In this document: positions 1 through 64,000 of the stretch, piece after piece | Numbering within the stretch: position 1 is the first letter of the stretch | Layout of the letters: each line of letters begins with the position of its first letter | NCBI GenBank assembly: GCA_049860595.1 | Contig: CP187551.1 | DNA from: Methanocaldococcus sp. 16A | GTDB taxonomy: Archaea > AGJL01 > Methanococci > Methanococcales > Methanocaldococcaceae | Direction: 5' to 3' (one strand) | DNA: 64,000 bases | Program-made: the position numbers and the translations under genes | Notes under the pieces: model-generated | Databases searched by the model: none | Told to the model about the DNA's origin: nothing | Seen by the model: the letters and a program-made list of their open reading frames with translations, nothing else

Positions 1-2
1 CT

Positions 3-1412
3 TCTTTTTTATATTATATTTGTAAAATTAGTCTAAATTGGACATATAAAATAATCTTCCCACTTCTTGCATCTTTTCTACCAATTGGGCTATATTCCAT
101 ATACTCAAAACATCTAAGTAAAAAATCAGCATTTTTAGCATCTTATCTGTTTATAATTATTCAGCCATTTTATATACTTATCCCATTCCTAACAAAACAA
201 CTAACTGCTGAAATATTTTTACTACTAATTTTGATGTTATTTTCTTCTAAATTGTATAAATCCAAAAAAATAATATTATTTGTTATTTTTGCCATGTCTT
301 TAATTGTATCACATTATGGAACATCATATTTAGTTATGTTCATGTTTTTATTTACCGTAGTATTTCTAAAAATATTTGAAGCTATGAAAAAAGAAGAAAT
401 GAAAAATCAGATTTCTAATGGGATAGTTGCATTCACATTAATTTATGTAGTATTCACTTTGGGATGGTATATTTATATTTCAAACTCAGTATCTTTTGCT
501 TCATTAGTGGGTATTGGAAAAACAATAGCACATACAATATTTACCGAATTTTTGAATCCCGAGTATTCAAGAGGTGCCTATACTTTAACAAAACAGTTGC
601 CTTTATTGGGTCAGTTGTTAAAATATATGTATCTAATCATTTCAGGTTTAATATTTGTAGGTTATTTAAAAACATTGTTTGATATATTAAAATCAAAATC
701 AAACTTTAGCCCAATTTATTTGGCTTTTTCTACATACTGGATAGGTATTCTTGGAGCAGCTGTAGCTGTTCCATTTTTTGCGGTTATGAACCCATACCGA
801 TTATATCATTTAGCATTTTTTACCTTGGCACCATTTAGTATTGTAGGTACTATTTTTGTATTTAATTTAATTAAAAAAATTAGAATAATAACTATTAATT
901 ATAATGAGGTATTAAAAATTTTAACAGTATTTTTTGTTATTTTCATGCTTTTAAATACAGAATTTATTAGTGAAATAGTAAAACAACCGCCGTATTCGAG
1001 ATACTTAAGTGAAAATACCATACTGAATCAAAAACAAATTAACATCAATGAAACTGGAAAACTTTACAGTGGTATTATGACAACATATGATGTACTTGGG
1101 GCTAAATGGATTTCAGAACATGGTAAAAAGAATAACTTTATATATTCTGGCTCATGGGCTTTTGGTAATGCTCCATTACATGCGTATGGTGGAATACCAT
1201 TATATAGAGTCAAAGATATAACCCTAACACCCGTAAATGGAAGTTATATATTTTTTATGGAACTGTTAGTAAAATATAAGATTTGGTATTATAATGACCC
1301 ATTAGCTGCTAAATGTTTAATATATTATAATGCAACATCTTACTATAATATTTTAATTAAAAAATACAACAAAATCTACGATAATGGAGGATGTCAAATA
1401 TTATTATCCTAA
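3..1412 (+). CDS. DUF2206-type polytopic membrane protein (GT-C/Wzy-like), 5' truncated by window edge
   Basis: Frame is open from base 3 (WTYKIIFPLLASFLPIGLY...) through the listed ORF. SHYGTSY, RLYH and C-terminal NKIYDNG motifs, many TM segments. Confidence 0.75.
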   Translation, partial: SFLYYICKISLNWTYKIIFPLLASFLPIGLYSIYSKHLSKKSAFLASYLFIIIQPFYILIPFLTKQLTAEIFLLLILMLFSSKLYKSKKIILFVIFAMSLIVSHYGTSYLVMFMFLFTVVFLKIFEAMKKEEMKNQISNGIVAFTLIYVVFTLGWYIYISNSVSFASLVGIGKTIAHTIFTEFLNPEYSRGAYTLTKQLPLLGQLLKYMYLIISGLIFVGYLKTLFDILKSKSNFSPIYLAFSTYWIGILGAAVAVPFFAVMNPYRLYHLAFFTLAPFSIVGTIFVFNLIKKIRIITINYNEVLKILTVFFVIFMLLNTEFISEIVKQPPYSRYLSENTILNQKQININETGKLYSGIMTTYDVLGAKWISEHGKKNNFIYSGSWAFGNAPLHAYGGIPLYRVKDITLTPVNGSYIFFMELLVKYKIWYYNDPLAAKCLIYYNATSYYNILIKKYNKIYDNGGCQILLS

Positions 1413-2470
1413 ACTCCTTTTCCATATTTTCCTCGAATTCCATCCCAAATTCCTTTATAGAAATATTTTAATAAATAAGGTTTTTTCTGTAAAAACACAA
1501 AATTAATTAATCTTCGAGAGTGTTTATAGGTTAAAAACCATATTAAAAACAACAAATACTTTACAAGATTATTATGTTTTTTTACATATAAAATTCTATT
1601 TCTATGTCCATAATAAATAGAAGTTGGAGAAAACTCACCGCCTGAGCTTATAGAAACTTTATGCCATAAAATAGATTTAGTAGCACAAACTAATTTATAA
1701 CCTAAATTTTTACATCTAATGGATAAGTCAGTATCTTCATAATAGCAAAAATAATTCTCATCAAAACCATCCAATACTTTTAAAACATTATTTCGAATCA
1801 ACATTGAACATCCTGTAATATAACCGCATTCAACAATATCATTATATTTTTTATAATCTATTTTTTTAAAATAATAATGCCAAACCCTTCCAGTTTTTAA
1901 ATCAACTCCTCCCCCACCTAGTCCCCAAATCACATCACTTCTGCCATTATAATCATAATAATAAATCTTACTTCCAACTATCCCAATCTTTTCATCACTT
2001 TCAGCAACTTTAACCATTTCAATTAAAAAATTCTTATCTACAACAGTATCATTATTTAACAACAAAACATAATCAGGATTTAAAACATTTAATGCAAATT
2101 TAATGCCTATGTTATTACCTCCAGCAAAACCATAGTTATCTTTATTTTTTATTAGAATCATTCTTTTATTTGGTTCTAATGTTTCATATTTTTCTTTATC
2201 TAAAAATTTATTGGTTCTTGCTTCATCTTCCGAAAGTTCAAAAACTTTTATAGGTTTATTTTCTTTAGAATATTTAAAGAACTTTGAATTTACTTCTATT
2301 TTTCCATTACAATATTCTTTTATCTTTTCAATAGATTCATCCTTAGAATCATTATCTACAACTATTACATCATAATTTGGATAATTAATTCTGTAAAGGG
2401 ATTCTAAACATTCTATTGTATCTCTCCAACCATTCCAATTTAAAATTATTATTGATACTCTTGGAAACAT
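1409..2470 (-). CDS. GT2 family glycosyltransferase (WbbL/rhamnosyltransferase-like)
   Basis: IIILNWNG, VVDNDS, NYGFAGGNN, LLNNDT, GFDENYFCYYEDTDL. Confidence 0.9.
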   Translation of the reverse strand: MFPRVSIIILNWNGWRDTIECLESLYRINYPNYDVIVVDNDSKDESIEKIKEYCNGKIEVNSKFFKYSKENKPIKVFELSEDEARTNKFLDKEKYETLEPNKRMILIKNKDNYGFAGGNNIGIKFALNVLNPDYVLLLNNDTVVDKNFLIEMVKVAESDEKIGIVGSKIYYYDYNGRSDVIWGLGGGGVDLKTGRVWHYYFKKIDYKKYNDIVECGYITGCSMLIRNNVLKVLDGFDENYFCYYEDTDLSIRCKNLGYKLVCATKSILWHKVSISSGGEFSPTSIYYGHRNRILYVKKHNNLVKYLLFLIWFLTYKHSRRLINFVFLQKKPYLLKYFYKGIWDGIRGKYGKGV

Positions 2471-2535
2471 TTAAATACACCCGAAACTTTTAAATTAATG
2501 TATAGTTCCTTTACATTTATATTTATATTAAGTAT

Positions 2536-2780
2536 ATGAGACTATCTATAATTCTCACTTTGCTAAAGACATAAACAGGAGGAGGTAGACAGATTTCAAA
2601 ATTAGATATAGATCTCTAAAAGATTTACAATGAAGCTGATTATGAAAAATGTTTTTTAGATTTATCTCATGTTAACATTTAGGTGTTCTTTACCCAAATA
2701 AATATTAAGCTAATTCCAATATAAGACTTTTGAGGTATGCAAATACTTGTTGAGGAATATATTTGAAAAAACTATGCTTA
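2536..2780 (+). pseudogene. Probable decayed N-terminus of a GT4 glycosyltransferase
   Basis: ATG 2536 reads MRLSIILTLLKT*TGGGRQISKL, later DYEKCFLDL in another frame. Resembles the GT4 start (…GG.ERQ…) with stops and frameshifts. Confidence 0.35.
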
Positions 2781-2812
2781 CAATATAGAAAACTTAACTA
2801 ATTGGTGATTAA

Positions 2813-4159
2813 ATGAGAATATTACAAGTTGTTCATGGATTTCCTCCAAAGCAGAGGGCCGGAACAGAAATGTATACTTATTATCTATCAAAAGAATTAG
2901 CTAAAAAACATGAAGTTCATGTTTTTTATCCCACGCGGGATAAAGGTAAAAAATCAATTACAATACATTCCTTTGAAAGAGAAAAATTACACTTACATGA
3001 GTTAGTTATACCTAATGATTTTATATGGAAGATAAAGAGGTTCTGGGATTTGTTATTAATTAAAAATACTTATATAAACAAAAGTGTTGAAGGGATATTC
3101 AGAACCCTTTTGAGAAGGATAAAGCCAGACATAATCCATTTTGAGCATTTAATTGGGTTATCTACCACTTTAATAAATATTGCTAAAGAAGAATTTAACA
3201 TTCCAATTGTCCTTACACTACATGATTATTGGTTTATGTGCCCAAATATTCAATTAATTACATATGAACATATAATCTGTAAAGAGCCAGATCCAAGCAA
3301 ATGTCGTGAGTGTTGGGTTAAAAATCGGGCAAAAGATATTTCCAAAGCATTAGGAGTGTATTATATTCCAAAATCTTTAACAGAAAGACCATTAGAGATA
3401 GTTTTGAAGATATTCAATCATCCAGAAAAATTTGAAAAAAGAAACAAATATCTCAAGTCTTTGCTTTTAAAGGCGGATAAAATTATATCCCCTTCTAAAT
3501 TTTTGAGAGAAACATTCATTAGATATGGAATCTCAGAAGATAAGATAATATACTCTGAAAATGGATATAACTTAGAAGTTTTTAAGGGATTTAAGAAAAA
3601 AAAGAATAGTACTAATAAAATTATTTTTGGGTTTGCTGGAAATGTTATTCCAATTAAAGGGGTTCATGTTTTAGTGGATGCATTTTTAAAAGTGCCAGAA
3701 GAAAAAGCAGAACTGAGAATATATGGATATTACAATCCTAAGTCGGAATATGTGAAAAAAATTTTAACAAAAGCAAAAAGAAAGAAAAACATAAAATTTA
3801 TGGGAAGGTTTGAAGATATAAAAGAGCCATATTCGGGGATTGATGTTCTTATATTTCCCTCTATATGGTACGAAAACTGTCCTTTAGTTTTGGCAGAAGC
3901 ACGAGCTACTAAAACACCAGTTATAGCATCTAACTTAGGAGCAATTCCAGAATTTGTAAAACATGGAAAAACAGGTTTATTATTCGAACCAAATAATCCA
4001 GAAGATTTGTATGAAAAAATTATGCAAATTATTCAAAATCCTAAACTGATAGAAAAGTTTAAAGCAAACATAAAACTACCAAGAAGTATTGAAGAGCAAG
4101 CCAAAGAAATCGAAGAGATATATAAATCACTTATGAGGTGTTATCATGAAAACCGATAA
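2813..4159 (+). CDS. GT4 family glycosyltransferase with Cys-rich insert
   Basis: MRILQVVHGFPP..AGTE, LTLHDYWFMCP, PSIWYENCPLVLAEA; GGTGAT RBS. Confidence 0.92.
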   Translation: MRILQVVHGFPPKQRAGTEMYTYYLSKELAKKHEVHVFYPTRDKGKKSITIHSFEREKLHLHELVIPNDFIWKIKRFWDLLLIKNTYINKSVEGIFRTLLRRIKPDIIHFEHLIGLSTTLINIAKEEFNIPIVLTLHDYWFMCPNIQLITYEHIICKEPDPSKCRECWVKNRAKDISKALGVYYIPKSLTERPLEIVLKIFNHPEKFEKRNKYLKSLLLKADKIISPSKFLRETFIRYGISEDKIIYSENGYNLEVFKGFKKKKNSTNKIIFGFAGNVIPIKGVHVLVDAFLKVPEEKAELRIYGYYNPKSEYVKKILTKAKRKKNIKFMGRFEDIKEPYSGIDVLIFPSIWYENCPLVLAEARATKTPVIASNLGAIPEFVKHGKTGLLFEPNNPEDLYEKIMQIIQNPKLIEKFKANIKLPRSIEEQAKEIEEIYKSLMRCYHENR

Positions 4160-5087
4160 ATTTCAAACTGCTCTTAAGAAATATTTTGATAAATATAAAA
4201 CTCATCCCAGATATGAATTTTGGATTAAAGATCACCTATGGAAAGTAGGCATTCCCAATTCTGAGGTGCTAGATTATATTTATAATATTGTAGAATATAT
4301 TCATAAAAACTACCTATCCTCTTTTAAAAAAAATGAGATTAAAATCTTAGATCTTGGTTGTGGTATGGGTGAGTTTGCAGTATTCTTATCCTTATCAGGC
4401 TATTATGTTGTTGGAGTTGACATGGATAAAGAACAACTAAAAATAGCAAAAATTCTTAAAGAAGAAAATAAAGCTAAAGTTGAGTTTATTAATACTGATG
4501 CAACGAAATTACCATTCAAAGATGAAGAATTCGATATTATTATCTGTTTTGATGTTTTTGAGCATGTAGATGATTTGCAACCCATATGTAACGAAATGTG
4601 GAGGATATTAAAGAACGATGGAGTAATTTTTCTCAGATTTCCAAACAAATTAAAAGGCTATGAAGATCATGTCGGTCTACCTTTACTTCCTTTACTCCCG
4701 GAAAGAATCTTTCAATTTGTTTTTAGAAAAATAATAAAAAGTCGAAAATATTACCAAGAGGGTCTATATGTCTATTATAGAAGATTCTCAGAAGTTTATC
4801 AAGTATTAACGGCTGCAAATTTTCACATTTCTCAGCTACCCGAACATTTAATGTTTCCTCGATTACCTAGAATGTACAAACGATTGATTCGAAATAACGT
4901 TCAATACATACCAATAATCTCACCATATTTTCATTTTTTGCTTACAAAGAAACCTGTTGATAGTTCATTACAAAATCTAGATATAAGGAAAATAAAATTA
5001 TTCGAGTTCATATGGTGGTTCTTCGTTTTGATCATTTCCATTGCTAGTGTTTTTAAAAATACAATATCCAAAAAGAACAGGAGGTAA
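4146..5087 (+). CDS. Class I SAM-dependent methyltransferase (possible glycan O-methyltransferase)
   Basis: ILDLGCGMG, DATKLPF, FDIIICFDVFEHV; overlaps the GT4 gene. Confidence 0.85.
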   Translation: MKTDKFQTALKKYFDKYKTHPRYEFWIKDHLWKVGIPNSEVLDYIYNIVEYIHKNYLSSFKKNEIKILDLGCGMGEFAVFLSLSGYYVVGVDMDKEQLKIAKILKEENKAKVEFINTDATKLPFKDEEFDIIICFDVFEHVDDLQPICNEMWRILKNDGVIFLRFPNKLKGYEDHVGLPLLPLLPERIFQFVFRKIIKSRKYYQEGLYVYYRRFSEVYQVLTAANFHISQLPEHLMFPRLPRMYKRLIRNNVQYIPIISPYFHFLLTKKPVDSSLQNLDIRKIKLFEFIWWFFVLIISIASVFKNTISKKNRR

Positions 5088-5091
5088 CAAA

Positions 5092-6681
5092 ATGTCACCA
5101 AAAGTTCTAGTTATTGGTTTAGATGGAGCAACATGGAATCTAATCAAACCTTGGACTGATAAAGGAGAATTACCAACATTTAAAAAACTAATGGAAAATG
5201 GAGTTTGGGGTAATTTGGAATCCACGATTCCGCCTTGGACTATTCCTGCCTGGGAATCCATGAGTACTGGAAAGAATCCAAAAAAACTGGGTTTTGCTAC
5301 ATTTATGGTGAAAGACGGCTACAAATTCGTCCCTCATAACTTCAAGCACAAACGACAAAAAATGATATGGGATATTCTATCTGACTCCAATTATAATGTT
5401 GTTGTAGCTAATTTGCCGAATATTTACGTAGCTCAAAAAATTAATGGATGCATGATTGCTGGATGGCTTTGCTTGGATAAGAATCGTATTACGTATCCTC
5501 CTAATCTAATCAATGAACTAAATGAGCATTGCAATGGATATGAAATTGATATTTTTGATGTTGATTTTGAGAATGGTCGAATAACTGATGGTCCTGGAGA
5601 TAATGAATACTTAAAACGCTGTGAAGAGTTATTAGAAAAACATTTTTTTGCCTTTACATACCTACTGAAGAAATATATGTGGGATTTTGGATTTATTGTG
5701 TTTGTAACCCCTGACAGAATTCAACATAAATACTGGAATAGTAATATTTTACTTGAACATTACAAGAAGATAGATTCAAAATTGAAAGAATTACTTGACA
5801 AAATAAATGATGAAACTATCATTTTTTTAGTTTCAGATCATGGATTCGGATGTGTTAAATACATACTTAACATAAATGAATTCCTTATAAAAGAGGGTTA
5901 TCTAAAATTAAAAAAACCACCAAAACAAATGTTATCTAGGCTATTCACCATTATAAAGGAGAGTACACTGCTGCCTATTGCAAAAGCTCTTGTTAATCGA
6001 CTGCCTCACACTATAGCCAAATACTTGAAGAAAAAAGCATCACCTATAAGCTTTGAAAAAATGGATATAGATTGGAGTTACACAAAAGCCTTTGCATATG
6101 GTGTTTTTGGAGATGTATATCTAAATGTTAAAGGAAGAGAACCAAATGGTATTGTAGATCCTGATGAATATGATAAAGTACGAGAAGAAATTATTGAAAA
6201 GATAAAAAACATAGAATATAAAGGGAAAAAACTAAACATACAAATTTTTAAAAAAGAAGAAGTTTATCCAAATGCTACTTTATGGGATAATCTTCCAGAT
6301 TTAGTAATAGTACCTACTGATGATGGCATACATGCAATAAATCCGAACATTGGAAGCGGTAAGATAATAACAGAATCAAACGGATCTAATGGAGATCACA
6401 GACTTTATGGTATCTTCCTTGCTTATGGCCCAGGAATTAAGAAGGGTTACAAAATAGAAAATGTTAAAGTTTATGATATAGCGCCAACAATCCTCCATAT
6501 CTTCAGCTTACCAATCCCAAATGATATGGACGGAAAAGTGTTAACGAATATATTTGAAAAAGACTCGGAATTTGCAAAGAAAGAGATTAAATATGTGGAT
6601 ACAAGTTATTACGAGAAAAAACAAGAAGATGAAAAACTCAAAAAAGCTATTAAAAACCTAAGGCTCAAAGGAAAAATCTAA
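5092..6681 (+). CDS. Alkaline phosphatase superfamily / type I phosphodiesterase-nucleotide pyrophosphatase family protein
   Basis: IGLDGA, STIPPWTIPAW (Thr nucleophile), DRIQH, SDHG, GDH. Start moved to ATG 5092, behind GGAGGT. Confidence 0.85.
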   Translation: MSPKVLVIGLDGATWNLIKPWTDKGELPTFKKLMENGVWGNLESTIPPWTIPAWESMSTGKNPKKLGFATFMVKDGYKFVPHNFKHKRQKMIWDILSDSNYNVVVANLPNIYVAQKINGCMIAGWLCLDKNRITYPPNLINELNEHCNGYEIDIFDVDFENGRITDGPGDNEYLKRCEELLEKHFFAFTYLLKKYMWDFGFIVFVTPDRIQHKYWNSNILLEHYKKIDSKLKELLDKINDETIIFLVSDHGFGCVKYILNINEFLIKEGYLKLKKPPKQMLSRLFTIIKESTLLPIAKALVNRLPHTIAKYLKKKASPISFEKMDIDWSYTKAFAYGVFGDVYLNVKGREPNGIVDPDEYDKVREEIIEKIKNIEYKGKKLNIQIFKKEEVYPNATLWDNLPDLVIVPTDDGIHAINPNIGSGKIITESNGSNGDHRLYGIFLAYGPGIKKGYKIENVKVYDIAPTILHIFSLPIPNDMDGKVLTNIFEKDSEFAKKEIKYVDTSYYEKKQEDEKLKKAIKNLRLKGKI

Positions 6682-8087
6682 AACTTCTTGTCAAGTATTG
6701 TTCTCAATTTCTTCCTTTCATCTTCTTTAAGCATTTTATTTAACTTGTCCACGAATATTGATGTAACCTCCTTATCTGTTATTGGATGCTGTTCAAAAGG
6801 GTCTTTCTTGAGGTCAAAGAGCCACTGGACGCCATCATCTGGAGCGTAGAGGAGCTTGTACCTCCCCAGAATTAAGACCTTCTTCTCATACCCATAACCA
6901 GCCGCCTCGGAGAGCAAAGGCCTTTTCTTGTTATTAACCTCAAAAAGATTCTGTCCATCAAAAGTTAAATTATGAGAAACACCCAGCAGATCCAAAATTG
7001 TAGGCATAACATCAACGGAACTAACCCTGTTTTCAGTAAAATCACCTTTTTTCTTAATAGCTCCATCAAATAAAACCGGCACCTCAATAATCTCATTGAA
7101 AACATTATGCCCATGCCCCACACCGTAATAACCTCTAGGATCATAGAAATTATCAGCCTCAAGTTTTGCATGCTCCCAGAACTCCTCGCCATGATCCGAT
7201 GTAATCAAGAGAATTGTAGAATTCAACAAGCCAGAGTCTTCAAGAAATGCATAAAAACTCTCTATAGCGTAATCAACGTATCTAAGTGTATTGTTATAAA
7301 GCAACATTCTATTTCTTCTATATTTCTCAAATTCTTTTCCTTTTTGTTCTTCAGGCCTTCTGAAATCCCACCGCTCAATATTTGGAATATTCCCCACTTG
7401 TCCAAAGTAATTCCTAAACTTTTCTGGCGGTACTATGGGCTCATGAACATCTCCAAGGTGCAGATATACAAAGAAGGAGTTTTTTCTTTTTGATATCCAT
7501 TTTCTCAGGTCATTCAGTAGTTCTTCAGCGAGAGTATCTCCAAGATAGAACTTGGGGACAACCCTACTTTTCAAAGGGTAGCTTGCAACATCAATCGCTG
7601 TTCCAAAGTATATCTCATATCCAAGTGCAAAGAGTATTTCGGGCAGAGTCAGCACACTTTTCTTAATTGGCTTAAATGCTTTAAGAATATCTAAATTTTT
7701 TATCTTGCTGTGAATATAGGCGTTGTGGTTGTGGGGGTAAAGACCTGTTAAAATCGACGCTACTGAAGGATATGTCCATGGTGCAGCTGAAATTGCTCTA
7801 AACTTTGCCTTCAGAGAATCCATGAAGGGCGTTGTTTCTCTTTGATACCCAGTAAATGAGAGGTTGGAATAGCGGAGGCAGTCCACTGTTAGAATAATCA
7901 CATTCAAGTCGGGCTTATTTGAAGTGTCAATATACTCGTCAAAATTTATGTTTTTGATCCTCGAATAGAGATCCTTTTTAGCTTTTCTCCCTTGATACTG
8001 GTTGTAAACTCTAAGTGCAAGCCTTTTTGTGGTATCATTCCGTTTAACAATACTCTTGGCAATAGTGGTTATATACTTAAATACCAT
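6678..8087 (-). CDS. Sulfatase-like hydrolase/transferase (AlkP superfamily, Thr instead of formylglycine precursor)
   Basis: TVDCLR, APWTYPSVASILTG, DVHEP, SDHGEE, GHG, LFDLKKDPFE. Start at 8087, behind GGAGGG. Visibly GC-richer than the flanks. Confidence 0.85.
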   Translation of the reverse strand: MVFKYITTIAKSIVKRNDTTKRLALRVYNQYQGRKAKKDLYSRIKNINFDEYIDTSNKPDLNVIILTVDCLRYSNLSFTGYQRETTPFMDSLKAKFRAISAAPWTYPSVASILTGLYPHNHNAYIHSKIKNLDILKAFKPIKKSVLTLPEILFALGYEIYFGTAIDVASYPLKSRVVPKFYLGDTLAEELLNDLRKWISKRKNSFFVYLHLGDVHEPIVPPEKFRNYFGQVGNIPNIERWDFRRPEEQKGKEFEKYRRNRMLLYNNTLRYVDYAIESFYAFLEDSGLLNSTILLITSDHGEEFWEHAKLEADNFYDPRGYYGVGHGHNVFNEIIEVPVLFDGAIKKKGDFTENRVSSVDVMPTILDLLGVSHNLTFDGQNLFEVNNKKRPLLSEAAGYGYEKKVLILGRYKLLYAPDDGVQWLFDLKKDPFEQHPITDKEVTSIFVDKLNKMLKEDERKKLRTILDKKF

Positions 8088-8110
8088 AGCACTCCCTCCA
8101 TTTTTCCCTT

Positions 8111-9637
8111 TCAAACAAACTTCCTTAAAATTTTCTTTATTATCTTTAAATCAACCTCCAATTTCTTCTCTATCTCCAAAAACAGCTTAACGTCCTCTTT
8201 ATCAACACTTCTACTAAGCAAAACCAAGAAGAAGTAAACTCCCAAAAACACTGTAAGGACAGGAATTGCATACCATATGCTTGGTACTTTCAGGTGCAAG
8301 CTCTGAATTAGTCCCAATAGAACAAAACTTATTACCAAAGGCTTCACGTAATTCCAGCTGAAGGGATGAATTTTAGTCTCCTTATAGAGCTTTAGCGAGT
8401 TTAGAACATTTCCAACAAAGTAAGATATAGCGGTAGCTATTGCAGCTCCCTCCATACCATAAATCGGAATTAAGAAAGTATTTAGTATAACATTAAAGAC
8501 TGCAGAAACTAGACCTGATACCATAATAAATTTGCTTTTTCCGATCACAAGGAGACTCAGTCCGTTTAATCCTAAGAAAGTGTGAAACATAAAACCCATA
8601 GCCAAGATTTGAAGCGCTTTACATGCTTCCAAATACTTTTCTCCGAAGAAAAATCCAATTGTAGCCTCTGGGAAGAGAAACATTAAAATAAACAAAGGTA
8701 ATGTGACAAAAAATATCCACTTTGTTAATACTTGATAAACCCTACTCATTTCTTTAATTTTTCCCTGAGCATAGAGAGCTGTAGCTAAGGGAGGGTAGAT
8801 GAAACCAGCAGAATATAAAACTATAGGTAAAAGCTTTGCTAATGGAGCTGCAGCATTGTATAATCCAACAGCTTCTGAAGTTTTATAGTATCCAAGCATC
8901 AAAGTATCTGTCCATGTCATTATAAATCCAGCAATTCCTGTAAACATCAGAGGAATCGAAAATCTTATCAATTCTTTTCCTAATTTTAAATTGATAGAAT
9001 CAAGTTTAAACAATCCTCGTCTAAACACATTTATAACTAATGCAAAGAACGTAATAACTTGAGCTATTAAATATGCTACAAAAATGTAATAAAACTCTAC
9101 TTTCATAATAACTCCAATTCCTATAAAAGAAAACCATAGAAGTGGATACAATATATTCTGAAAATAAACTTTTTCCCTAACTCTTCCGAATCCTTGAGAA
9201 ATTGATATAAAAGTACCTGTTAAAGCCAAAAAAGGAAGTGCAAGCGATATTAACTTCAAAGCATAAGTCAATCGTTCTTCATTGAATATCTGAGCAAGAT
9301 AAGCAGACCCAAAAATCAGAAATGCTGTAAAAGCTAAACTTGTTAATAATATAATTATTAAAGCAGTTGATATTAAAGATCCTATTTTTGAAGGTTCTTT
9401 TTCCTTATAAAAAGCAATTTCCCTTGGAAGAGAATTTGGAAATCCAAGCGTAGCAATTATAATAGCTATATTGAGAATTGTCAAGGCTAAGTTATAAACT
9501 CCATATTCAGCAGTAGAAAAATACCTTGCTATAATTACCACGCTTAAAAACCCAAAGAACATTGAAATGATTGTCCCCACAAATACTATTCCAGCTCCTC
9601 TCGCAATTCCATGCAGAACTTTATTAACTTCACTCAA
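8111..9637 (-). CDS. Wzx/MATE-like oligosaccharide flippase
   Basis: IARYFSTAEYGVYNLA, WTDTLMLGYY, LIPIYGMEGAAIATA; multi-pass membrane protein. Confidence 0.9.
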   Translation of the reverse strand: MSEVNKVLHGIARGAGIVFVGTIISMFFGFLSVVIIARYFSTAEYGVYNLALTILNIAIIIATLGFPNSLPREIAFYKEKEPSKIGSLISTALIIILLTSLAFTAFLIFGSAYLAQIFNEERLTYALKLISLALPFLALTGTFISISQGFGRVREKVYFQNILYPLLWFSFIGIGVIMKVEFYYIFVAYLIAQVITFFALVINVFRRGLFKLDSINLKLGKELIRFSIPLMFTGIAGFIMTWTDTLMLGYYKTSEAVGLYNAAAPLAKLLPIVLYSAGFIYPPLATALYAQGKIKEMSRVYQVLTKWIFFVTLPLFILMFLFPEATIGFFFGEKYLEACKALQILAMGFMFHTFLGLNGLSLLVIGKSKFIMVSGLVSAVFNVILNTFLIPIYGMEGAAIATAISYFVGNVLNSLKLYKETKIHPFSWNYVKPLVISFVLLGLIQSLHLKVPSIWYAIPVLTVFLGVYFFLVLLSRSVDKEDVKLFLEIEKKLEVDLKIIKKILRKFV

Positions 9638-9701
9638 TATTTCCCAACCTCTTAATAATTTTAACTAAAAATTAAGTATCCAATTTATAAATACTTTATC
9701 C

Positions 9702-10081
9702 GAGTGTGTCTAAAATCGAGTAATATTTATATATTAATATAATAACGAAATAAAAAAATATGGTAGCAAAAAGATGGGATACGAGAATATATGATATAAA
9801 CGAGATATTGGAGGTTTTTGATGACGTTATGGGGAGTATAAAATTACCTAAGGAATTAAAGCCAAGAAAATATTGTATCGAACTACTACTTAAAGTTTCT
9901 GTTATTAAGGAGTTTTTAGGAGTATCGTTAAGAGCTATGGAAATCTTGACAGAGGTGTTTTTTGGAGCTAAAATTGACCATTCAGTAATCTATTACTGGG
10001 AAAAGAAACTAAATAACTATATTATATCGATAGTAAATCAAATTCTTAGGAAACTATGGAGTTTCTATCTTAGACATACTC
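9702..10081 (+). mobile_element. Internally deleted IS element (MITE-like, 380 bp)
   Basis: Left end GAGTGTGTCTAAAATCGA vs reverse complement of right end GAGTATGTCTAAGATAGA (15/18). Flanked by a TCC direct repeat (9699-9701, 10082-10084). Confidence 0.85.
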
Positions 10082-10113
10082 TCCGTAAAAAATATATACC
10101 TAATGCAATTTAA
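9760..10113 (+). pseudogene. Truncated transposase, N-terminal HTH region only (IS5/IS4-like)
   Basis: GVSLRAME...IDHSVIYYWEKKL HTH-like segment, no DDE domain. The ORF runs through the right TIR. Confidence 0.7.
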
Positions 10114-10146
10114 TTAAATATCATTAAATATAATTAAGGTGAAAAG

Positions 10147-10374
10147 ATGTCAGATGAGAGGAAATATACTACTGTTTCAATACCAATCCAACTTTATGAA
10201 AAGATTAAAAAAAGAATTGAAGGTACTGGATTTACATCTGTCTCAGATTATGTAACCTATGTTTTGAGGGAAGTTTTAGCAAGTTTAGAAGAGGAAGAGA
10301 AAGAAGAAGTATTTAGTGAGGAGGAAGAGGAGAAGGTTAAAGAGAGATTAAGAGCATTAGGATATTTAGACTAA
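10147..10374 (+). CDS. Ribbon-helix-helix (CopG-type) protein with acidic C-terminal ERLRALGYLD tail
   Basis: TTVSIP..LYEKIK...GFTSVSDYV RHH pattern; AAGGTGA RBS. Confidence 0.85.
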   Translation: MSDERKYTTVSIPIQLYEKIKKRIEGTGFTSVSDYVTYVLREVLASLEEEEKEEVFSEEEEEKVKERLRALGYLD

Positions 10375-10377
10375 TAG

Positions 10378-10401
10378 ATTTTTTGCATATTTTTTATTTT
10401 T
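10378..10401 (+). terminator. Putative oligo-T terminator between the RHH gene and sat
   Basis: Several T runs directly after the stop codon. Confidence 0.35.
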
Positions 10402-10437
10402 AATTAAACTTAATTAAATATCATTATGGTGATAATA

Positions 10438-11586
10438 ATGGTCTCAAAGCCACATGGAGGAAAATTAGTTAGAAAATTATTATCTGAGAAAAGTAAAGAG
10501 AGAATTTTAGAAGAAAAAGATGAATATCAAAAAATAAGTATTAGGGAAGGAACTGCAATAGACATTGAAAATATTGCACATGGAATATACTCCCCACTTG
10601 AAGGGTTTTTAAGAGAAGAAGAATTTCAACATGTTTTAGATAATATGAGATTGCCTGATGATTTACCATGGAGCATTCCTATAGTTTTAGATGTAAAAGA
10701 AGAGGATTTAAAATTTGATGTTGGAGATGAAATCCTTTTATATCATGGAGATATTCCAGTTGCAGTTATGAATGTTGATGATATCTACAAATATGATAAG
10801 AAAGAATTTGCTCAAAAAGTCTTTAAAACAACAGATATAGATCATCCTGGAGTAGCAAAAGTTTATAATATGAATGAATATCTTGTTGGTGGAGAGATTA
10901 GACTTTTAAATGAATTGCCTAACCCCTTTGAAAAATACACCTTAAGACCAATAGAAACAAGAGTGTTATTTAAAGAGAGAAAATTTGAAACTATTGTAGC
11001 ATTTCAAACGAGGAATGTTCCTCATTTAGGGCATGAATATTTACAAAAATCTGCATTAACCTTTGTTGATGGATTGTTTATAAACCCAGTTTTAGGAAAG
11101 AAAAAGAAAGGCGATTATAAAGATGAAGTTATTTTGAAAGCATATGAAACATTATTTAAGCACTACTATCCAAAGGATTCAGCAGTTTTGGCAACAGTTA
11201 GATATGAGATGAGATATGCCGGGCCAAGAGAAGCAATACACCACGCAATAATGAGGAAGAATTTTGGATGCACACACTTTATTGTTGGAAGAGACCATGC
11301 AGGGGTTGGAAATTATTACGGTCCTTACGAAGCACAAGAAATATTTAAAAACTTCCCTGATTTGGGAATAACGCCAATGTTCTTTAAAGAATTCTTCTAT
11401 TGTAAGAAATGTAAAGGAATAGTAAATGAAAGAATCTGTCCTCACCCAATGGAAGATAGAGAATATTTCAGTGGAACTAAAATCAGAAATATGATTGTTA
11501 ATGGTGAAATACCTCCAGAATACTTCATGAGAAAAGAGGTTTATGAAACAATAATGAGTTTTGAAAACCCATTTGTGGATGGTTAA
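10438..11586 (+). CDS. sat: Sulfate adenylyltransferase (ATP sulfurylase)
   Basis: PHGGKL, AFQTRNVPHLGHE, RYAGPREA, VGRDHAG, Zn site CKKC..CPH. Start at 10438, behind GGTGAT. Confidence 0.97.
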   Translation: MVSKPHGGKLVRKLLSEKSKERILEEKDEYQKISIREGTAIDIENIAHGIYSPLEGFLREEEFQHVLDNMRLPDDLPWSIPIVLDVKEEDLKFDVGDEILLYHGDIPVAVMNVDDIYKYDKKEFAQKVFKTTDIDHPGVAKVYNMNEYLVGGEIRLLNELPNPFEKYTLRPIETRVLFKERKFETIVAFQTRNVPHLGHEYLQKSALTFVDGLFINPVLGKKKKGDYKDEVILKAYETLFKHYYPKDSAVLATVRYEMRYAGPREAIHHAIMRKNFGCTHFIVGRDHAGVGNYYGPYEAQEIFKNFPDLGITPMFFKEFFYCKKCKGIVNERICPHPMEDREYFSGTKIRNMIVNGEIPPEYFMRKEVYETIMSFENPFVDG

Positions 11587-11587
11587 T

Positions 11588-12520
11588 ATGCTAATAATTC
11601 ACCATTGGGATACTGATGGAATAACTTCAGCAGCTTTAACAGTTAAAGCTTTAAATTTAGAGGATTTTATAAATGTAATTCCACCAATTGGTGAGTTTAG
11701 ATTTGATGAAAGAATATGGAAAAAAATTGAACAGGCAGAAAAAGTTTATGTTTTGGATTTAAATCTCCCGCAAGAAGTAGAAAATATTAACAAGGAAACA
11801 ATATTCATCGATCATCACATACAAAAAAGGATTGAAAATCCAAATGTTAAGCAAATAAATCCAGTTTTAGAAGGTAAAAATTTTCCATCTGCATCTTTTG
11901 TGGTTTCAGATTATTTCTCATACTGGAACTGTTTATCTGCACTTGGAGCTGTGGGGGATATTGGAGAGAAGGCATTTAACATTTCAAAAGTTAAAAAACT
12001 TCTGAATTTGGAAGAAATTGATAGGGAAGATGCATTAAAATTGGTTCAATTGATTGATTCAAATTATATTGTAATGGAAAGAGATGAGGTTGAAAATGCC
12101 GTGAAAGTTATTTTAAACTTAGAGCCAAAAGAACTTTTAGAGTATGAAAAATGGAATAAGAATCTTGAAAAAATCAATGATGCAATAGAAGATGCAATTT
12201 CAAATATAATAGTTAAAAATGGAATCGCATTTATTAAATTTGAGAGTAAATTTAACATTATCTCAAAAGTTGCAAGGAAAGTCGTTTGGAAAATGGGTTA
12301 TGATGGAGCAGTAGTTGTAAATGAAGATTTTAACGGAAAAGCACAGATATATTTCAGAATTTCATCTAATTTAACTGACAAAATAAAGATGGCTGAACTT
12401 ATCCAAACATTAAAAGACAAAAATTACAACGCTGGTGGGAAGAAGGATGTCTTAGGATGTATTTTGGAAAAAAGTGATGTTGATGATGTTTTGAAAATTA
12501 TTAATACATATTTAAGGTGA
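11588..12520 (+). CDS. DHH-family phosphoesterase, likely PAP (3'-phosphoadenosine 5'-phosphate) phosphatase
   Basis: HHWDTDG, VLD, IDHH, AGG; lies between sat and cysC. Start at ATG 11588. Confidence 0.8.
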   Translation: MLIIHHWDTDGITSAALTVKALNLEDFINVIPPIGEFRFDERIWKKIEQAEKVYVLDLNLPQEVENINKETIFIDHHIQKRIENPNVKQINPVLEGKNFPSASFVVSDYFSYWNCLSALGAVGDIGEKAFNISKVKKLLNLEEIDREDALKLVQLIDSNYIVMERDEVENAVKVILNLEPKELLEYEKWNKNLEKINDAIEDAISNIIVKNGIAFIKFESKFNIISKVARKVVWKMGYDGAVVVNEDFNGKAQIYFRISSNLTDKIKMAELIQTLKDKNYNAGGKKDVLGCILEKSDVDDVLKIINTYLR

Positions 12521-12524
12521 TAGA

Positions 12525-13916
12525 ATGGAGAATGTAAAAAAAGCATTTGTTATTGGCTTAGATTCTGCACCTCCAGAACTTTTATTTGATAAGTTATTAG
12601 ATAAATTGCCAAACATAAAAAAACTTTTAGAGAAATCAATATATGGCCCTATGAAAAGTTGTATTCCTGCTATAACCATTCCTGCCTGGATGGTGATGGC
12701 TACTGGTAAAACTCCAGGAGAATTAGGGCTTTATGGATTTAGGCATAGAAAAAAAGGAACTTATAATGATATTTGGATTGCTCACAGTTTGATGGTTAAA
12801 GAAAAAGCAGTATGGGATTATTTAGGGGAAGTAGGGAAAAAATCAATCTTAGTTGGCGTTCCTCCAAGTTATCCTCCAAAGCCTATTAAAGGACATTTGA
12901 TTTCTTGCTTTATAACCCCTGATGCATCAGTTAATTACACTTACCCAAAATCTCTCAAAAGTGAAATAGAAAACCTCGTTGGAGAGTATATATTTGACGT
13001 GGTTTTTAGGAAGGACAATAGAGATGAGGTAAAAGAATTACTTTGGGAGATGACTGAGAAGAGGTTTGAAGTTATAAGATACCTAATTCAAGAAAAAGAT
13101 TGGGACTATTTCCAATTTGTTGAAATTGGTTTGGATAGAGTCCATCATGCATTCTGGAAGTATTTTGATGAAAATCATCATTTATATCCAGGGGATGACA
13201 ATCCCTACAAAAATGTTATTCCGGATTATTACAAACTTCTCGATAAGGAAATTGGAAAAACTTTAAAATTATTAGATTTGGATGAAACCGCTGTTATTAT
13301 CGTTTCAGACCATGGTATAAAGGCGATGAAAGGGGCTTTTGCAATAAACCAGTGGTTGATTGAGGAAGGGTTATTAAAGATTAAAAATCCAGAGATTTTA
13401 GAATCTGGAAAACAGGTGAGATTTGAAGATTTGGATGTGGATTGGAAGAATACAATAGCATGGGCTTGGGGAGGTTATTACGCAAGAATCTTCCTCAATG
13501 TTGAGGGAAGAGAACCAAATGGTATAATAAAACCAGAAGATTACCATAAAGTTAGAGATGAAGTTGCTGAAATTATTAGAAGCATTAGGGGGCCAAATGG
13601 AGAGAGATGGGATACTAAGGTGTTCTATCCAGAGGATATATATCCAGAAACAAATGGAGATAAGCCAGATATGATGGTTTATTTAGACAATTTGTGTTGG
13701 AGGTCTGCTGGAACTTTGGGTTATGATAGCCCATATCTTTTAGAGAATGATACAGGGCCTGATGATGCGGTTCATTCTGAATATGGGGTATTTTCTATTT
13801 ATTTACCAGGAATGGAGGAAAGTAAGCAAATTACCTCAACTATTTATGACTTTGCTCCTACGGTTTTAAAGCTCTTTGGGATAGAAAAAAATCTTAGGGG
13901 GAGAAGTATAGTATGA
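12525..13916 (+). CDS. Alkaline phosphatase superfamily / nucleotide pyrophosphatase-like protein within the PAPS operon
   Basis: IGLDSA, PAITIPAW (Thr), DRVHH, SDHG, GPDDAVH. Confidence 0.85.
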   Translation: MENVKKAFVIGLDSAPPELLFDKLLDKLPNIKKLLEKSIYGPMKSCIPAITIPAWMVMATGKTPGELGLYGFRHRKKGTYNDIWIAHSLMVKEKAVWDYLGEVGKKSILVGVPPSYPPKPIKGHLISCFITPDASVNYTYPKSLKSEIENLVGEYIFDVVFRKDNRDEVKELLWEMTEKRFEVIRYLIQEKDWDYFQFVEIGLDRVHHAFWKYFDENHHLYPGDDNPYKNVIPDYYKLLDKEIGKTLKLLDLDETAVIIVSDHGIKAMKGAFAINQWLIEEGLLKIKNPEILESGKQVRFEDLDVDWKNTIAWAWGGYYARIFLNVEGREPNGIIKPEDYHKVRDEVAEIIRSIRGPNGERWDTKVFYPEDIYPETNGDKPDMMVYLDNLCWRSAGTLGYDSPYLLENDTGPDDAVHSEYGVFSIYLPGMEESKQITSTIYDFAPTVLKLFGIEKNLRGRSIV

Positions 13917-14452
13917 AGCAGGAAAAATCTTATATGGGATTTACAATCTGGCTCACAGGTCCTAGTGGTGCTGGAAAAACCACATTAGCTAATGCTTTAA
14001 AGAAAAAACTTAAAGAAATGGGTTACAAAGTTGAGATCTTAGATGGAGATGAAATAAGAAATTCCCTATATCCAAATTTGGGGTTTAGTAAAGAGGCAAG
14101 AGAGATGCATAATAAAGTAGTTATTCACATGGCTAAATTGTTATCAAGAAATGGAGTAATTGCAATAGTCTCTCTAATTTCTCCCTACAAATCTGTTAGG
14201 GAGTATGCGAGAAAAGAGATTGGGAGATTTATGGAGGTTTATGTTTATGCTCCTTTAGAGGAAAGAATTAAAAGAGACCCAAAAGGACTTTATGCTAAGG
14301 CATTGAAAGGAGAAATAAAAGGATTAACTGGCTATGATGGAGTTTATGAAGAGCCAGATAATCCAGAAGTTAAAGTTGACACTTCCAAAATGAGTGTTGA
14401 TGAGGAAGTTGAAATAGTAATCAAAAAGGCAAAGGAATTAAATTATCTTTAA
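13913..14452 (+). CDS. cysC: Adenylylsulfate (APS) kinase
   Basis: IWLTGPSGAGKTT, LDGDEIR, RDPKGLY, TGYDGVYEEP. Confidence 0.96.
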   Translation: MKQEKSYMGFTIWLTGPSGAGKTTLANALKKKLKEMGYKVEILDGDEIRNSLYPNLGFSKEAREMHNKVVIHMAKLLSRNGVIAIVSLISPYKSVREYARKEIGRFMEVYVYAPLEERIKRDPKGLYAKALKGEIKGLTGYDGVYEEPDNPEVKVDTSKMSVDEEVEIVIKKAKELNYL

Positions 14453-14462
14453 AGTGAGCCCT

Positions 14463-15212
14463 ATGGAATTCATATTTATAATTCTTGGGTTTGTTGTTGG
14501 GTTTCTTGTGGGTTTAACTGGAATTGGGGGAGGCGTTTTAATGACTCCTTTATTAATATTTTTGGGAGTGGAACCTCTTATAGCAGTTGGGACTGATTTA
14601 CTGTATGCTGCAATAACCAAGATTGTAGGGGCTATTTTACACAATAAAAAAGGGAATATAAATATTAACATTGCTCTAAAATTATTCTTAGGGAGTTTAC
14701 CAGCTATAATAGTTGGTTCTATAGTTTTAAGGTTGGTTGATAGAGTGGAGATAAACAATTTTTTAACAATAATACTTGGTGTAATTTTAATAATCACTTC
14801 TATTATAAATTTGAAAGGACGATTTGTAAAAAAAATATGCTTTAGTTCATCTGTTTTAGTGTTCTTTGGATTTTTAGTAGGTTTGATAGTCCAATTTACA
14901 TCAGTTGGTAGTGGTGTTTTAGTAACTCTTGCATTAACGAATTTCACAAAACTTTTACCAAGATCTGTTGTTGGAACAAGTATTTTCTATGGCCTCTTAT
15001 TAACTTCGCTCAGTACTTTGAGCCATATAAGTTTGGGAAATGTTGATTACAGTTTAGCTTTATCGCTAATACTTGGAACCATTCCTGGAGTTTATGTTGG
15101 GACCTATGTGAATTCTAACATCCCACAGGACAAACTTAGGAAATTTATTAATTTGATAATTTTATTTATGGGAATTTATATTTTAGAATGTAACCTATTA
15201 AAATTTGTTTAA
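14463..15212 (+). CDS. TauE/SafE (TSUP) sulfur-compound transporter
   Basis: GLTGIGGG, AVGTDL, SVGSG, VVGTS; two-repeat membrane protein. ATG 14463 or GTG 14454. Confidence 0.88.
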   Translation: MEFIFIILGFVVGFLVGLTGIGGGVLMTPLLIFLGVEPLIAVGTDLLYAAITKIVGAILHNKKGNININIALKLFLGSLPAIIVGSIVLRLVDRVEINNFLTIILGVILIITSIINLKGRFVKKICFSSSVLVFFGFLVGLIVQFTSVGSGVLVTLALTNFTKLLPRSVVGTSIFYGLLLTSLSTLSHISLGNVDYSLALSLILGTIPGVYVGTYVNSNIPQDKLRKFINLIILFMGIYILECNLLKFV

Positions 15213-15326
15213 AGCTTTTAAAAATGGAATTTGGACAATTTGTAGAATTTTAGAGTTTAAAATTAATATTAATTTTAATTTTAGACTTTAAACAGAATAC
15301 TTAAGTATTTCAATAATTCTTAATAA

Positions 15327-16382
15327 TTATAAAATTCTTTTTATAGCATTCCAAATTAAGAAAGATTGAGGCTTTAAACTTCCATCTATTGGATTTAAAA
15401 ACAATATATTTTTTTTAATTAAGAATTCTTTGGTGTCCTCATCAATCAAGTATTCGTCAATTGTGTAGGTATCTTTGAATAAAGAAAGTGCTTTAACAAC
15501 GTTATCATAGGATATATTTTCAAACTTGTTATTTTTTATTTTTATAAGTAATTTCTTTATCTTTGATTTTTCTATGTTTAACATCGTCTCTAAAATTTCT
15601 TTAAGCTTATTATATCTCATTTTATCTATAACTTTTAAAATTAAAATGGGCTTTCCCCCCACATAAGAGTAAATTAACTCTTTCTCTTCGTTAGAGAGAT
15701 TTCTATTTAACAACTCTTTAGCTAAGATATCCATAAACTTAAAAGCAGTCTCTCTATCGAAATCATCCACCAAAATATAATCAGCTCTATCATTGAGCAT
15801 TGCCTCATTATAAACCTTCTCAATAAATAAGCTATCAGAGCTTAAACAGAAAACATGGCATAGATGTTTGTGCTTAGTTAAAGAGATGAAGTAGTTAAAA
15901 AGTTCATATATTAAAAATCCATTAATTTTCATGTCACCAATTTTTTGTAATTCGTCGAGGATAATAACTGGCTGTTTGCCTTGCTTTTTTAACTCTAACA
16001 AAATATTAGTTATATATTTGAAAACATTTTTAGTTGTTTTTTTATTTAACAACTCATTTAACGTATTTTTAGGTACAGGAATGCCACTAACAACAGGAAT
16101 ATCTTTAATTAGCCCTTTAATAATCTCTAATGGTTTTTTATCTCCGCTGTATTCTTCAAACAACACCTCTATAAACTCCTCATATTTTGATAAAAATATC
16201 TCCCTCAAATCAAAATAAAAAACTATATACCTATTTTTATCCAACCTGTTGTTAATTATCTCATTAATTAATGCTGTCTTTCCACTGTTTATAGGGCCAA
16301 ATATAAAGTAAATAAAATTAGGCTCCCCTTCTATAATAGATAAAATTTCTTTTATTTCCTTTTCTCTATCAAAGAATTTCAT
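15327..16382 (-). CDS. MJ-type archaeal ATPase (ATPase_2 / STAND-like) paralog 1
   Basis: [32 protein letters not shown]. Confidence 0.88.
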
Positions 16383-16396
16383 TTTTAACACCCTAA

Positions 16397-17494
16397 TTAA
16401 AGTATTTCTTTTATAGCGTTCCAAACTAAGAAAGACTGAGGTTTTAAACTTCCTTCAATAGGATTCAAAAATAAAATATTTCTTTTAATTAAGAACTCTC
16501 TAATTTTTTTAGGTATTTTTATATCTTCAATTTTATACTCTTTCTTAAATAAACTTAAATTATCAACAACCTTTTTATAGAGTTCTTCATCTTCTTCTTT
16601 AACATCTTCTAAGAAGTATTTTAATTTCTGAATTTCTTCTTTTAACATTAAATCTAAAATTTCTTTTAACTCTTTAAATTTCCTTTCTTCAACAACATAC
16701 TTTATATCCTTTGCTTTTCCACCTACATAAGAATAGATTAATTCTTTATCCTCATTAGTCAAGTTTATATTATTTTCTTTAGCTAAAAAATCCATAAACT
16801 TTAGAGCTTTATCTTTAGAGAAATCATCTACTAAAACATATTTAGCTCTACCCTCCAACATTGCCTCATTATAAACTCTCTCAATAAATAAACTATCTGA
16901 ACTTAAACAAAAAACATAAGCTACATGTAACTCTTTAGTTAATCTAACAAAAAAGTTAAAAAGTTTATAAATTAAAAATCCATTAATCTTCAAATCACCA
17001 ATAACTTGCAATTCGTCTATAATTAAAATAGATTTTTTGCCTTTTTTATTTATTTCAATAAAATACTCTTCTAAGAATTCAAAAATATCCTCTATATTGT
17101 CTTTTTTCAACAATAGTTGTGTTAATAAATTTTTAGGTATTGGTATTCCGCTAACAACTCCTCCTGATAACTTAGATATTATAGTTGATTTTATAACCTC
17201 TGGAAGGTCTTTTACTAAAGACAATAGAGCAGTTTTTATCTTATCAATCAAAGATTCCTCATAAACATTAAATAAAACCTTTAAAAACTTATCATAATCA
17301 TCAATAAACCTTCCCCTAAGATTTATATAAAATACTACATACTTATTTTTATCTAACCTATTGTTAATTATCTCATTAATTAAGGCAGTTTTACCACTAT
17401 TTAATGGACCATAAATAAAATAAATATCATCCGATTCCTTATTTAAAATATGCAATATCTCATCAATTTCTTTTTCTCTATCAAAAAGTTTCAT
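16397..17494 (-). CDS. MJ-type archaeal ATPase paralog 2
   Basis: [27 protein letters not shown]. Confidence 0.88.
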
Positions 17495-17531
17495 TAGATT
17501 CACCATTTAATAACCTTCAAAACTTATTTTC

Positions 17532-17627
17532 AATAGGACTTCGCAGTTTATATATTTATTAATGAAAAAAATGATGCCAAAGGCATCAAATATTCCTTCT
17601 AATATTTATTCCTGCGAAAGTCTTATT
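17532..17627. repeat. MJRE-like palindromic repeat, copy 1 (overlaps the rmlD 3' end)
   Basis: AATAGGACTTCGCAG ... CTGCGAAAGTCTTATT termini; central hairpin TGATGCC-AAA-GGCATCA. Confidence 0.88.
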
Positions 17628-18497
17628 CAATTCATTTAATGCTTCATCAACATTTTTTAATTTAATATTCAACAATTTTTCAACTTTCTCACTATTTAAA
17701 GATGTATCTTTTGGTCTCTTAGCTTTCCATCCCAATTCAGAACTTTTAATTGGTTTTATTAGGTCTTTGTTATAACCAAAAACCTCAGCAACTTTCAAAG
17801 CAAACTCATACCTACTAACTTTTTCTCCCCCACCGAAGTGCAATAATCCATTAATATCATTTTCATAAATTTTGATAATTCCCTCAACTAACTCATTAAC
17901 ATAAGTAGGAGTGTTCCATTGGTCAATTACTGCTTTTATAACCTCATTATTTTTCAATTTTTCTAAAACCCACATAAAGAAATTAACTTTAATTGGACTT
18001 ATACAGTAAGGAACAGATATTCTAACAATAGATATTGCATCATAATCTAATTCATTTAATAATCTCTCCCCTTCTGCTTTTGTATATCCATAATAATTTA
18101 TGGGATTGATTATATCCTCTTCTGTGTAATTTCCTTTTTCTCCATCAAAAACATAATCGGTAGAGATGTGGCATAAATTACAACCAATTTCTTTACAAAT
18201 CTCTCCAATATATTTAGCTCCTAAGGCATTTATTTTATAAGCTAAATCCCTCTCAATTTCACACAAATCAACATTTGTCATTGCTGCAGTATTTATAACA
18301 AAATCAGGATTTATTTTTCTTATTGTTTCTTTGATTTTATTTTCAATGGTTATGTCAACAAAATATTTTTTTACATCTTTAAAAAATCCTTTATCACTTC
18401 TTGTTATAATATAAATTTCATAATCATCCAATTCCAAATATTTCTTAACTAACTCATAGCCAATCATCCCTAAGCCAATAACGGCTACTTTTTCCAT
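17586..18497 (-). CDS. rfbD: dTDP-4-dehydrorhamnose reductase
   Basis: AAMTNVDLCE, ISTDYVFDG, YGYTK, RPKDTSL. Confidence 0.93.
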   Translation of the reverse strand: MEKVAVIGLGMIGYELVKKYLELDDYEIYIITRSDKGFFKDVKKYFVDITIENKIKETIRKINPDFVINTAAMTNVDLCEIERDLAYKINALGAKYIGEICKEIGCNLCHISTDYVFDGEKGNYTEEDIINPINYYGYTKAEGERLLNELDYDAISIVRISVPYCISPIKVNFFMWVLEKLKNNEVIKAVIDQWNTPTYVNELVEGIIKIYENDINGLLHFGGGEKVSRYEFALKVAEVFGYNKDLIKPIKSSELGWKAKRPKDTSLNSEKVEKLLNIKLKNVDEALNELNKTFAGINIRRNI

Positions 18498-18501
18498 AAA
18501 A

Positions 18502-19497
18502 TCACCATTTTAACTTCCAAGGTGTTGGATGTAAAACCTTCTCATTAATTAATGGCTTCCACCACCACTCGTTGTTAAGATACCATTCAACTGTCTCTCT
18601 CAACCCCTCTTTAAATTCAAACTTTGGTTTCCAACCAAGTTCTTTTATTTTAGTGGCATCTAAGCTGTATCTTATATCATGCCCTGGTCTGTCCTCAACA
18701 AATTCTATTAAATCATAAGATTTATTCATAATCTTTAATATTTCCTTAACAACATCTATATTCTTTTTCTCTTGATTTGAAGCTATATTATAAATTTCTC
18801 TCTTTTCCCCTTTCTCCAAAACTAACTCTATTCCTCTACAGTGGTCTAAAACATAAAGCCAATCTCTAACATTCTCTCCTTTTCCATATACTGGTATTTT
18901 TAAATCCATTTTAGCCCTAATTATTGTTTTAGGAATCAATTTTTCTGGAAATTGGTAAGGCCCATAATTGTTTGAACATCTTGTTATCTTTGCATTTAAG
19001 TTGTAGGTTCTTGCCCATCCTAAAACAAGCATATCTCCTCCTGCTTTACTTGCAGAGTAAGGAGATGATGGTAGTAATCTATCATTTTCTGTAAAAGATC
19101 CTTCTTCAATATCTCCATAAATCTCATCCGTACTGACCTGAACAAAATTTACTTCTGGATTATACTTCCTAATTGCCTCTAATATTGTATAAACTCCAAT
19201 AATATTACTCTCTATGAATGAATAAGGATTGGATATACTCCTATCCACATGAGTCTCTGCTGCGAAATTTACAACTGCATCAACCCCTTTAATAATCTCC
19301 GAGACTAACTCAAAGTCAGTAATATCTCCTTTAATAAATTTATGTCTATCCTCATCTATTCCCTTCAAATTCTCCAAGTTTGAACCATATCCAAGTTTAT
19401 CCAAATTTATAACTTCCCAATCTTTGTGTTTATCTAAAATATATCTTATAAAATTACTCCCTATAAAACCAGCCCCTCCTGTTACCAATATTCTCAT
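18502..19497 (-). CDS. rfbB: dTDP-glucose 4,6-dehydratase
   Basis: GGAGFIG, AAETHVDRS, STDEIYG, YSASK, DRPGHD. Confidence 0.96.
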   Translation of the reverse strand: MRILVTGGAGFIGSNFIRYILDKHKDWEVINLDKLGYGSNLENLKGIDEDRHKFIKGDITDFELVSEIIKGVDAVVNFAAETHVDRSISNPYSFIESNIIGVYTILEAIRKYNPEVNFVQVSTDEIYGDIEEGSFTENDRLLPSSPYSASKAGGDMLVLGWARTYNLNAKITRCSNNYGPYQFPEKLIPKTIIRAKMDLKIPVYGKGENVRDWLYVLDHCRGIELVLEKGEKREIYNIASNQEKKNIDVVKEILKIMNKSYDLIEFVEDRPGHDIRYSLDATKIKELGWKPKFEFKEGLRETVEWYLNNEWWWKPLINEKVLHPTPWKLKW

Positions 19498-19499
19498 TT

Positions 19500-20378
19500 T
19501 TACCCCTCATTTGCTAATCTTTCTAAATATCTTCCATAGTCAGTTTTTAATAATGGTTTAGCAAGCTCCAATAACTGTTCTTTAGTTATCCATCCATTTC
19601 TATATGCAATCTCTTCCAAGCAACCTATCATTAACCCCTGCCTTTTTTCAATTGCTGCAACAAAGTTTGTCGCTTCTAATAAACTTTCATGAGTCCCAGC
19701 ATCAAACCATGCAATTCCTCTTGGTAAAAGCTTAACTTTCAGCTTTCCTTTTTTTAGATATTCATTGTTTATATCAGTTATTTCCAATTCCCCCCTCCAA
19801 GAAGGTTTTACATTTTTAGCTATTTCAATAACCTCATTATCATAGAAATATAATCCAATGACTGCATAGTTTGATGGAGGATTCTTAGGTTTTTCTATTA
19901 TTGATTTTACATTTTTATTTTCATCAAATTCAATAACTCCATATCTCTCTGGGTCATTTACATACTGCCCAAATACAACCCCTCCCCCTTCTTTTTCTAA
20001 CTCTTCTTTTGCTTCAAGTAAAAGTCCAGTTAATCCACTACCATATAAAATATTGTCTCCCAAAATTAGGCAAACATTATCATCTCCTATAAAATCCTCT
20101 CCAATAATAAATGCCTCCGCCAATCCTCTTGGTTCTTTCTGCTCTTTATATTGCAAATTTATTCCAAATTGACTTCCATCTCCTAAGAGTTTTTTAAATC
20201 TTGGTAAATCTTCAGGAGTTGAGATTATCAATATATCTTTAATCTGAGCTAACATCAAAATTGATAATGGATAATATATCATTGGTTTATTGTATATTGG
20301 AATTAGATGTTTATTTCCAGCATAGGTTATTGGATATAACCTTGTTCCTGATCCTCCAGCCAATACAATCCCTTTCAT
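19500..20378 (-). CDS. rfbA: Glucose-1-phosphate thymidylyltransferase
   Basis: [28 protein letters not shown]. Confidence 0.96.
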
Positions 20379-20390
20379 ATTATCACCTTT

Positions 20391-20951
20391 TTATTTTTCA
20401 TAAACAAAGTTAATATCTGCCTCTCTTAATGGAGGATGTTTTTTATCTTTTTCAGACAAAATAGGATTTTTTATTGGCCAATCTATGCCAATATCTTCAT
20501 CATTCCATATTATTCCTCTATCATCCTCTGGTGAATACTCTGCAGTGCATTTATAAATAATCTCCGCTTCATCACTCAAAACACAAAATCCATGTGCAAA
20601 TCCCTTTGGGATATATAGCATTCTTTTATTTTCTTCTGATAAAATAACTCCCACCCACTTTCCATAGGTTGGAGACCCCTTTCTTATATCTACGGCAACA
20701 TCAAATATCTCCCCCCTTATACACCTCACTAATTTACCTTGAGCATTAGGATTTTTTTGATAATGCAAGCCTCTCAAAACACCTTTTTTTGACTTAGAAT
20801 GATTATCTTGAACAAAGATTTCCTTAATCCCAAATTTTGAAAACTCGCTGTATTTGTAAGTTTCCATAAAAAATCCTCTTTCATCTTCAAAGACAACTGG
20901 CTCTATTAAAATAACTTCTGGAATCTCTAATCTTTTGAATTTAAAGGGCAT
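20391..20951 (-). CDS. rfbC: dTDP-4-dehydrorhamnose 3,5-epimerase
   Basis: DERGFF, GVLRGLHYQ, GFAHGF, LSEKD. Confidence 0.96.
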   Translation of the reverse strand: MPFKFKRLEIPEVILIEPVVFEDERGFFMETYKYSEFSKFGIKEIFVQDNHSKSKKGVLRGLHYQKNPNAQGKLVRCIRGEIFDVAVDIRKGSPTYGKWVGVILSEENKRMLYIPKGFAHGFCVLSDEAEIIYKCTAEYSPEDDRGIIWNDEDIGIDWPIKNPILSEKDKKHPPLREADINFVYEK

Positions 20952-20965
20952 TTTTTCACCATATT

Positions 20966-21952
20966 TTATATCTTTTTAACATTAACATTCAATTTTAAAC
21001 TTTGAATAGTCCCGTTTATTGCTTCTATAATTCTCATTTCAGCAGTGGTGTTGGCATAATCTCCATTGATAGGCTCTGGTAATTTAGGTCTTTCATCCTT
21101 AAACAACAAAAACCAAATTTGCCATTTTCCAGGTTTATTTATTGTGAAGGTATAATTTTTCTCCCATTGAGGAGTCCAATTACCTTCAATATTCACTGGC
21201 TTTGGAGGAAGAGTTACATTAAAATTATCTAATAAATACATATTATATATATGTGTCTTATTTGTATTAAAATCATAACTTAAATTAACCAACCAAACTT
21301 CCACATAGTAGGTAACATTTCTATATTCATGATTCACAATCCCAATAATCACTCTCCCCTCTTCACCAACAAATAACTCTGTTGGATAGTCAGCAGCTTT
21401 TCCATTGGGGCCAAGTATATAAAATTCAGTAAATTTTTCTCCTGGCTTAGGATGTGTTATAATATAGCAAAGGGTAGCTATTGAAGAGATTATTGCAATT
21501 AATAATATTACCGTTAATGCTTTATCTAATTTGCTTGCCTTATCCCACTCAAGTTCTTTTTTAAGTTTTTCAATATCAATTAGTGGAATCCATGGCTCTC
21601 TTGCTTTTGCTCTTCTATATATTGCTAAAATCCCAAATATTAAATTGAAGATAGTTAAACTAACTAATATCGGGATTAATCTTATTCCCCAAGGTGTATA
21701 ATTTAAAATTAAACCAATTAATGGCACAATTGCTATACTCAACCCAAAACTCAAAGCCAACCTTTCAATATTATCCAACTCTTTCTTTTTTGGAAATAGT
21801 GCATTTATAAATACATAACCAGGAAAGAATATAACAAATGCCATTCCCAAACCTTTCCTAACAATACTATCTGGATAATATTCAATAACAAACAACAGCA
21901 ATAATGATAAACCTATAACCACTATTAAATCCCAATACTTCTTTAAATTCAC
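20966..21952 (-). CDS. DUF1616-type membrane protein
   Basis: FFPGY..ERLALSFGLSI, FTEFYILGPNGKAADYP, IVNHE. Confidence 0.85.
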   Translation of the reverse strand: MNLKKYWDLIVVIGLSLLLLFVIEYYPDSIVRKGLGMAFVIFFPGYVFINALFPKKKELDNIERLALSFGLSIAIVPLIGLILNYTPWGIRLIPILVSLTIFNLIFGILAIYRRAKAREPWIPLIDIEKLKKELEWDKASKLDKALTVILLIAIISSIATLCYIITHPKPGEKFTEFYILGPNGKAADYPTELFVGEEGRVIIGIVNHEYRNVTYYVEVWLVNLSYDFNTNKTHIYNMYLLDNFNVTLPPKPVNIEGNWTPQWEKNYTFTINKPGKWQIWFLLFKDERPKLPEPINGDYANTTAEMRIIEAINGTIQSLKLNVNVKKI

Positions 21953-22030
21953 ATTACCACCAGCTATAATAAGTTATTACTCTAATATAAACACAAATGA
22001 ATTAAAAATTAAAAATTTATTTATAACATT

Positions 22031-22099
22031 CTAAATAAAATTGGGTTCTCTTTCTAAGATTGATAATGTTTTATTAATTTCTCTATTAAAGAATTTCAT
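22031..22099 (-). pseudogene. N-terminal relic of an MJ-type ATPase
   Basis: Reads MKFFNREINKTLSILEREPNFI*, versus [24 protein letters not shown] at 35897. Confidence 0.75.
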
Positions 22100-22230
22100 T
22101 TTTAGCACTAAAAAATTTTGTATGATTTACATAATTGATGGGATACTATATAACTCTATAGTTAAATAATACCATCAACATATGTCTGAGGGGTGATATT
22201 ATAAATAAACATGCCTCTAAAAACATAATT

Positions 22231-22977
22231 TTGGGGATTTCAATTATTGCACTTGGTATATTTCTTATCTATTGGGGAGTAAATTATGAAACTATATCCT
22301 TCATAAATTTAGGTTTTGCAGGGATTTTTATTGGGATTCTTATATTGGCATTTATCCCTTCAAATTTAATAAGTTATGAAACTTATGAGTGCACTATAAA
22401 CCCTTATCTATCTTTTTTTGAAAATTTTATTAACAATCTGCCTTTAGAAGGCAATGCTATATATATCCCCCCTTATGAAAATTTACCAAAAGGTGGAACA
22501 TTTATACCTGCAAATGAAGATTTTGAAATAAACCTTGGAAATTTTGATGAAGAGATAGTTTTCTTAACAAATGTTGGAAGAGGAAAAGAAATGGGTATCT
22601 TAATTTCTCCACCTTTAGGATATAATCTTGTAAAAAAATTTGAAGAATATGCAAATATGGAATTAGATAATATTGAATTAAGTTTGGCAATATCTGCTGC
22701 TTCATCAGTTTTAAAGGCATTGGAATTAATTAATGGCATTGATTTTATAGAAGAAAATGATAAAATAGAATTAATTATAGAGAATGTTAAACCAAAGTAC
22801 TGTTACAATATTGACTGCAAAGTTTGTGAAAAAGTAAGCTGTCCAATATGCTCATCAGTATTATTTGCAATTGCAAAATCCCAAAATCAGTTAATATTAG
22901 TCGATAAATTTGAAAAGAATGAGAATTTTATTAAAATAATTATAAAAAAATTAGGAAAAATAGATGATTTTCTATAA
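22231..22977 (+). CDS. Hypothetical membrane-anchored protein (2 TM plus Cys-rich C-terminus)
   Basis: Two N-terminal TM helices, CKVC...CPICS. The frame is open upstream to a GGTGAT at 22192, so the true start may be earlier. Confidence 0.7.
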   Translation: MGISIIALGIFLIYWGVNYETISFINLGFAGIFIGILILAFIPSNLISYETYECTINPYLSFFENFINNLPLEGNAIYIPPYENLPKGGTFIPANEDFEINLGNFDEEIVFLTNVGRGKEMGILISPPLGYNLVKKFEEYANMELDNIELSLAISAASSVLKALELINGIDFIEENDKIELIIENVKPKYCYNIDCKVCEKVSCPICSSVLFAIAKSQNQLILVDKFEKNENFIKIIIKKLGKIDDFL

Positions 22978-22993
22978 TAATTGAGGGGATAAA

Positions 22994-23233
22994 ATGAAAG
23001 TAGATTATATAATAATAGTATTCTTATCATTATGGGCTATTTTAGATGCATTGTTCTCTCCATCTGTAGATATTTTCTTTACAATACTATTAATAGGAAC
23101 TCTTATCTGCTTGGAAATTGGAGATTTCTTTATAAATAGGAGAAGTAAAGAAATCTTAAAATCAATAAGTTATTTGTTAATGGGAGTTTTTGTATTTATT
23201 GTTATAAATAAAATTTACAACATAATTAAATAG
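22994..23233 (+). CDS. Small hypothetical membrane protein
   Basis: 79 aa, three hydrophobic segments, GAGGGG RBS. Confidence 0.7.
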   Translation: MKVDYIIIVFLSLWAILDALFSPSVDIFFTILLIGTLICLEIGDFFINRRSKEILKSISYLLMGVFVFIVINKIYNIIK

Positions 23234-23604
23234 AGGAAAAATTATAAAACAACATTAGAAATAATGAATAGCTAACATAACGAACATAAAATGCACTAAC
23301 AACATTGATAAAAAGATAAATTAAAATATACTAAAATATACTTTTTTTATATTAGTTCATTATTAATTACATAAATACATAAATATGGATATTTACAATC
23401 TAAAACATAATATACAACCTTTTAATTAGAATTTAAAAATGAAGTATAAATGTCGGACATTATATTATATATTATGCAATGTATTCTACAAAATACAAAA
23501 GATTTAAATATAAGTAAATACAACAGAACATATTAATAGAATATTTTGAGTAGAATGAAGTATATCCAACGATATCGAACATCTAATAATATCGGAGGGA
23601 GATT

Positions 23605-25638
23605 ATGAGAATAGCCTCTATAATAGTATCCATATTAATAATTGTTGGAGTATTGCCTTTAAGCTTTGCCTCAAGTGAAAATGTAGCAATTATAGTGTCA
23701 AAGCCAGCAGATGCTATAGTTGCAGCACCCTATGCTAAGGCTATGGGATATATGCTTATCTACACTCCACCAGATAAGTTGTCAGATGAAGCTAAAAGAG
23801 AACTCGAAAGAAATCATATAACTAAAGTTATAATAGTTGGGGGTCCTGTTGCAGTAAGCAACAATGTAGAAAACCAGCTAAAACTTGATTTGAAATTGAA
23901 TACTGAGAGAATCTGGGGGGAGACAAGAGTTGAAACCTCCCAAAAAGTATTTGAAACCCTAATAAAAGAAAAACCAGAAATGGCAAAAAATCTCGTGATT
24001 GTTGAAGGATTTAACGAGAAGATATCACCAGTAGCTGTAAGCTTTGATGCTCCAGTCCTTTACTATGCTCCAGGTAAAGAGAAAGAAGTTGCAGAAACCT
24101 TAAAATCAGTTAAAGTAGAAAATACTGTAATCCTTGGAACTAAAATTCCAAAAGAAATACAGAAAGTTGCAACATCTGTATCAAAAAATACAATAATTGC
24201 TTATGGTAAAAATGATGAAATTATAAAAACTGCATTATCATATGTTCCTAAATTAAACCCAGAAGTTAAGGACAAGAAAGCTGCAATTGTTTATTCAGAA
24301 AAATCTGTTAATCCTATTATAAATAGTATATTACAGTTTGTTAAAGGGAATATAGGAGCAATTATTCCACTTCCTGAAAAAAATGAAAATGTAATAAAGT
24401 CTATTATAAGTAAGATAACAACCTTTACTTCAACAACTATAGTATCTACTGACACTCCTGAGATAAGTACCATAGTCTCTAACATTGCGTCTAATTTGGG
24501 TATTTCATCAGAAACTATTGCCGAAACTGGAGTTTCTGGAGGGGGAGGGGGCGGTTACTACTATACAACTCCTACTGCTCCAACTACACCACCAACACAA
24601 AAATACACGGTAATATCAATAAATAATGGAGAAAAAGTTATAAAAATTGCTGATATTGGAGATAGCAAAGAAGATGGAAATTATGTTGAAGTTATAGGAG
24701 ATACTCAAATAAAATTACCTGAAATAAAGATAATAACAAATGCTGTTGATAAAGAATATTCAATAAATGGAAATAACGTTTCAATAAAATTCGAAGGTAA
24801 TGCAAATGCACTAAACTTAATCTATCCAATAGAATTTGGAGCTGTAACCTACGGAGATAACGTTAAAGTTAACTTCTATGGTTCAAAGGCACTTGCTAAC
24901 AAAGAAATTACTTTGCATGTGATAACCAACAGACAAGAGTTAAGAGATGCAATGAACGATTTATTAAACGGAAATGCTACAACTTTAATCAATCTGTTGA
25001 ATAACAGTCCAGTTAAAATAACAAAAACAACAGATTCAAATGGAGATGCAACATTCACAGTAGCTCCACAAAACTACGGTGAAAACATAATTGTAATAAC
25101 TGAAGGTAATGGAAACATAGGAAATGATGTTACAATATTAGGTGTTGGGGGATTTGAATATCTCAAGTATAGACTATCATTAGATTTAATTAACATTATG
25201 CCAGAAGATCTTACTAACATGACAACATTAACATTTAATATGTCCTTAAATCAAACTCCATCAAACTCTGTAAGATATGGATTATTGGTAATTACAAAAG
25301 ATGGATACAAAGGTACAATAGAAGTTGTTGGAACTACACCAAATGATAAATACTTCAATGTATCAGTTGTTGGAGATAAGGGTTCAGAAACAATTGTAGA
25401 AAACTCTGATTTAATAGCATTAAATGCTTCTAAAGTAAAGAATATTGCTGATGTAATATTTGGAGATACAACAGCAGGTGCAGAATATTCAGAAATAACA
25501 ACGAATAGCACTATACAAATAAGTGTACCATTAGCAGACATTCCAGCAGGAACAGAATGTTATGCTATTGGAATAGTTTATGATACTAAGGATAAGAAAA
25601 TTGTTGCATTAAACCAAACTGAAATAACAATACAGTAA
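23605..25638 (+). CDS. Secreted surface protein with cell-wall-binding repeat 2 (CWB2)-like region, Gly/Thr/Pro linker and beta-rich C-terminal domain
   Basis: Signal peptide; VIIVGGPVAVSNNVE..RIWGETRVETS CWB2 signature; GGGGGGYYYTTPTAPTTPPT linker; GGAGGG RBS. Confidence 0.8.
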   Translation: MRIASIIVSILIIVGVLPLSFASSENVAIIVSKPADAIVAAPYAKAMGYMLIYTPPDKLSDEAKRELERNHITKVIIVGGPVAVSNNVENQLKLDLKLNTERIWGETRVETSQKVFETLIKEKPEMAKNLVIVEGFNEKISPVAVSFDAPVLYYAPGKEKEVAETLKSVKVENTVILGTKIPKEIQKVATSVSKNTIIAYGKNDEIIKTALSYVPKLNPEVKDKKAAIVYSEKSVNPIINSILQFVKGNIGAIIPLPEKNENVIKSIISKITTFTSTTIVSTDTPEISTIVSNIASNLGISSETIAETGVSGGGGGGYYYTTPTAPTTPPTQKYTVISINNGEKVIKIADIGDSKEDGNYVEVIGDTQIKLPEIKIITNAVDKEYSINGNNVSIKFEGNANALNLIYPIEFGAVTYGDNVKVNFYGSKALANKEITLHVITNRQELRDAMNDLLNGNATTLINLLNNSPVKITKTTDSNGDATFTVAPQNYGENIIVITEGNGNIGNDVTILGVGGFEYLKYRLSLDLINIMPEDLTNMTTLTFNMSLNQTPSNSVRYGLLVITKDGYKGTIEVVGTTPNDKYFNVSVVGDKGSETIVENSDLIALNASKVKNIADVIFGDTTAGAEYSEITTNSTIQISVPLADIPAGTECYAIGIVYDTKDKKIVALNQTEITIQ

Positions 25639-25649
25639 ATCCTAACCTT

Positions 25650-25683
25650 ACTTTCTTTTAATTTTTTATTTTATTTTTTTTTG
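25650..25683 (+). terminator. Oligo-T terminator
   Basis: Long T tracts after the stop codon. Confidence 0.45.
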
Positions 25684-25727
25684 TTGATTAAAAAATAGTA
25701 TTTTAAGAAATATTATGGTGATGTTTT

Positions 25728-27197
25728 ATGATAAAGAAGTTATTAATTCTATTTTCAATATTCTTAATAATTATTCCTGCTTATGCTGTATCTGACATTG
25801 AAATTACTCCAGAACATCCAAAAGTTGGAGATACTATAACAATAACTGGAAAGGCTAATCCAAATGAAGAGATACCTTGCCAAGCATGGTTTGAGATAAC
25901 TCCAATAATTTCTCCTCCATATTATGGATACATAATGGAAGATGTCGAAATTCCAATTACTCCAAATAACTTTAAAGTTATCGCTGAAAATGTGAATAAC
26001 TTAAATGTCTATGTTAAAATGGGTTTTTGGATAAAAAAAAGTGCTACTGCCAATGATGAAGGAATAGCTGTTGTTTCACAATCAAATGTTCCGCCAGGAA
26101 CTTATGAAATAAGAATTGGAGGAACAATTAAAGACCCTTCAAAACCTGTAAAACTAAAAATCATTGCATCTACAACCATAAAAGCAGATGAGAATGGTAA
26201 TTTTGAATATTCATACAGAGCAAATAACATTCCTGCTGGGACTGTTGTTCATTTGAATATTGGAGGAATTCAGAAGGATATTTTAATTGAATCAGATATT
26301 CCTACCCCTCCCCCAATAGTAACTGATAATAACACAACAAATGAAACCGTTGATAAAGAACCTCCAAAAATAACAATATTATCTCCAACGAAAAGAGAAT
26401 TTAACTACTCAAAAGTAAATTTTGATATAGTTGTTGAAGACGACTCACCTTATTCAGTTGATATTTACTTAAATGGTAATAAAATTAGTTACAATAAGAT
26501 AAATAACCACTACACTGGAACATTAACATTAAATGTTGGTGAAAATACACTTAAAATAATTGCAGTAGATAACTACAGTAACAGAAATGAAAAAATATTA
26601 CACTTAATTTATAAAAAGGCTACAACAAATAATGAAAGCTCTTTAAATGAAAAATTAGAAAGCTCATCAATAAAAGTTACAACAAATGATAATAAAAATC
26701 CTATAAAAGAAGTAAATAACAACAATCAAAACAATAAACCAAAAGAAAACATTGTAGAGGGAACAATAATAAAACATATTGGAGAAAATGCAACTTTGAT
26801 AATCCAACATGGTACAAAAATAACCAAAGATGGAGAAATACAAATTAAAGAAATACATCTCCCAAACATAACATTGGCATATTATATATCTCCAAAAGGT
26901 GCAGAATTTAGTATTCCATTAACATTAAAGGTTAAAATTGGTAATATAAAAAATAAAGAAATAAAAGTTCTCTATTATGATGAAAAATTGAAATCATGGG
27001 TAAATATTCCATACATAGTAGATAAGGAAAACAATATAGTAATAAAAATAAATAAGTCAGGTTACTACGCAATTAAAGAAAAAGAAATTAATGTTAATGA
27101 GGTTAATAAAGAACCAATATATATGCAAATCATTGAACTTATAAAAGCAGTTATAAATATAATAATACATAAAATGTTCAATTTTTTCAATTTTTAA
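25728..27197 (+). CDS. Secreted protein with Ig-like beta-sandwich domains
   Basis: Signal peptide; [37 protein letters not shown]; many N-X-S/T sequons. Confidence 0.75.
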
Positions 27198-27237
27198 GAT
27201 TTTGATTTTTTGTGCCAAAAATCTTTTTTTAGTTTGG

Positions 27238-27384
27238 CTTATTGGGAAAAGGAGGGGCAAATTAAAGGACATTGTTGATTTGCCATTAATAGTTCCATCT
27301 AATGACACAGCAAGGATACAGGAATGCCATTTAACAATTTATCATGTAATTTGTGAAGTAGTTGAAAAAAGGTTATTTATGTAG
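27238..27384 (+). pseudogene. gmhA: C-terminal fragment of phosphoheptose isomerase
   Basis: [37 protein letters not shown]; the N-terminal part is missing. Confidence 0.85.
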
Positions 27385-27566
27385 TTAAGTTTATTGTATT
27401 TTGCAAAACATTTTTGCGCAATCACATATACGTCCTTTGGGCTTATAAAGTCCTTTATAAACTTTTTGACAAGATAATAATTGCTTTGGTTATAATCTTA
27501 GCAATATATGTTTTTGAAATAATTGTTTAAATAAAAAACCAAATATTTTTTGAAATAATGGAGATC

Positions 27567-27701
27567 ATGATAATTGAAGATAGGAAATCATTAGAAAATA
27601 TAATTAAAGAGTTAAAAAACCAAAATTTAAAGATAGTTTTTACAAATGGATATTTTGATATAATACATAGGGGGCATGTAGAGTATTTAAATAGTGGATA
27701 A
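27567..27701 (+). pseudogene. rfaE2: N-terminal fragment of heptose-1-phosphate adenylyltransferase (RfaE2 / HldE domain II)
   Basis: MIIEDRKSLENIIKELKNQNLKIVFTNGYFDIIHRGHVEYLNSG*, not in the ORF track. Confidence 0.85.
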
Positions 27702-27960
27702 ATATTGAAGCAGATAGATTGAAATATAATAGATAACACTAATTTAAATGAAGAAATGATTTATTTCTTATTATTACAAATTCAAAGAATGACATAACTC
27801 TTAACTACAAAAAAACGTTAAAAAAGAGGAAATGCCTTATTTAAAATTCTTAATTAATAATTAATAATGAAATATTGTCTTATGATGTTATTAATGGTAT
27901 AATTAAGCCAATATCAATAAAAAATGGTATGCCATAAAAAAGCTAATTAAGAGGCATTAA
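27693..27960 (+). pseudogene. Frameshifted C-terminal relic of an MJ-type ATPase (like the 37388 paralog)
   Basis: Fragments [48 protein letters not shown] match the C-terminus of the 37388..38404 protein. Confidence 0.8.
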
Positions 27961-27994
27961 TTGAGGCTGAAAGTCTCTAATTTAGTTGGTATAT

Positions 27995-28053
27995 TAAATA
28001 AGGAACTTTAACACCATCCAATACAATATATTTATTCCTGCGAAAGTCCTATT
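27995..28053. repeat. MJRE-like repeat, partial copy (right arm intact)
   Basis: TTTATTCCTGCGAAAGTCCTATT at 28031-28053; left part degenerate. Confidence 0.7.
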
Positions 28054-28139
28054 TAAGTCTCTTCGTAATAAAGCAAAGCACACTTTATTTAATAATAATT
28101 CAATAATTTATGAACAAATCCTATAAATTTGGTGATGAT

Positions 28140-28385
28140 GTGGGTTATGAAAAAAGAGCAATTAAAGGCATTAGTTGGAATTTTTTGTTGATAATGTTGG
28201 CTGCTCCTATTGGATATGCTGTGAGAATGCTCTACTCTCATGAAATTCCTAAGTTAGAAGTAGTAGGTTTATTTTATGCAGTTTTAGATTTTTATGCCAT
28301 ATTAGGAATATTTAGGGATTTAGGATTAAGTTCAGCTTTGGTAAGATTTATACCAGAGTTTTTACATAAAAATTTAATACCCTAA
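28140..28385 (+). pseudogene. N-terminal fragment of a second flippase
   Basis: GTG 28140 behind GGTGAT; AIKGISWN..GLFYAVLD..DLGLSSALVRFIP; ends after about 80 aa. Confidence 0.75.
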
Positions 28386-28413
28386 ATTAAAAGAAAAAGA
28401 CAATGCCTATGAT

Positions 28414-29415
28414 TCACATTTTTGGAATTTTAACTCTCCACTTCATAATAAATAACTTCTCCAAATCATTAAAATCAATTCTTTTTTTAATCTTCTTTTT
28501 TTTCTCTAAGAATTTTTTAAGATCTCTATATGCATCAATTTTTGCTTTAATAATTACTGATTTCCCTCTCAGTAAATTAATTCCTATTTGAGCCAATTCC
28601 GCTAAAATGATTAAATAGAGATGCTTAATTATATATCGATTAGGTAAATTTTTAAATAATGTTAGTGTGTAATTTCTTCCTCCATAATATACCGTAAAGT
28701 CACTTACAACTCCTCCTGTACCCCCTCTATAATGATAAACTATCGCCTTTGGACAATACCATGCTTTCCATCCTGCCCATCGTAATCTAAAAGCTAAATC
28801 AAAATCCTCATAATATGCAAAAAAGTCCTCATCAAAATATTCATCATCTATTTTAATATCCTCTAATGCTTCTCTTCTATATAAACACGCTCCAGCACAA
28901 CATCCAAATATTTCTTCTTCTTTGTTATATTTATCAACAGGTTCATAAGCTCCCCTGTTAAATCCAAGACCATTTTTTGAATATTCTATGCCTGCAGAAT
29001 CTATGAGTTCTGGATATAATCCCCAAATCATCTTTGCTTGGATACTACCTGCATCAGGATGTCTTTCTGCACATTTAATAAGCTCTTCCAAAAAATTAAG
29101 TTCCGCTTTTATATCATTATTTAAACAAACAACGTATTTGCATTCTTTATCTTCAAAAGCTTTTTGGATCCCTATATTTGTTGCTTTTGCAAATCCATAA
29201 TTTTTTGGATTTTTGATGATGATTATTTTTTCTTCTTTCATTTTATCTGCATAATTCTTTTTTATATAATCTACCGAATCATTATTGGGAGAATTATCCA
29301 CAAAAATAATTTTAAAATTTTGGTATGTTTGATTAAATAGTGAATCAAAATAATTCTTTAAAAATTTCACCCCATTATAGTTAGGAGTAACTATGTAGGT
29401 TTCTACCATATCCAC
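28414..29415 (-). CDS. GT2 family glycosyltransferase
   Basis: VTPNYNG, NYGFAKATNIG, LNND, FFAYYEDFDL. Confidence 0.9.
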   Translation of the reverse strand: MDMVETYIVTPNYNGVKFLKNYFDSLFNQTYQNFKIIFVDNSPNNDSVDYIKKNYADKMKEEKIIIIKNPKNYGFAKATNIGIQKAFEDKECKYVVCLNNDIKAELNFLEELIKCAERHPDAGSIQAKMIWGLYPELIDSAGIEYSKNGLGFNRGAYEPVDKYNKEEEIFGCCAGACLYRREALEDIKIDDEYFDEDFFAYYEDFDLAFRLRWAGWKAWYCPKAIVYHYRGGTGGVVSDFTVYYGGRNYTLTLFKNLPNRYIIKHLYLIILAELAQIGINLLRGKSVIIKAKIDAYRDLKKFLEKKKKIKKRIDFNDLEKLFIMKWRVKIPKM

Positions 29416-29418
29416 ACC

Positions 29419-29800
29419 TCATTTTTGTAATACATGTAGTATTTTGCTATATACTTTATTAACATCTATAGAATTCATGCATTTTTTCTTATAAGGGCAG
29501 GATTTTGGATGTCCTCCCCACAAATCATAACAAGGATTATATCCAATTTGTTTCCATAAATAAATACTTTTTTTATGCAATGGAGCTTTTTCTATAGGAT
29601 TTGTTGGACCAAATATACTAATAATTTTTTCATTTACTGCTGCTGCTAAATGTATTGGACCAGAATCATTACAAATCACAGCATTACATTTTTTTAATTA
29701 AAGAGGTACTTTCTTTTAAAGAAGTTTTTCCTATAGCAGAAATACATTTAACTTCTTTTAAAATTTTATTTTCAATCTCTTTATCTGTTTTCCCCAAATT
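29419..29800 (-). pseudogene. C-terminal fragment of a GT9 heptosyltransferase
   Basis: IGKTSLKESTSLIKK, then a +1 frameshift in an A7 run (T29689-29695), then CNAVICNDSGPIHLAAAV..SIFGPTNP. N-terminus deleted. Confidence 0.85.
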
Positions 29801-29848
29801 AATAAACCTAGTCTCTTTTAAAGTATGTTTTTGAGTAGTAATATAATT

Positions 29849-30982
29849 TTAACAAGTTTTATAAACTTTTTCAATTTCTTCAACTACTTTATCCCATACA
29901 AACATCTTTTCAACTTTTTTTCTTCCATATTTTCCCATTTCTTCCGCAATATCTTTATTTTCCAACAAAAATTTTATTTTTTCACTTAACTCATAAATGT
30001 TTCTCTCCTCTACCAAAAAACCATTGAGATTATCATCAATAACCTCAACAACTCCTCCAGATTTATACGCAATTACTGGCTTATAGCAGGCATTAGCTTC
30101 CACTAAAACCATGCCAAATCCCTCTCTTGTAGATGGAAGAACCAAAAGTTCTGATTTCTTTATCTCCTTAATTACATCCTTATATTCCTCCAATTTTCCA
30201 AAAAATTTAACATTATTCTCTAATTTTAATTCTTTTACTAAACTTTTTAAGTTATCCTTAGTAATGCCATCACCTATTATTTTTAATTTTACATCTGGAA
30301 TATCTTTAACTATTAATGATACAGCTTTGATTAAATCGTCAACGTGCTTGTGTGGAACTAACCTTCCAACAAAAATTATTGAATTTACATCAACATCCGT
30401 ACATTCCACAGAATCTATTAAATTTAAATCAACACCATTGTGGACAACACATATTTTATCGCTTGAAATGCCATATTCTTTATTTAAAATCTCTTTTATA
30501 ACATTACTAACCGTAATTACCTTTTTAAATGGTAGTTTATATAAAAATCTTTCAATGAAATATGCAATATTTCCATAATATAACCATTGATTTTTGTCTT
30601 TTTTATGGCTTACATCATGGATTGTTCCTATAACATTTTTTTGGATTTTAAAAATATAACACAAAGACGCTGGAATTAATGGAACAAATGCTTGTGCATC
30701 AACAATATCATACCTATTTGTTATTAACCATTTAAATACGGATATAGTAAATTTTAGAAAATCCAATGGAGACCTATATGGCGGATTTTTTATAGTTGGT
30801 CCTAAGTGGTAAACATTTATTCCATCAATATTTTCATAATTGGGAACATTATTAATTTTCATGCATAGAACATCCACACTGTGACCTTTTTTCACCAATC
30901 TTTTCGCTATCTCATAGAGTCTTCTTTCCCCTCCTCCCTGATAATGTGGAACAAAAAAATCTATAATATAACAAATTTTCAT
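29849..30982 (-). CDS. GT4 family glycosyltransferase
   Basis: GGGERR, FVGRLVPHK, PSTREGFGMVLVEA. Confidence 0.92.
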   Translation of the reverse strand: MKICYIIDFFVPHYQGGGERRLYEIAKRLVKKGHSVDVLCMKINNVPNYENIDGINVYHLGPTIKNPPYRSPLDFLKFTISVFKWLITNRYDIVDAQAFVPLIPASLCYIFKIQKNVIGTIHDVSHKKDKNQWLYYGNIAYFIERFLYKLPFKKVITVSNVIKEILNKEYGISSDKICVVHNGVDLNLIDSVECTDVDVNSIIFVGRLVPHKHVDDLIKAVSLIVKDIPDVKLKIIGDGITKDNLKSLVKELKLENNVKFFGKLEEYKDVIKEIKKSELLVLPSTREGFGMVLVEANACYKPVIAYKSGGVVEVIDDNLNGFLVEERNIYELSEKIKFLLENKDIAEEMGKYGRKKVEKMFVWDKVVEEIEKVYKTC

Positions 30983-31052
30983 TATTCCACCAATTTATAT
31001 GATTGTATCTTAATTTATTTAATTTTCAATCGTGTTAATGTCATATTTATTT

Positions 31053-32195
31053 TCATACTCCTAAAACATCAAAATATATATTCTCTACTTTTTTAACTAA
31101 CTTCTTCCAGTCGTATTTTTTAGACAATTCTAAGCATTCTTTTTGTTTTTTAGAGTACAAATCTTTATCTTCTAAGAACATTTTAATTTTAGTGGTTAAA
31201 TCATTAACATTTTCAGGTTCAAATAACAACCCGCCTTTTCCATTTTCGGTAATTTCAATAGTTGGTGGAATGGCTGAATTTACATAAGGTGTTTCAGATG
31301 CAACACTCTCTATAGTTACCATTCCAAATCCTTCAACAATACTTGGTAGTGAGAAAATAGTTGAAGACTTAATATGTTTTATAACATCCTCATGTTTCTC
31401 TACAAATCCTAAAAATTCAACATTATCTTCTAAATGCAAACTTTTAACCATTTTTTCCAAGTTTTCTCTTTCTGGACCAGTACCAATAATTTTCAATTTG
31501 ATATCTGGAAAATCAGTTTTAATAATATTTACTGACTTAATCAAATCATCAATTTTTTTATATTTAACCAATCTTCCCACATAACATATGGTATTGTTTT
31601 CCTTATGGACTTTTATTTTTTGATATTCTTCTAAATTAACTCCATTATAAACTATTTCTATATTGTTTCCATCAATACCAGCACTTATTAATTTTTCCTT
31701 TGTGTATCCACTTACTGCAATAAATTTGTCCCATTTTTTTGAGAGAACATACCTCTCTAAAATTTCGCCAAATATTCCAAAAAATCCGATGTTTTTTATC
31801 CAATCCCCACCAAGCCAAACATCATGATATGTAGCTATTCTTGGAATACCTAATTTTTCTGATATCTTATACGCTACGGGATAAGTAATAAAATTATATC
31901 CATCTACGATATCAACATCTAATTTTTTTCCAATTTTTACGGCATCTTTCATAAAACTTAATCTTTCGGTAAAACTTCCACACTGGCTATATTTCCTTTG
32001 TTTTCCACATCTTATTACATTAATTCCACAAATTTCATCTTTTTGTGGTAGCCCTTCTTCCCAAGATGTTATAATATACACATTATGATTTTCTGCGAGA
32101 TTTTTTGCTATATAAAATGCTCTCGCCTCAACACCACCCTTTACATTGCATTCTTCCGATGAAGGAAAATATTCTGTAACAATTAGTATGTCCAT
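31053..32195 (-). CDS. GT4 family glycosyltransferase
   Basis: GGVEAR, YVGRLVKYK, PSIVEGFGMVTIES; likely start MDILIV at 32195. Confidence 0.92.
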   Translation of the reverse strand: MDILIVTEYFPSSEECNVKGGVEARAFYIAKNLAENHNVYIITSWEEGLPQKDEICGINVIRCGKQRKYSQCGSFTERLSFMKDAVKIGKKLDVDIVDGYNFITYPVAYKISEKLGIPRIATYHDVWLGGDWIKNIGFFGIFGEILERYVLSKKWDKFIAVSGYTKEKLISAGIDGNNIEIVYNGVNLEEYQKIKVHKENNTICYVGRLVKYKKIDDLIKSVNIIKTDFPDIKLKIIGTGPERENLEKMVKSLHLEDNVEFLGFVEKHEDVIKHIKSSTIFSLPSIVEGFGMVTIESVASETPYVNSAIPPTIEITENGKGGLLFEPENVNDLTTKIKMFLEDKDLYSKKQKECLELSKKYDWKKLVKKVENIYFDVLGV

Positions 32196-32292
32196 TTTCT
32201 CCCCACTCTTCATTAAACCATATAATATTCTACCTCTTAAGTATTCCCTAGTGTATTAAAGTGTTTAAGTCAACGTCTAACACACACGACTA

Positions 32293-32781
32293 TTACACAA
32301 AGTTCTTTTTTGGTGAATACAAAATAATCAACCCAATTAAAATTAAAGTTAAAAAAACACTTCCAAAAGTTATAGAAGTTTTCATAGGCTCATCTATATA
32401 ACATTCATCTAACACATAATAAGGATGATAAGTTTCATTTCCTTTAATGTTAATCCCTTCAACCTTTAAAACATTTTCTCCATTTTCTAAATAATCTGTT
32501 ATATCTATAATTACTTTTTTCTTATAATTTCCTGAACCATCATTAGCATCATCAATAGTATAAATTAAATTATCGTTTAGGTATATTTTTACCTTCATAT
32601 TTTCATTTATATTACCATAATGGACAAAATAAAGTTTGTACTTGTAATTTTCATCTTTATTTATTTTAAAATCTTTTTCATATAGTAAAGTGTTCTCATT
32701 TACTTTTATGTATCCAAAGTAATAGCCATAAATGCTATTCAAAAATAATAGGTGTAATAAAATCAATAAAATTTTTCTCAT
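32293..32781 (-). CDS. Hypothetical secreted protein with C-terminal TM anchor
   Basis: Signal peptide; DITDYLENGENVLKVEG beta domain; hydrophobic C-terminus. Confidence 0.7.
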   Translation of the reverse strand: MRKILLILLHLLFLNSIYGYYFGYIKVNENTLLYEKDFKINKDENYKYKLYFVHYGNINENMKVKIYLNDNLIYTIDDANDGSGNYKKKVIIDITDYLENGENVLKVEGINIKGNETYHPYYVLDECYIDEPMKTSITFGSVFLTLILIGLIILYSPKKNFV

Positions 32782-33728
32782 AACCTTCCTTTTTCTATAA
32801 GTTGATAAAATTTATCGTTATCCCAATTTCCAAAATATACATATTTTCCTTTTAAATTTAAATGATTTAATGATAACCCATATTTTAAATAAATTAGTTT
32901 TGGAACTTTTGCATAAACTGAAATATCCCCCTTATTGACAAATATAAAAAATGGTTTTAGAAAATCAACTTTTTTATATGAATAAGAAACATTAACCAAA
33001 GTTGGATAATATTTTAGTTCAATTCCTTCTCCAAACAAACTAAAGACTTTGTCCCATGTTGATTGTTTAATATAGATATATTGGCATTTAAAGTTTTTGT
33101 TATTAAATTTTAAGTTAAAGTAATTTATTTCATAGTTATCTAATTTTTTCTTAAATAAGCTAATTTTCTTTGCCAATTTCTTCTTATACTTTTTAATGTC
33201 TCTATCATCAGGTACTTCTCTATTAATTATCAATTTTTTTACTTTCTTTTTCTTACCAATTTTGTACATTCCATTTAAAGCAGAGACATACTCCTTTAAA
33301 TTCATTTCTTTAAAATAATACTCTTTTCCAAATATCAAATGAGGAATATAACCAACATATTCTTTTGGAACTATAGTTATGCATTTTTTTATGAATTCAT
33401 TTCCTAATTTTATCTTCTCTTTATAGTTTAAAGAGTTTAAACTATTTGTTGGAGATAGCCCAATACTCTTTAAAAATAAAATGCTTTCTTTCTCTTCCCT
33501 AAATACTGGAATTTCATTATAAAATAGCAAAGTTTTAAATAATGGATAATTTTTTCCATAAAATAACAAATCATCTTTCTCAATGATATTAAATTTTTTA
33601 AGGTTAATATATTTAAATTTGTCATATTCATTTAAATAAATTAATTTTAATATATAAGCGAATTCTTTCGCATCTTCATTTTTTTGCATAATTTCATCAC
33701 ATAGTTTATCAAAACTCATGAACTTCAC
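32778..33728 (-). CDS. Hypothetical protein
   Basis: 316-aa ORF overlapping the next gene by 4 nt. Confidence 0.65.
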   Translation of the reverse strand: MKFMSFDKLCDEIMQKNEDAKEFAYILKLIYLNEYDKFKYINLKKFNIIEKDDLLFYGKNYPLFKTLLFYNEIPVFREEKESILFLKSIGLSPTNSLNSLNYKEKIKLGNEFIKKCITIVPKEYVGYIPHLIFGKEYYFKEMNLKEYVSALNGMYKIGKKKKVKKLIINREVPDDRDIKKYKKKLAKKISLFKKKLDNYEINYFNLKFNNKNFKCQYIYIKQSTWDKVFSLFGEGIELKYYPTLVNVSYSYKKVDFLKPFFIFVNKGDISVYAKVPKLIYLKYGLSLNHLNLKGKYVYFGNWDNDKFYQLIEKGRL

Positions 33729-33850
33729 TTATATTTTTTATTTAAACCTAATAAAATTTTATTGATTCAATAGCATTAGGATTAGTTATTATTTATAGCA
33801 AATGATACAATTTATGTTCAATTATTTTTCTAGTAAGCATTATGTGGGAT

Positions 33851-34723
33851 TTACTCTTTTTCAGTTATATATTTAAAGATTTTATCAACATCTATTCTCT
33901 CATCCTCTTTATCAATCTTATACTTTTTGAAGTATCTTATTACATTCCAAATATCTCTTTTTAAGTAGAATTCAGCATCTGGATGATATGTAGGAATCGC
34001 TTGAGGCCAATCTATAATAACAAAATCTCCACTCTCATCTAATAAGATGTTGAATTCACTCAAATCACCATGTATATAGCCAATTTTATAAGCTTTTTTA
34101 ACCTCTTCAATAATCTTCCAGAATAAATCTCTAATTTCCTCTTTACTCATAAATTCTGATAAATCTAATCTCTTCAGCTCTTCACCAACAACTTTTCCCA
34201 TAATTATAGCATGCCTATTCCATTCTATTGGCTCAGGAACTTTAACTGTTGGAAAAAGCTCATTTAATATCTCAAATTCTTGTTGAGCTGTTAATCTTGA
34301 AACATAGAGCCAGCTTATATGATGTTTATCAGCTAAATATCCCCTATATCTTTTTCCTCTTGTAAAGCACGTCCTACCATGCTTATGGAATTTTAAAACC
34401 GCCTCTCTTCCATCTTCTAACAATACATTATAAACATCTCCCTCCTTACCAACTCCTAACTTATTACCTATAGCCTTTAAGATACCTTTTTTAACAAATG
34501 CATTTACAGCTAAGGCATCATAACCTCCCATTGATACAGCATATCCATAAACACTTCTAACAACAAATCCAAATTTATTTAATCTTTTTAATCTATATAA
34601 CACATCCTTTTCTGGCATCTTTGCTTTTCTAACAATCTCATCTAATGGCACCCACTCATGATATCTCATTGACAGTTCTATAATTTTTAATATTTTAAAA
34701 TCTTCATCTTGTGCCTGTTTCAA
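33851..34723 (-). CDS. rio2: RIO2-type Ser/Thr kinase
   Basis: N-terminal wHTH, GVGKEGDVY, IHGDLSEFNI, IIDWPQ; start uncertain. Confidence 0.9.
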   Translation of the reverse strand: MKQAQDEDFKILKIIELSMRYHEWVPLDEIVRKAKMPEKDVLYRLKRLNKFGFVVRSVYGYAVSMGGYDALAVNAFVKKGILKAIGNKLGVGKEGDVYNVLLEDGREAVLKFHKHGRTCFTRGKRYRGYLADKHHISWLYVSRLTAQQEFEILNELFPTVKVPEPIEWNRHAIIMGKVVGEELKRLDLSEFMSKEEIRDLFWKIIEEVKKAYKIGYIHGDLSEFNILLDESGDFVIIDWPQAIPTYHPDAEFYLKRDIWNVIRYFKKYKIDKEDERIDVDKIFKYITEKE

Positions 34724-34799
34724 TGCTTCAATTAGTTTTTTAATTATGATTATCCCCTCCTTTTATGTTAATTTAGTATTTATATATAACAATAATAAT

Positions 34800-35897
34800 T
34801 CAAGATAAAACTCTTTTTATAGCATTCCAAACTAAGAAAGATTGAGGTTTTAGAGTATCTTCTATTGGATTTAAAAATAAAATATTTCTTTTAATTAGAA
34901 ACTCTCTAATTTTTTTAGGTATTTTATCACACTCAATTATATAACTTTCCTTAAATAGAGACAATGCCTTAACTACTTCATTATATAATCCTTTGTCATC
35001 CTCTTTAACTTCTTCTAAAAAGTATTTCAATTTTGAAGTTTCTATTTTTAACATTTCATTTAGAATTTTATTTAATTTTTTATACCTCATTTTGTCAATA
35101 ATTTTATAAATTGATACTGGTTTCCCACCGACGTAAGCGTAAATTAATTCTTTTTCTTCATTAGAGAGACTTTTATTTAATATCTCATTAGCTAAAAAGT
35201 CCATAAAACTAAAGGCTGTTTCTTTATTAAAATCATCTACTAATATATAATCTGCCCTCTCTTCTAATTCCCCAGCGTTATAAACATATTCAATAAATAA
35301 ACTATCAGAGCTTATACAAAAAACATGACATAGATGTTGAACTTTAGTTAATGCTACTAAGAATTGGAATAGACTCCATAACAATAATCTATTACCGTTT
35401 AATGTAATTTCTTTAATCATTTGGAGTTCATCAAAAATTAATATAGGTTTTTTACCTTTTTCATTTAATTTAGCAAATAAGTATTCAATATATTGATAAA
35501 CGTCTCCTGATTTATCCTTCTTATTAAATATCTTATCAAAAAATGATTTAGGAATCTTTATCGGCATGCCTAAATAATACTTACTAATATCTTCCGAACC
35601 TTTAGCTAACATCTCTGCCAAACTTTTTGCATACTCTCTAAAATCATCTATCTTCGATTTCTCATCCACTTCAAATAAACATTCAATAAAGTTATCAACA
35701 TTTACTATATTTCTCGTCCTAAAATCAATAAAAAATGGGATATGTTTGGATTTATCTAATCTATTTGTTACTATCTCTCTTATCAATGTCGATTTTCCAC
35801 TGTTTATAGGACCAAAAATAAAATAAATAAAATTAGGCTCCCCCTCTATAATGGACAAAATTTCTTTTATCTCTTTTTCTCTGTTAAAAAATTTCAT
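34800..35897 (-). CDS. MJ-type archaeal ATPase paralog 3
   Basis: [27 protein letters not shown]. Confidence 0.88.
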
Positions 35898-35945
35898 TTT
35901 ATTCACCAAAGGTATTTATGTTTAATTTTTAATTTTAATTAAATC

Positions 35946-37379
35946 TTATGTTTTTTCTCTAATTAAACTCTCAATGGTTTTAACATTAGCCATACCCTTT
36001 CTCTCTGTCTCTTCCCATTCATTTTCTGGAATTGAATCAGCTACAATTCCTGCTCCTACTTGAATATAGCCTTTATTTTTTGAGATTACAAAGGTTCTGA
36101 TGGTTATTGCTAAGTCCATTAAATCATCCCATCCGAAATAGCCTACTCCTCCTCCATAAGGCCCTCTATATGTTTTTTCAAGTTCTTCAATAATCTCCAT
36201 AGCCCTAACTTTTGGAGCTCCACTCAAAGTTCCCGCTGGGAAAGTAGCTTTTACAGCTAAGAAAGAGTCATAATTATCTTTTAACTCTCCAACAACATTA
36301 CTTACAATATGCTGAACATGAGAATATTTCTCTATTACCATGAAATCAGTTACTTTGACAGTTCCAAATTTTGATATCTTTCCAATATCATTTCTTGCTA
36401 AATCTACAAGCATAACATGCTCAGCTCTCTCTTTCTCATCATTTAGTAGCTTTTTCTCTAATTCTTTGTCTTCCTCTTCTGTTCTACCCCTCTTAATTGT
36501 CCCAGCTATAGGTCTTGTTATAACTAATCTTTTTCCATCTTTATAATCTGTTCTTACCAAAATCTCTGGAGAGGAGCCAATAATCTTTCTATCACCAAAA
36601 TCTAAGTAATACATATATGGAGAGGGATTAATCTCTCTAACTTTTTTATATATTTCTAAATAATCTAAATTATCCAAATCTATTTCAATCCTTCTTGATA
36701 AAACTACCTGGAATATATCTCCCGCAAAAATATACTCCTTAGCTTTTTTAACGGCTTCAATAAATTCTTCCTTACTCATATTAGATTTTATTTTTAATTC
36801 ATTATTTTCTATAGTTTTTTCTTTTTTCTTCTCGTCATTATTGATTTTTGCATTCTCCACAATTTTTTCAAGGTTTTTAATTCCTTCTTCATCTTCTGCT
36901 ATTAAATTAATTACTTTCTCTTTTAAATCAAATGAAATAAAGTCTTTAACAATAAAAAACTCTGCATCTGGAAATTTTAAATCATTAATTGGCTTTGGAT
37001 TAATATTAGATAAATCAATCCAATATCTGATAATATCATAGCTTAAATACCCAACCAAACCTCCCTTAAATCTCGGTATTGGCTCAATGTTCTCTATATT
37101 TATATATTTAAGATATTCATTTCTAACATCTCTTAAGGCATCTAATGGGCAATCATATTTCCCTTCTAAATCTTTAACTTTATCTCCAAATTCTGTAAAG
37201 CTTTCAACTTTTAGCTTATTTTCTTTAAATATTACTTTTCCTTCAGCTTTTCCTAATATTGAATATCTCGCAACCTTTGGAACTCCTTCAGCTGATTCCA
37301 ACAAAAATGTATTCTCTCCTCTAATTTGCTCATAAACATCTAATGGAGAAATATCCATTTTTATTTTTTTAATTATCAT
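35946..37379 (-). CDS. trpE: Anthranilate synthase component I
   Basis: [40 protein letters not shown]; start at 37379. Confidence 0.96.
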
Positions 37380-37387
37380 TAAATCAC

Positions 37388-38404
37388 CTATTTTTCTAAA
37401 ATTTCTTTTATGGCATACCATTTTTTTATTGATGTCGGCTTAATTATCCCATTAATAACATCATAAAACAAAATCTCATTCTCAATTAAAAATTTTATAT
37501 ATTTCGTTTCCTCTTTTTTTACATCTGTTTTATAGTTAATTTTTATTTTATCCTTAAACTTAGAAAGAACACTATAAATCTCTTCTTCATTTAAATCGGA
37601 AGTATCTATTAAATATTTTATCTTATCCGCATCTATATTAATCCACTGATTTATTGTTTCTTCAACTGACAAGCCCAATTTTTTGTTTTCGATTAAATCA
37701 ACTATTTCATAAGGTAATGATATAAATTTTGATGCATATTTTGTTTCATCCTCACTAAAGCCTTCTTCTTTTAAAATCTTCTTAATATTTTTTTTATTTA
37801 GCCAGTCAATTAAATAATATTTTGCAGCATTTTCTAATGTAGAATTCCTATAAATCTCTTCAATAAATAAAGTATCAGAAGTTAGGCAGATAACATGACA
37901 TAAATGCCTAACTTTTGTTAAATGAACAAATAAATTGAATAGCTCATTTAGTAGGGACTTTCCTCCATTAAAATAGATATTTTTCAACTTCTGCAATTCA
38001 TCAATTATTAAAACAGGTTTTTTACTCTCTTTTATAACTGCTTCAATACTTTCATAGATTTTGTCAAAAACATCATTTAAAGATAAATTATTAAAGTCAA
38101 AATTCTCTTCTATACCAAACTTAAATATTTTTAAGTCAATTTCAAATTTATTTAAAAGATATTTCTTATCTCCTTTTTCAAAAAATATTTTTAAAAACTC
38201 TTCCTTTGTAGGAGTGGCATACCTTCTTAAGTCATAATAGAAAAATACTATATCATCCTTTTTGTTTAGTTCTTCTATAACTTTGAGCATTACTCTAGTT
38301 TTACCTGATGATTTTGGTCCATAAACGAATAATATGGAGTTCGGCTCTAATTGACAGTAGGTTTTTAGATAGTTGAGTTCTTTTTCTCTATCGAAAAATC
38401 TCAT
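37388..38404 (-). CDS. MJ-type archaeal ATPase paralog 4 (different subfamily)
   Basis: [27 protein letters not shown]. Confidence 0.88.
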
Positions 38405-38440
38405 AGTTTCACCTATATAGTAGGAAATATTAAACAAATT

Positions 38441-38477
38441 GGGGTGTATCCCAATAGAGGGGCAAAGCCCCTCTATG
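38441..38477. repeat. GC-rich hairpin element
   Basis: Perfect 10-bp stem ATAGAGGGGC-AAA-GCCCCTCTAT (38454-38476), preceded by GGGGTGTATCCCA. Confidence 0.7.
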
Positions 38478-38529
38478 ATTAGTAGAATTCCATTTTATCA
38501 CCAAACAGTTAAAAAATAATAAAAAAAGT

Positions 38530-40095
38530 TTATTCATCTTTTTTAGGCCATGTTATTAATTGTGGAACTTCAGGCAATTTTTTTATCTTTTTCTTTATAA
38601 TAGGATGCCAATCATCAAAATCAAACCCATATTGGGCTAAATATCCAACAACCCATCTTGTTATTCCATATCCAGTACAACCTGTCCAAACTTTTCTACC
38701 TTTGTAATCCTTAATTCTAAATCCTTCAACAAAGTGTGTTCCATGAACATTTGCTGATGTTACAGCTACTCCTTTTCTCTCATCTTTTATATATGGAAGA
38801 GCTAACCTCATCTCATACTTTGGCACGTCTGGGAATTCAATTCCTCTATCTTCTTTCTTTCTACCTTCTAAATAGAATGGATCATCTCCAACCTCAACCC
38901 AATATTCTAAATCAAGTTTTTCTGCTAATTTTTCAGCATATTTTAATGTTTTATCTCTTGTTTCTTCAACAAACTCTGGACTACCTATCCAAACACACTC
39001 AATTCTCAAGAATTCATTAACCCTATCTAAACCTCTTGCTCCTCCTCCTTCCCATCTATAAGTCCATCCACTTCTATCAAAGAACATTATTGGTTTATCA
39101 ACATCTATAACCTCCCCTTCAAAGAATTGGTAGAATGGCTCACATTGAGCTGGAGCTAATACATAGCCAGGGTCTCTAAGTAGAGTTTTTAATTTTTCAA
39201 TTGGAATCTCCTTTTTAATCATCATTTCATTTACAAACTCTTTGAAAAGCTCTGGTTCTCTTTTAGGTGGGCATACATAATACATTCCTTCTGGCAAACC
39301 CTCTAAATATCTCATCTTATACATAATTTCCAATGGAATGAGTTTTGGGAATAAACATTCTTCAAATCCTATTTTTTTAACGACTTCTTCAACTATCAAC
39401 TCCTCTAAAGCTCTAAACAATGCGGTTATTGGTGGAGCATAGAACCACTGCCCTCTTCCAGGGAATTTTTTAACCCATCCTAATTTTTCAGCAACATCTG
39501 TTGGGTCCTTGTCAAATGTTATCTTCCTTCTAGCTTTATATTCACTAACTATTGTCCCTGGTGGAATCTTACAAACTTTAAATGTCAAATCCTCTTCTTC
39601 TTTCTCTAACTCTGTTTTTACAAACTTTATTGCTCTATCAATAATATTTCTCTTTAATTCACTCTCTCCAATGTCTTTAAATGTTAATATAATTTTATTC
39701 CCTTCAACTTTTGCTTCGCACTCTGGAACTTTAATGCCCTCTAATTTTTTAGCTTTATCATCTTCTGTTTCAATTGTTATTACATAATTATCTATTTCAA
39801 TTCCTCTAACTCCAATTCTAAAGTTTCTTCCTAATTTTTCAGCTAACGGCTTTCTTAATCTAATTAATCCTTCATGAGCTCTTGTATAAGTTCCAGATAC
39901 AATTTTTAATTTTAATGTATTTCCTTCAAACTCATAGCTTATTATTTTTGAAGCCTCATTTTCTTTACCCTTTGGAACTCCTTTTAAAAATATTTGGTCA
40001 GCATTTTTTAAAATCTCTTCTACTGCTTTTTTAGCATCCTCACTTAACTCCTTGCTAAATATTATCTTCCCATCTAAGTCAAATGTAAGTTTCAT
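38530..40095 (-). CDS. serS: Serine--tRNA ligase, methanogenic type
   Basis: Extended N-terminal domain, [23 protein letters not shown]. Confidence 0.96.
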
Positions 40096-40195
40096 TATGT
40101 ATCACCAATAACATTTTATTGTTTTTATCTCCTATAGTTTTTAAAAAGGTAAGATAAATTTTTGAAATATAGGTTATAAAGCATTAAGTTTCTTA

Positions 40196-40295
40196 TAATA
40201 GGACTTTCGCAGGAATAAATTTTTTAATTAAATATAGACACCTAAAGGTGTCAATGTTCTAAATTTAATTATATTAAACTGCAAAAGTCCTATTA
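40196..40295. repeat. MJRE-like repeat, inverted orientation
   Basis: TAATAGGACTTTCGCAGGAATAAA ... TAAACTGCAAAAGTCCTATTA; central GACACC-TAAA-GGTGTC. Confidence 0.9.
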
Positions 40296-40325
40296 TTATT
40301 CATTAATGATATATATAGAAAAGTC

Positions 40326-41282
40326 CTACTTAGATTCTTTTAGAATATTTCCCTCAACGATATAAAACATTATCGCCCCAAACAAAACAACTGAGAAATA
40401 TGATATTAAACGATATAAAATAAGAACAGCAAAGGCATTATTTTCATCTATACTTTTCAGTTTTAATATATAAATTAACGCATACTCTACAATTCCCAAT
40501 CCTGATGGTGTTATAGGAATTGCAGTTAATAAAGAAGACGCTAAATCAGAAAATACTCCAAATAATATTTCTAAATTTAGATTTAATGCTAAAAATATAA
40601 AATAAATAGTTAGACCCTCAATAAACCATCCAATAAATGATAAAGTTATTAATAAGGGAAAAGTATTTAGTTTTACAGCTTTTAAACCTTTCTCAAAGTT
40701 AATCAATATTGCCTCTAATTTTTTATTTTTTAAATTTATCTTACTATTAACCACTAAAAAACCAAAAATTAGAAAAATCAAAAATAAAATTATAATAACT
40801 CCCCATTTTATTGAATAAAGAATTTCCTTTGGAATATCTGATTTAAATGATAAGTAAGCAGAGATAAATAATAAACTAATCATCGCTACCAAGTCAAAAA
40901 CTCTTTCAATAAAAACAGTCCCAAATCCCAATGATATTGACTTATTAGTTTTCTTTTTTAATAAGTATCCTCTATAAATATCCCCTAACTTAGCAGGAAC
41001 TAATGAATTCACAAACATTGAAAGATAATACACTATAAAAGCATCTTTTAACTTTAAAATAATATTCACATTTTTTAAGAAAATTCTCCAACGATAGCTT
41101 CTAATTAATATTGAAATATAGAACATTGCTATTGCAAAAAAATAATAAATAATTTTTGTATGTTTTAAAATTAATATTAATTTATCCAAATCTATCTTTG
41201 AAAAGATATATAGAACTATTCCCAAAGATATTATAAAAGAAAGTATCGTTCTTTTATTTAAAATCTGACTTTTTAAATCCAT
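40326..41282 (-). CDS. UPF0104 / lysylphosphatidylglycerol-synthase-TM flippase-like protein
   Basis: RSYRW, LVPAKLGDIYR, ERVFD, PITPSGLGIVE, LYRLISY. Confidence 0.88.
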   Translation of the reverse strand: MDLKSQILNKRTILSFIISLGIVLYIFSKIDLDKLILILKHTKIIYYFFAIAMFYISILIRSYRWRIFLKNVNIILKLKDAFIVYYLSMFVNSLVPAKLGDIYRGYLLKKKTNKSISLGFGTVFIERVFDLVAMISLLFISAYLSFKSDIPKEILYSIKWGVIIILFLIFLIFGFLVVNSKINLKNKKLEAILINFEKGLKAVKLNTFPLLITLSFIGWFIEGLTIYFIFLALNLNLEILFGVFSDLASSLLTAIPITPSGLGIVEYALIYILKLKSIDENNAFAVLILYRLISYFSVVLFGAIMFYIVEGNILKESK

Positions 41283-41283
41283 A

Positions 41284-42477
41284 TTATCCCACTAAAAAAT
41301 ACAATATCGTTGGAAATATTAAGACGTTCATCATATTTGATAGCTTTGATTGACTTTTTAATGCTAAAAGCCCTATACAAATTGATGTTAAATATACAAT
41401 AATATGATAACTTAAATATGTGTTATAGCTTCCAATAACTATAATAAAGGAACAAAACACTATAAAAAATAGAGATAGATATTTAAAATTAACTTTTCTA
41501 ATATAAATAAGGATGTATTTGGATAAATTTATTAGAATAATTAATGCAATTGTAGAAGAAATTAGAATTGAAAATATTTCTATATTTAGATTAATATTTG
41601 CATGCAAATGTTGTATCGCTCTTGCAACTCCACTTCTACCAATTCCTATAAAAATTATAGAGAGTAAAGAAAAAACTTCATTAGACAAAATAATACTTCC
41701 CTGAGAAATAATAAAGTTTTTCAAATCCTTTTCACTTAAAATTTTACTCAAAATATAGTTTAATTGAGCTCCACTCACACCTGGCAAAAATATTCTAAAA
41801 AATCCTACAATAGAAGCAAAAAAAGACGATTTTAAAAACTTTATATCAAAATCAGGGAACGTTATGATCTGACTTTTTATTTTGTAGGTTCTTAAATTAT
41901 TTATAAGTAAAGGAATCCCAAACATTCCAGTAAATATTGCTGTTAATGTTATATTATAAGCATCACTGCAATATAAAACAGCTATTCCAAAAATTCCTGA
42001 TAAAAATATAACCAAAATTTCCCAGATTGATTTTGATGTTAAAATTTGATATAGAACAAAAGTAATTAAAATAAAAGGAATGAATGATTTTGCTGAATGA
42101 TAAAAAGAGTCAATATCAACATTCAAGATGAAAATTAAAAATAAAGTAATAATTATTGAAAAAATAACTCCTAAATAGCTTCCGAATCCTGCTAATACAA
42201 TTGCTTCAAAACCATTTCCATTTAAAGTTAATCTATGCATTGGTAAAACAGATGTTGCAGTTTCATCATCAGGCACACCTAAAAAAGCTGAAGGAATAAA
42301 ATTTATAAAATAATGGGTTATAACTAAACCAATTAAAAATGGAACGTAATTATCTATTCCAAAATATGGCAAAATTAAAAATGACAAAGCAACTATGTTA
42401 TTTGGATGAATACCTGGAAATAAACCAGTTATAGTACCACATATTATACCTAAAATTAAATATGGAAGATTTAGCAT
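41284..42477 (-). CDS. TctA-like membrane protein
   Basis: TGLFPGIHPN, FIPSAFLGVPD, VLPMH. Confidence 0.75.
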   Translation of the reverse strand: MLNLPYLILGIICGTITGLFPGIHPNNIVALSFLILPYFGIDNYVPFLIGLVITHYFINFIPSAFLGVPDDETATSVLPMHRLTLNGNGFEAIVLAGFGSYLGVIFSIIITLFLIFILNVDIDSFYHSAKSFIPFILITFVLYQILTSKSIWEILVIFLSGIFGIAVLYCSDAYNITLTAIFTGMFGIPLLINNLRTYKIKSQIITFPDFDIKFLKSSFFASIVGFFRIFLPGVSGAQLNYILSKILSEKDLKNFIISQGSIILSNEVFSLLSIIFIGIGRSGVARAIQHLHANINLNIEIFSILISSTIALIILINLSKYILIYIRKVNFKYLSLFFIVFCSFIIVIGSYNTYLSYHIIVYLTSICIGLLALKSQSKLSNMMNVLIFPTILYFLVG

Positions 42478-42509
42478 TATAATTCACCAAGTATTGTTAG
42501 GTGAATGTT

Positions 42510-43340
42510 ATGGAAATAATACTATTTACATTAATTTATTGATAATTTATTAAATCCTTTAGATAGCGAGGAAAAATTAATAACAACTTAGTAGATATTG
42601 GTCATATCCTTCTGGTTTTCATTCTTTAATATATTTTTTATCTTATTCTAAAGATGTTAAAAAATTCCTAATTCTACATAGATAGTATTATTTGTGTTAG
42701 CACATTATTACGTAGGGGAAAGTTTAAAGAAAGGTCTAGGTTTATATACTGCATTATTTGTTTCATTAAATTATGAATTTTATAGAATAATTTTAAGAGC
42801 CATATATCCAAATACTTTAGGATATTATATATTTTTAATATTAATTGCTTCTTTAATGAAATTTAGGGCTAATAAAAATACTACTTATTTATATTTATTT
42901 AGTTTTGGAGTATTCTCTAATCTTTACTCATTCTTTTCTATTTTTAATGTTAGTGTTATTTCTTATTTCATTAATTTTGTGGGAACTTATTTATAAAAAA
43001 CTTATGAAAATATAGTTTTTTTTAATTTCTGTGAAGTCATCAATGGTTATTATATATACAAAGCTATTGAAAGATATAATCATTACTCTCACTATGAATA
43101 ATATCCACAAAAGTTATGTAGTTTATAAACTGTTAGTATGTATAACACTATTAGGTGCTTTATGTACGAAATCTTTTGTATGTTTAGTATATTATCAAAA
43201 TCCAATTATTTGTATTCAATTATATTTATTACTAAATAATAAAAAAATCACATGTGAATTATAAATTCTTTAAAAATACTTCGTATTTTGAAAAAATATA
43301 CTGAAAAAATAATATAACTATTTAAAAATAATAAAGTAAA
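42510..43340 (+). pseudogene. Decayed polytopic membrane protein gene (possibly GT-C-like)
   Basis: GGTGA then ATG 42510, followed by hydrophobic fragments in several frames (42694-42996 with YPNTLG; 43031-43264). Confidence 0.55.
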
Positions 43341-43346
43341 ATCCTA

Positions 43347-44051
43347 TTAAAATTTTTTAAATCTCCATTTTATAAGTGTTAAAATAGCCTCAAATCCATC
43401 TTTCCATCTAATTTTTTTTCCTTCTTTTAATGTTCTTGGGTAATAATTTATAGGAACCTCATAGATTTTATAACCTTTTCTTAAAATTTTTGCAGTAACT
43501 TCCGGCTCCCAATCAAATCTATTACCTTCAGCATTTATAAGTATATCCTTTAAATCTTTATGAAATACTTTATAACACGTAGGCTCATCCGTCAAAAATG
43601 TAAAATAAAGAATATTTGTAATTAATGTTATACAAATCCCTCCTATTAAAAAAGATATATGAGAAAATTTATTTTCAATCTTTCTTAATCTTGAGCCATA
43701 TACAACTTTGGCTTTCCCTTCTAAGATTGGTTTTATTAGTTTTGGATAATCGTTTGGGTCATATTCTAAATCTGCATCTTGAATGATTATTATATCTCCA
43801 GTTGAATGTTTAATTCCTACTTTTAGAGCACTACCTTTTCCTTCATTTTTTTTATTTATGAGTTTAATATTTTCGTTAGGATGGTTTTTAATAAAATTTT
43901 CAATGATTTCTTTAGTTCTATCAGTGGAACCATCATTTACAACAATAATTTCTTTTTCTAAAGGTAATTTTACATTTAAAACCTTTTCTAAGATTTTTTC
44001 TATAGTTTTTTCTTCATTATATGCAGGAATCACTATTGAAACTTTTTTCAT
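43347..44051 (-). CDS. Polyprenol/dolichol-phosphate glycosyltransferase (DPM1-like GT2)
   Basis: [35 protein letters not shown]. Confidence 0.9.
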
Positions 44052-44084
44052 AATATCCCCAGTGTTTATTTAATTTTTTAATAA

Positions 44085-45905
44085 TTAATTTGAATTTGAA
44101 ATATTTATTTTATACAATACAGCAATTTTTTTATCATTATATGTATAATTCCAAACTTCTACCAAATATTTATTTAAATCAGGTTTCCAAGGGTTTGTAA
44201 AATTGTAATAGTTTTGTGGAGATATAATTAAAATATGAAACTTCCTAACATTTGGATACCTCGTAGAGGGGTCTATCCAATAATACATTGGAATATATTT
44301 AACTCCATATTCATCTAAATATTCTCTATTTTCTTTTGTATCGTATGTCATTAATGGGTCGTACATTCCAATAATTCGCCCATATTTATCAAATTGAAAC
44401 TCAGAATTAATCCAATAATAGTCCCAATATAGATATTTTACCTTATACTTTTTAATTAACTCCAATTTTTTCTTTGTATCATTTCCATACAAGATTATAG
44501 CGGCATCCATATCTCTTTGAGGTAAATTAATGTAAGGGTCGTTTTGTTGTGCCCATCTATTAACCATTACCTTCCTTCCACTAATTGAATTAATTACAAA
44601 GCTTAATTCTTTTGTTGATAAGATTACATCATTTACATCTGTATGTGTTAATAAATATTGTTGTAAGGATTTATATACTTCAGGCATTGGATATTTTCCT
44701 ACTTTAGCCCATTTATTATTGTTTATATAATTCAAAAATGCAAATGTAGTGTTAGCAAATAATAGAATAAATAAAATTCCAAATACAATAATATTTTTAT
44801 TATCATATAGTTTAAAGTGCTCTTTTATATATTTTAATCCGAATAATCCTATAAGGATAGCTAACAACCATAAATAAAATCCATGCATATAGGTAGGGAT
44901 AAAGTTAATTTTAAGCAAGGGTTCAGTTATGAAATAGCAGAATGTAGCAAATAAAGAACCAATTCCAAATATTTTAACAAACTCTTTCTCTATAGTGTCA
45001 TCTGATTTATAATATGCATATATCCCCAACCAAACTAATAAAGTGCTTATAATAGCCCCAATAGATGAAAAATTTAATAAATATGTTTTAATCATATCAA
45101 ACAAAAAGTTTATTTGTACATCTAACCTGCCAAAATCTATAACATCCATATGTGATCTATCATAAGAGCTATGTAGATGGTATATAAATAATGGCTTATA
45201 CCAGTAAAGCATCAATATAGGCACTGCAATAATTCCAAAAATCCCCCATTTTATTATATTTTCTTTTAAATAGTCAATAATTTTATCTCTGTTTTTATAT
45301 ATTTCATAAACAATGAAGATTAATAATATCAAAGTAGCTCCAACAAATGCAACCATGTGAGATAGGGTTAATAAACCATAAATTAATCCCAACAAAGCAT
45401 AATAAATTATCTTTCTTTCTTTAAATGTTAGATATAGAGCAATAACAAATAAAGGCACCATAACTTGATGTGTGAATGGTGTATATTTTAATATTGGATA
45501 TGAACTTATTCCATTAGCTAAAACCACACCAATTAATGCAATCCAATCATCTTTAAATAAAACTCTAAATAAATAAAACCATATAACACTACTTACAATA
45601 AATATAACTATTGAAAAATAAAACATTCCATTCATTGTATCTAAATTAAACAAATCACAAAATTTAGCACACAGATATCCATAAACTGGAAGATATCCAG
45701 GTAATCCTCCGAGTATTGATGAACTTTCTAATGGGTTACCACCTTCTCTAATATGCCAAATAACCCCCATCTGATAATAGTAATCTCCTCCATAAATTGG
45801 AGATGGTAGTGATTTAAATTGTGATATTCCATTATATTGAATAAATGCTCCTAATATAATATATAAGATTAGCAATAAAATTGATAACTTACTTTTAACA
45901 TCCAT
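44085..45905 (-). CDS. Polytopic membrane protein with GT-C-like architecture
   Basis: GGDYYYQ loop after TM1, many TMs, soluble C-domain ending in KKYKVKYLYWD; next to a DPM1-like GT. Confidence 0.7.
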   Translation of the reverse strand: MDVKSKLSILLLILYIILGAFIQYNGISQFKSLPSPIYGGDYYYQMGVIWHIREGGNPLESSSILGGLPGYLPVYGYLCAKFCDLFNLDTMNGMFYFSIVIFIVSSVIWFYLFRVLFKDDWIALIGVVLANGISSYPILKYTPFTHQVMVPLFVIALYLTFKERKIIYYALLGLIYGLLTLSHMVAFVGATLILLIFIVYEIYKNRDKIIDYLKENIIKWGIFGIIAVPILMLYWYKPLFIYHLHSSYDRSHMDVIDFGRLDVQINFLFDMIKTYLLNFSSIGAIISTLLVWLGIYAYYKSDDTIEKEFVKIFGIGSLFATFCYFITEPLLKINFIPTYMHGFYLWLLAILIGLFGLKYIKEHFKLYDNKNIIVFGILFILLFANTTFAFLNYINNNKWAKVGKYPMPEVYKSLQQYLLTHTDVNDVILSTKELSFVINSISGRKVMVNRWAQQNDPYINLPQRDMDAAIILYGNDTKKKLELIKKYKVKYLYWDYYWINSEFQFDKYGRIIGMYDPLMTYDTKENREYLDEYGVKYIPMYYWIDPSTRYPNVRKFHILIISPQNYYNFTNPWKPDLNKYLVEVWNYTYNDKKIAVLYKINISNSN

Positions 45906-46001
45906 ATTACTCTCACCTTAAAATTGTAGTATACGTTGTTATTTATATATAAAACTATTTAAAAGTTACCTTAATCTCTAATAATGAACTTTGGTGAGAT
46001 A

Positions 46002-46409
46002 ATGTTATTTAAATTCCAAATAAAAACAAATAAAAGGGAAGAGTTGGTAGATATAACTTCCCAAATAGTTTCAGCAATATCTGAATCAAAGGTTAAAGAT
46101 GGGATAGCAGTTATTTATGTTCCACACACAACCGCTGGAATAACTATAAATGAAAATGCCGACCCATCAGTGAAGCATGATATAATAAACTTTCTCTCTC
46201 ATCTTATTCCTAAAAATTGGAATTTTACGCACTTAGAAGGCAATTCAGATGCACATATAAAAAGCTCTTTAGTTGGCTGTTCTCAAACAATTATTATTAA
46301 AGATGGAAAACCATTATTAGGAACTTGGCAGGGAGTATTTTTTGCTGAATTTGATGGACCAAGAAGAAGAGAGTTTTATGTAAAAATAATACCTGATAAA
46401 GAAAAATAA
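46002..46409 (+). CDS. yjbQ: YjbQ / UPF0047 family protein
   Basis: PHTTAGITINE, NSDAHIK, LGTWQG..EFDGPR. Confidence 0.9.
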   Translation: MLFKFQIKTNKREELVDITSQIVSAISESKVKDGIAVIYVPHTTAGITINENADPSVKHDIINFLSHLIPKNWNFTHLEGNSDAHIKSSLVGCSQTIIIKDGKPLLGTWQGVFFAEFDGPRRREFYVKIIPDKEK

Positions 46410-46436
46410 AAACAAAGTCATGTACATTGTGATATC

Positions 46437-46814
46437 ATGAAGGATTTTATCATAAATAGGCTAAAAAAATTTACCATTGAAGATTTGATGAGATGTATTT
46501 TAGGACTACAAGAGATTGAAATAAAGGTTTATTTTGACCTTTTAGAGAATGGAGAGGGTAGTGTATTAGAGATAGCTGAGAGAGTTAATAGGGATAGAAC
46601 TACTGTGCAGAAAGCTTTAAGAAGCTTAATGAACTGTGGTTTAGTTAATAGAAAAAAAGTAACTGAAAAAGTAGGATATAAATATATATACAACGCTGTA
46701 GAGTTAGATAAAGTGAGCGATATAATTGAGGAGCTATTAGATGATTGGTATCAAAATGTTAAAAAATGGCTTAACTATTTTAGAGAAAGTAGATACAATG
46801 AGAAAAATTATTAA
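46437..46814 (+). CDS. HTH transcriptional regulator (TrmB-like)
   Basis: SVLEIAERVNRDRTTVQKAL. Confidence 0.85.
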   Translation: MKDFIINRLKKFTIEDLMRCILGLQEIEIKVYFDLLENGEGSVLEIAERVNRDRTTVQKALRSLMNCGLVNRKKVTEKVGYKYIYNAVELDKVSDIIEELLDDWYQNVKKWLNYFRESRYNEKNY

Positions 46815-46874
46815 ACCCATTTTGACAAATAAAGTGGTAATGATAATAATATTATATGCTATGAGGTGAGAGAT

Positions 46875-47456
46875 ATGAAAGTTATAGGGATAAGTGGTAG
46901 TCCAAGACCTGAAGGAAATACAACTTTATTAGTTAGAGAGGCTTTAAATGCTATTGCTGAGGAAGGAATTGAAACAGAATTTATCTCCTTAGCTGATAAA
47001 GAACTAAATCCATGTATTGCTTGCAATATATGTAAAGATACTGGAAGTTGTCAAATAATTGATGACGTTGAGGAAATATTAGAAAAGATGAAAAAAGCTG
47101 ATGGGATTATTCTCGGCTCACCAGTTTACTTTGGTGGAGTTTCAGCTCAGTTAAAGATGTTGATGGATAGATCAAGACCTTTAAGAGTGGGCTTTCAATT
47201 AAAAAATAAAGTTGGGGGAGCTATAGCAGTTGGAGCTAGTAGAAATGGAGGACAAGAGACAACAATTCAACAAATCCATAATTTCTTTTTAATACATTCA
47301 ATGATAGTTGTTGGAGATAATGACCCAACAGCTCACTATGGAGGAACAGGTGTAGGAAAAGCTCCAGGAGATTGTAAAGATGATGATATTGGCTTAGAAA
47401 CTGCAAGAAACTTAGGTAAAAAGATAGCTGAAGTTATTAAATTAATTAAAAAGTAA
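46875..47456 (+). CDS. Iron-sulfur flavoprotein (Isf-like)
   Basis: ISGSPR..GNT, CIACNIC....C, SPVYFG, RNGGQE. Confidence 0.9.
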   Translation: MKVIGISGSPRPEGNTTLLVREALNAIAEEGIETEFISLADKELNPCIACNICKDTGSCQIIDDVEEILEKMKKADGIILGSPVYFGGVSAQLKMLMDRSRPLRVGFQLKNKVGGAIAVGASRNGGQETTIQQIHNFFLIHSMIVVGDNDPTAHYGGTGVGKAPGDCKDDDIGLETARNLGKKIAEVIKLIKK

Positions 47457-47502
47457 ATTTATTTTAAATTTTTGTTTTTATAAAAAACAAATAGTGATAA
47501 TA

Positions 47503-48345
47503 ATGATAGATGCAAAAACTAAGGTTATAGGGTTGATAGGTCATCCAGTAGAGCATTCTTTTTCACCAATAATACACAATGCAGCTTTTAAAGATAAAGG
47601 ATTAAACTATGTTTATGTAGCTTTTGATGTCTTGCCAGAAAATTTAAAGTATGTGATAGATGGGGCTAAAGCTCTTGGGATAGTCGGATTTAATGTAACC
47701 ATTCCACACAAAATAGAAATTATGAAGTATTTGGATGAGATAGATAAAGATGCTCAATTACTTGGGGCAGTTAATACAATAAAAATAGAGGATGGAAAAG
47801 CAATTGGCTATAATACAGATGGTATTGGAGCAAGGATGGCTTTAGAGGAAGAGGTTGGAAAAGTTAAAGATAAGAACATAGTTATTTTTGGGGCTGGGGG
47901 AGCTGCAAGAGCTGTAGCTTTTGAATTGGCAAAAGATAACAATATTATAATAGCCAATAGAACAGTTGAAAAAGCAGAAAACTTAGCTAAGGAGATAGCT
48001 AAAAAATTGAATAAAAAATTTGGTGAAGAAGTTAAATTTAGTGGGTTAGATGTAGATTTAAAGGATATTGATATAATAATTAATGCAACACCAATTGGAA
48101 TGTATCCAAATGTTGATGTTGAACCAATAGTTAAAGCTGATAAGTTAAGAGAAGATATGGTAGTTATGGATTTAATTTATAATCCATTAGAAACAGTTTT
48201 ATTAAAAGAGGCTAAAAAAGTTAATGCAAAAACAATAAATGGATTAGGAATGTTGATATATCAAGGGGCTGTTGCATTTAAAATATGGACTGGTGTAGAA
48301 CCTAATGTAGAAGTTATGAAAGAGAGTCTTAAAAAATGTTTATAA
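47503..48345 (+). CDS. aroE: Shikimate dehydrogenase
   Basis: HSFSP, NVTIPHK, NTDG, GAGGAARA, MLIYQG. Confidence 0.97.
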   Translation: MIDAKTKVIGLIGHPVEHSFSPIIHNAAFKDKGLNYVYVAFDVLPENLKYVIDGAKALGIVGFNVTIPHKIEIMKYLDEIDKDAQLLGAVNTIKIEDGKAIGYNTDGIGARMALEEEVGKVKDKNIVIFGAGGAARAVAFELAKDNNIIIANRTVEKAENLAKEIAKKLNKKFGEEVKFSGLDVDLKDIDIIINATPIGMYPNVDVEPIVKADKLREDMVVMDLIYNPLETVLLKEAKKVNAKTINGLGMLIYQGAVAFKIWTGVEPNVEVMKESLKKCL

Positions 48346-48358
48346 TATATGTGATAGT

Positions 48359-49381
48359 ATGAGAGTAAGAATAAGAGACTTTATAGAGACAGTTGAAGGA
48401 CTATATTTCGCTGTAAATACATATTATCATCCAGAAGATAGATTTTTTGCTTTTTTAAGATATGTTCCCTATGAATTTGTAGATTTTGAAGTAGATAAAA
48501 ACAATATTAGAGAAATTAATGGAAGAAAGTATGTAAAGATGGCTGAATCCCAAAAAGCTTACAAATTTTTAAAAGAAAAATTTAACAAATATCTTTTTTA
48601 CGATGAAACAATCAATGTTTTAATGCATGCTATTCCAAAAGAAGATATTGAAAGAATTTTAAGTCCAAAAGATAGGTTAAATGATATTGTTAATGAAGAA
48701 AACAATTTAAGTGAATTGGAAGAAAAATGTAGAAAATTAGCTTTAATTTTAGAAGAGTATGGTATTCCAATTAAAAGTATGGGAGTTAGTGGATCTCTAT
48801 TACTAAAATTAAATAATAAAAATTCAGATATCGATTTTGTAATTTATGGGAAAGATATGCATAAAAAAGGAAGGGAAGCTCTAAAACAGGCATTTGAAGA
48901 TAATAAGTTAAAGCCATTATCAGATAATTTTTGGAAAATAGCTTATGAAAAGAGAATCAAAGATGGAACTTTAACTTATGAGGAATTTGTATTTTATGAA
49001 AAGAGAAAGTTTAATAGAGGGATTATAGACAATACAATGTTTGATTTATTATTTACGAGAGAATGGAATGAAATTAATGAAAAATATGGTGATAAACAAT
49101 ATAAAAACTTAGGTTTTATAAAAGTAGAGGGTAGAGTTTTAAATGATGACTTTGCCTTTGACAATCCAGCTGTTTATAAGATAGAGTGCTATAATGATGA
49201 AGATATAAAAGAGGTTGTTTCCTTCACCCACACTTATGCTGGACAGTGCTTTAATGGTGAAGAAATTATTGCAAGAGGTAAATTAGAGGAAGTTATTGAT
49301 AAAAATGGAAATAAATACAAAAGAGTTGTTGTAGGGACTACAAGGGAAGCATTTAACGAATACATAAAAATAAAGAGATAA
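48359..49381 (+). CDS. Pol-beta-type nucleotidyltransferase domain protein
   Basis: GVSGSLL...SDIDFVIYG; C-terminal OB-like region. Confidence 0.8.
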   Translation: MRVRIRDFIETVEGLYFAVNTYYHPEDRFFAFLRYVPYEFVDFEVDKNNIREINGRKYVKMAESQKAYKFLKEKFNKYLFYDETINVLMHAIPKEDIERILSPKDRLNDIVNEENNLSELEEKCRKLALILEEYGIPIKSMGVSGSLLLKLNNKNSDIDFVIYGKDMHKKGREALKQAFEDNKLKPLSDNFWKIAYEKRIKDGTLTYEEFVFYEKRKFNRGIIDNTMFDLLFTREWNEINEKYGDKQYKNLGFIKVEGRVLNDDFAFDNPAVYKIECYNDEDIKEVVSFTHTYAGQCFNGEEIIARGKLEEVIDKNGNKYKRVVVGTTREAFNEYIKIKR

Positions 49382-49394
49382 AGTAGGGCTTATT

Positions 49395-50333
49395 ATGATA
49401 ATTGAAACTCCATCAAAGGTTATATTATTTGGAGAGCATGCAGTTGTTTATGGTTATAGAGCTATAGCAATGGCTATTGATTTAACATCAATTATTGAAA
49501 TTAGAGAATTAGATAGAAATGAAATAATTTTAAATTTAAATGACTTAAATAAAAGCTTAAAGTTAAATTTAGATGATATAAAAAATATTAATCCCAATAA
49601 CTATGATGATTTCAAATACTGCCTCTGTGCAATAAAAAACACTATAAATTATTTAAATATAAAACCAAAAACAGGGTTTGAGATAAATATCTGTTCAAAA
49701 ATTCCAATAAGTTGTGGTTTGGGTAGCTCTGCCTCAATAACAATTGGAACAATAAAGGCAGTTAGCAGATTTTGTAATAAACAGCTTAAAGATGATGAGA
49801 TTGCAAAACTTGGTTATACAGTAGAGAAAGAGATTCAAGGAAAGGCGAGTATTACAGACACTTCAACAATAACATATAGGGGCATCTTAGAGATAAAAAA
49901 CAACAAATTTAAAAAAATTAAAGGAGATTTTGAGAAATTCTTAAAAAGTTGTAAATTTTTAATAGTCTATGCTGAAAAAAGAAAGAAAAAAACTGCAGAG
50001 TTGGTTAATGAAGTGGCAAAAATTGAAAATAAGGATGAAATATTTAAAGAAATAGATAAGATTATTGAAAACGCCTTGAAAACAGATAATAAAGAAGATT
50101 TTGGAAAATTAATGTCTAAAAACCATGAACTCTTAAAGAAATTAAATATCTCAACTCCAAAACTTGATAAAATCGTTGATATTGGAAATAAATTTGGTTT
50201 TGGAGCAAAATTAACAGGAGCTGGAGGAGGAGGTTGTGTAATAATCTTAGTTGATGAAAATAGAGAAAAAGAGTTGATAAGAGAATTAAATAAAGAGAAT
50301 GTAAAAATTTTTAAATGTAAAATGATAAATTAG
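49395..50333 (+). CDS. mvk: Mevalonate kinase
   Basis: PSKVILFGEHAVVYG, PISCGLGSSA, KLTGAGGGG. Confidence 0.96.
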   Translation: MIIETPSKVILFGEHAVVYGYRAIAMAIDLTSIIEIRELDRNEIILNLNDLNKSLKLNLDDIKNINPNNYDDFKYCLCAIKNTINYLNIKPKTGFEINICSKIPISCGLGSSASITIGTIKAVSRFCNKQLKDDEIAKLGYTVEKEIQGKASITDTSTITYRGILEIKNNKFKKIKGDFEKFLKSCKFLIVYAEKRKKKTAELVNEVAKIENKDEIFKEIDKIIENALKTDNKEDFGKLMSKNHELLKKLNISTPKLDKIVDIGNKFGFGAKLTGAGGGGCVIILVDENREKELIRELNKENVKIFKCKMIN

Positions 50334-51169
50334 CACATTTCTTTTAAATATTTAGCTAAATTTTTTCTAACTTCTCCAATAGTGAAGCCCCATTCAATAG
50401 GGATATTATCTTCTTTATTCAAAATCTCAATTAAGTGAGCAACTCTTGGTAATCTTAAGTTCGCTTTTCTTATTGTCTCAACGTCACTAAAAACTTCTTT
50501 TGGCTCCCCTTCTTTCAAAATCTTTCCATCATACATAACATAAACCTTATCAGCATACACAGGAACTAAATCCACATCATGAGTTGAAATTATTATAGTC
50601 ATTCCTTTTTTATTTAAATCATATAAAAGCTTCATTATCTTCGATGCCCCAACTGGGTCTAAACCAGAGGTAGGCTCATCTAAAACAATAACCTCTGGTT
50701 GCATTGCCAAAATTCCTGCTATTGCCACTCTCTTTTTTTGCCCTCCACTTAAATGGTGTGGAGGTTTATTTTCAAATCCTTCCATACCTACAGCTTTTAA
50801 TGCCTCTCTAACCCTTCTCTCAACTTCATCTTTTGGTAATCCTAAGTTTAAAGGTCCGAAAGCTACATCCTCTTTAACCGTAGGGGCAAAGATTTGGTCG
50901 TCAGGATTTTGAAAAACTAAACCAACAGTCTTTCTGACTTCTATTAAACTTTTTTTATCATATTTTATTGGTTTTCCTTTTATTAAAACCTCTCCTTTAG
51001 TAGGTCTTAAAATTCCATTGAAATGCAAAAATAATGTTGATTTACCAACACCATTAGGTCCTAATATAGAAACCATCTCCCCTTTTTTTACTTTAAAATT
51101 TATACCTTTTAAAACCTCTGTTCCATCAGGGTATCTAAAATATAAATCTCTTGTTTCAATCATATTCAT
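50330..51169 (-). CDS. cbiO: ECF cobalt transporter ATPase
   Basis: GPNGVGKST, VFQNPDDQ, LSGGQKKR, LDEPT. Confidence 0.93.
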   Translation of the reverse strand: MNMIETRDLYFRYPDGTEVLKGINFKVKKGEMVSILGPNGVGKSTLFLHFNGILRPTKGEVLIKGKPIKYDKKSLIEVRKTVGLVFQNPDDQIFAPTVKEDVAFGPLNLGLPKDEVERRVREALKAVGMEGFENKPPHHLSGGQKKRVAIAGILAMQPEVIVLDEPTSGLDPVGASKIMKLLYDLNKKGMTIIISTHDVDLVPVYADKVYVMYDGKILKEGEPKEVFSDVETIRKANLRLPRVAHLIEILNKEDNIPIEWGFTIGEVRKNLAKYLKEMC

Positions 51170-51170
51170 T

Positions 51171-51953
51171 CTAAAACACCTTTATATTTTTAGTAAGATA
51201 TGCAAGTAATATCAAAAATAGTCCTATTAATATTACCACTATGATATATATAGATTTTGGGTTATCTATGTCCTCAAGAGTTTTGAATGTCCCATTATAA
51301 TTTCGTGATTCCATTGCAATGTATATTTTCTCTCCTTTATTCCAAGCTCTTATAAATAAATTTGCTAAAACTATACCTAAGGATTTATAGCTTGTCTTTA
51401 TGTTTTTAAATCCTAATTTAACCTCAGCAGCATTTTTCATATTAATAAATTCATCTAATAAGACAAATATATATCTATACATCATCAACACCATGTCAAT
51501 AAAAATACTTGGAAATTTTAATTCTTGGAGAATTTTAAATAATTGATGAATCGGCGTAGTTAGTGCCATGAATAGCATACACGAGGAACAACCAAGAATT
51601 CTTGAAAATACCAATATACCCATATTTAACCCAGTTTTTTTAAATGTTATAAATCCTAACTTAAAAATTACATCATTTCCATACCATACACCCATAAAAA
51701 TCAAATTAAAAAATCCAAATGCGATTATTGAACCTATTAAACCTAAATATATTGGATATACTTTTTTGTCTAATGCATATAATGTTAATATGAACATAAT
51801 GGCAAAAATTAATATAGGAACTACGAATGATTTTGAAAACAAAGATATTAAGAGCAACAATAACGCAAAAATAACTTTTAATTTTGGATTTACTTTTAAG
51901 AGTCTATTCTTATGAGCGATATCATCCAATATATACATATCATCACCATGCAT
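51171..51953 (-). CDS. cbiQ: ECF cobalt transporter T component
   Basis: LTTP, YRYIFVL, AMESRNY. Confidence 0.9.
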   Translation of the reverse strand: MHGDDMYILDDIAHKNRLLKVNPKLKVIFALLLLLISLFSKSFVVPILIFAIMFILTLYALDKKVYPIYLGLIGSIIAFGFFNLIFMGVWYGNDVIFKLGFITFKKTGLNMGILVFSRILGCSSCMLFMALTTPIHQLFKILQELKFPSIFIDMVLMMYRYIFVLLDEFINMKNAAEVKLGFKNIKTSYKSLGIVLANLFIRAWNKGEKIYIAMESRNYNGTFKTLEDIDNPKSIYIIVVILIGLFLILLAYLTKNIKVF

Positions 51954-52038
51954 TAATTAGAGTATATACTCACCATTAAAAAATCTAAACTTTAAATTAC
52001 AATTATATATTAAACAAATTAAATAAAAATGAAAAAGA

Positions 52039-52323
52039 TTAATTTGATAATGTTTGTTTAGCTCTAAAATATCCGATATAATAACCTATAATTATAGCAC
52101 CAATTGCAGCTTGTAATGCAAATAATAAACTTTCTATTTCACCACTAGGTGGTTCCCAAATAGGTTTAAACCATGGATGATAATTTGGGTCTATTTTTTC
52201 AATCATCTCAGTACCTTGATCATCAGAACCTTCATATTCTCCTTTAACAAATAGTAATGGAAACGCTATCAATAATGCTACGATACCTAATAATATAATA
52301 TGTTTTATTTCCACATTATTCAC
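52039..52323 (-). CDS. cbiN: Cobalt transport protein CbiN
   Basis: PWFKPIWEPPSGEIESLLFALQAAIGA. Confidence 0.95.
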   Translation of the reverse strand: MNNVEIKHIILLGIVALLIAFPLLFVKGEYEGSDDQGTEMIEKIDPNYHPWFKPIWEPPSGEIESLLFALQAAIGAIIIGYYIGYFRAKQTLSN

Positions 52324-53020
52324 CCCCTACATCGAGAGTATTTACAGCAATATTTAATTCATTTTCATTAACTACGCCTAATTTAGATAGTATATCTGGT
52401 CTTAATTTTTTGATATAGTCCCAAATTACCATTGTTAAAATACCTTCAGCAATAGCTAATGGTACTTGTGTTACTGCATAAATTGCTAAAAAACCTAAGC
52501 ATGTATAGACTGGATTAGTTCCTGGAAATGCTAATGTTAATTGTATAGCAGTTGTTACATAGGTTAACCAATCAGAGAATACAGCTGCAATACCTATAGC
52601 GTAGGTAGAGTTTATTCCTAATTTTTTATGTAACAAACTATAAGTTAGCCATCCAAAGAAAGGCCCTACTATTCCCATTGAGAAATCATTAGCTCCTAAT
52701 GTAGTAATCCCCCCATGAGCTAAAAATAATGCCTGAAATAACAATACAATAGATGCCAACGCTGCTGTAACTGGTACTCCAAATAACACTGCACCCAAAC
52801 CATTACCACAAGGGTGTGAGCAACTTCCAGTAACTGATGGCATCTTTAAAGAACTCAAAACAAACATATATGCTCCAGAAATAGCAATTAGTGGTTTTGA
52901 TTCTGGAATCTCCTCAGATATCTTTTTTATTCTATAAAATCCATAGGCAATTATTGGTAGAGCTAATGCATACCAAAAGGCACACCACATTGGTGGAAGA
53001 TACCCTTCCATTATGTGCAA
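52316..53020 (-). CDS. cbiM: ECF cobalt S component CbiM
   Basis: TTG start at 53020, behind GGTGAT, gives the metal-binding M-H-I-M-E-G N-terminus; SCSHP, AHGG. Confidence 0.95.
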   Translation of the reverse strand: MHIMEGYLPPMWCAFWYALALPIIAYGFYRIKKISEEIPESKPLIAISGAYMFVLSSLKMPSVTGSCSHPCGNGLGAVLFGVPVTAALASIVLLFQALFLAHGGITTLGANDFSMGIVGPFFGWLTYSLLHKKLGINSTYAIGIAAVFSDWLTYVTTAIQLTLAFPGTNPVYTCLGFLAIYAVTQVPLAIAEGILTMVIWDYIKKLRPDILSKLGVVNENELNIAVNTLDVGGE

Positions 53021-53232
53021 AGTATCACCCAATATTATGTTATTTAATATTATTAAAGGAAACTTTATATTTTTACAGTATTCTTTATCTTATATATATT
53101 TAACGGTATTTTATCATTAGTAAAATAATTTTTAATTGTATTATTTTTAATGAATTTTTTCTATTTTTTATTATTTTTTATTATCATTTTAAATTAAAGA
53201 CATTTTTAGTGTTGATTAAGTTTTCTTTTTTA

Positions 53233-53314
53233 GTAATAAACTATTTAAATAATAAGGTAGTTTAAGTAATATCAAGTATTACAAAAAAGGATTTATATAA
53301 AAATAAGTTATTAC
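53233..53314. promoter_or_regulatory. Candidate metal-regulator operator region between divergent cbiM and rcnA-like genes
   Basis: Palindrome GTAATA-TCAAG-TATTAC (53266-53282); extra half-sites at 53233 and 53309; TTTATATA box nearby. Confidence 0.3.
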
Positions 53315-53315
53315 G

Positions 53316-53960
53316 GTGATGGTTGTGGAATTTCTATACGCAATAACTGCATTCATACTCGGAATGTTGCATGCTTTAGAGCCAGGACATGGGAAAAGTG
53401 TTTTAGCTGCTTATATTTTAGGAACAAAAACAGCCCTAAAAGATGCCATTTTATTGGGAATAACTATAACTATATCCCACACAGCAGTGATATTTTTATT
53501 AGGAATTTTGTCATTATATCTATTAACAAACCTAAATGTGGAGTTAGTTCATGATATGATGAATATTTTAGGAGGAATAATATTAATTACCGTGGGGATT
53601 TGGATAATAAAAAGCTATTTACATCCACATGAGCATAAAATTGATGCAAAAAAGGGAATTATTGCTATAGGTTTATCTGCAGGTTTAGTTCCTTGTCCAG
53701 CAGCGTTAGCAGTTTTATTGTTATCTATAACCTTAGGAGATTTATTTGGAGGATTATTTTATGTAGCAATATTTAGTATCGGATTAGCATTAGCTCTAAC
53801 TACATTGGCAGTAATGTTCGTTAAAAGTAAAGAATTTATTCAAAAATATATTAGAAGTAAAAAGATATCAAAAATTCCATTAATTAGTGGAGGTATTATA
53901 ATATTAATTGGATTATATACTTTATCTCATTCTATCCTTCACTATTTGGAAATAATTTAA
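53316..53960 (+). CDS. RcnA/NicO-type nickel/cobalt transporter
   Basis: HALEPGHGK, GLVPCPAA, His-rich loop. Confidence 0.88.
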   Translation: MMVVEFLYAITAFILGMLHALEPGHGKSVLAAYILGTKTALKDAILLGITITISHTAVIFLLGILSLYLLTNLNVELVHDMMNILGGIILITVGIWIIKSYLHPHEHKIDAKKGIIAIGLSAGLVPCPAALAVLLLSITLGDLFGGLFYVAIFSIGLALALTTLAVMFVKSKEFIQKYIRSKKISKIPLISGGIIILIGLYTLSHSILHYLEII

Positions 53961-54089
53961 CTTTATAATATTTATTAATAATATTTATTATATATGCTTA
54001 TAGATATAAATTTATTAATATAGAAAACTTTTAAATTATGCAAAATATAGAAATTAGAAGGATATTTAAAAAATAATAAATGTGGTAAT

Positions 54090-55010
54090 ATGGATGCAAA
54101 AAATACAAAGATGTTAAAATTTTCCCATATAACAAAAGTTCATCCATGCTTTAACGAAAAAATTCATGATAAAGTTGGTAGAATTCACTTACCAGTAGCT
54201 CCAAGATGCAATATAGCATGTAAATTTTGTAGAAGAAGTTTAGGTAAAGAGGCGTGTGAGCATAGGCCAGGGGTAGCTTTATCCGTCTTAAAACCAGAAG
54301 ATGTTGAAAATTATTTAAATAAAGTATTAAAAGAGATTCCAAACGTTAAAGTTGTTGGTATTGCTGGACCTGGGGATAGTTTATTTAACAAAGAGACATT
54401 TGAAACACTTGAGATTATTGATGAGAAGTTTCCAGATTTAATAAAATGTCTCTCTACAAATGGGTTGCTATTAAATAAATACTATAAGAAATTATCTGAT
54501 TTAAATGTAAAGACAGTCACTGTTACTGTAAATGCTATAAATCCAGAGATTTTAAAAGATATAGTTGAATGGGTATATTATGATAAAAAAATACATCATG
54601 GCATTGAAGGGGCTAAAATACTGATAGAGAACCAAATAGACGGGATAAAAAAAGCTTATGATGAAGGTTTAATAATAAAAATAAATACTGTTCTAATCCC
54701 ACAGATAAATATGGAACATGTTGTTGATATTGCCAAAGAATTAAAAGATTTTGCTTATATGCAAAATATTATTCCTCTAATCCCACTATACAAAATGAAA
54801 CATCTGAGAGCTCCAACATGTGAAGAAATAAAGAGAATTAGAGAAGAGTGTGAAAAATATATTCCGCAGTTTAGAGCTTGTGGGCAGTGTAGAGCGGATT
54901 CAGTAGGTTTAATAAAAGAAAGGAAAATATTAGAAGACTTCTTCAAAGAAAAAAATAAAGAACAAAATAAAAAATTAGATGTATTTGATTTGAAGCATTT
55001 CTCTCATTAA
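54090..55010 (+). CDS. nifB: Radical SAM FeMo-cofactor biosynthesis protein NifB (short form, no NifX domain)
   Basis: HPC, CNIACKFC, E.RPG, AGPGD, CGQCRAD. Confidence 0.93.
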   Translation: MDAKNTKMLKFSHITKVHPCFNEKIHDKVGRIHLPVAPRCNIACKFCRRSLGKEACEHRPGVALSVLKPEDVENYLNKVLKEIPNVKVVGIAGPGDSLFNKETFETLEIIDEKFPDLIKCLSTNGLLLNKYYKKLSDLNVKTVTVTVNAINPEILKDIVEWVYYDKKIHHGIEGAKILIENQIDGIKKAYDEGLIIKINTVLIPQINMEHVVDIAKELKDFAYMQNIIPLIPLYKMKHLRAPTCEEIKRIREECEKYIPQFRACGQCRADSVGLIKERKILEDFFKEKNKEQNKKLDVFDLKHFSH

Positions 55011-55034
55011 CTCATTATAAGGTTAATTAAAAGA

Positions 55035-56192
55035 TTAATAATATACTCTTTTAACCCTTTCTAAGGCATTTTTTGATAATCTATCCCTATCCATTGTATA
55101 AACTTCCATTTTTGGAATTATAACTCTAACTGCATCAACACCAACCTTATTTAAATCAACATATATTAATTTATCAAACCCAAATTCTGAGATTTTATCT
55201 TTTATAAATTCTAAATCCTTTTTTAAATCATATCTTGCATTGTTTGGCATATCTGCAATATTTATCTCTTCTTCAAATTCAAACCACTTTCTATGAATTC
55301 TTTTTAATCTCTCATAGGAGATTTTTGAAGTAAATTCTTTCCTCAACTTAGCATCTCTTCTAAATTCATGTAATTGGGAAGCTCTACTTTGAGCAACCTC
55401 AGTTAATGCCCTTAAAATAGCTATCTCTGGATGTAAATGGCATCCTACACCTATACACAGCATTAGAGGATTTTTACATGAATCGTCACTTATGGCAGCA
55501 ACAACTGGAATCTCAAACTCTGACGTTAAATCTTTCAAAATTACTTCAACTCCAGCTTTTTCAAACTTTTCAATTAACTCATGAATCAATGGATTTTTTG
55601 CATCTTCAGGATTAATCTTTTTTGGAATTCTTCTTGCTAAATCTGCTAAACTCCATGCATCCCTCTCAATAATCTCTAAAGTAGCATGTAAAATAGCTTC
55701 ATATAAATTGTTTCCACTTGCTAATCCATTGGTGTTTCCTCTAAACAATTTTCCATTTGTAGGATAAAAAACAGCTTCTGCTGGAACATCAACAACCTCA
55801 TCATTAATAATATCAATTCCTTCAACCCATTCTTTGACATTTTTATCTGCATATTGTGGCAATATTAAATCTTCAATGTTTATTGGATTATCTGCTTTTT
55901 CTTTAACTTTATTTTTATCATAACTTGCTGAAAATCTCTCTATTGCTTCCATGCATGCAGAGACCTTTGCTTGAATATCATTAGCCCCCTTTCCATAATG
56001 CACAGCCTCTCCTTCTTTCCCATCCACAACAACTCTTCTTTTTAAATAATAAACTGGAATTCCCAATTTATCTAAATGTTGTATATTTCCAATTTCTATT
56101 GTTTGTATCTTTTTTAATGCCTCTTGTATCTTTTCAAATGTCTCCTCTGGATTGCAAATCCTATAACTTGCTAATTTGTATGTTATATCCAT
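55035..56192 (-). CDS. ycaO: YcaO, McrA glycine thioamidation protein
   Basis: [40 protein letters not shown]. Confidence 0.92.
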
Positions 56193-56278
56193 TTAACCTC
56201 AACCCCTTATTATTTATTTTATATTTATTTTATTTCTTTACTATATATTAATTACAAATATTACAACTTTATATAACT

Positions 56279-57547
56279 CTACTCTATTAAATCTATTAAC
56301 TGTATTGGTTTACTTAAATGCCTCCTTGCAGAGCCAGGCACTTCATAAAATCCAATCTTTATATCTCTCTCAACCTCTATCTTTTTGATTTCATTGTAAG
56401 CAATAGATTTTTTGCATTTTCTGCATTTATAACCAGCTTTTTTACCCTTTGCTTTTAATGTACCTCCACAATATGGACATATTTTATCCTTAACAAACTT
56501 TTTTTCCAATTTTAAGATTTTTATTTTTTCAATATTTATTCCTAATGGCTTTTCTCTTACAGTTCCATAAACTGCCACATAATCTCCAACTATTAACTTT
56601 CTTATAATATCCCTAAATCCTTTTGTTGGCTCATAAGCTACACAATCAATTTCTCCAGTTCCATCTGATAATTTAAATATTACATGCCCACCTTCTATAT
56701 CTTTTGGCATCTCTATTATTTTTCCATAAACAATAACTCCTGTATTTGGATAAATATCCTTAATATTCATTCTTCTTAGATGAATATCAGTTCCATGATT
56801 TGTTTTAAAAATCATAAATCTCTCTGGTTTTTCACCTTCAATCATGTTCATAGCTTTTAATAAAATCTCTGTATTAATACCTCTAATTCCAAATAAAACT
56901 GGGCATGGTGTGTTTGGTGTTATTAAAACCTTATTATTTTCGTAATCATAGTTGTCAAATGTGTAAGGGAATGTTTCTTTATCCATTTTTATAACACTAT
57001 TTTCATCAATTACTCTCTTCTTTCCCCACATCTCCTTCTTTCTGTAAGCTAAAAGCTCGTAGGTGTAAGGTGGAGTTGATGATATAGCTCCTAAAGCTCC
57101 AATTATTCCTCTACCCAATTTATATTTTATAAACTCCCCCCCAACCTTTAAGATGAATTTTTCAGCATAATCAACGCTAACTATATCATAAAGGACTTTT
57201 TTATAATAATGGATAAGTTTTTCTCTATTCTCTTTATATTTTATTTCATCTAAAAACACAATTCCAGGATTTGTATTCTCACATTCAAAATCAGTGTATT
57301 TTTCAACTAAACTAATGGTTATATTTTTAATCTCTTCCTTATCTTTTGAATATAGCTCATCTAAAACATGTATTGCTACTCCTCCATTACCTCTTGTTTT
57401 ATATTTAACCATTGGATTCATTCTAATGAGTTTTGGCATATCTACACTGTATCCATGGCTTTTTAACTCCTCTATTAATAAAGTTGCTATATATGTAGTG
57501 CAGTATTTGTTTGGGCTGTCTGTATCGTCAATTCCGATAAACATCAT
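56279..57547 (-). CDS. tiaS: tRNA(Ile2) agmatinylcytidine synthase
   Basis: IGIDDTDS..CTT, KTRGNG, TNHGTD, Zn ribbon, RRHLSKP. Confidence 0.95.
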   Translation of the reverse strand: MMFIGIDDTDSPNKYCTTYIATLLIEELKSHGYSVDMPKLIRMNPMVKYKTRGNGGVAIHVLDELYSKDKEEIKNITISLVEKYTDFECENTNPGIVFLDEIKYKENREKLIHYYKKVLYDIVSVDYAEKFILKVGGEFIKYKLGRGIIGALGAISSTPPYTYELLAYRKKEMWGKKRVIDENSVIKMDKETFPYTFDNYDYENNKVLITPNTPCPVLFGIRGINTEILLKAMNMIEGEKPERFMIFKTNHGTDIHLRRMNIKDIYPNTGVIVYGKIIEMPKDIEGGHVIFKLSDGTGEIDCVAYEPTKGFRDIIRKLIVGDYVAVYGTVREKPLGINIEKIKILKLEKKFVKDKICPYCGGTLKAKGKKAGYKCRKCKKSIAYNEIKKIEVERDIKIGFYEVPGSARRHLSKPIQLIDLIE

Positions 57548-57710
57548 ACATCACCAATAAATTTCATAAACCAATATGGAATTATTCCATTACTCTCCTA
57601 AAGAAACACCTCTACTTTAGGCAAAGGGCTGTCGTGAAAATATTAATATTTATATATTTAATTCATACATCCAAATCTAAAATTCCAAAAACTTTTTATA
57701 ACATTCTTAA

Positions 57711-57823
57711 TATAGGACTTTCGCAGTTTATGTTATTCTTTTTTAAGGTATTTAGATGCCTTTGGGTCTCAATATTCATTATAAGATATTTATATAAGTA
57801 TTTATTCCTACGAAAGTCCTATA
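57711..57823. repeat. MJRE-like repeat, upstream of rpiA
   Basis: TATAGGACTTTCGCAGTTTAT ... TTTATTCCTACGAAAGTCCTATA. Confidence 0.88.
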
Positions 57824-57868
57824 ATATTTCAATAACAACACCACAAAAAAGCTTAATAGGGGATAACT

Positions 57869-58552
57869 GTGTCAAATGAAGATTTAAAATTAAAAGTAGC
57901 TAAAGAAGCCGTAAAGTTAGTTAAAGATGGGATGGTTATTGGATTGGGAACTGGTTCAACAGCAGCTTTATTTATCAGAGAACTTGGGAATAGAATTCAA
58001 GAAGAGGAACTAACTGTATTTGGAATCCCTACATCATTTGAAGCCAAAATGTTGGCTATGCAATATGAAATACCATTGGTTACCTTAGATGAGTATGATG
58101 TAGATATTGCATTTGATGGCGCTGATGAAGTTGAAGAAAAGACTTTATTTTTAATAAAAGGTGGCGGAGGTTGTCATACTCAGGAGAAGATAGTAGATTA
58201 CAACGCAAATGAATTTGTAGTTTTAGTAGATGAAAGTAAATTAGTTAAAAAATTGGGAGAAAAGTTTCCAATACCTGTAGAGGTTTTACCTTCAGCGTAT
58301 AGAGTGGTAATTAGAGCTTTATCAGAAATGGGAGGAGAAGCTGTGATTAGATTGGGAGATAGAAAAAGAGGACCAGTTATAACAGACAATGGAAATATGA
58401 TTATAGATGTTTTTATGAAAAATATTAACGACCCTATAGAGCTTGAGAAAGAAATTAACAACATCCCCGGAGTAGTTGAAAATGGTATCTTTACAAAGGT
58501 GGATAAAGTATTAGTAGGGACAAAAAAAGGTGTAAAAACATTAAAACCATAG
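57869..58552 (+). CDS. rpiA: Ribose-5-phosphate isomerase A
   Basis: GLGTGST, DGADEV, KGGGG, TDNGN, PGVVENG. Confidence 0.97.
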   Translation: MSNEDLKLKVAKEAVKLVKDGMVIGLGTGSTAALFIRELGNRIQEEELTVFGIPTSFEAKMLAMQYEIPLVTLDEYDVDIAFDGADEVEEKTLFLIKGGGGCHTQEKIVDYNANEFVVLVDESKLVKKLGEKFPIPVEVLPSAYRVVIRALSEMGGEAVIRLGDRKRGPVITDNGNMIIDVFMKNINDPIELEKEINNIPGVVENGIFTKVDKVLVGTKKGVKTLKP

Positions 58553-58607
58553 AACATTATTAACACAGGATGTATTTCGCTCGCTTGATAATACCTCTTT
58601 TCTTTAA

Positions 58608-58703
58608 AATAGGACTTTCGCAGTTTATATGCTTAATAAGGAAAAAATGATGCCTAAGGCATCGAATATACCTTAAAAAATTTATTCCTGCGAGAGTCCT
58701 ATT
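58608..58703. repeat. MJRE-like repeat between convergent rpiA and pfkC
   Basis: AATAGGACTTTCGCAGTTTAT ... TTTATTCCTGCGAGAGTCCTATT; central GATGCC-TAA-GGCATC. Confidence 0.9.
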
Positions 58704-58711
58704 AAAGTATC

Positions 58712-61301
<2,590 letters not shown>

Positions 61302-61345
61302 ATTCCCCCCATAACCTCATTATTATTTTGTATTCATTAGTATGT

Positions 61346-62917
61346 TTATTTTAAATTCATATAATGATTGTAAATTGCCCCACCAAATAAACCTTTATAT
61401 TTTCTTATAGATGGAGAGTTCTGCCAACTTAAGTTTCTAAATACATGATAGTAGCAGTTTTTCATCATCATAGGGAGAGGGGCATTTTCATCATAAGGAT
61501 GCTTAGGGCATTTGTATCTTTCATACTGCATAAACATACATATTTCATTAAGTTTATAAAATGTCCAATTTAATGCATGCTCTACTCCCCAAATAAACCC
61601 CATCTTATCTGGAACTTTAAATAAAACGCCTGTTGCCTTATCAAAGTTTGAATGCTCATAAGGATTATGATATAAAGGAATTATAGTGTCTTTTAAACCC
61701 CCAGTTTCTGTAGCTATAACCGGAGTGCAATAGGCCATAGCCTCCATCTGCACTAGACCACACGGCTCCCAATATGAAGGCATAACCATCCAATCACTTC
61801 CCGCAAATACTAAAGAAGACAATGGAAGGCAATATCCAATTAAAGCTAAAATCTTTCCATCATATTCATTAGCAAGATTTTTTAGTTTGTCTTCAATATC
61901 TTTCTCTCCCTTTGTTAAAAACACAAATCTTATATCATATTTCTCTAAAAGTTCTGGGATTGCTTCAAACATCGTGTTAAATCCTTTCTGATATGTGGCT
62001 CTTCCAACGAACCCAATCAATGGAGTTTCTATATCTCCTTTTAATCCCCCATATACTTCAACTTCAGTAGCTGAAATTCCTCTATCTATTATTTTATTCC
62101 AATCCTCAACATATTCATAAACTCCCCCCTTATAAAACCATGAATATTTTATTTTTGGCTTTATATTATAAGCATCTTCAGCTAAGTATGGAGAGATATA
62201 GGCATAGTTTCTTGGGTCGAGTTTGTTATTTGAGAGGATTATCATCCTATCCATTATTTTCATAGGGTCGTATTCATCAATGTCAATACCATTTAAAATT
62301 CCAACAAAGGGTTTATTATCCAAATATTTCTTTATATATTGGCAGTTTTTTATCTCTTCAGCATGTGTAGGGCTTACAGTATTAACGGCATCGGCATATT
62401 TTATTCCCAACTCTAAAAAAGTCAAAACTTCTCCTTTATACTCAACAACCTCCCCCTTAAATGCTTCATTATGTATAGTTAGAGTAGTGGGCAAATCTAA
62501 GATATCTTTACATTTGGCTATAGCTAAACCACACATCCAATCATGTCCAGATACAACATCAACATCTTTAATATCATCCAAATAACTAACAATCAAGTCA
62601 GCAAAAATTTCATACTTAATAGCATCCCAAACATTTAAATTATTAACGCTTTCATTACTAAATACAATTAAATCAACTCCTGTTGTCGGATGTTTTGTTT
62701 TTAAAATATCAAATTTAATCTTAGAACCCTTATAAACAACAGTTATTTTTTTAATAACTTCATGGGGAAGATTATTGTATCTATTATAATGGTTAAGGGT
62801 TAAAACTAAAACATCATTATCTTTTTTTAAAAATTGTGGCAAATCTCTCATTACATCCCCTAACCCTCCATAAGAAACAATAGGAGTTATCGTTGGAGCA
62901 AGAATAGCTATTTTCAT
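61346..62917 (-). CDS. glgA: Glycogen synthase
   Basis: GGLGDV, HDW, NTVSP, GR...QKG, PSYWEPCGL. Confidence 0.92.
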   Translation of the reverse strand: MKIAILAPTITPIVSYGGLGDVMRDLPQFLKKDNDVLVLTLNHYNRYNNLPHEVIKKITVVYKGSKIKFDILKTKHPTTGVDLIVFSNESVNNLNVWDAIKYEIFADLIVSYLDDIKDVDVVSGHDWMCGLAIAKCKDILDLPTTLTIHNEAFKGEVVEYKGEVLTFLELGIKYADAVNTVSPTHAEEIKNCQYIKKYLDNKPFVGILNGIDIDEYDPMKIMDRMIILSNNKLDPRNYAYISPYLAEDAYNIKPKIKYSWFYKGGVYEYVEDWNKIIDRGISATEVEVYGGLKGDIETPLIGFVGRATYQKGFNTMFEAIPELLEKYDIRFVFLTKGEKDIEDKLKNLANEYDGKILALIGYCLPLSSLVFAGSDWMVMPSYWEPCGLVQMEAMAYCTPVIATETGGLKDTIIPLYHNPYEHSNFDKATGVLFKVPDKMGFIWGVEHALNWTFYKLNEICMFMQYERYKCPKHPYDENAPLPMMMKNCYYHVFRNLSWQNSPSIRKYKGLFGGAIYNHYMNLK

Positions 62918-63016
62918 AGTTATCACAATGTTTTTATATTATTATTGTTATATTTATAATTTAAAGTATTATTAAAAGATTTATATAAACCTTACCACAA
63001 ACCTTATGATGATATT

Positions 63017-64000
63017 ATGAAAATTGCTATGATAACATGGGAATATCCTCCAAGAATAATAGGAGGTTTAGCTATTCATTGTAAAGGCTTAGCAGAGGGT
63101 TTAGTTAGAAATGGGCATGAAGTGGATGTTATATCTGTTGGTTACGATTTACCTGATTATGAAAATATAAATGGAGTAAATGTCTATAGAGTCAAACCAA
63201 TAGCTCATCCACATTTTTTAACTTGGGCAATATTTATGGCTGAAGAAATGGAAAAGAAGTTAGGAATCTTAGGAATTGATAATTATGATGTTATCCACTG
63301 TCATGATTGGATGACACATTTTGTAGGGGCTAATTTAAAGCATTCATGTAAAATGCCGTATGTTCAGTCAATACACAGCACAGAGATTGGGAGATGTGGG
63401 GGATTGTATTCAGATGACTCAAAAGCTATACATACAATAGAATATCTTTCAACCTATGAATCATGCCAAGTAATAACTGTAAGTCATTCTTTAAAGGAAG
63501 AAATCTGCTCAACATTTAATACTCCAGAAGATAAAGTTAAAGTAATTTATAACGGCATAAATCCATGGGAATTTGATATTAATTTTAGTTGGGAAGAGAT
63601 ATTAAATTTTAGGAGAAGTATAGGAGTTGATGATAATGAAAAAATGATTTTGTTTGTTGGAAGATTAACATATCAAAAAGGAGTTGAGTATTTAATAAGA
63701 GCAATGCCTAAAATTCTTCAAAAGTATAATGCAAAGTTAGTTATAGCCGGAAATGGAGATATGATAAATTATTTAGAAGATTTATGCTATCAATTGGGTA
63801 TTAGGCATAAAGTAGTTTTTTTAGGATTTGTTGATGGAAATATGTTAAAAAAACTCTATAAATCAGCAGATGTTGTTGTAATTCCATCAGTTTATGAGCC
63901 CTTTGGAATTGTTGCCTTAGAGGCGATGGCTGCTGGCACACCTGTGGTTGTTAGCTCGGTTGGAGGGTTGATGGAAATTATAAAGCATGAGGTCAATGGT
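63017..64000 (+). CDS. GT4 glycosyltransferase (glycogen-cluster associated), 3' truncated by window edge
   Basis: MKIAMITWEYPPRIIGGL..HCHDW..VGRLTYQKG..PSVYEPFGIVALEA; frame open to the window end, absent from the ORF track. Confidence 0.9.
   Translation, partial: MKIAMITWEYPPRIIGGLAIHCKGLAEGLVRNGHEVDVISVGYDLPDYENINGVNVYRVKPIAHPHFLTWAIFMAEEMEKKLGILGIDNYDVIHCHDWMTHFVGANLKHSCKMPYVQSIHSTEIGRCGGLYSDDSKAIHTIEYLSTYESCQVITVSHSLKEEICSTFNTPEDKVKVIYNGINPWEFDINFSWEEILNFRRSIGVDDNEKMILFVGRLTYQKGVEYLIRAMPKILQKYNAKLVIAGNGDMINYLEDLCYQLGIRHKVVFLGFVDGNMLKKLYKSADVVVIPSVYEPFGIVALEAMAAGTPVVVSSVGGLMEIIKHEVNG

What the first reader, a model, noticed from the sequence alone, without database searches (positions are those of the whole stretch)
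5092..15212. Candidate non-canonical glycan-sulfation system: PAPS supply plus three Thr-nucleophile AlkP-fold enzymes, with no sulfotransferase or PAPS reductase
Seen: an operon RHH-sat-DHH-AlkP-cysC-TauE sits inside a surface-glycan island with a flippase, GTs and rml genes. Two more AlkP-superfamily genes (5092, 6678) are co-transcribed with a GT/methyltransferase and with the flippase. All three keep the metal ligands (D, D..H or H, SDHG) and have Thr at the nucleophile position (PWTIPAW, AITIPAW, PWTYPS), not the C/SxPxR formylglycine motif. None has an obvious signal peptide. Established: Sat plus CysC make PAPS. In Methanothermococcus thermolithotrophicus sulfate assimilation a DHH-type enzyme removes PAP and a PAPS reductase is also needed. 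Thr-nucleophile AlkP enzymes such as LtaS and EptA are group transferases. Inference: PAPS is used here to sulfate the surface glycan, with the AlkP-fold proteins acting as sulfotransferases via Thr-O-sulfate and the DHH enzyme recycling PAP.
Basis: partly seen in the sequence, partly recalled or inferred. Interest (0 to 1): 0.85.

Follow-up and report, generated by a model that had tools for sequence, protein, structure and literature searches.

The report
Archaeal surface-glycan sulfation gene island
A methanogen gene island joins a known sulfate-activating gene set to sugar-chain genes and to sulfatase-like enzymes that probably add sulfate to the cell-surface sugars, a job recently shown for similar enzymes in salt-loving archaea.

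Summary
The genes are there as described, with two corrections. The RHH gene is the 75-aa ORF at 10147-10374. The genome also holds two PAPS-reductase-family genes and an Fsr-sized sulfite reductase outside the window.

The RHH-sat-DHH-AlkP-cysC-TauE set is the archaeal sulfate-activation cluster already described in Pyrococcus and Thermococcus. Its AlkP member matches, by gene order, TON_1705, which is published as an inorganic pyrophosphatase. So that protein is probably not a sulfotransferase.

The inference that PAPS feeds glycan sulfation is well supported. In 3 sister genomes the same cassette, without the AlkP gene, sits about 1 kb from a canonical sulfotransferase among glycosyltransferases. 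All four Methanococcales genomes with sat but no canonical sulfotransferase or AprAB-like reductase carry island AlkP-fold genes.

In 133 Thermococci genomes, the sulfatase-like family occurs with cysC in 22 of 24 and the NPP-like family in 33 of 36. Canonical sulfotransferases do so in 15 of 15. The background is 69 of 133. Five loci, chosen for proximity, repeat the layout cassette, Wzx, AlkP-fold gene, glycosyltransferases.

AlkP-fold glycan sulfotransferases are already published (Agl7 2013; Agl30 and Agl31 2025). This is a new member of a known kind. It adds a link to PAPS and an invariant Thr at the nucleophile position.

The parts
231..1412 (+). DUF2206 membrane protein, at the edge of the glycan island
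   Evidence: PF09971, E 1.3e-59. A DUF2206-like gene also lies in the G090 island.
1409..2470 (-). GT2 glycosyltransferase
   Evidence: PF00535, E 2.1e-19.
2813..4159 (+). GT4/GT1 glycosyltransferase, first gene of the GT-MTase-AlkP_A run
   Evidence: PF00534, E 9.9e-34. It overlaps the next gene by 14 nt.
4146..5087 (+). SAM-dependent methyltransferase
   Evidence: PF08241, E 4.9e-26.
5092..6681 (+). AlkP_A: cytoplasmic NPP-like AlkP-fold protein with Thr at the nucleophile position (PWTIPAW). Candidate non-canonical sulfotransferase.
   Evidence: PF01663, E 1.2e-43. D11, T50, D208, H212, D249, H250 and H436 are conserved. Homologues lie next to Wzx beside the cassette in G001, G038, G092 and G093. 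In Thermococci, 33 of 36 genomes with such a paralogue have cysC.
6678..8087 (-). Sulfatase_B: cytoplasmic S1-sulfatase-fold protein with Thr in place of the formylglycine Cys/Ser (WTYPSV). Best candidate sulfotransferase.
   Evidence: PF00884, E 2.4e-39. T114 and the metal ligands are invariant in 25 homologues. The AF2 model has pLDDT 88. The top PDB folds are S1 carbohydrate sulfatases, including BT1596. Homologues lie directly after TauE or next to Wzx in G102, G124 and G090.
8111..9637 (-). Wzx-type flippase, upstream of Sulfatase_B on the same strand
   Evidence: PF01943, E 2.3e-34. Orthologues at 55-76% identity lie next to the cassette in G001, G014 and G038.
10147..10374 (+). Small CopG/RHH-like regulator ahead of sat
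   Evidence: 75-aa ORF. RHH_1 E 0.045, below the cut-off. A copG gene holds this position in the published P. yayanosii cluster.
10426..11586 (+). ATP sulfurylase (Sat)
   Evidence: PF01747, E 2.9e-92, and PUA_2.
11579..12520 (+). DHH-family PAP phosphatase
   Evidence: phmmer match to PDB 8a8k (M. thermolithotrophicus PAP phosphatase), E 1.9e-132, over residues 9-318.
12525..13916 (+). AlkP_C: the cassette's NPP-like AlkP protein (AITIPAW), with a family-specific K62 and R73-H74-R75 cluster. Most likely the counterpart of the published pyrophosphatase TON_1705.
   Evidence: PF01663, E 2.5e-47. It is 70-95% identical across several archaeal phyla. CysC lies in 33 of 37 loci. The AF2 model has pLDDT 83 and its top folds are ENPP1 and Xac NPP. 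Literature.
13913..14452 (+). APS kinase (CysC)
   Evidence: PF01583, E 2.4e-58. It overlaps AlkP_C by 4 nt.
14454..15212 (+). TauE/SafE-family anion permease. Its role as sulfate importer is inferred.
   Evidence: PF01925, E 1.5e-46. It follows cysC in all the Methanococcales cassettes that were read through.
17586..20951 (-). rmlD, rmlB, rmlA, rmlC (dTDP-rhamnose synthesis)
   Evidence: PF04321, PF16363, PF00483 and PF00908.
28414..32213 (-). Three more glycosyltransferases (GT2, GT4, GT4), at the far edge of the island
   Evidence: PF00535 and PF00534.

Best explanation
The stretch is a cytoplasmic glycan-sulfation module in a surface-glycan island of a Methanocaldococcus-like genome.

The cassette is RHH, Sat, DHH PAP phosphatase, AlkP_C, CysC and TauE. 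It is the known archaeal sulfate-activation cluster. TauE probably brings in sulfate. Sat and CysC make PAPS. The DHH enzyme removes PAP.

AlkP_C is most likely the cassette's accessory phosphohydrolase, published as a pyrophosphatase that would pull the Sat reaction. It is probably not a sulfotransferase.

PAPS is then spent on the lipid-linked glycan before Wzx flips it. In this genome, which has no canonical sulfotransferase, the transfer is most likely done by the island's own Thr-type AlkP-fold proteins. Sulfatase_B is the first candidate and AlkP_A the second. They would act like the haloarchaeal sulfatase-like sulfotransferases Agl7, Agl30 and Agl31.

Shown here: gene content, conserved residues, folds, and distribution across genomes. 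Taken from papers: the PAP phosphatase and pyrophosphatase activities of relatives, and the sulfotransferase role of the haloarchaeal proteins. Inferred: PAPS as donor, the acceptor, a Thr-O-sulfate intermediate, and the direction of TauE transport.
For: **The cassette is known.**
- Jin 2021 describes copG, ATPS, DHH pApase, type I phosphodiesterase/nucleotide pyrophosphatase and APSK, with TauE adjacent (passages).
- T. onnurineus has TON_1704 APSK, TON_1705 pyrophosphatase, TON_1706 PAP phosphatase and TON_1707 ATPS (passage).
- TON_1705 kinetics are quoted as kcat 2.1 s-1 and Km 18.8 uM (table).

**Distribution in Methanococcales (40 genomes).**
- Sat is in 11.
- The AlkP_C orthologue is in 6, always in the order sat-PAPP-AlkP_C-cysC-TauE.
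- Canonical sulfotransferases are in 6, all of them sat-positive.
- In G003, G006 and G016 the sulfotransferase lies about 1.1-1.3 kb from the cassette, among glycosyltransferases.
- G000, G001, G010 and G038 have sat but no canonical sulfotransferase or AprAB-like reductase. All four carry AlkP_A-like or sulfatase-like genes.
- The four genomes that have a canonical sulfotransferase but lack AlkP_C carry none of these.

**Distribution in Thermococci (133 genomes).**
- cysC is in 69.
- The sulfatase-like family is in 24, of which 22 have cysC.
- AlkP_A-like paralogues are in 36, of which 33 have cysC.
- Canonical sulfotransferases are in 15, of which 15 have cysC.
- In 10 of the 16 genomes with a strong sulfatase-like match, the gene lies within 30 kb of cysC (my reading of the coordinates).
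- I fetched five loci because their coordinates showed proximity. All five read cassette, Wzx, sulfatase-like or AlkP_A-like gene, glycosyltransferases.

**Fold.** Sulfatase_B has an S1-sulfatase fold. Its neighbours include BT1596, which is the best structural neighbour reported for Agl30.

**Precedents.**
- Deleting Agl7, annotated N-acetylgalactosamine-4-sulfatase, gives unsulfated DolP-glycan.
- Agl30 and Agl31 sulfate a foreign glycan when expressed in Hfx. volcanii.
Against: - No biochemical or glycan data exist for this organism or for any Methanocaldococcus. A search for 'Methanocaldococcus, sulfated, glycan' gave 10 papers, none on such a glycan by title or abstract.
- I could not align Agl7, Agl30 or Agl31 with these proteins, so their homology and their nucleophile residue are unknown.
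- A Thr nucleophile is typical of phosphoryl and phospho-group transferases. NCBIfam gives weak EptA and LtaS matches for Sulfatase_B.
- Co-occurrence is not clean. G011 and G014 carry both a canonical sulfotransferase and AlkP-fold genes. G009 has an AlkP_A-like gene but no sat (it is 85% complete). In Thermococci, 2 of 24 genomes with a sulfatase-like gene and 3 of 36 with an AlkP_A-like gene lack cysC.
- Related genomes are not independent, so the Fisher values overstate the case.
- The genome has the genes needed on paper for assimilation: two PF01507 proteins and an Fsr-sized sulfite reductase.
- The pyrophosphatase role of AlkP_C is itself doubtful. Its quoted kcat is about 10,000-fold below that of the same organism's main pyrophosphatase. 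G000 has a family II pyrophosphatase. The gene stays next to cysC and PAPP in 13 of 25 loci that have no sat within 3 kb or more upstream.
Confidence: 0.5

Rival explanations
1. All three AlkP-fold proteins, including the operon one (AlkP_C), are PAPS-dependent sulfotransferases that work through Thr-O-sulfate.
For: - AlkP_C sits between the PAP phosphatase and CysC. It keeps that place in loci that lack sat (13 of 25 with enough upstream sequence).
- 19 of 69 cysC-positive Thermococci have no other candidate family.
- The quoted pyrophosphatase kcat of TON_1705 is low.
- A conserved K62, R73, H74, R75 cluster could hold a polyanionic nucleotide.
Against: - The orthologue has a published pyrophosphatase activity with Km 18.8 uM.
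- The family is 70-95% identical across phyla and evolves like Sat and CysC. Mean identity to G000 is 73.7% for AlkP_C, against 73.8% for Sat and 74.2% for CysC. That argues for an invariant small-molecule substrate.
- It coexists with canonical sulfotransferases in G011 and G014.
- It is missing from 5 of 11 sat-positive Methanococcales cassettes.
Confidence: 0.12
2. The cassette serves assimilatory sulfate reduction. PAPS or APS is reduced by the two PF01507 proteins and sulfite by Fsr. The position inside the glycan island is incidental.
For: - G000 has two strong PF01507 genes and a 629-aa NIR_SIR protein.
- Jespersen 2023 reports that M. jannaschii homologues reduce APS and PAPS in vitro (section 11).
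Against: - Both PF01507 genes occur in 40 of 40 Methanococcales, while sat occurs in 11 of 40. They are therefore not tied to PAPS supply.
- M. infernus has the same gene set on paper and did not grow on sulfate.
- G000 lacks the AprAB-like PAPS reductase. That pair sits right after TauE only in G037, whose cassette has no glycan genes around it.
- The cassette lies among glycan genes in 7 of 11 genomes. In 2 more there is only a Wzx-like BLAST match.
Confidence: 0.13
3. AlkP_A and Sulfatase_B are phospho-group transferases or hydrolases, or sulfatases that trim sulfate. An unrecognised enzyme does the sulfation.
For: - Thr-nucleophile members of PF00884 and PF01663 are known as phosphoethanolamine or phosphoglycerol transferases and phosphodiesterases. 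This rests on recalled family knowledge plus weak NCBIfam matches to EptA, LtaS and PafA.
- Sulfatase_B has a sulfatase fold.
Against: - There is no N-terminal membrane domain like those of LtaS and EptA.
- There is no C/S-x-P-x-R motif, so formylglycine chemistry is excluded.
- Both proteins appear cytoplasmic.
- They are enriched with, and lie close to, cysC in Thermococci.
- They are absent from the four Methanococcales genomes that have a canonical sulfotransferase but lack AlkP_C.
- There is a haloarchaeal precedent for sulfotransfer by this fold.
Confidence: 0.2

Closest known systems
Archaeal sulfate-activation cluster of Thermococcus onnurineus (TON_1704-1707) and Pyrococcus yayanosii (PYCH_17520-17560, plus TauE)
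   Same: It has the same genes in the same order: copG-like, ATP sulfurylase, DHH PAP phosphatase, NPP-type AlkP and APS kinase, with TauE next. AlkP_C is 83% identical to the named P. yayanosii protein P0020.
   Different: Here, and in several Methanococcales and Thermococci genomes, the cluster lies directly beside a Wzx flippase, glycosyltransferases and island-specific AlkP-fold genes. In the passages I read, the papers call it an assimilation cluster with no known PAPS user and do not mention glycan genes.
Agl30 (VNG1056C) and Agl31 (VNG1057C) of Halobacterium salinarum, and Agl7 (HVO_2046) of Haloferax volcanii: sulfatase-like N-glycan sulfotransferases
   Same: These are AlkP-like-core, sulfatase-like proteins encoded inside a surface-glycan cluster. 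For Agl7 the cluster also has rml genes and a flippase. Agl31 is soluble. BT1596 is both the reported best structural neighbour of Agl30 and among the fold neighbours of Sulfatase_B.
   Different: The 2025 paper never mentions PAPS (0 occurrences). Here a PAPS supply cassette is adjacent. AlkP_A is NPP-like rather than sulfatase-like.
Sulfate assimilation locus of Methanothermococcus thermolithotrophicus (Jespersen 2023)
   Same: Sat, CysC and the DHH PAP phosphatase are shared. The DHH protein matches PDB 8a8k at E 1.9e-132.
   Different: G000 has no dissimilatory-type PAPS reductase. It has an extra AlkP_C gene and sits in a glycan context. That paper itself proposes a 'non-canonical sulfo-transferase' for other methanogens (section 11).
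Formylglycine-dependent type I (S1) sulfatases
   Same: Sulfatase_B shares the fold and the metal ligands.
   Different: Thr replaces the Cys or Ser, and Val replaces the Arg of the C/S-x-P-x-R motif. There is no signal peptide.
Canonical PAPS sulfotransferases (PF00685 / PF13469)
   Same: They occupy the equivalent place beside the cassette in G003, G006 and G016. They show the same all-with-cysC pattern in Thermococci (15 of 15).
   Different: The fold is unrelated. None is present in G000.

Membership tests
Archaeal sulfate-activation cluster (TON_1704-1707 / PYCH_17520-17560 type) | Gene order: small copG-like gene, ATP sulfurylase, DHH PAP phosphatase, NPP-type AlkP protein, APS kinase, with a TauE-family gene adjacent | tested here: met
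   Coordinates and Pfam. The same order is seen in 6 Methanococcales genomes and in 5 Thermococci loci that were read. The RHH match itself is weak (E 0.045).
DHH-type PAP phosphatase (MtPAPP / PyapApase) | Full-length sequence similarity to the solved, assayed enzyme | tested here: met
   8a8k_A, E 1.9e-132, residues 9-318 aligned to 20-332. Activity was not tested here.
TON_1705-type NPP-family inorganic pyrophosphatase | Orthology to TON_1705 and PPi hydrolysis | tested here: inconclusive
   Orthology is inferred from gene order (between PAPP and APSK) and from the annotation of PYCH_17550. The TON_1705 sequence was not aligned. The primary paper (PMC2687159) is not held. Activity cannot be tested with these tools.
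NPP / PF01663 AlkP-superfamily enzymes | Thr nucleophile plus the Asp/His ligands of a two-metal site | tested here: met
   AlkP_C: D13, T51, D204, H207, D262, H263, H417 are invariant in 24 sequences. AlkP_A has the equivalent residues. The fold matches ENPP1 and Xac NPP. Assigning these residues as metal ligands rests on recalled family knowledge.
Formylglycine-dependent S1 sulfatases | C/S-x-P-x-R motif that is converted to formylglycine | tested here: not met
   The sequence is W-T-Y-P-S-V, and the Thr is invariant in 25 homologues. The motif definition is recalled.
Formylglycine-dependent S1 sulfatases | S1 sulfatase fold | tested here: met
   Foldseek top hits are S1 carbohydrate sulfatases, E about 1e-19 to 1e-20, TM 0.58-0.64.
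Agl7 / Agl30 / Agl31 sulfatase-like glycan sulfotransferases | AlkP-like-core, sulfatase-like protein encoded in a surface or N-glycan gene cluster | tested here: met
   for the protein. for the island. for the published annotations.
Agl7 / Agl30 / Agl31 sulfatase-like glycan sulfotransferases | Sequence homology to the characterised proteins, and the same nucleophile residue | not tested
   No tool gave me the haloarchaeal sequences.
Agl7 / Agl30 / Agl31 sulfatase-like glycan sulfotransferases | Required for, or sufficient for, glycan sulfation in vivo | not testable with these tools
   This needs genetics and mass spectrometry.
Canonical PAPS sulfotransferases | Match to Sulfotransfer_1, _2, _3 or _4 anywhere in the genome | tested here: not met
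   0 matches at E <= 0.1 for PF00685, PF03567, PF13469 and PF17784 in G000, which is 99.98% complete.
LtaS / EptA-type phospho-group transferases | N-terminal multi-span membrane domain ahead of the PF00884 domain | tested here: not met
   No hydrophobic 19-mer scores above 1.32. NCBIfam matches are far below the cut-offs. The feature definition is recalled.
M. thermolithotrophicus-type sulfate assimilation | Dissimilatory-type (AprAB-like) PAPS reductase | tested here: not met
   TIGR02061 scores at best 23.4 bits in G000, against a cut-off of 641. A FAD_binding_2 plus Fer4 gene pair follows TauE only in G037.

The most novel reading that the evidence does not exclude
AlkP_C, the near-invariant NPP-like protein wedged between the PAP phosphatase and APS kinase, is the missing PAPS-using enzyme of the archaeal cassette. 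It would take the sulfuryl group from PAPS, perhaps onto Thr51, and pass it to a conserved acceptor. Its reported pyrophosphatase activity would then be a side reaction.

This would explain three things. The PAPP-AlkP_C-CysC trio persists without sat in Archaeoglobi-type loci. 19 of 69 cysC-positive Thermococci have no other candidate. The papers found no PAPS consumer in P. yayanosii.
Probability: 0.12. Interest if true: 0.85.

Novelty: new member of a known kind. Interest (0 to 1): 0.55.

Why it matters
Two papers leave the same question open. Jespersen 2023 asks what the sulfate-activation genes do in methanogens that cannot grow on sulfate, and suggests a 'non-canonical sulfo-transferase'. 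Jin 2021 finds no PAPS consumer in P. yayanosii.

The comparisons here give a concrete, testable answer: sulfation of surface glycans. In some genomes a canonical sulfotransferase sits beside the cassette. In others a Thr-type sulfatase-like or NPP-like protein sits beside it.

The finding also gives the newly described haloarchaeal sulfatase-like sulfotransferases a probable donor, PAPS, and a candidate catalytic residue. The passages I read of the 2025 paper do not address either point. If confirmed, many archaeal genes annotated 'sulfatase' or 'alkaline phosphatase family' would need renaming. Sulfated envelopes would also be expected in hydrothermal-vent methanogens and Thermococcales.

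Tried and rejected
Verdict 'no answer', score 0.00. This is not evidence either way.
- **The look-up of sequencing runs** on 5300-15200. No RNA holder is listed. One DNA run holds a small share of words (0.06). I did not lay it, so no conclusion.
- **Lee et al. 2009**, the primary paper on TON_1705 (PMC2687159). Not held. I used only its title in reference lists and the kinetic values quoted in PMC9653972.
- **phmmer of AlkP_C against PDB sequences.** No match. A family profile found only phosphonoacetate hydrolase 3szy, at E 0.0018.
- **NCBIfam.** No family for AlkP_C, the RHH or TauE.
- **'Phylum' search from G000.** It returned only the same 40 genomes, so I moved to Thermococci through a locus handle.
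- **Neighbours of AlkP_C in the 43 loci.** BLAST found an AlkP_A-like gene only in L071 and a sulfatase-like gene only in L059, and no match to three sulfotransferase references. Pfam on a hand-picked 91 of 182 representative unlabelled neighbours found no sulfotransferase or sulfatase. Many cassettes outside Methanococcales therefore have no such gene within 10 kb.
- **Rejected: Sulfatase_B as a true sulfatase.** It has Thr rather than Cys or Ser, and it appears cytoplasmic.
- **Rejected: the 117-aa ORF at 9760-10113 as the RHH.**
- **Sigma-70 promoter and terminator scan**. It was no better than shuffles and does not apply to archaea.

Full report
**What is in the window**

- On the + strand, a GT4 gene (2813-4159), a SAM methyltransferase (4146-5087) and an NPP-like AlkP protein (AlkP_A, 5092-6681) run head to tail.
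- On the - strand, a Wzx flippase (8111-9637) is followed by a PF00884 'sulfatase' (Sulfatase_B, 6678-8114). Its probable start is at 8087, where the homologues begin.
- On the + strand follow Sat (10426-11586), a DHH protein (to 12520), a second NPP-like protein (AlkP_C, 12525-13916), CysC (13913-14452) and a TauE-family permease (14454-15212). These genes overlap or are 1-4 nt apart.
- rmlDBAC lies at 17586-20951. More glycosyltransferases lie at 1409-2470 and 28414-32213.
- The RHH is the 75-aa ORF at 10147-10374. Its RHH_1 match is weak (E 0.045). The 117-aa ORF at 9760-10113 has no family.
- The window is G000:C1:128001-192000 of a 1.62-Mb genome that is 99.98% complete. The closest named relatives of AlkP_C are Methanocaldococcus sp. 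proteins.

**The three AlkP-fold proteins**

The motifs PWTIPAW, PWTYPS and AITIPAW are present.
- Sulfatase_B family, 25 homologues: D78, T114, H224, D307, H308 and H334 are invariant.
- AlkP_C family, 24 homologues: D13, T51, D204, H207, D262, H263 and H417 are invariant. So is a family-specific K62 and R73-H74-R75 cluster.
- AlkP_A shares the core residues but lacks that cluster. It has a conserved basic C-terminal tail.
- None has a hydrophobic segment that would suggest export or membrane insertion.

The AlphaFold models are confident. Sulfatase_B has pLDDT 88 and AlkP_C has pLDDT 83. Sulfatase_B resembles S1 carbohydrate sulfatases, including BT1596. AlkP_C resembles ENPP1 and Xac NPP.

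Sulfatase_B reads W-T-Y-P-S-V where formylglycine sulfatases have C/S-x-P-x-R (motif recalled). Formylglycine chemistry is therefore excluded.

**The cassette is already in print**

The DHH protein matches the solved M. thermolithotrophicus PAP phosphatase 8a8k at E 1.9e-132.

Jin et al. 2021 (PMC8268124; passages of sections 2.1 and 3.3) describe a conserved archaeal cluster:
- It contains copG, ATP sulfurylase, DHH pApase, a 'type I phosphodiesterase/nucleotide pyrophosphatase' (PYCH_17550) and APS kinase, with TauE adjacent.
- They speculate that PYCH_17550 degrades PPi.
- They note that other archaea have a sulfotransferase gene next to the cluster.
- They find none in P. yayanosii.

In T. 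onnurineus the genes are TON_1704 APS kinase, TON_1705 pyrophosphatase, TON_1706 PAP phosphatase and TON_1707 ATP sulfurylase (PMC4463584, passage). Table 1 of PMC9653972 quotes for TON_1705 a pH optimum of 9.5, kcat 2.1 s-1, Km 18.8 uM and kcat/Km 0.11e6. The primary paper (Lee 2009) is not held.

AlkP_C is 83% identical to the named P. yayanosii protein. It is 70-95% identical to proteins named from Thermococcus, Archaeoglobus, Geoglobus, Asgard and Korarchaeum.

So the operon AlkP has a published function that is not sulfotransfer. The orthology to TON_1705 rests on gene order and annotation, not on an alignment.

**Is there a PAPS reductase or a sulfotransferase elsewhere?**

- G000 has no match to PF13469, PF00685, PF03567 or PF17784.
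- It has no AprA-type reductase.
- It does have two strong PF01507 genes and a 629-aa NIR_SIR protein.
- Both PF01507 genes occur in 40 of 40 Methanococcales genomes. Sat occurs in 11 of 40. Their presence is therefore unrelated to PAPS supply.
- Jespersen 2023 reports that M. infernus, with the same gene set on paper, did not grow on sulfate. They propose a 'non-canonical sulfo-transferase' for such methanogens (sections 11 and 12 read).

**A natural experiment in Methanococcales (40 genomes)**

- Sat: G000, G001, G003, G004, G006, G010, G011, G014, G016, G037, G038.
- AlkP_C orthologue (92-95% identity): G000, G001, G010, G011, G014, G038. The order is always sat-PAPP-AlkP_C-cysC-TauE. A seventh genome, G009, has only a 38% paralogue.
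- Canonical sulfotransferase: G003, G004 (two copies), G006, G011, G014, G016. All are sat-positive.
- In G003, G006 and G016 the cassette lacks AlkP_C. A Sulfotransfer_1/3 gene lies 1.1-1.3 kb away, among GT1, GT2 and GT9 genes, epimerases and UDP-sugar dehydrogenases.
- In G037 the cassette is followed by a FAD_binding_2 (562 aa) plus Fer4 (104 aa) pair and has no glycan genes around it. This is the layout the paper describes for assimilation.
- In G004, sat and PAPP lie at the start of the contig next to a phosphate transporter.
- Clear glycan genes lie within 10 kb of the cassette in 7 of 11 genomes. In G010 and G011 there is only a Wzx-like BLAST match.
- G000, G001, G010 and G038 have sat but no canonical sulfotransferase or AprAB-like reductase. 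All four carry AlkP_A-like or sulfatase-like genes. In G001 and G038 the order is cassette, Wzx, AlkP_A, GT2.
- The four genomes that have a canonical sulfotransferase but lack AlkP_C have no AlkP_A-like or PF00884 gene.
- Exceptions: G011 and G014 have both kinds. G009 (85% complete) has an AlkP_A-like gene but no sat.

**An independent class, Thermococci (133 genomes)**

I sorted the rows by hand into two groups:
- Orthologues: at least 72% identity and at least 370 residues matched.
- AlkP_A-like paralogues: at most 41% identity in frames of at least 390 aa.

I dropped fragments and the 48-57% intermediates of G075, G077 and G078 from the orthologue set.

| Family | Genomes with it | Of those, with cysC |
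|---|---|---|
| cysC (background) | 69 of 133 | - |
| AlkP_C orthologues | 62 | 59 |
| Sulfatase_B family, all matches | 24 | 22 |
| Sulfatase_B family, strong matches | 16 | 15 |
| AlkP_A-like paralogues | 36 | 33 |
| Canonical sulfotransferases (positive control) | 15 | 15 |

- One-sided Fisher values are 7.6e-6 (sulfatase-like), 5.6e-9 (AlkP_A-like) and 2.3e-5 (canonical). They overstate the case, because related genomes are not independent.
- In 10 of the 16 genomes with a strong sulfatase-like match, the gene lies within 30 kb of cysC (my reading of the coordinates).
- I fetched five loci because their coordinates showed proximity. All five read Sat-PAPP-AlkP_C-CysC-TauE, then Wzx and either a Sulfatase_B-like gene (G102, G124, G090) or an AlkP_A-like gene (G092, G093), then glycosyltransferases. 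G124 also has rmlABCD.
- 19 of the 69 cysC-positive genomes have none of the three candidate families.

**What AlkP_C is tied to**

Six of the 43 loci around AlkP_C homologues from other archaea had incomplete ORFs and were dropped. In the remaining 37:
- CysC is present in 33, and within 300 bp in 30.
- PAPP is adjacent in 23.
- Sat is present in 18. Among the 25 loci with at least 3 kb of upstream sequence, it is present in only 12.
- Mean identity to the G000 proteins is 73.7% for AlkP_C, 73.8% for Sat, 74.2% for CysC, 54.8% for PAPP and 60.8% for TauE.

This slow evolution fits an invariant small substrate. It does not fit lineage-specific glycans.

Three observations leave room for a PAPS-linked role:
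- The gene is tied to CysC and PAPP rather than to Sat.
- The quoted kcat is low next to that of Ton1914.
- G000 has its own family II pyrophosphatase.

**Published precedent for AlkP-fold sulfotransferases**

- Agl7 (HVO_2046) is annotated N-acetylgalactosamine-4-sulfatase (Table S1). It lies in a cluster with rml genes and a flippase. Its deletion leaves the DolP-tetrasaccharide unsulfated.
- Zaretsky et al. 2025 (PMC11980604; abstract and sections 17, 22, 23 read) show that VNG1056C (Agl30) and VNG1057C (Agl31) sulfate the N-glycan. [quoted passage not shown] Each also sulfates the Hfx. volcanii pentasaccharide when expressed there.
- The word PAPS does not occur in that paper.
- A 2024 review of polysaccharide sulfotransferases contains no occurrence of 'alkaline phosphatase' and, in the passages shown, does not describe sulfatase-like sulfotransferases.

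**Verdict**

Glycan sulfation fed by PAPS is well supported.
- Sulfatase_B and AlkP_A are credible non-canonical sulfotransferases, and the idea has precedent.
- AlkP_C is more likely the published pyrophosphatase-type accessory enzyme, although that assignment is not secure.
- The Thr-O-sulfate mechanism is untested.
- This is a new member of a known kind.
- What it adds: the physical and phylogenetic link between these enzymes and PAPS synthesis, the invariant Thr, and a direct answer to an open question about methanogen sulfate-activation genes.

Noticed in passing
window 6678-8114; L045 (G038:C96): The island looks laterally mobile among vent archaea. Sulfatase_B is 91% identical to a protein named from Pyrococcus abyssi. 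G038, which belongs to the other Methanococcales family, carries the cassette at 89-93% identity, plus rmlA and rmlB at 87-91%. Housekeeping PF01507 genes of G038 are only 53-67% identical.
   Followed up: partly
L047:6564-7208 and L047:10977-11522 (G003): In G003 the sat-PAPP-cysC-TauE cassette is bracketed by two DDE_Tnp_IS240 transposase ORFs, like a composite transposon. In G014 a DDE transposase lies just beyond TauE (L059:12782-13780).
   Followed up: no
L050:6254-8953 (G016); L044:2927-5437 (G014): A UDP-glucose dehydrogenase beside the G016 cassette carries an intein (Intein_splicing plus LAGLIDADG_3, 899 aa). The rmlB frame of G014 is 836 aa, with RmlB similarity over only 210 residues, which suggests another insertion.
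   Followed up: no
window 15327-17506, 34800-35909, 37388-38437: Four MJ1010-like ATPase_2 paralogues lie in or beside the island. G038 has four such genes between its rml genes and its cassette. Thermococci cassettes also have ATPase_2/DUF234 neighbours. Their function is unknown.
   Followed up: no
window 23605-27197: A 677-aa protein with a CWB2 cell-wall-binding domain, followed by a 489-aa protein with weak Ig-like matches. These are possible surface proteins that carry the island's glycan. A 58% relative lies upstream of the G010 cassette.
   Followed up: no
L071 and L072 (records titled as Nanobdellati archaeon MAGs): Two small-genome DPANN-type MAGs carry Wzx, Sat, AlkP_C and CysC (no PAPP was found in the locus), then rml genes. 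In L071 these are followed by GT2, an AlkP_A-like gene and glycosyltransferases.
   Followed up: partly
G006, G010, G011, G009, G032, G036 (table): The universal 412-aa PF01507-family gene shows one in-frame stop inside the match in several genomes: TAA in three, TGA in one, TAG in two. I did not check whether these lie at the gene start or are real.
   Followed up: no
window 9760-10113: A 117-aa ORF between Wzx and the RHH has no Pfam or NCBIfam match.
   Followed up: partly

Follow-up and report, generated by a model that had tools for sequence, protein, structure and literature searches.

What does a 75-residue protein with an enzyme-type C-terminal tail do at the head of an archaeal sulfate-activation cassette? 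To our knowledge, no regulator of archaeal sulfate activation has been worked out so far. Work on the cluster in T. onnurineus, P. yayanosii and M. thermolithotrophicus has taken its enzymes one at a time, and its first gene received one speculative sentence in the literature searched here.

The cassette and its first gene

The window, a stretch of 64,000 nucleotides from Methanocaldococcus sp. 16A, carries this first gene on the + strand at 10147–10374. Its open reading frame translates exactly as first described, into a putative RHH domain (approximately residues 1–45; 10147–10281), an acidic linker (residues 46–55; 10282–10311) and a tail module (F56–D75; 10312–10371) ending in EEEEEKVKERLRALGYLD, with the stop codon at 10372–10374. 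On the same strand follow sat (ATP sulfurylase, 10426–11586; Pfam ATP-sulfurylase at 2.9e-92 plus PUA_2, NCBIfam NF003166), for which the ATG at 10438, 3' of GGTGA, is the likely real start; a DHH/DHHA1 phosphoesterase of the pAp phosphatase type (11561–12520; Pfam DHH and DHHA1); a 463-aa AlkP-superfamily enzyme (AlkP463; 12525–13916; PF01663, Pfam Phosphodiest at 2.5e-47); cysC (APS kinase, 13913–14452; Pfam APS_kinase at 2.4e-58); and, as the final gene, a TauE/SafE-type anion exporter (14454–15212; Pfam TauE at 1.5e-46). Orthologs of the DHH phosphoesterase are described as characterised pAp phosphatases (PMC4463584, PMC8268124, PMC10322725). Elsewhere in the window lie a second AlkP (5041–6681) and a sulfatase (minus strand, 6678–8114). 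The C-termini attributed to these enzymes in the original prediction proved correct: LRGRSIV for AlkP463, KKAIKNLRLKGKI for the second AlkP, ERKKLRTILDKKF for the sulfatase and KELNYL for CysC, the last being a weak relative of the tail motif.

Assignment of the 75-aa protein to the RHH fold is softly supported by profile comparisons and modelling. Among curated sequence models, no Pfam RHH family matched at E ≤0.01 and no NCBIfam RHH model scored above its cut-off; the NikR subfamily came nearest in NCBIfam (E 0.0067), with 16.5 bits where its cut-off is 119, and a profile search of the PDB matched the NikR RHH domain at E 0.12. The AF2 model (pLDDT 84.6) shows helices at residues 14–23 and 32–52 and a further confident helix at residues 58–70, in the tail. 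Foldseek returned the RHH domains of ParD2, NikR, PrpA and ParD as best matches of this model, every one with E >1, the NikR match having an rmsd of 1.2–1.3 Å across 40–41 residues. As in solved RHH domains, an N-terminal strand precedes two helices with a G-x-S/T turn between them, and both the TVSIP strand and the GTGFTS turn are invariant across homologs, which the source databases label "CopG family" or "Arc/MetJ-type RHH". The family is well conserved: we collected 2029 homologs at E ≤1e-3, the best 120 of them being 75–99% identical, and identity across archaeal phyla is 60–99%. The gene is single-copy in its own genome. Only 11 relatives of 133–2000 aa were found, mostly forms of about 212 aa with an extra N-terminal RHH and a middle domain; there were no RHH-AlkP fusions among them, and a match to the tail by itself could not become significant in that database.

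The RHH gene is not common in unrelated surroundings, since its gene context is very constant. The gene directly 3' of it is co-directional in 79 of 80 genome loci, with a median gap of 10.5 nt (80 cases), and is Sat in 49, AlkP463 in 14, DHH in four, a short AlkP in three and something else in nine; the seven of these nine checked against Pfam comprise five CysD/PAPS_reduct proteins, one AglB and one sulfotransferase. Thus the next gene is nearly always one for sulfate activation (Sat or CysD/N, DHH pAp phosphatase, AlkP or CysC). TauE follows CysC in nine of the 80 loci, CysD/N replaces Sat in seven, and some loci have the order RHH-AlkP-CysC without Sat. An AlkP-family gene is absent nearby in 44 of the 80 loci; of the 60 loci whose downstream sequence spans 4 kb or more, 28 are without one. 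The tail is equally invariant in these loci, and in five genomes with such loci PF01663 proteins are encoded elsewhere, although PF01663 is common generally, 11 of 14 control genomes having it. The 40 Methanococcales genomes examined include six with the RHH gene, and the same six have AlkP463 (6/6), while five further genomes have Sat and neither of the two; this pattern may go back to one or two inheritance events, not to independent ones. No toxin gene adjoins the RHH gene, its downstream genes being Sat, CysD/N, DHH, AlkP and CysC. In some loci one PIN_9 protein is encoded farther downstream, not adjacent to the RHH gene.

A regulatory role for this gene is already in print. In the sulfate-assimilation cluster of Pyrococcus yayanosii, PYCH_17520 is given as a putative transcription factor (copG) and the cluster AlkP is presumed to degrade PPi (PMC8268124). 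That cluster has five genes in the order seen in the window, namely a copG-like gene, ATP sulfurylase, a DHH pApase, a type I phosphodiesterase/pyrophosphatase and APS kinase (PMC8268124), and a P. yayanosii AlkP ranks with the nearest homologs of the window's AlkP. At the same time, the relevant part of that paper offers a single speculative sentence, with no operator, tail or partner (PMC8268124), and this sentence was the only literature on the tail or the regulator that we found. The candidate operator, the shared tail and the modelled docking described below are new.

A C-terminal module common to the RHH protein and AlkP enzymes

The tail of the RHH protein, FSEEEEEKVKERLRALGYLD, comprises 20 residues after the acidic linker, an acidic half being followed by a basic amphipathic half. 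We describe the module by the pattern [YFL]SxE[ED]EExx[IV]KERL[RK]xLGY[LIM], with T as an alternative to the S and ending 1–2 residues past the Tyr; F56, K65, L68, L71, G72 and Y73 are invariant in 40 RHH sequences. The original prediction had placed LGY-type tails on many AlkP-family proteins, and indeed, when the 150 best representative homologs of the 546-aa AlkP in the window are inspected, 63 end in the same module. An HMM built solely from those 63 AlkP tails, run against the 11,045 six-frame ORFs of the organism's own genome, gave the RHH protein as its best match (36.3 bits, E 1.7e-9), and the second-best match (E 0.003) was internal to its ORF. At 19 of 21 module positions, the RHH tail has the residue most frequent in the enzyme tails or one of the alternatives listed for them. 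By these sequence comparisons, the tail is a real, portable module common to the RHH protein and AlkP enzymes.

The AlkP of the RHH operon was said to lack this tail, which holds for its subfamily: the module is missing from all 26 complete AlkP463 orthologs in RHH loci (0/26) and from the 120 closest homologs (0/120). It is also missing from Sat (0/47) and DHH (0/44). On the other side, six PF01663 proteins carry it in Thermoplasmatota, and further carriers are an APS kinase, a sulfatase and a sulfotransferase-like protein. CysD- and CysC-type proteins in RHH loci carry the tail as well, with LGY no more than two residues from the end in eight of 56 CysC. Tagged enzymes lie among glycosyltransferase genes. 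The distribution of tailed regulators and tailed enzymes, whose complementarity had been named as a check, is not strictly complementary: three genomes have both the RHH protein and a tailed enzyme, the operon of one locus (L140) reads RHH(tail)-Sat-CysC(tail), and AlkP is often missing from RHH loci, as given above.

Even with hits up to E 1 allowed, none of the Pfam families covers the tail in the seven tailed AlkPs checked, and we found no relative of a tailed AlkP in the PDB. In the AF2 model of a tailed AlkP, the tail in cis has a pLDDT of only 76–82 against 98 for the core. Three further identities of the tail were dropped on inspection: a proteasome-activator-type C-terminal Tyr motif (the Tyr lies variably at -2 or -3), a membrane-targeting helix (conservation is too specific) and a PCNA-binding motif (the register is mismatched).

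Candidate operators 5' of the RHH gene and sat

A candidate operator, O1 (10109–10145, + strand), precedes the RHH gene; in it, three tandem repeats of a 10-bp unit, TAATTAAAT, reach into the Shine-Dalgarno sequence GGTGA; its core (10112–10138) reads TAATTAAATA / TCATTAAATA / TAATTAAGGT. An A/T-rich TATA-like element at 10087–10098 (+ strand), a putative promoter judging from its sequence, precedes O1; of 81 RHH upstream regions, 47 have a TATA-like octamer (at most one mismatch) no more than 45 nt 5' of their first repeat core. A second copy of the repeats, candidate operator O2, lies with its Shine-Dalgarno site 5' of sat (10399–10435, + strand; core 10402–10428), and O1 and O2 form a 37-nt direct repeat with 84% identity. 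The gap between the RHH gene and sat is 51 nt in the window and 58 nt in Methanocaldococcus sp. 28A, both longer than the 10.5-nt median, and the O2 arrangement before sat is present in 28A too. Under a Markov-1 model, the expected number of triple-repeat patterns in the 1.62-Mb genome is 0, and three are present. Two of them flank the RHH gene; the third, located between the ends of two convergent genes, was discounted as a regulon site.

The repeat motif is kept 5' of RHH genes in other phyla. TAATTA is present in 75 of 80 RHH upstream regions compared with 7% of 228 control upstream regions, and TAATTAAA in 62% compared with 1% of controls; the autocorrelation at a shift of 10 is 0.459 in RHH upstream regions and 0.298 in controls, and 37 of 40 spacings measured from core to core are 10 bp. 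The motif was not found at the five Methanococcales Sat-DHH-CysC-TauE operons that have no RHH gene. A conserved candidate operator of this kind fits autoregulation by the RHH protein.

The T-tracts noted after the RHH gene are present as three runs 3' of its stop codon (10379–10401, + strand): T6 at 10379–10384, T6 at 10390–10395 and T5 at 10397–10401. They are a possible archaeal oligo-T termination or attenuation signal particular to this lineage. A scan for sigma-70 promoters and hairpin terminators, which is unsuited to archaea, gave nothing useful.

The tail, AlkP463 and proposed control of the cassette

By gene order, AlkP463 is the ortholog of T. onnurineus TON_1705, described as a characterised inorganic pyrophosphatase (PMC4463584, PMC9653972, PMC8268124) and tabulated as a PPase with a Km of 18.8 uM (PMC9653972), which makes AlkP463 a probable pyrophosphatase. 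In a coupled ATPS/APSK assay, pyrophosphatase activity was reported as rate-limiting, and the authors inferred a need for rapid PPi degradation (PMC10322725).

Modelling of the RHH tail with AlkP463 was a check named beforehand. A 30-residue tail fragment was the input, AlkP463 was the one partner modelled and the score is the model's confidence: the pair reached 0.85 compared with 0.01 for the best of three controls. Of 157 solved complexes 116 attained this mark, as did two of 215 mismatched pairs; these counts are a rough guide, because our own alignments were used. Contact agreement between runs was at least 85%, the partner pLDDT was at least 71, and a comparison with the PDB turned up no solved homologous pair for the model to have memorised. 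On the tail side, the modelled interface takes in residues 55–56, 60–61, 63–65 and 67–75, with all invariant tail residues included; on the AlkP463 side it takes in invariant residues including 50–52, 71–73, 205, 315–318 and 395–397. T51 of AlkP463 aligns with the TFPN threonine of the NPP 2gsn and the CxPS cysteine of the sulfatase 6hhm, which we take to be the catalytic nucleophiles, and the best-defined modelled contacts join Tyr73 to AlkP463 residues 71–73, not to T51. The models thus support docking of the tail over the catalytic-Thr cleft, and overlap of the interface with this cleft suggests competition with PPi.

The reading we favor, with a probability of roughly 0.55, is that the RHH protein autoregulates the PAPS cassette and that its tail docks in trans into the cleft of AlkP463, its trigger-enzyme partner. 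RHH dimers would bind two to four tandem 10-bp repeats between the TATA-like element and the ribosome-binding site, and in the window one such site would lie 5' of the RHH gene and another 5' of sat; the proposed site would overlap the transcription start, therefore repression is suggested. The acidic linker, presumably flexible, would tether the 20-residue helix-plus-GY[LI] tail, which would enter the active-site cleft of the tail-less putative pyrophosphatase in trans, and such docking would make AlkP463 a "trigger enzyme" partner of its own regulator. We infer that idle AlkP463 would hold the tails and serve as co-repressor, while PPi from ATP sulfurylase would compete for the cleft, free the tail and relieve repression. 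The direction of regulation, the competition by PPi and repression itself are thus predictions, docking has a model's support, and conservation, synteny, the repeat motif, the homology of the tail module and the phyletic link in Methanococcales are direct observations. More tentatively, and with considerable doubt, one may see in the tail a portable pseudo-substrate plug for AlkP-superfamily active sites, in AlkP463 a PPi-sensing co-regulator and in ATP sulfurylase flux the setting of cassette transcription. In the boldest form of this idea, the invariant Tyr would be transiently phosphorylated from the phospho-Thr intermediate of the enzyme.

AlkP463 is not a universal partner of the tail, because the tail is still invariant in the well-covered RHH loci without AlkP. 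A broader role, for instance as the scaffold of a metabolon or as a general lid, agrees at least equally well with the presence of the tail on CysC, CysD, a sulfatase and a sulfotransferase-like protein. The RHH loci without AlkP would suit a plain autoregulator whose tail is an Mnt-like self-association helix for cooperative binding to the repeats, the module serving to oligomerise enzymes as well, and regulator and enzyme not touching in the cell. Cooperativity between dimers is what tandem 10-bp repeats require, the oppositely charged halves of the module suit antiparallel pairing, and the occurrence of the module on unrelated folds and its confident AF2 helix agree with such a role. We nevertheless consider it unlikely, given that the model puts the tail specifically in the AlkP463 cleft with clean controls, that an invariant G-Y-[LI] at the extreme C-terminus is odd for a coiled coil, and that RHH and AlkP463 co-occur in Methanococcales, where five Sat operons have neither. 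The tail could also be a docking tag for another hub, such as ATP sulfurylase or a membrane glycan-sulfation complex, for which the RHH protein would compete with tagged enzymes, the AlkP pose being an artefact or a secondary site. The spread of the tag over sulfate enzymes but not Sat or DHH, the operon of L140, the glycosyltransferase genes around tagged enzymes and the RHH loci without AlkP are what this explanation has in its favor; yet it pinpoints no hub protein, it has to contend with loci where CysD/N stands in place of Sat or where Sat is missing from RHH-AlkP-CysC, and the sole pair modelled, tail with AlkP463, passed strongly. We regard it as improbable.

AlkP-superfamily enzymes form covalent intermediates, and transfer to alcohols is possible. 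Together with the invariance of Tyr73 and the modelled position of the tail over the cleft with T51 at the nucleophile position, this could make the tail a covalent carrier, its Tyr being loaded with a sulfuryl or a phosphoryl group at the active site of AlkP, to carry or signal it. Such a role seems highly improbable: in its best-defined modelled contacts Tyr73 does not touch T51, the ortholog has been reported to act as a hydrolytic PPase, the tail is also found on P-loop enzymes (CysC), where such chemistry would be senseless, and neither Pfam nor NCBIfam detects a sulfotransferase signature in AlkP463. The original prediction of a tail acting in trans is therefore best divided. Its docking part is supported by the model, and the conserved operator fits autoregulation, but the Tyr-O-sulfate shuttle is left without support because the AlkP463 ortholog is a characterised pyrophosphatase, and nothing points to sulfotransfer. 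The accompanying analogy to DltX has no support either. Both proteins are small with a conserved C-terminal Tyr, but DltX is a small membrane protein of the dlt operon, while the RHH protein has a soluble DNA-binding fold and no membrane segment; we saw no dlt genes among the RHH neighbors examined, and family searches gave only RHH/CopG-type names.

The favored reading has closer counterparts elsewhere. RHH antitoxins (the ParD, RelB and CcdA class) combine, as proposed here, an N-terminal RHH dimer, a flexible C-terminal tail and a downstream partner gene with operon autoregulation, and their tails occupy the toxin; ParD2 and ParD are also among the top fold matches given above. Unlike them, the window's RHH gene adjoins housekeeping-type metabolic enzymes and no toxin, belongs to a family 60–99% identical across phyla and shares its tail with enzymes. 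If the coupling of enzyme and regulator is true, the antitoxin-like design of a tail in the partner's active site would reach core metabolism, and if the plug reading is true as well, this would be an archaeal trigger-enzyme switch with toxin-antitoxin-like architecture. In Bacillus, the C-terminal tails of TnrA and GlnR bind glutamine synthetase in trigger-enzyme control, so that there, as proposed here, a metabolic enzyme gauges its load and binds the pathway's transcription factor at the C-terminal tail; these regulators differ in having a MerR-type and not an RHH fold, another enzyme and another domain of life, and the tail-in-cleft arrangement described here comes from a model. NikR, MetJ and Mnt are RHH regulators with a sensing or oligomerising element and tandem or repeated operators, and in both sequence and structure the RHH protein is matched best by the RHH domain of NikR. 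Unlike these regulators, it has no ACT-like metal domain or known small-molecule co-repressor, and its C-terminal element has only 20 residues. The candidate operator, the 20-residue peptide and the rule for switching on the cassette are concrete, testable predictions for the control of sulfate activation in archaea.

Many members of an uncharacterised AlkP family (63 of 150 representatives), as well as CysC, a sulfatase and CysD, carry the short C-terminal module defined here, whose function in sulfate-ester metabolism may be that of a general lid or of a docking device. Archaeal CysD in RHH loci ends in MQRLRALGYM, which aligns with the MEEKKRQGY of PDB 1zun chain A (sulfate adenylyltransferase subunit 2); this tail differs from that of the RHH protein in belonging to an enzyme of 260–300 aa, and the enzyme-tail HMM finds the CysD C-terminus at E 1e-4 to 5e-6.

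The RHH protein, its gene context and a candidate operator

The 75-aa product of window positions 10147-10374 (+ strand), in translation MSDERKYTTVSIPIQLYEKIKKRIEGTGFTSVSDYVTYVLREVLASLEEEEKEEVFSEEEEEKVKERLRALGYLD, is matched by no RHH family in Pfam, and its best NCBIfam match, to a NikR subfamily model, scores 16.5 bits, far below that model's cut-off. At the same time, its strand-helix-turn-helix pattern is invariant among relatives, the AF2 model (pLDDT 84.6) has helices at residues 14-23, 32-52 and 58-70, and the top Foldseek matches, at E >1, are all RHH domains (ParD2, NikR (rmsd 1.2-1.3 A), PrpA, ParD), so that the RHH fold stands although curated models miss it. Of 2031 candidates in a near-length protein search, 2029 were homologs at E <=1e-3; identity is 75-99% for the best 120, whose hosts are Archaeoglobi, Thermococci, Thermoplasmata, Korarchaeum and DPANN-type archaea and which, where named, are called 'CopG family'. 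The gene is single-copy in its own genome, and the window locus shows 99% protein-level identity to that of Methanocaldococcus sp. 28A. Some longer relatives (P0121-P0126 and P0128, ~212 aa) have an additional N-terminal RHH-like segment and a middle domain before the RHH-plus-tail unit, with PF24434 precomputed for the middle domain of one of them.

A genome-collection scan confirmed 321 RHH relatives, and in the best 80 loci the following gene is co-directional in 79, with a median gap of 10.5 nt. This gene is Sat in 49 loci, the 463-aa AlkP type in 14, DHH in four, a short AlkP in three and something else in nine (seven of these, checked with Pfam, are five CysD/PAPS_reduct, one AglB and one sulfotransferase), while CysN, CysC, small sulfotransferases, Na/sulfate symporters and TauE lie farther downstream. 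Passages of the pApase paper (PMC8268124) describe the same five-gene cluster in P. yayanosii, with 'a putative copG transcription factor' that 'potentially regulates the pathway' as its first gene; the probable regulatory role of the RHH gene is therefore already in print, as speculation. Supplements aside, this sentence was the sole literature match for the regulator or its tail, and neither the operator, nor active-site docking, nor the shared tail module and the sulfate-pathway enzymes that carry it turned up in the literature.

The 70 nt 5' of the RHH gene contain 10-bp repeats in tandem whose core resembles TAATTAAAT. TAATTA is present in 75/80 RHH upstream regions vs 7% of 228 other upstream regions of the same loci, and TAATTAAA in 62% vs 1%; self-identity is 0.459 vs 0.298 at a shift of 10 and 0.407 vs 0.291 at a shift of 20. 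Successive cores are spaced by 10 bp in 37 of 40 cases, and a TATA-like octamer lies 5' of the first core in 47/81 upstream regions. The 37-nt segment directly 5' of the RHH gene (10109-10145) has a second copy, 84% identical, 5' of sat (10399-10435). The mechanical sat ORF begins at 10426, but the ATG at 10438, behind GGTGA and at the same position as the 28A start (GTG), is the likelier start; if it is correct, the second repeat block ends just 5' of the ribosome-binding site. Where a Markov expectation is 0, the 1.62-Mb genome has three triple repeats, of which two are the sites before the RHH gene and sat. The third (G000:C1:1430628-1430654 of the own genome; 5129-5155, minus strand, in locus L133) lies between convergent genes, where it overlaps the stop codon of an 873-aa ORF, and is probably not a promoter site. 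Moreover, the motif is absent from the five Methanococcales Sat-DHH-CysC-TauE operons that lack RHH. Such a pattern would be expected of an operator for autoregulation that overlaps the transcription start, and we regard the repeats as a putative site of this kind; that the protein binds DNA and acts as a regulator is highly probable.

Several neighbouring genes deserve mention. A 117-aa ORF without Pfam or NCBIfam match (9760-10113, +) separates the Wzx flippase gene from the RHH gene; the otherwise collinear 28A locus lacks it, so that it may be an insertion remnant, and a weak similarity to it, over 29 residues, is found beside the sat operon in locus L148, from another Methanocaldococcus. 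Just past the cassette, on the opposite strand (15327-17506, -), are tandem paralogous P-loop (GPxNSGKT) ORFs of 365 and 369 aa. Elsewhere, the CysD-type (PAPS_reduct) genes right after RHH in two loci (L057:4726-6801 and L076:1966-3993) are split by a LAGLIDADG-domain intein. RHH operons contain a ~190-aa PF00685/PF13469 sulfotransferase or the 463-aa AlkP, the latter in 0/4 loci with a Pfam-confirmed sulfotransferase (L012, L013, L017, L029), possibly an either/or design of the cassette. In one Archaeoglobales MAG (L006:6496-8490), an AglB/STT3 oligosaccharyltransferase follows RHH after 276 nt in place of sulfate genes, which may point to a connection with glycan modification.

Spread of the C-terminal tail

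The original prediction had read the C-termini of the three AlkP/sulfatase proteins and CysC, and the T-runs after the RHH gene, correctly. It had also attributed an LGY ending to many AlkP-family proteins, and this was borne out: in an exhaustive representative search with the 546-aa AlkP (5041-6681), [YFL]-S-x-E-[ED]-E-E-x-[IV]-K-E-R-L-[RK]-x-L-G-Y-[LIM] ends 63 of the best 150 homologs, while 53 have a basic-helix ending like the window's own KNLRLKGKI and 34 have neither. The basic-helix ending (...K.LK..GKI; P0133-P0268), which replaces the LGY tail and has a similar counterpart on the adjacent sulfatase (6678-8114, minus strand), may be a second tail type. An HMM built from the 63 enzyme tails alone ranked RHH first among 11,045 own-genome ORFs (E 1.7e-9). 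The RHH-tail profile in turn has matches in 8/40 Methanococcales genomes, 106/401 Thermoplasmatota genomes and 67/401 genomes of the phylum containing Geoglobus, nearly all within ~80-aa ORFs; the other carriers are an APS kinase, a sulfatase, six PF01663 proteins and a weak sulfotransferase-like protein, and tailed enzyme genes often lie among glycosyltransferase genes. Within RHH loci the enzyme-tail HMM also matches some CysC C-termini and those of CysD-type proteins (...MQRLRALGYM), whose end aligns with that of the solved CysD 1zun, and none of 47 Sat or 44 DHH proteins. In the Methanocaldococcus genome G020, which has no match to the Sat query, the 463-aa AlkP query or full-length RHH, a 16-codon open frame encodes the tail end alone (L101, G020:C1:1165891-1165935; ...KVKERLRVLGYLD, then stop) and appears to be what remains of a decayed cassette.

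RHH and the 463-aa AlkP (12525-13916) occur in the same six of 40 Methanococcales genomes, and five others have Sat-DHH-CysC-TauE with neither; since these genomes are kin, the pattern may reflect one or two evolutionary events only. The operon AlkP subfamily is tail-less: the tail is on 0/26 complete orthologs in RHH loci and 0/120 closest homologs (445-477 aa). The expected complementary distribution, on the other hand, was not found. An AlkP gene is missing from 44/80 RHH loci (28/60 of those with at least 4 kb downstream), where the tail is unchanged, RHH and a tailed enzyme occur together in genomes G094, G130 and G140, and one operon (L140) reads RHH(tail)-Sat-CysC(tail), so that the 463-aa AlkP cannot account for the whole role of the tail. 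Five genomes whose RHH loci lack AlkP have PF01663 proteins elsewhere, and 0/8 long ORFs in those loci end in the LGY tail.

Predicted docking of the tail on a probable pyrophosphatase

Passages of PMC4463584 identify T. onnurineus TON_1704 to TON_1707 as APS kinase, pyrophosphatase, PAP phosphatase and ATP sulfurylase, and a table in PMC9653972 gives TON_1705 a Km of 18.8 uM, a kcat of 2.1 per s and a pH optimum of 9.5. Judging by gene order in Thermococcus loci and the P. yayanosii description in PMC8268124, the 463-aa AlkP is the ortholog of TON_1705; the sulfotransfer role proposed for it thus finds no support. In M. thermolithotrophicus, according to passages of PMC10322725, pyrophosphatase activity limited the rate of the coupled ATPS/APSK assay, and the authors emphasise that PPi must be degraded rapidly.

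We modelled the 463-aa AlkP (27-row alignment) with RHH residues 46-75 (40-sequence alignment, 38 rows used). The complex scored 0.85, against 0.01 for the best of three controls, a mark reached by 116/157 solved complexes and 2/215 mismatched pairs (counts that apply only roughly, since our own alignments went into the model), with contact agreement between runs of at least 85% and partner pLDDT of at least 71. The model thus supports the predicted binding of the tail to this enzyme, and we consider physical binding fairly probable. Tail contacts (residues 55-56, 60-61, 63-65 and 67-75) include every invariant tail residue, and the mostly invariant enzyme contacts are 50-52, 71-73, 83-89, 116-117, 129-136 and 158-163, then 205, 299-300, 315-318, 395-397 and 408-413. 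A tailed AlkP modelled alone (core pLDDT ~98, linker 54, tail helix 76-82) is compatible with docking of the tail in cis.

Our most likely reading, at a probability of about 0.55, is that RHH is an autoregulator whose tail would dock into the pyrophosphatase cleft, coupling PAPS-cassette transcription to occupancy of the enzyme; RHH antitoxins and trigger-enzyme systems are the closest analogies to such a pair. Idle pyrophosphatase might then be the co-repressor and PPi the inducer. Less probably, the tail could be a self-association helix, as the modelled helix 58-70 would allow, with the complex model on the other side, or a tag for another hub, which the AlkP-less loci would favour and against which the complex score stands. 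A covalent Tyr carrier, as originally proposed, is the least likely alternative. AlkP T51, among the modelled contacts, aligns with the TFPN-motif threonine of NPP 2gsn and the cysteine of sulfatase 6hhm, which we take to be nucleophiles, but the best-defined contacts of Tyr73 are AlkP residues 71-73, not T51.
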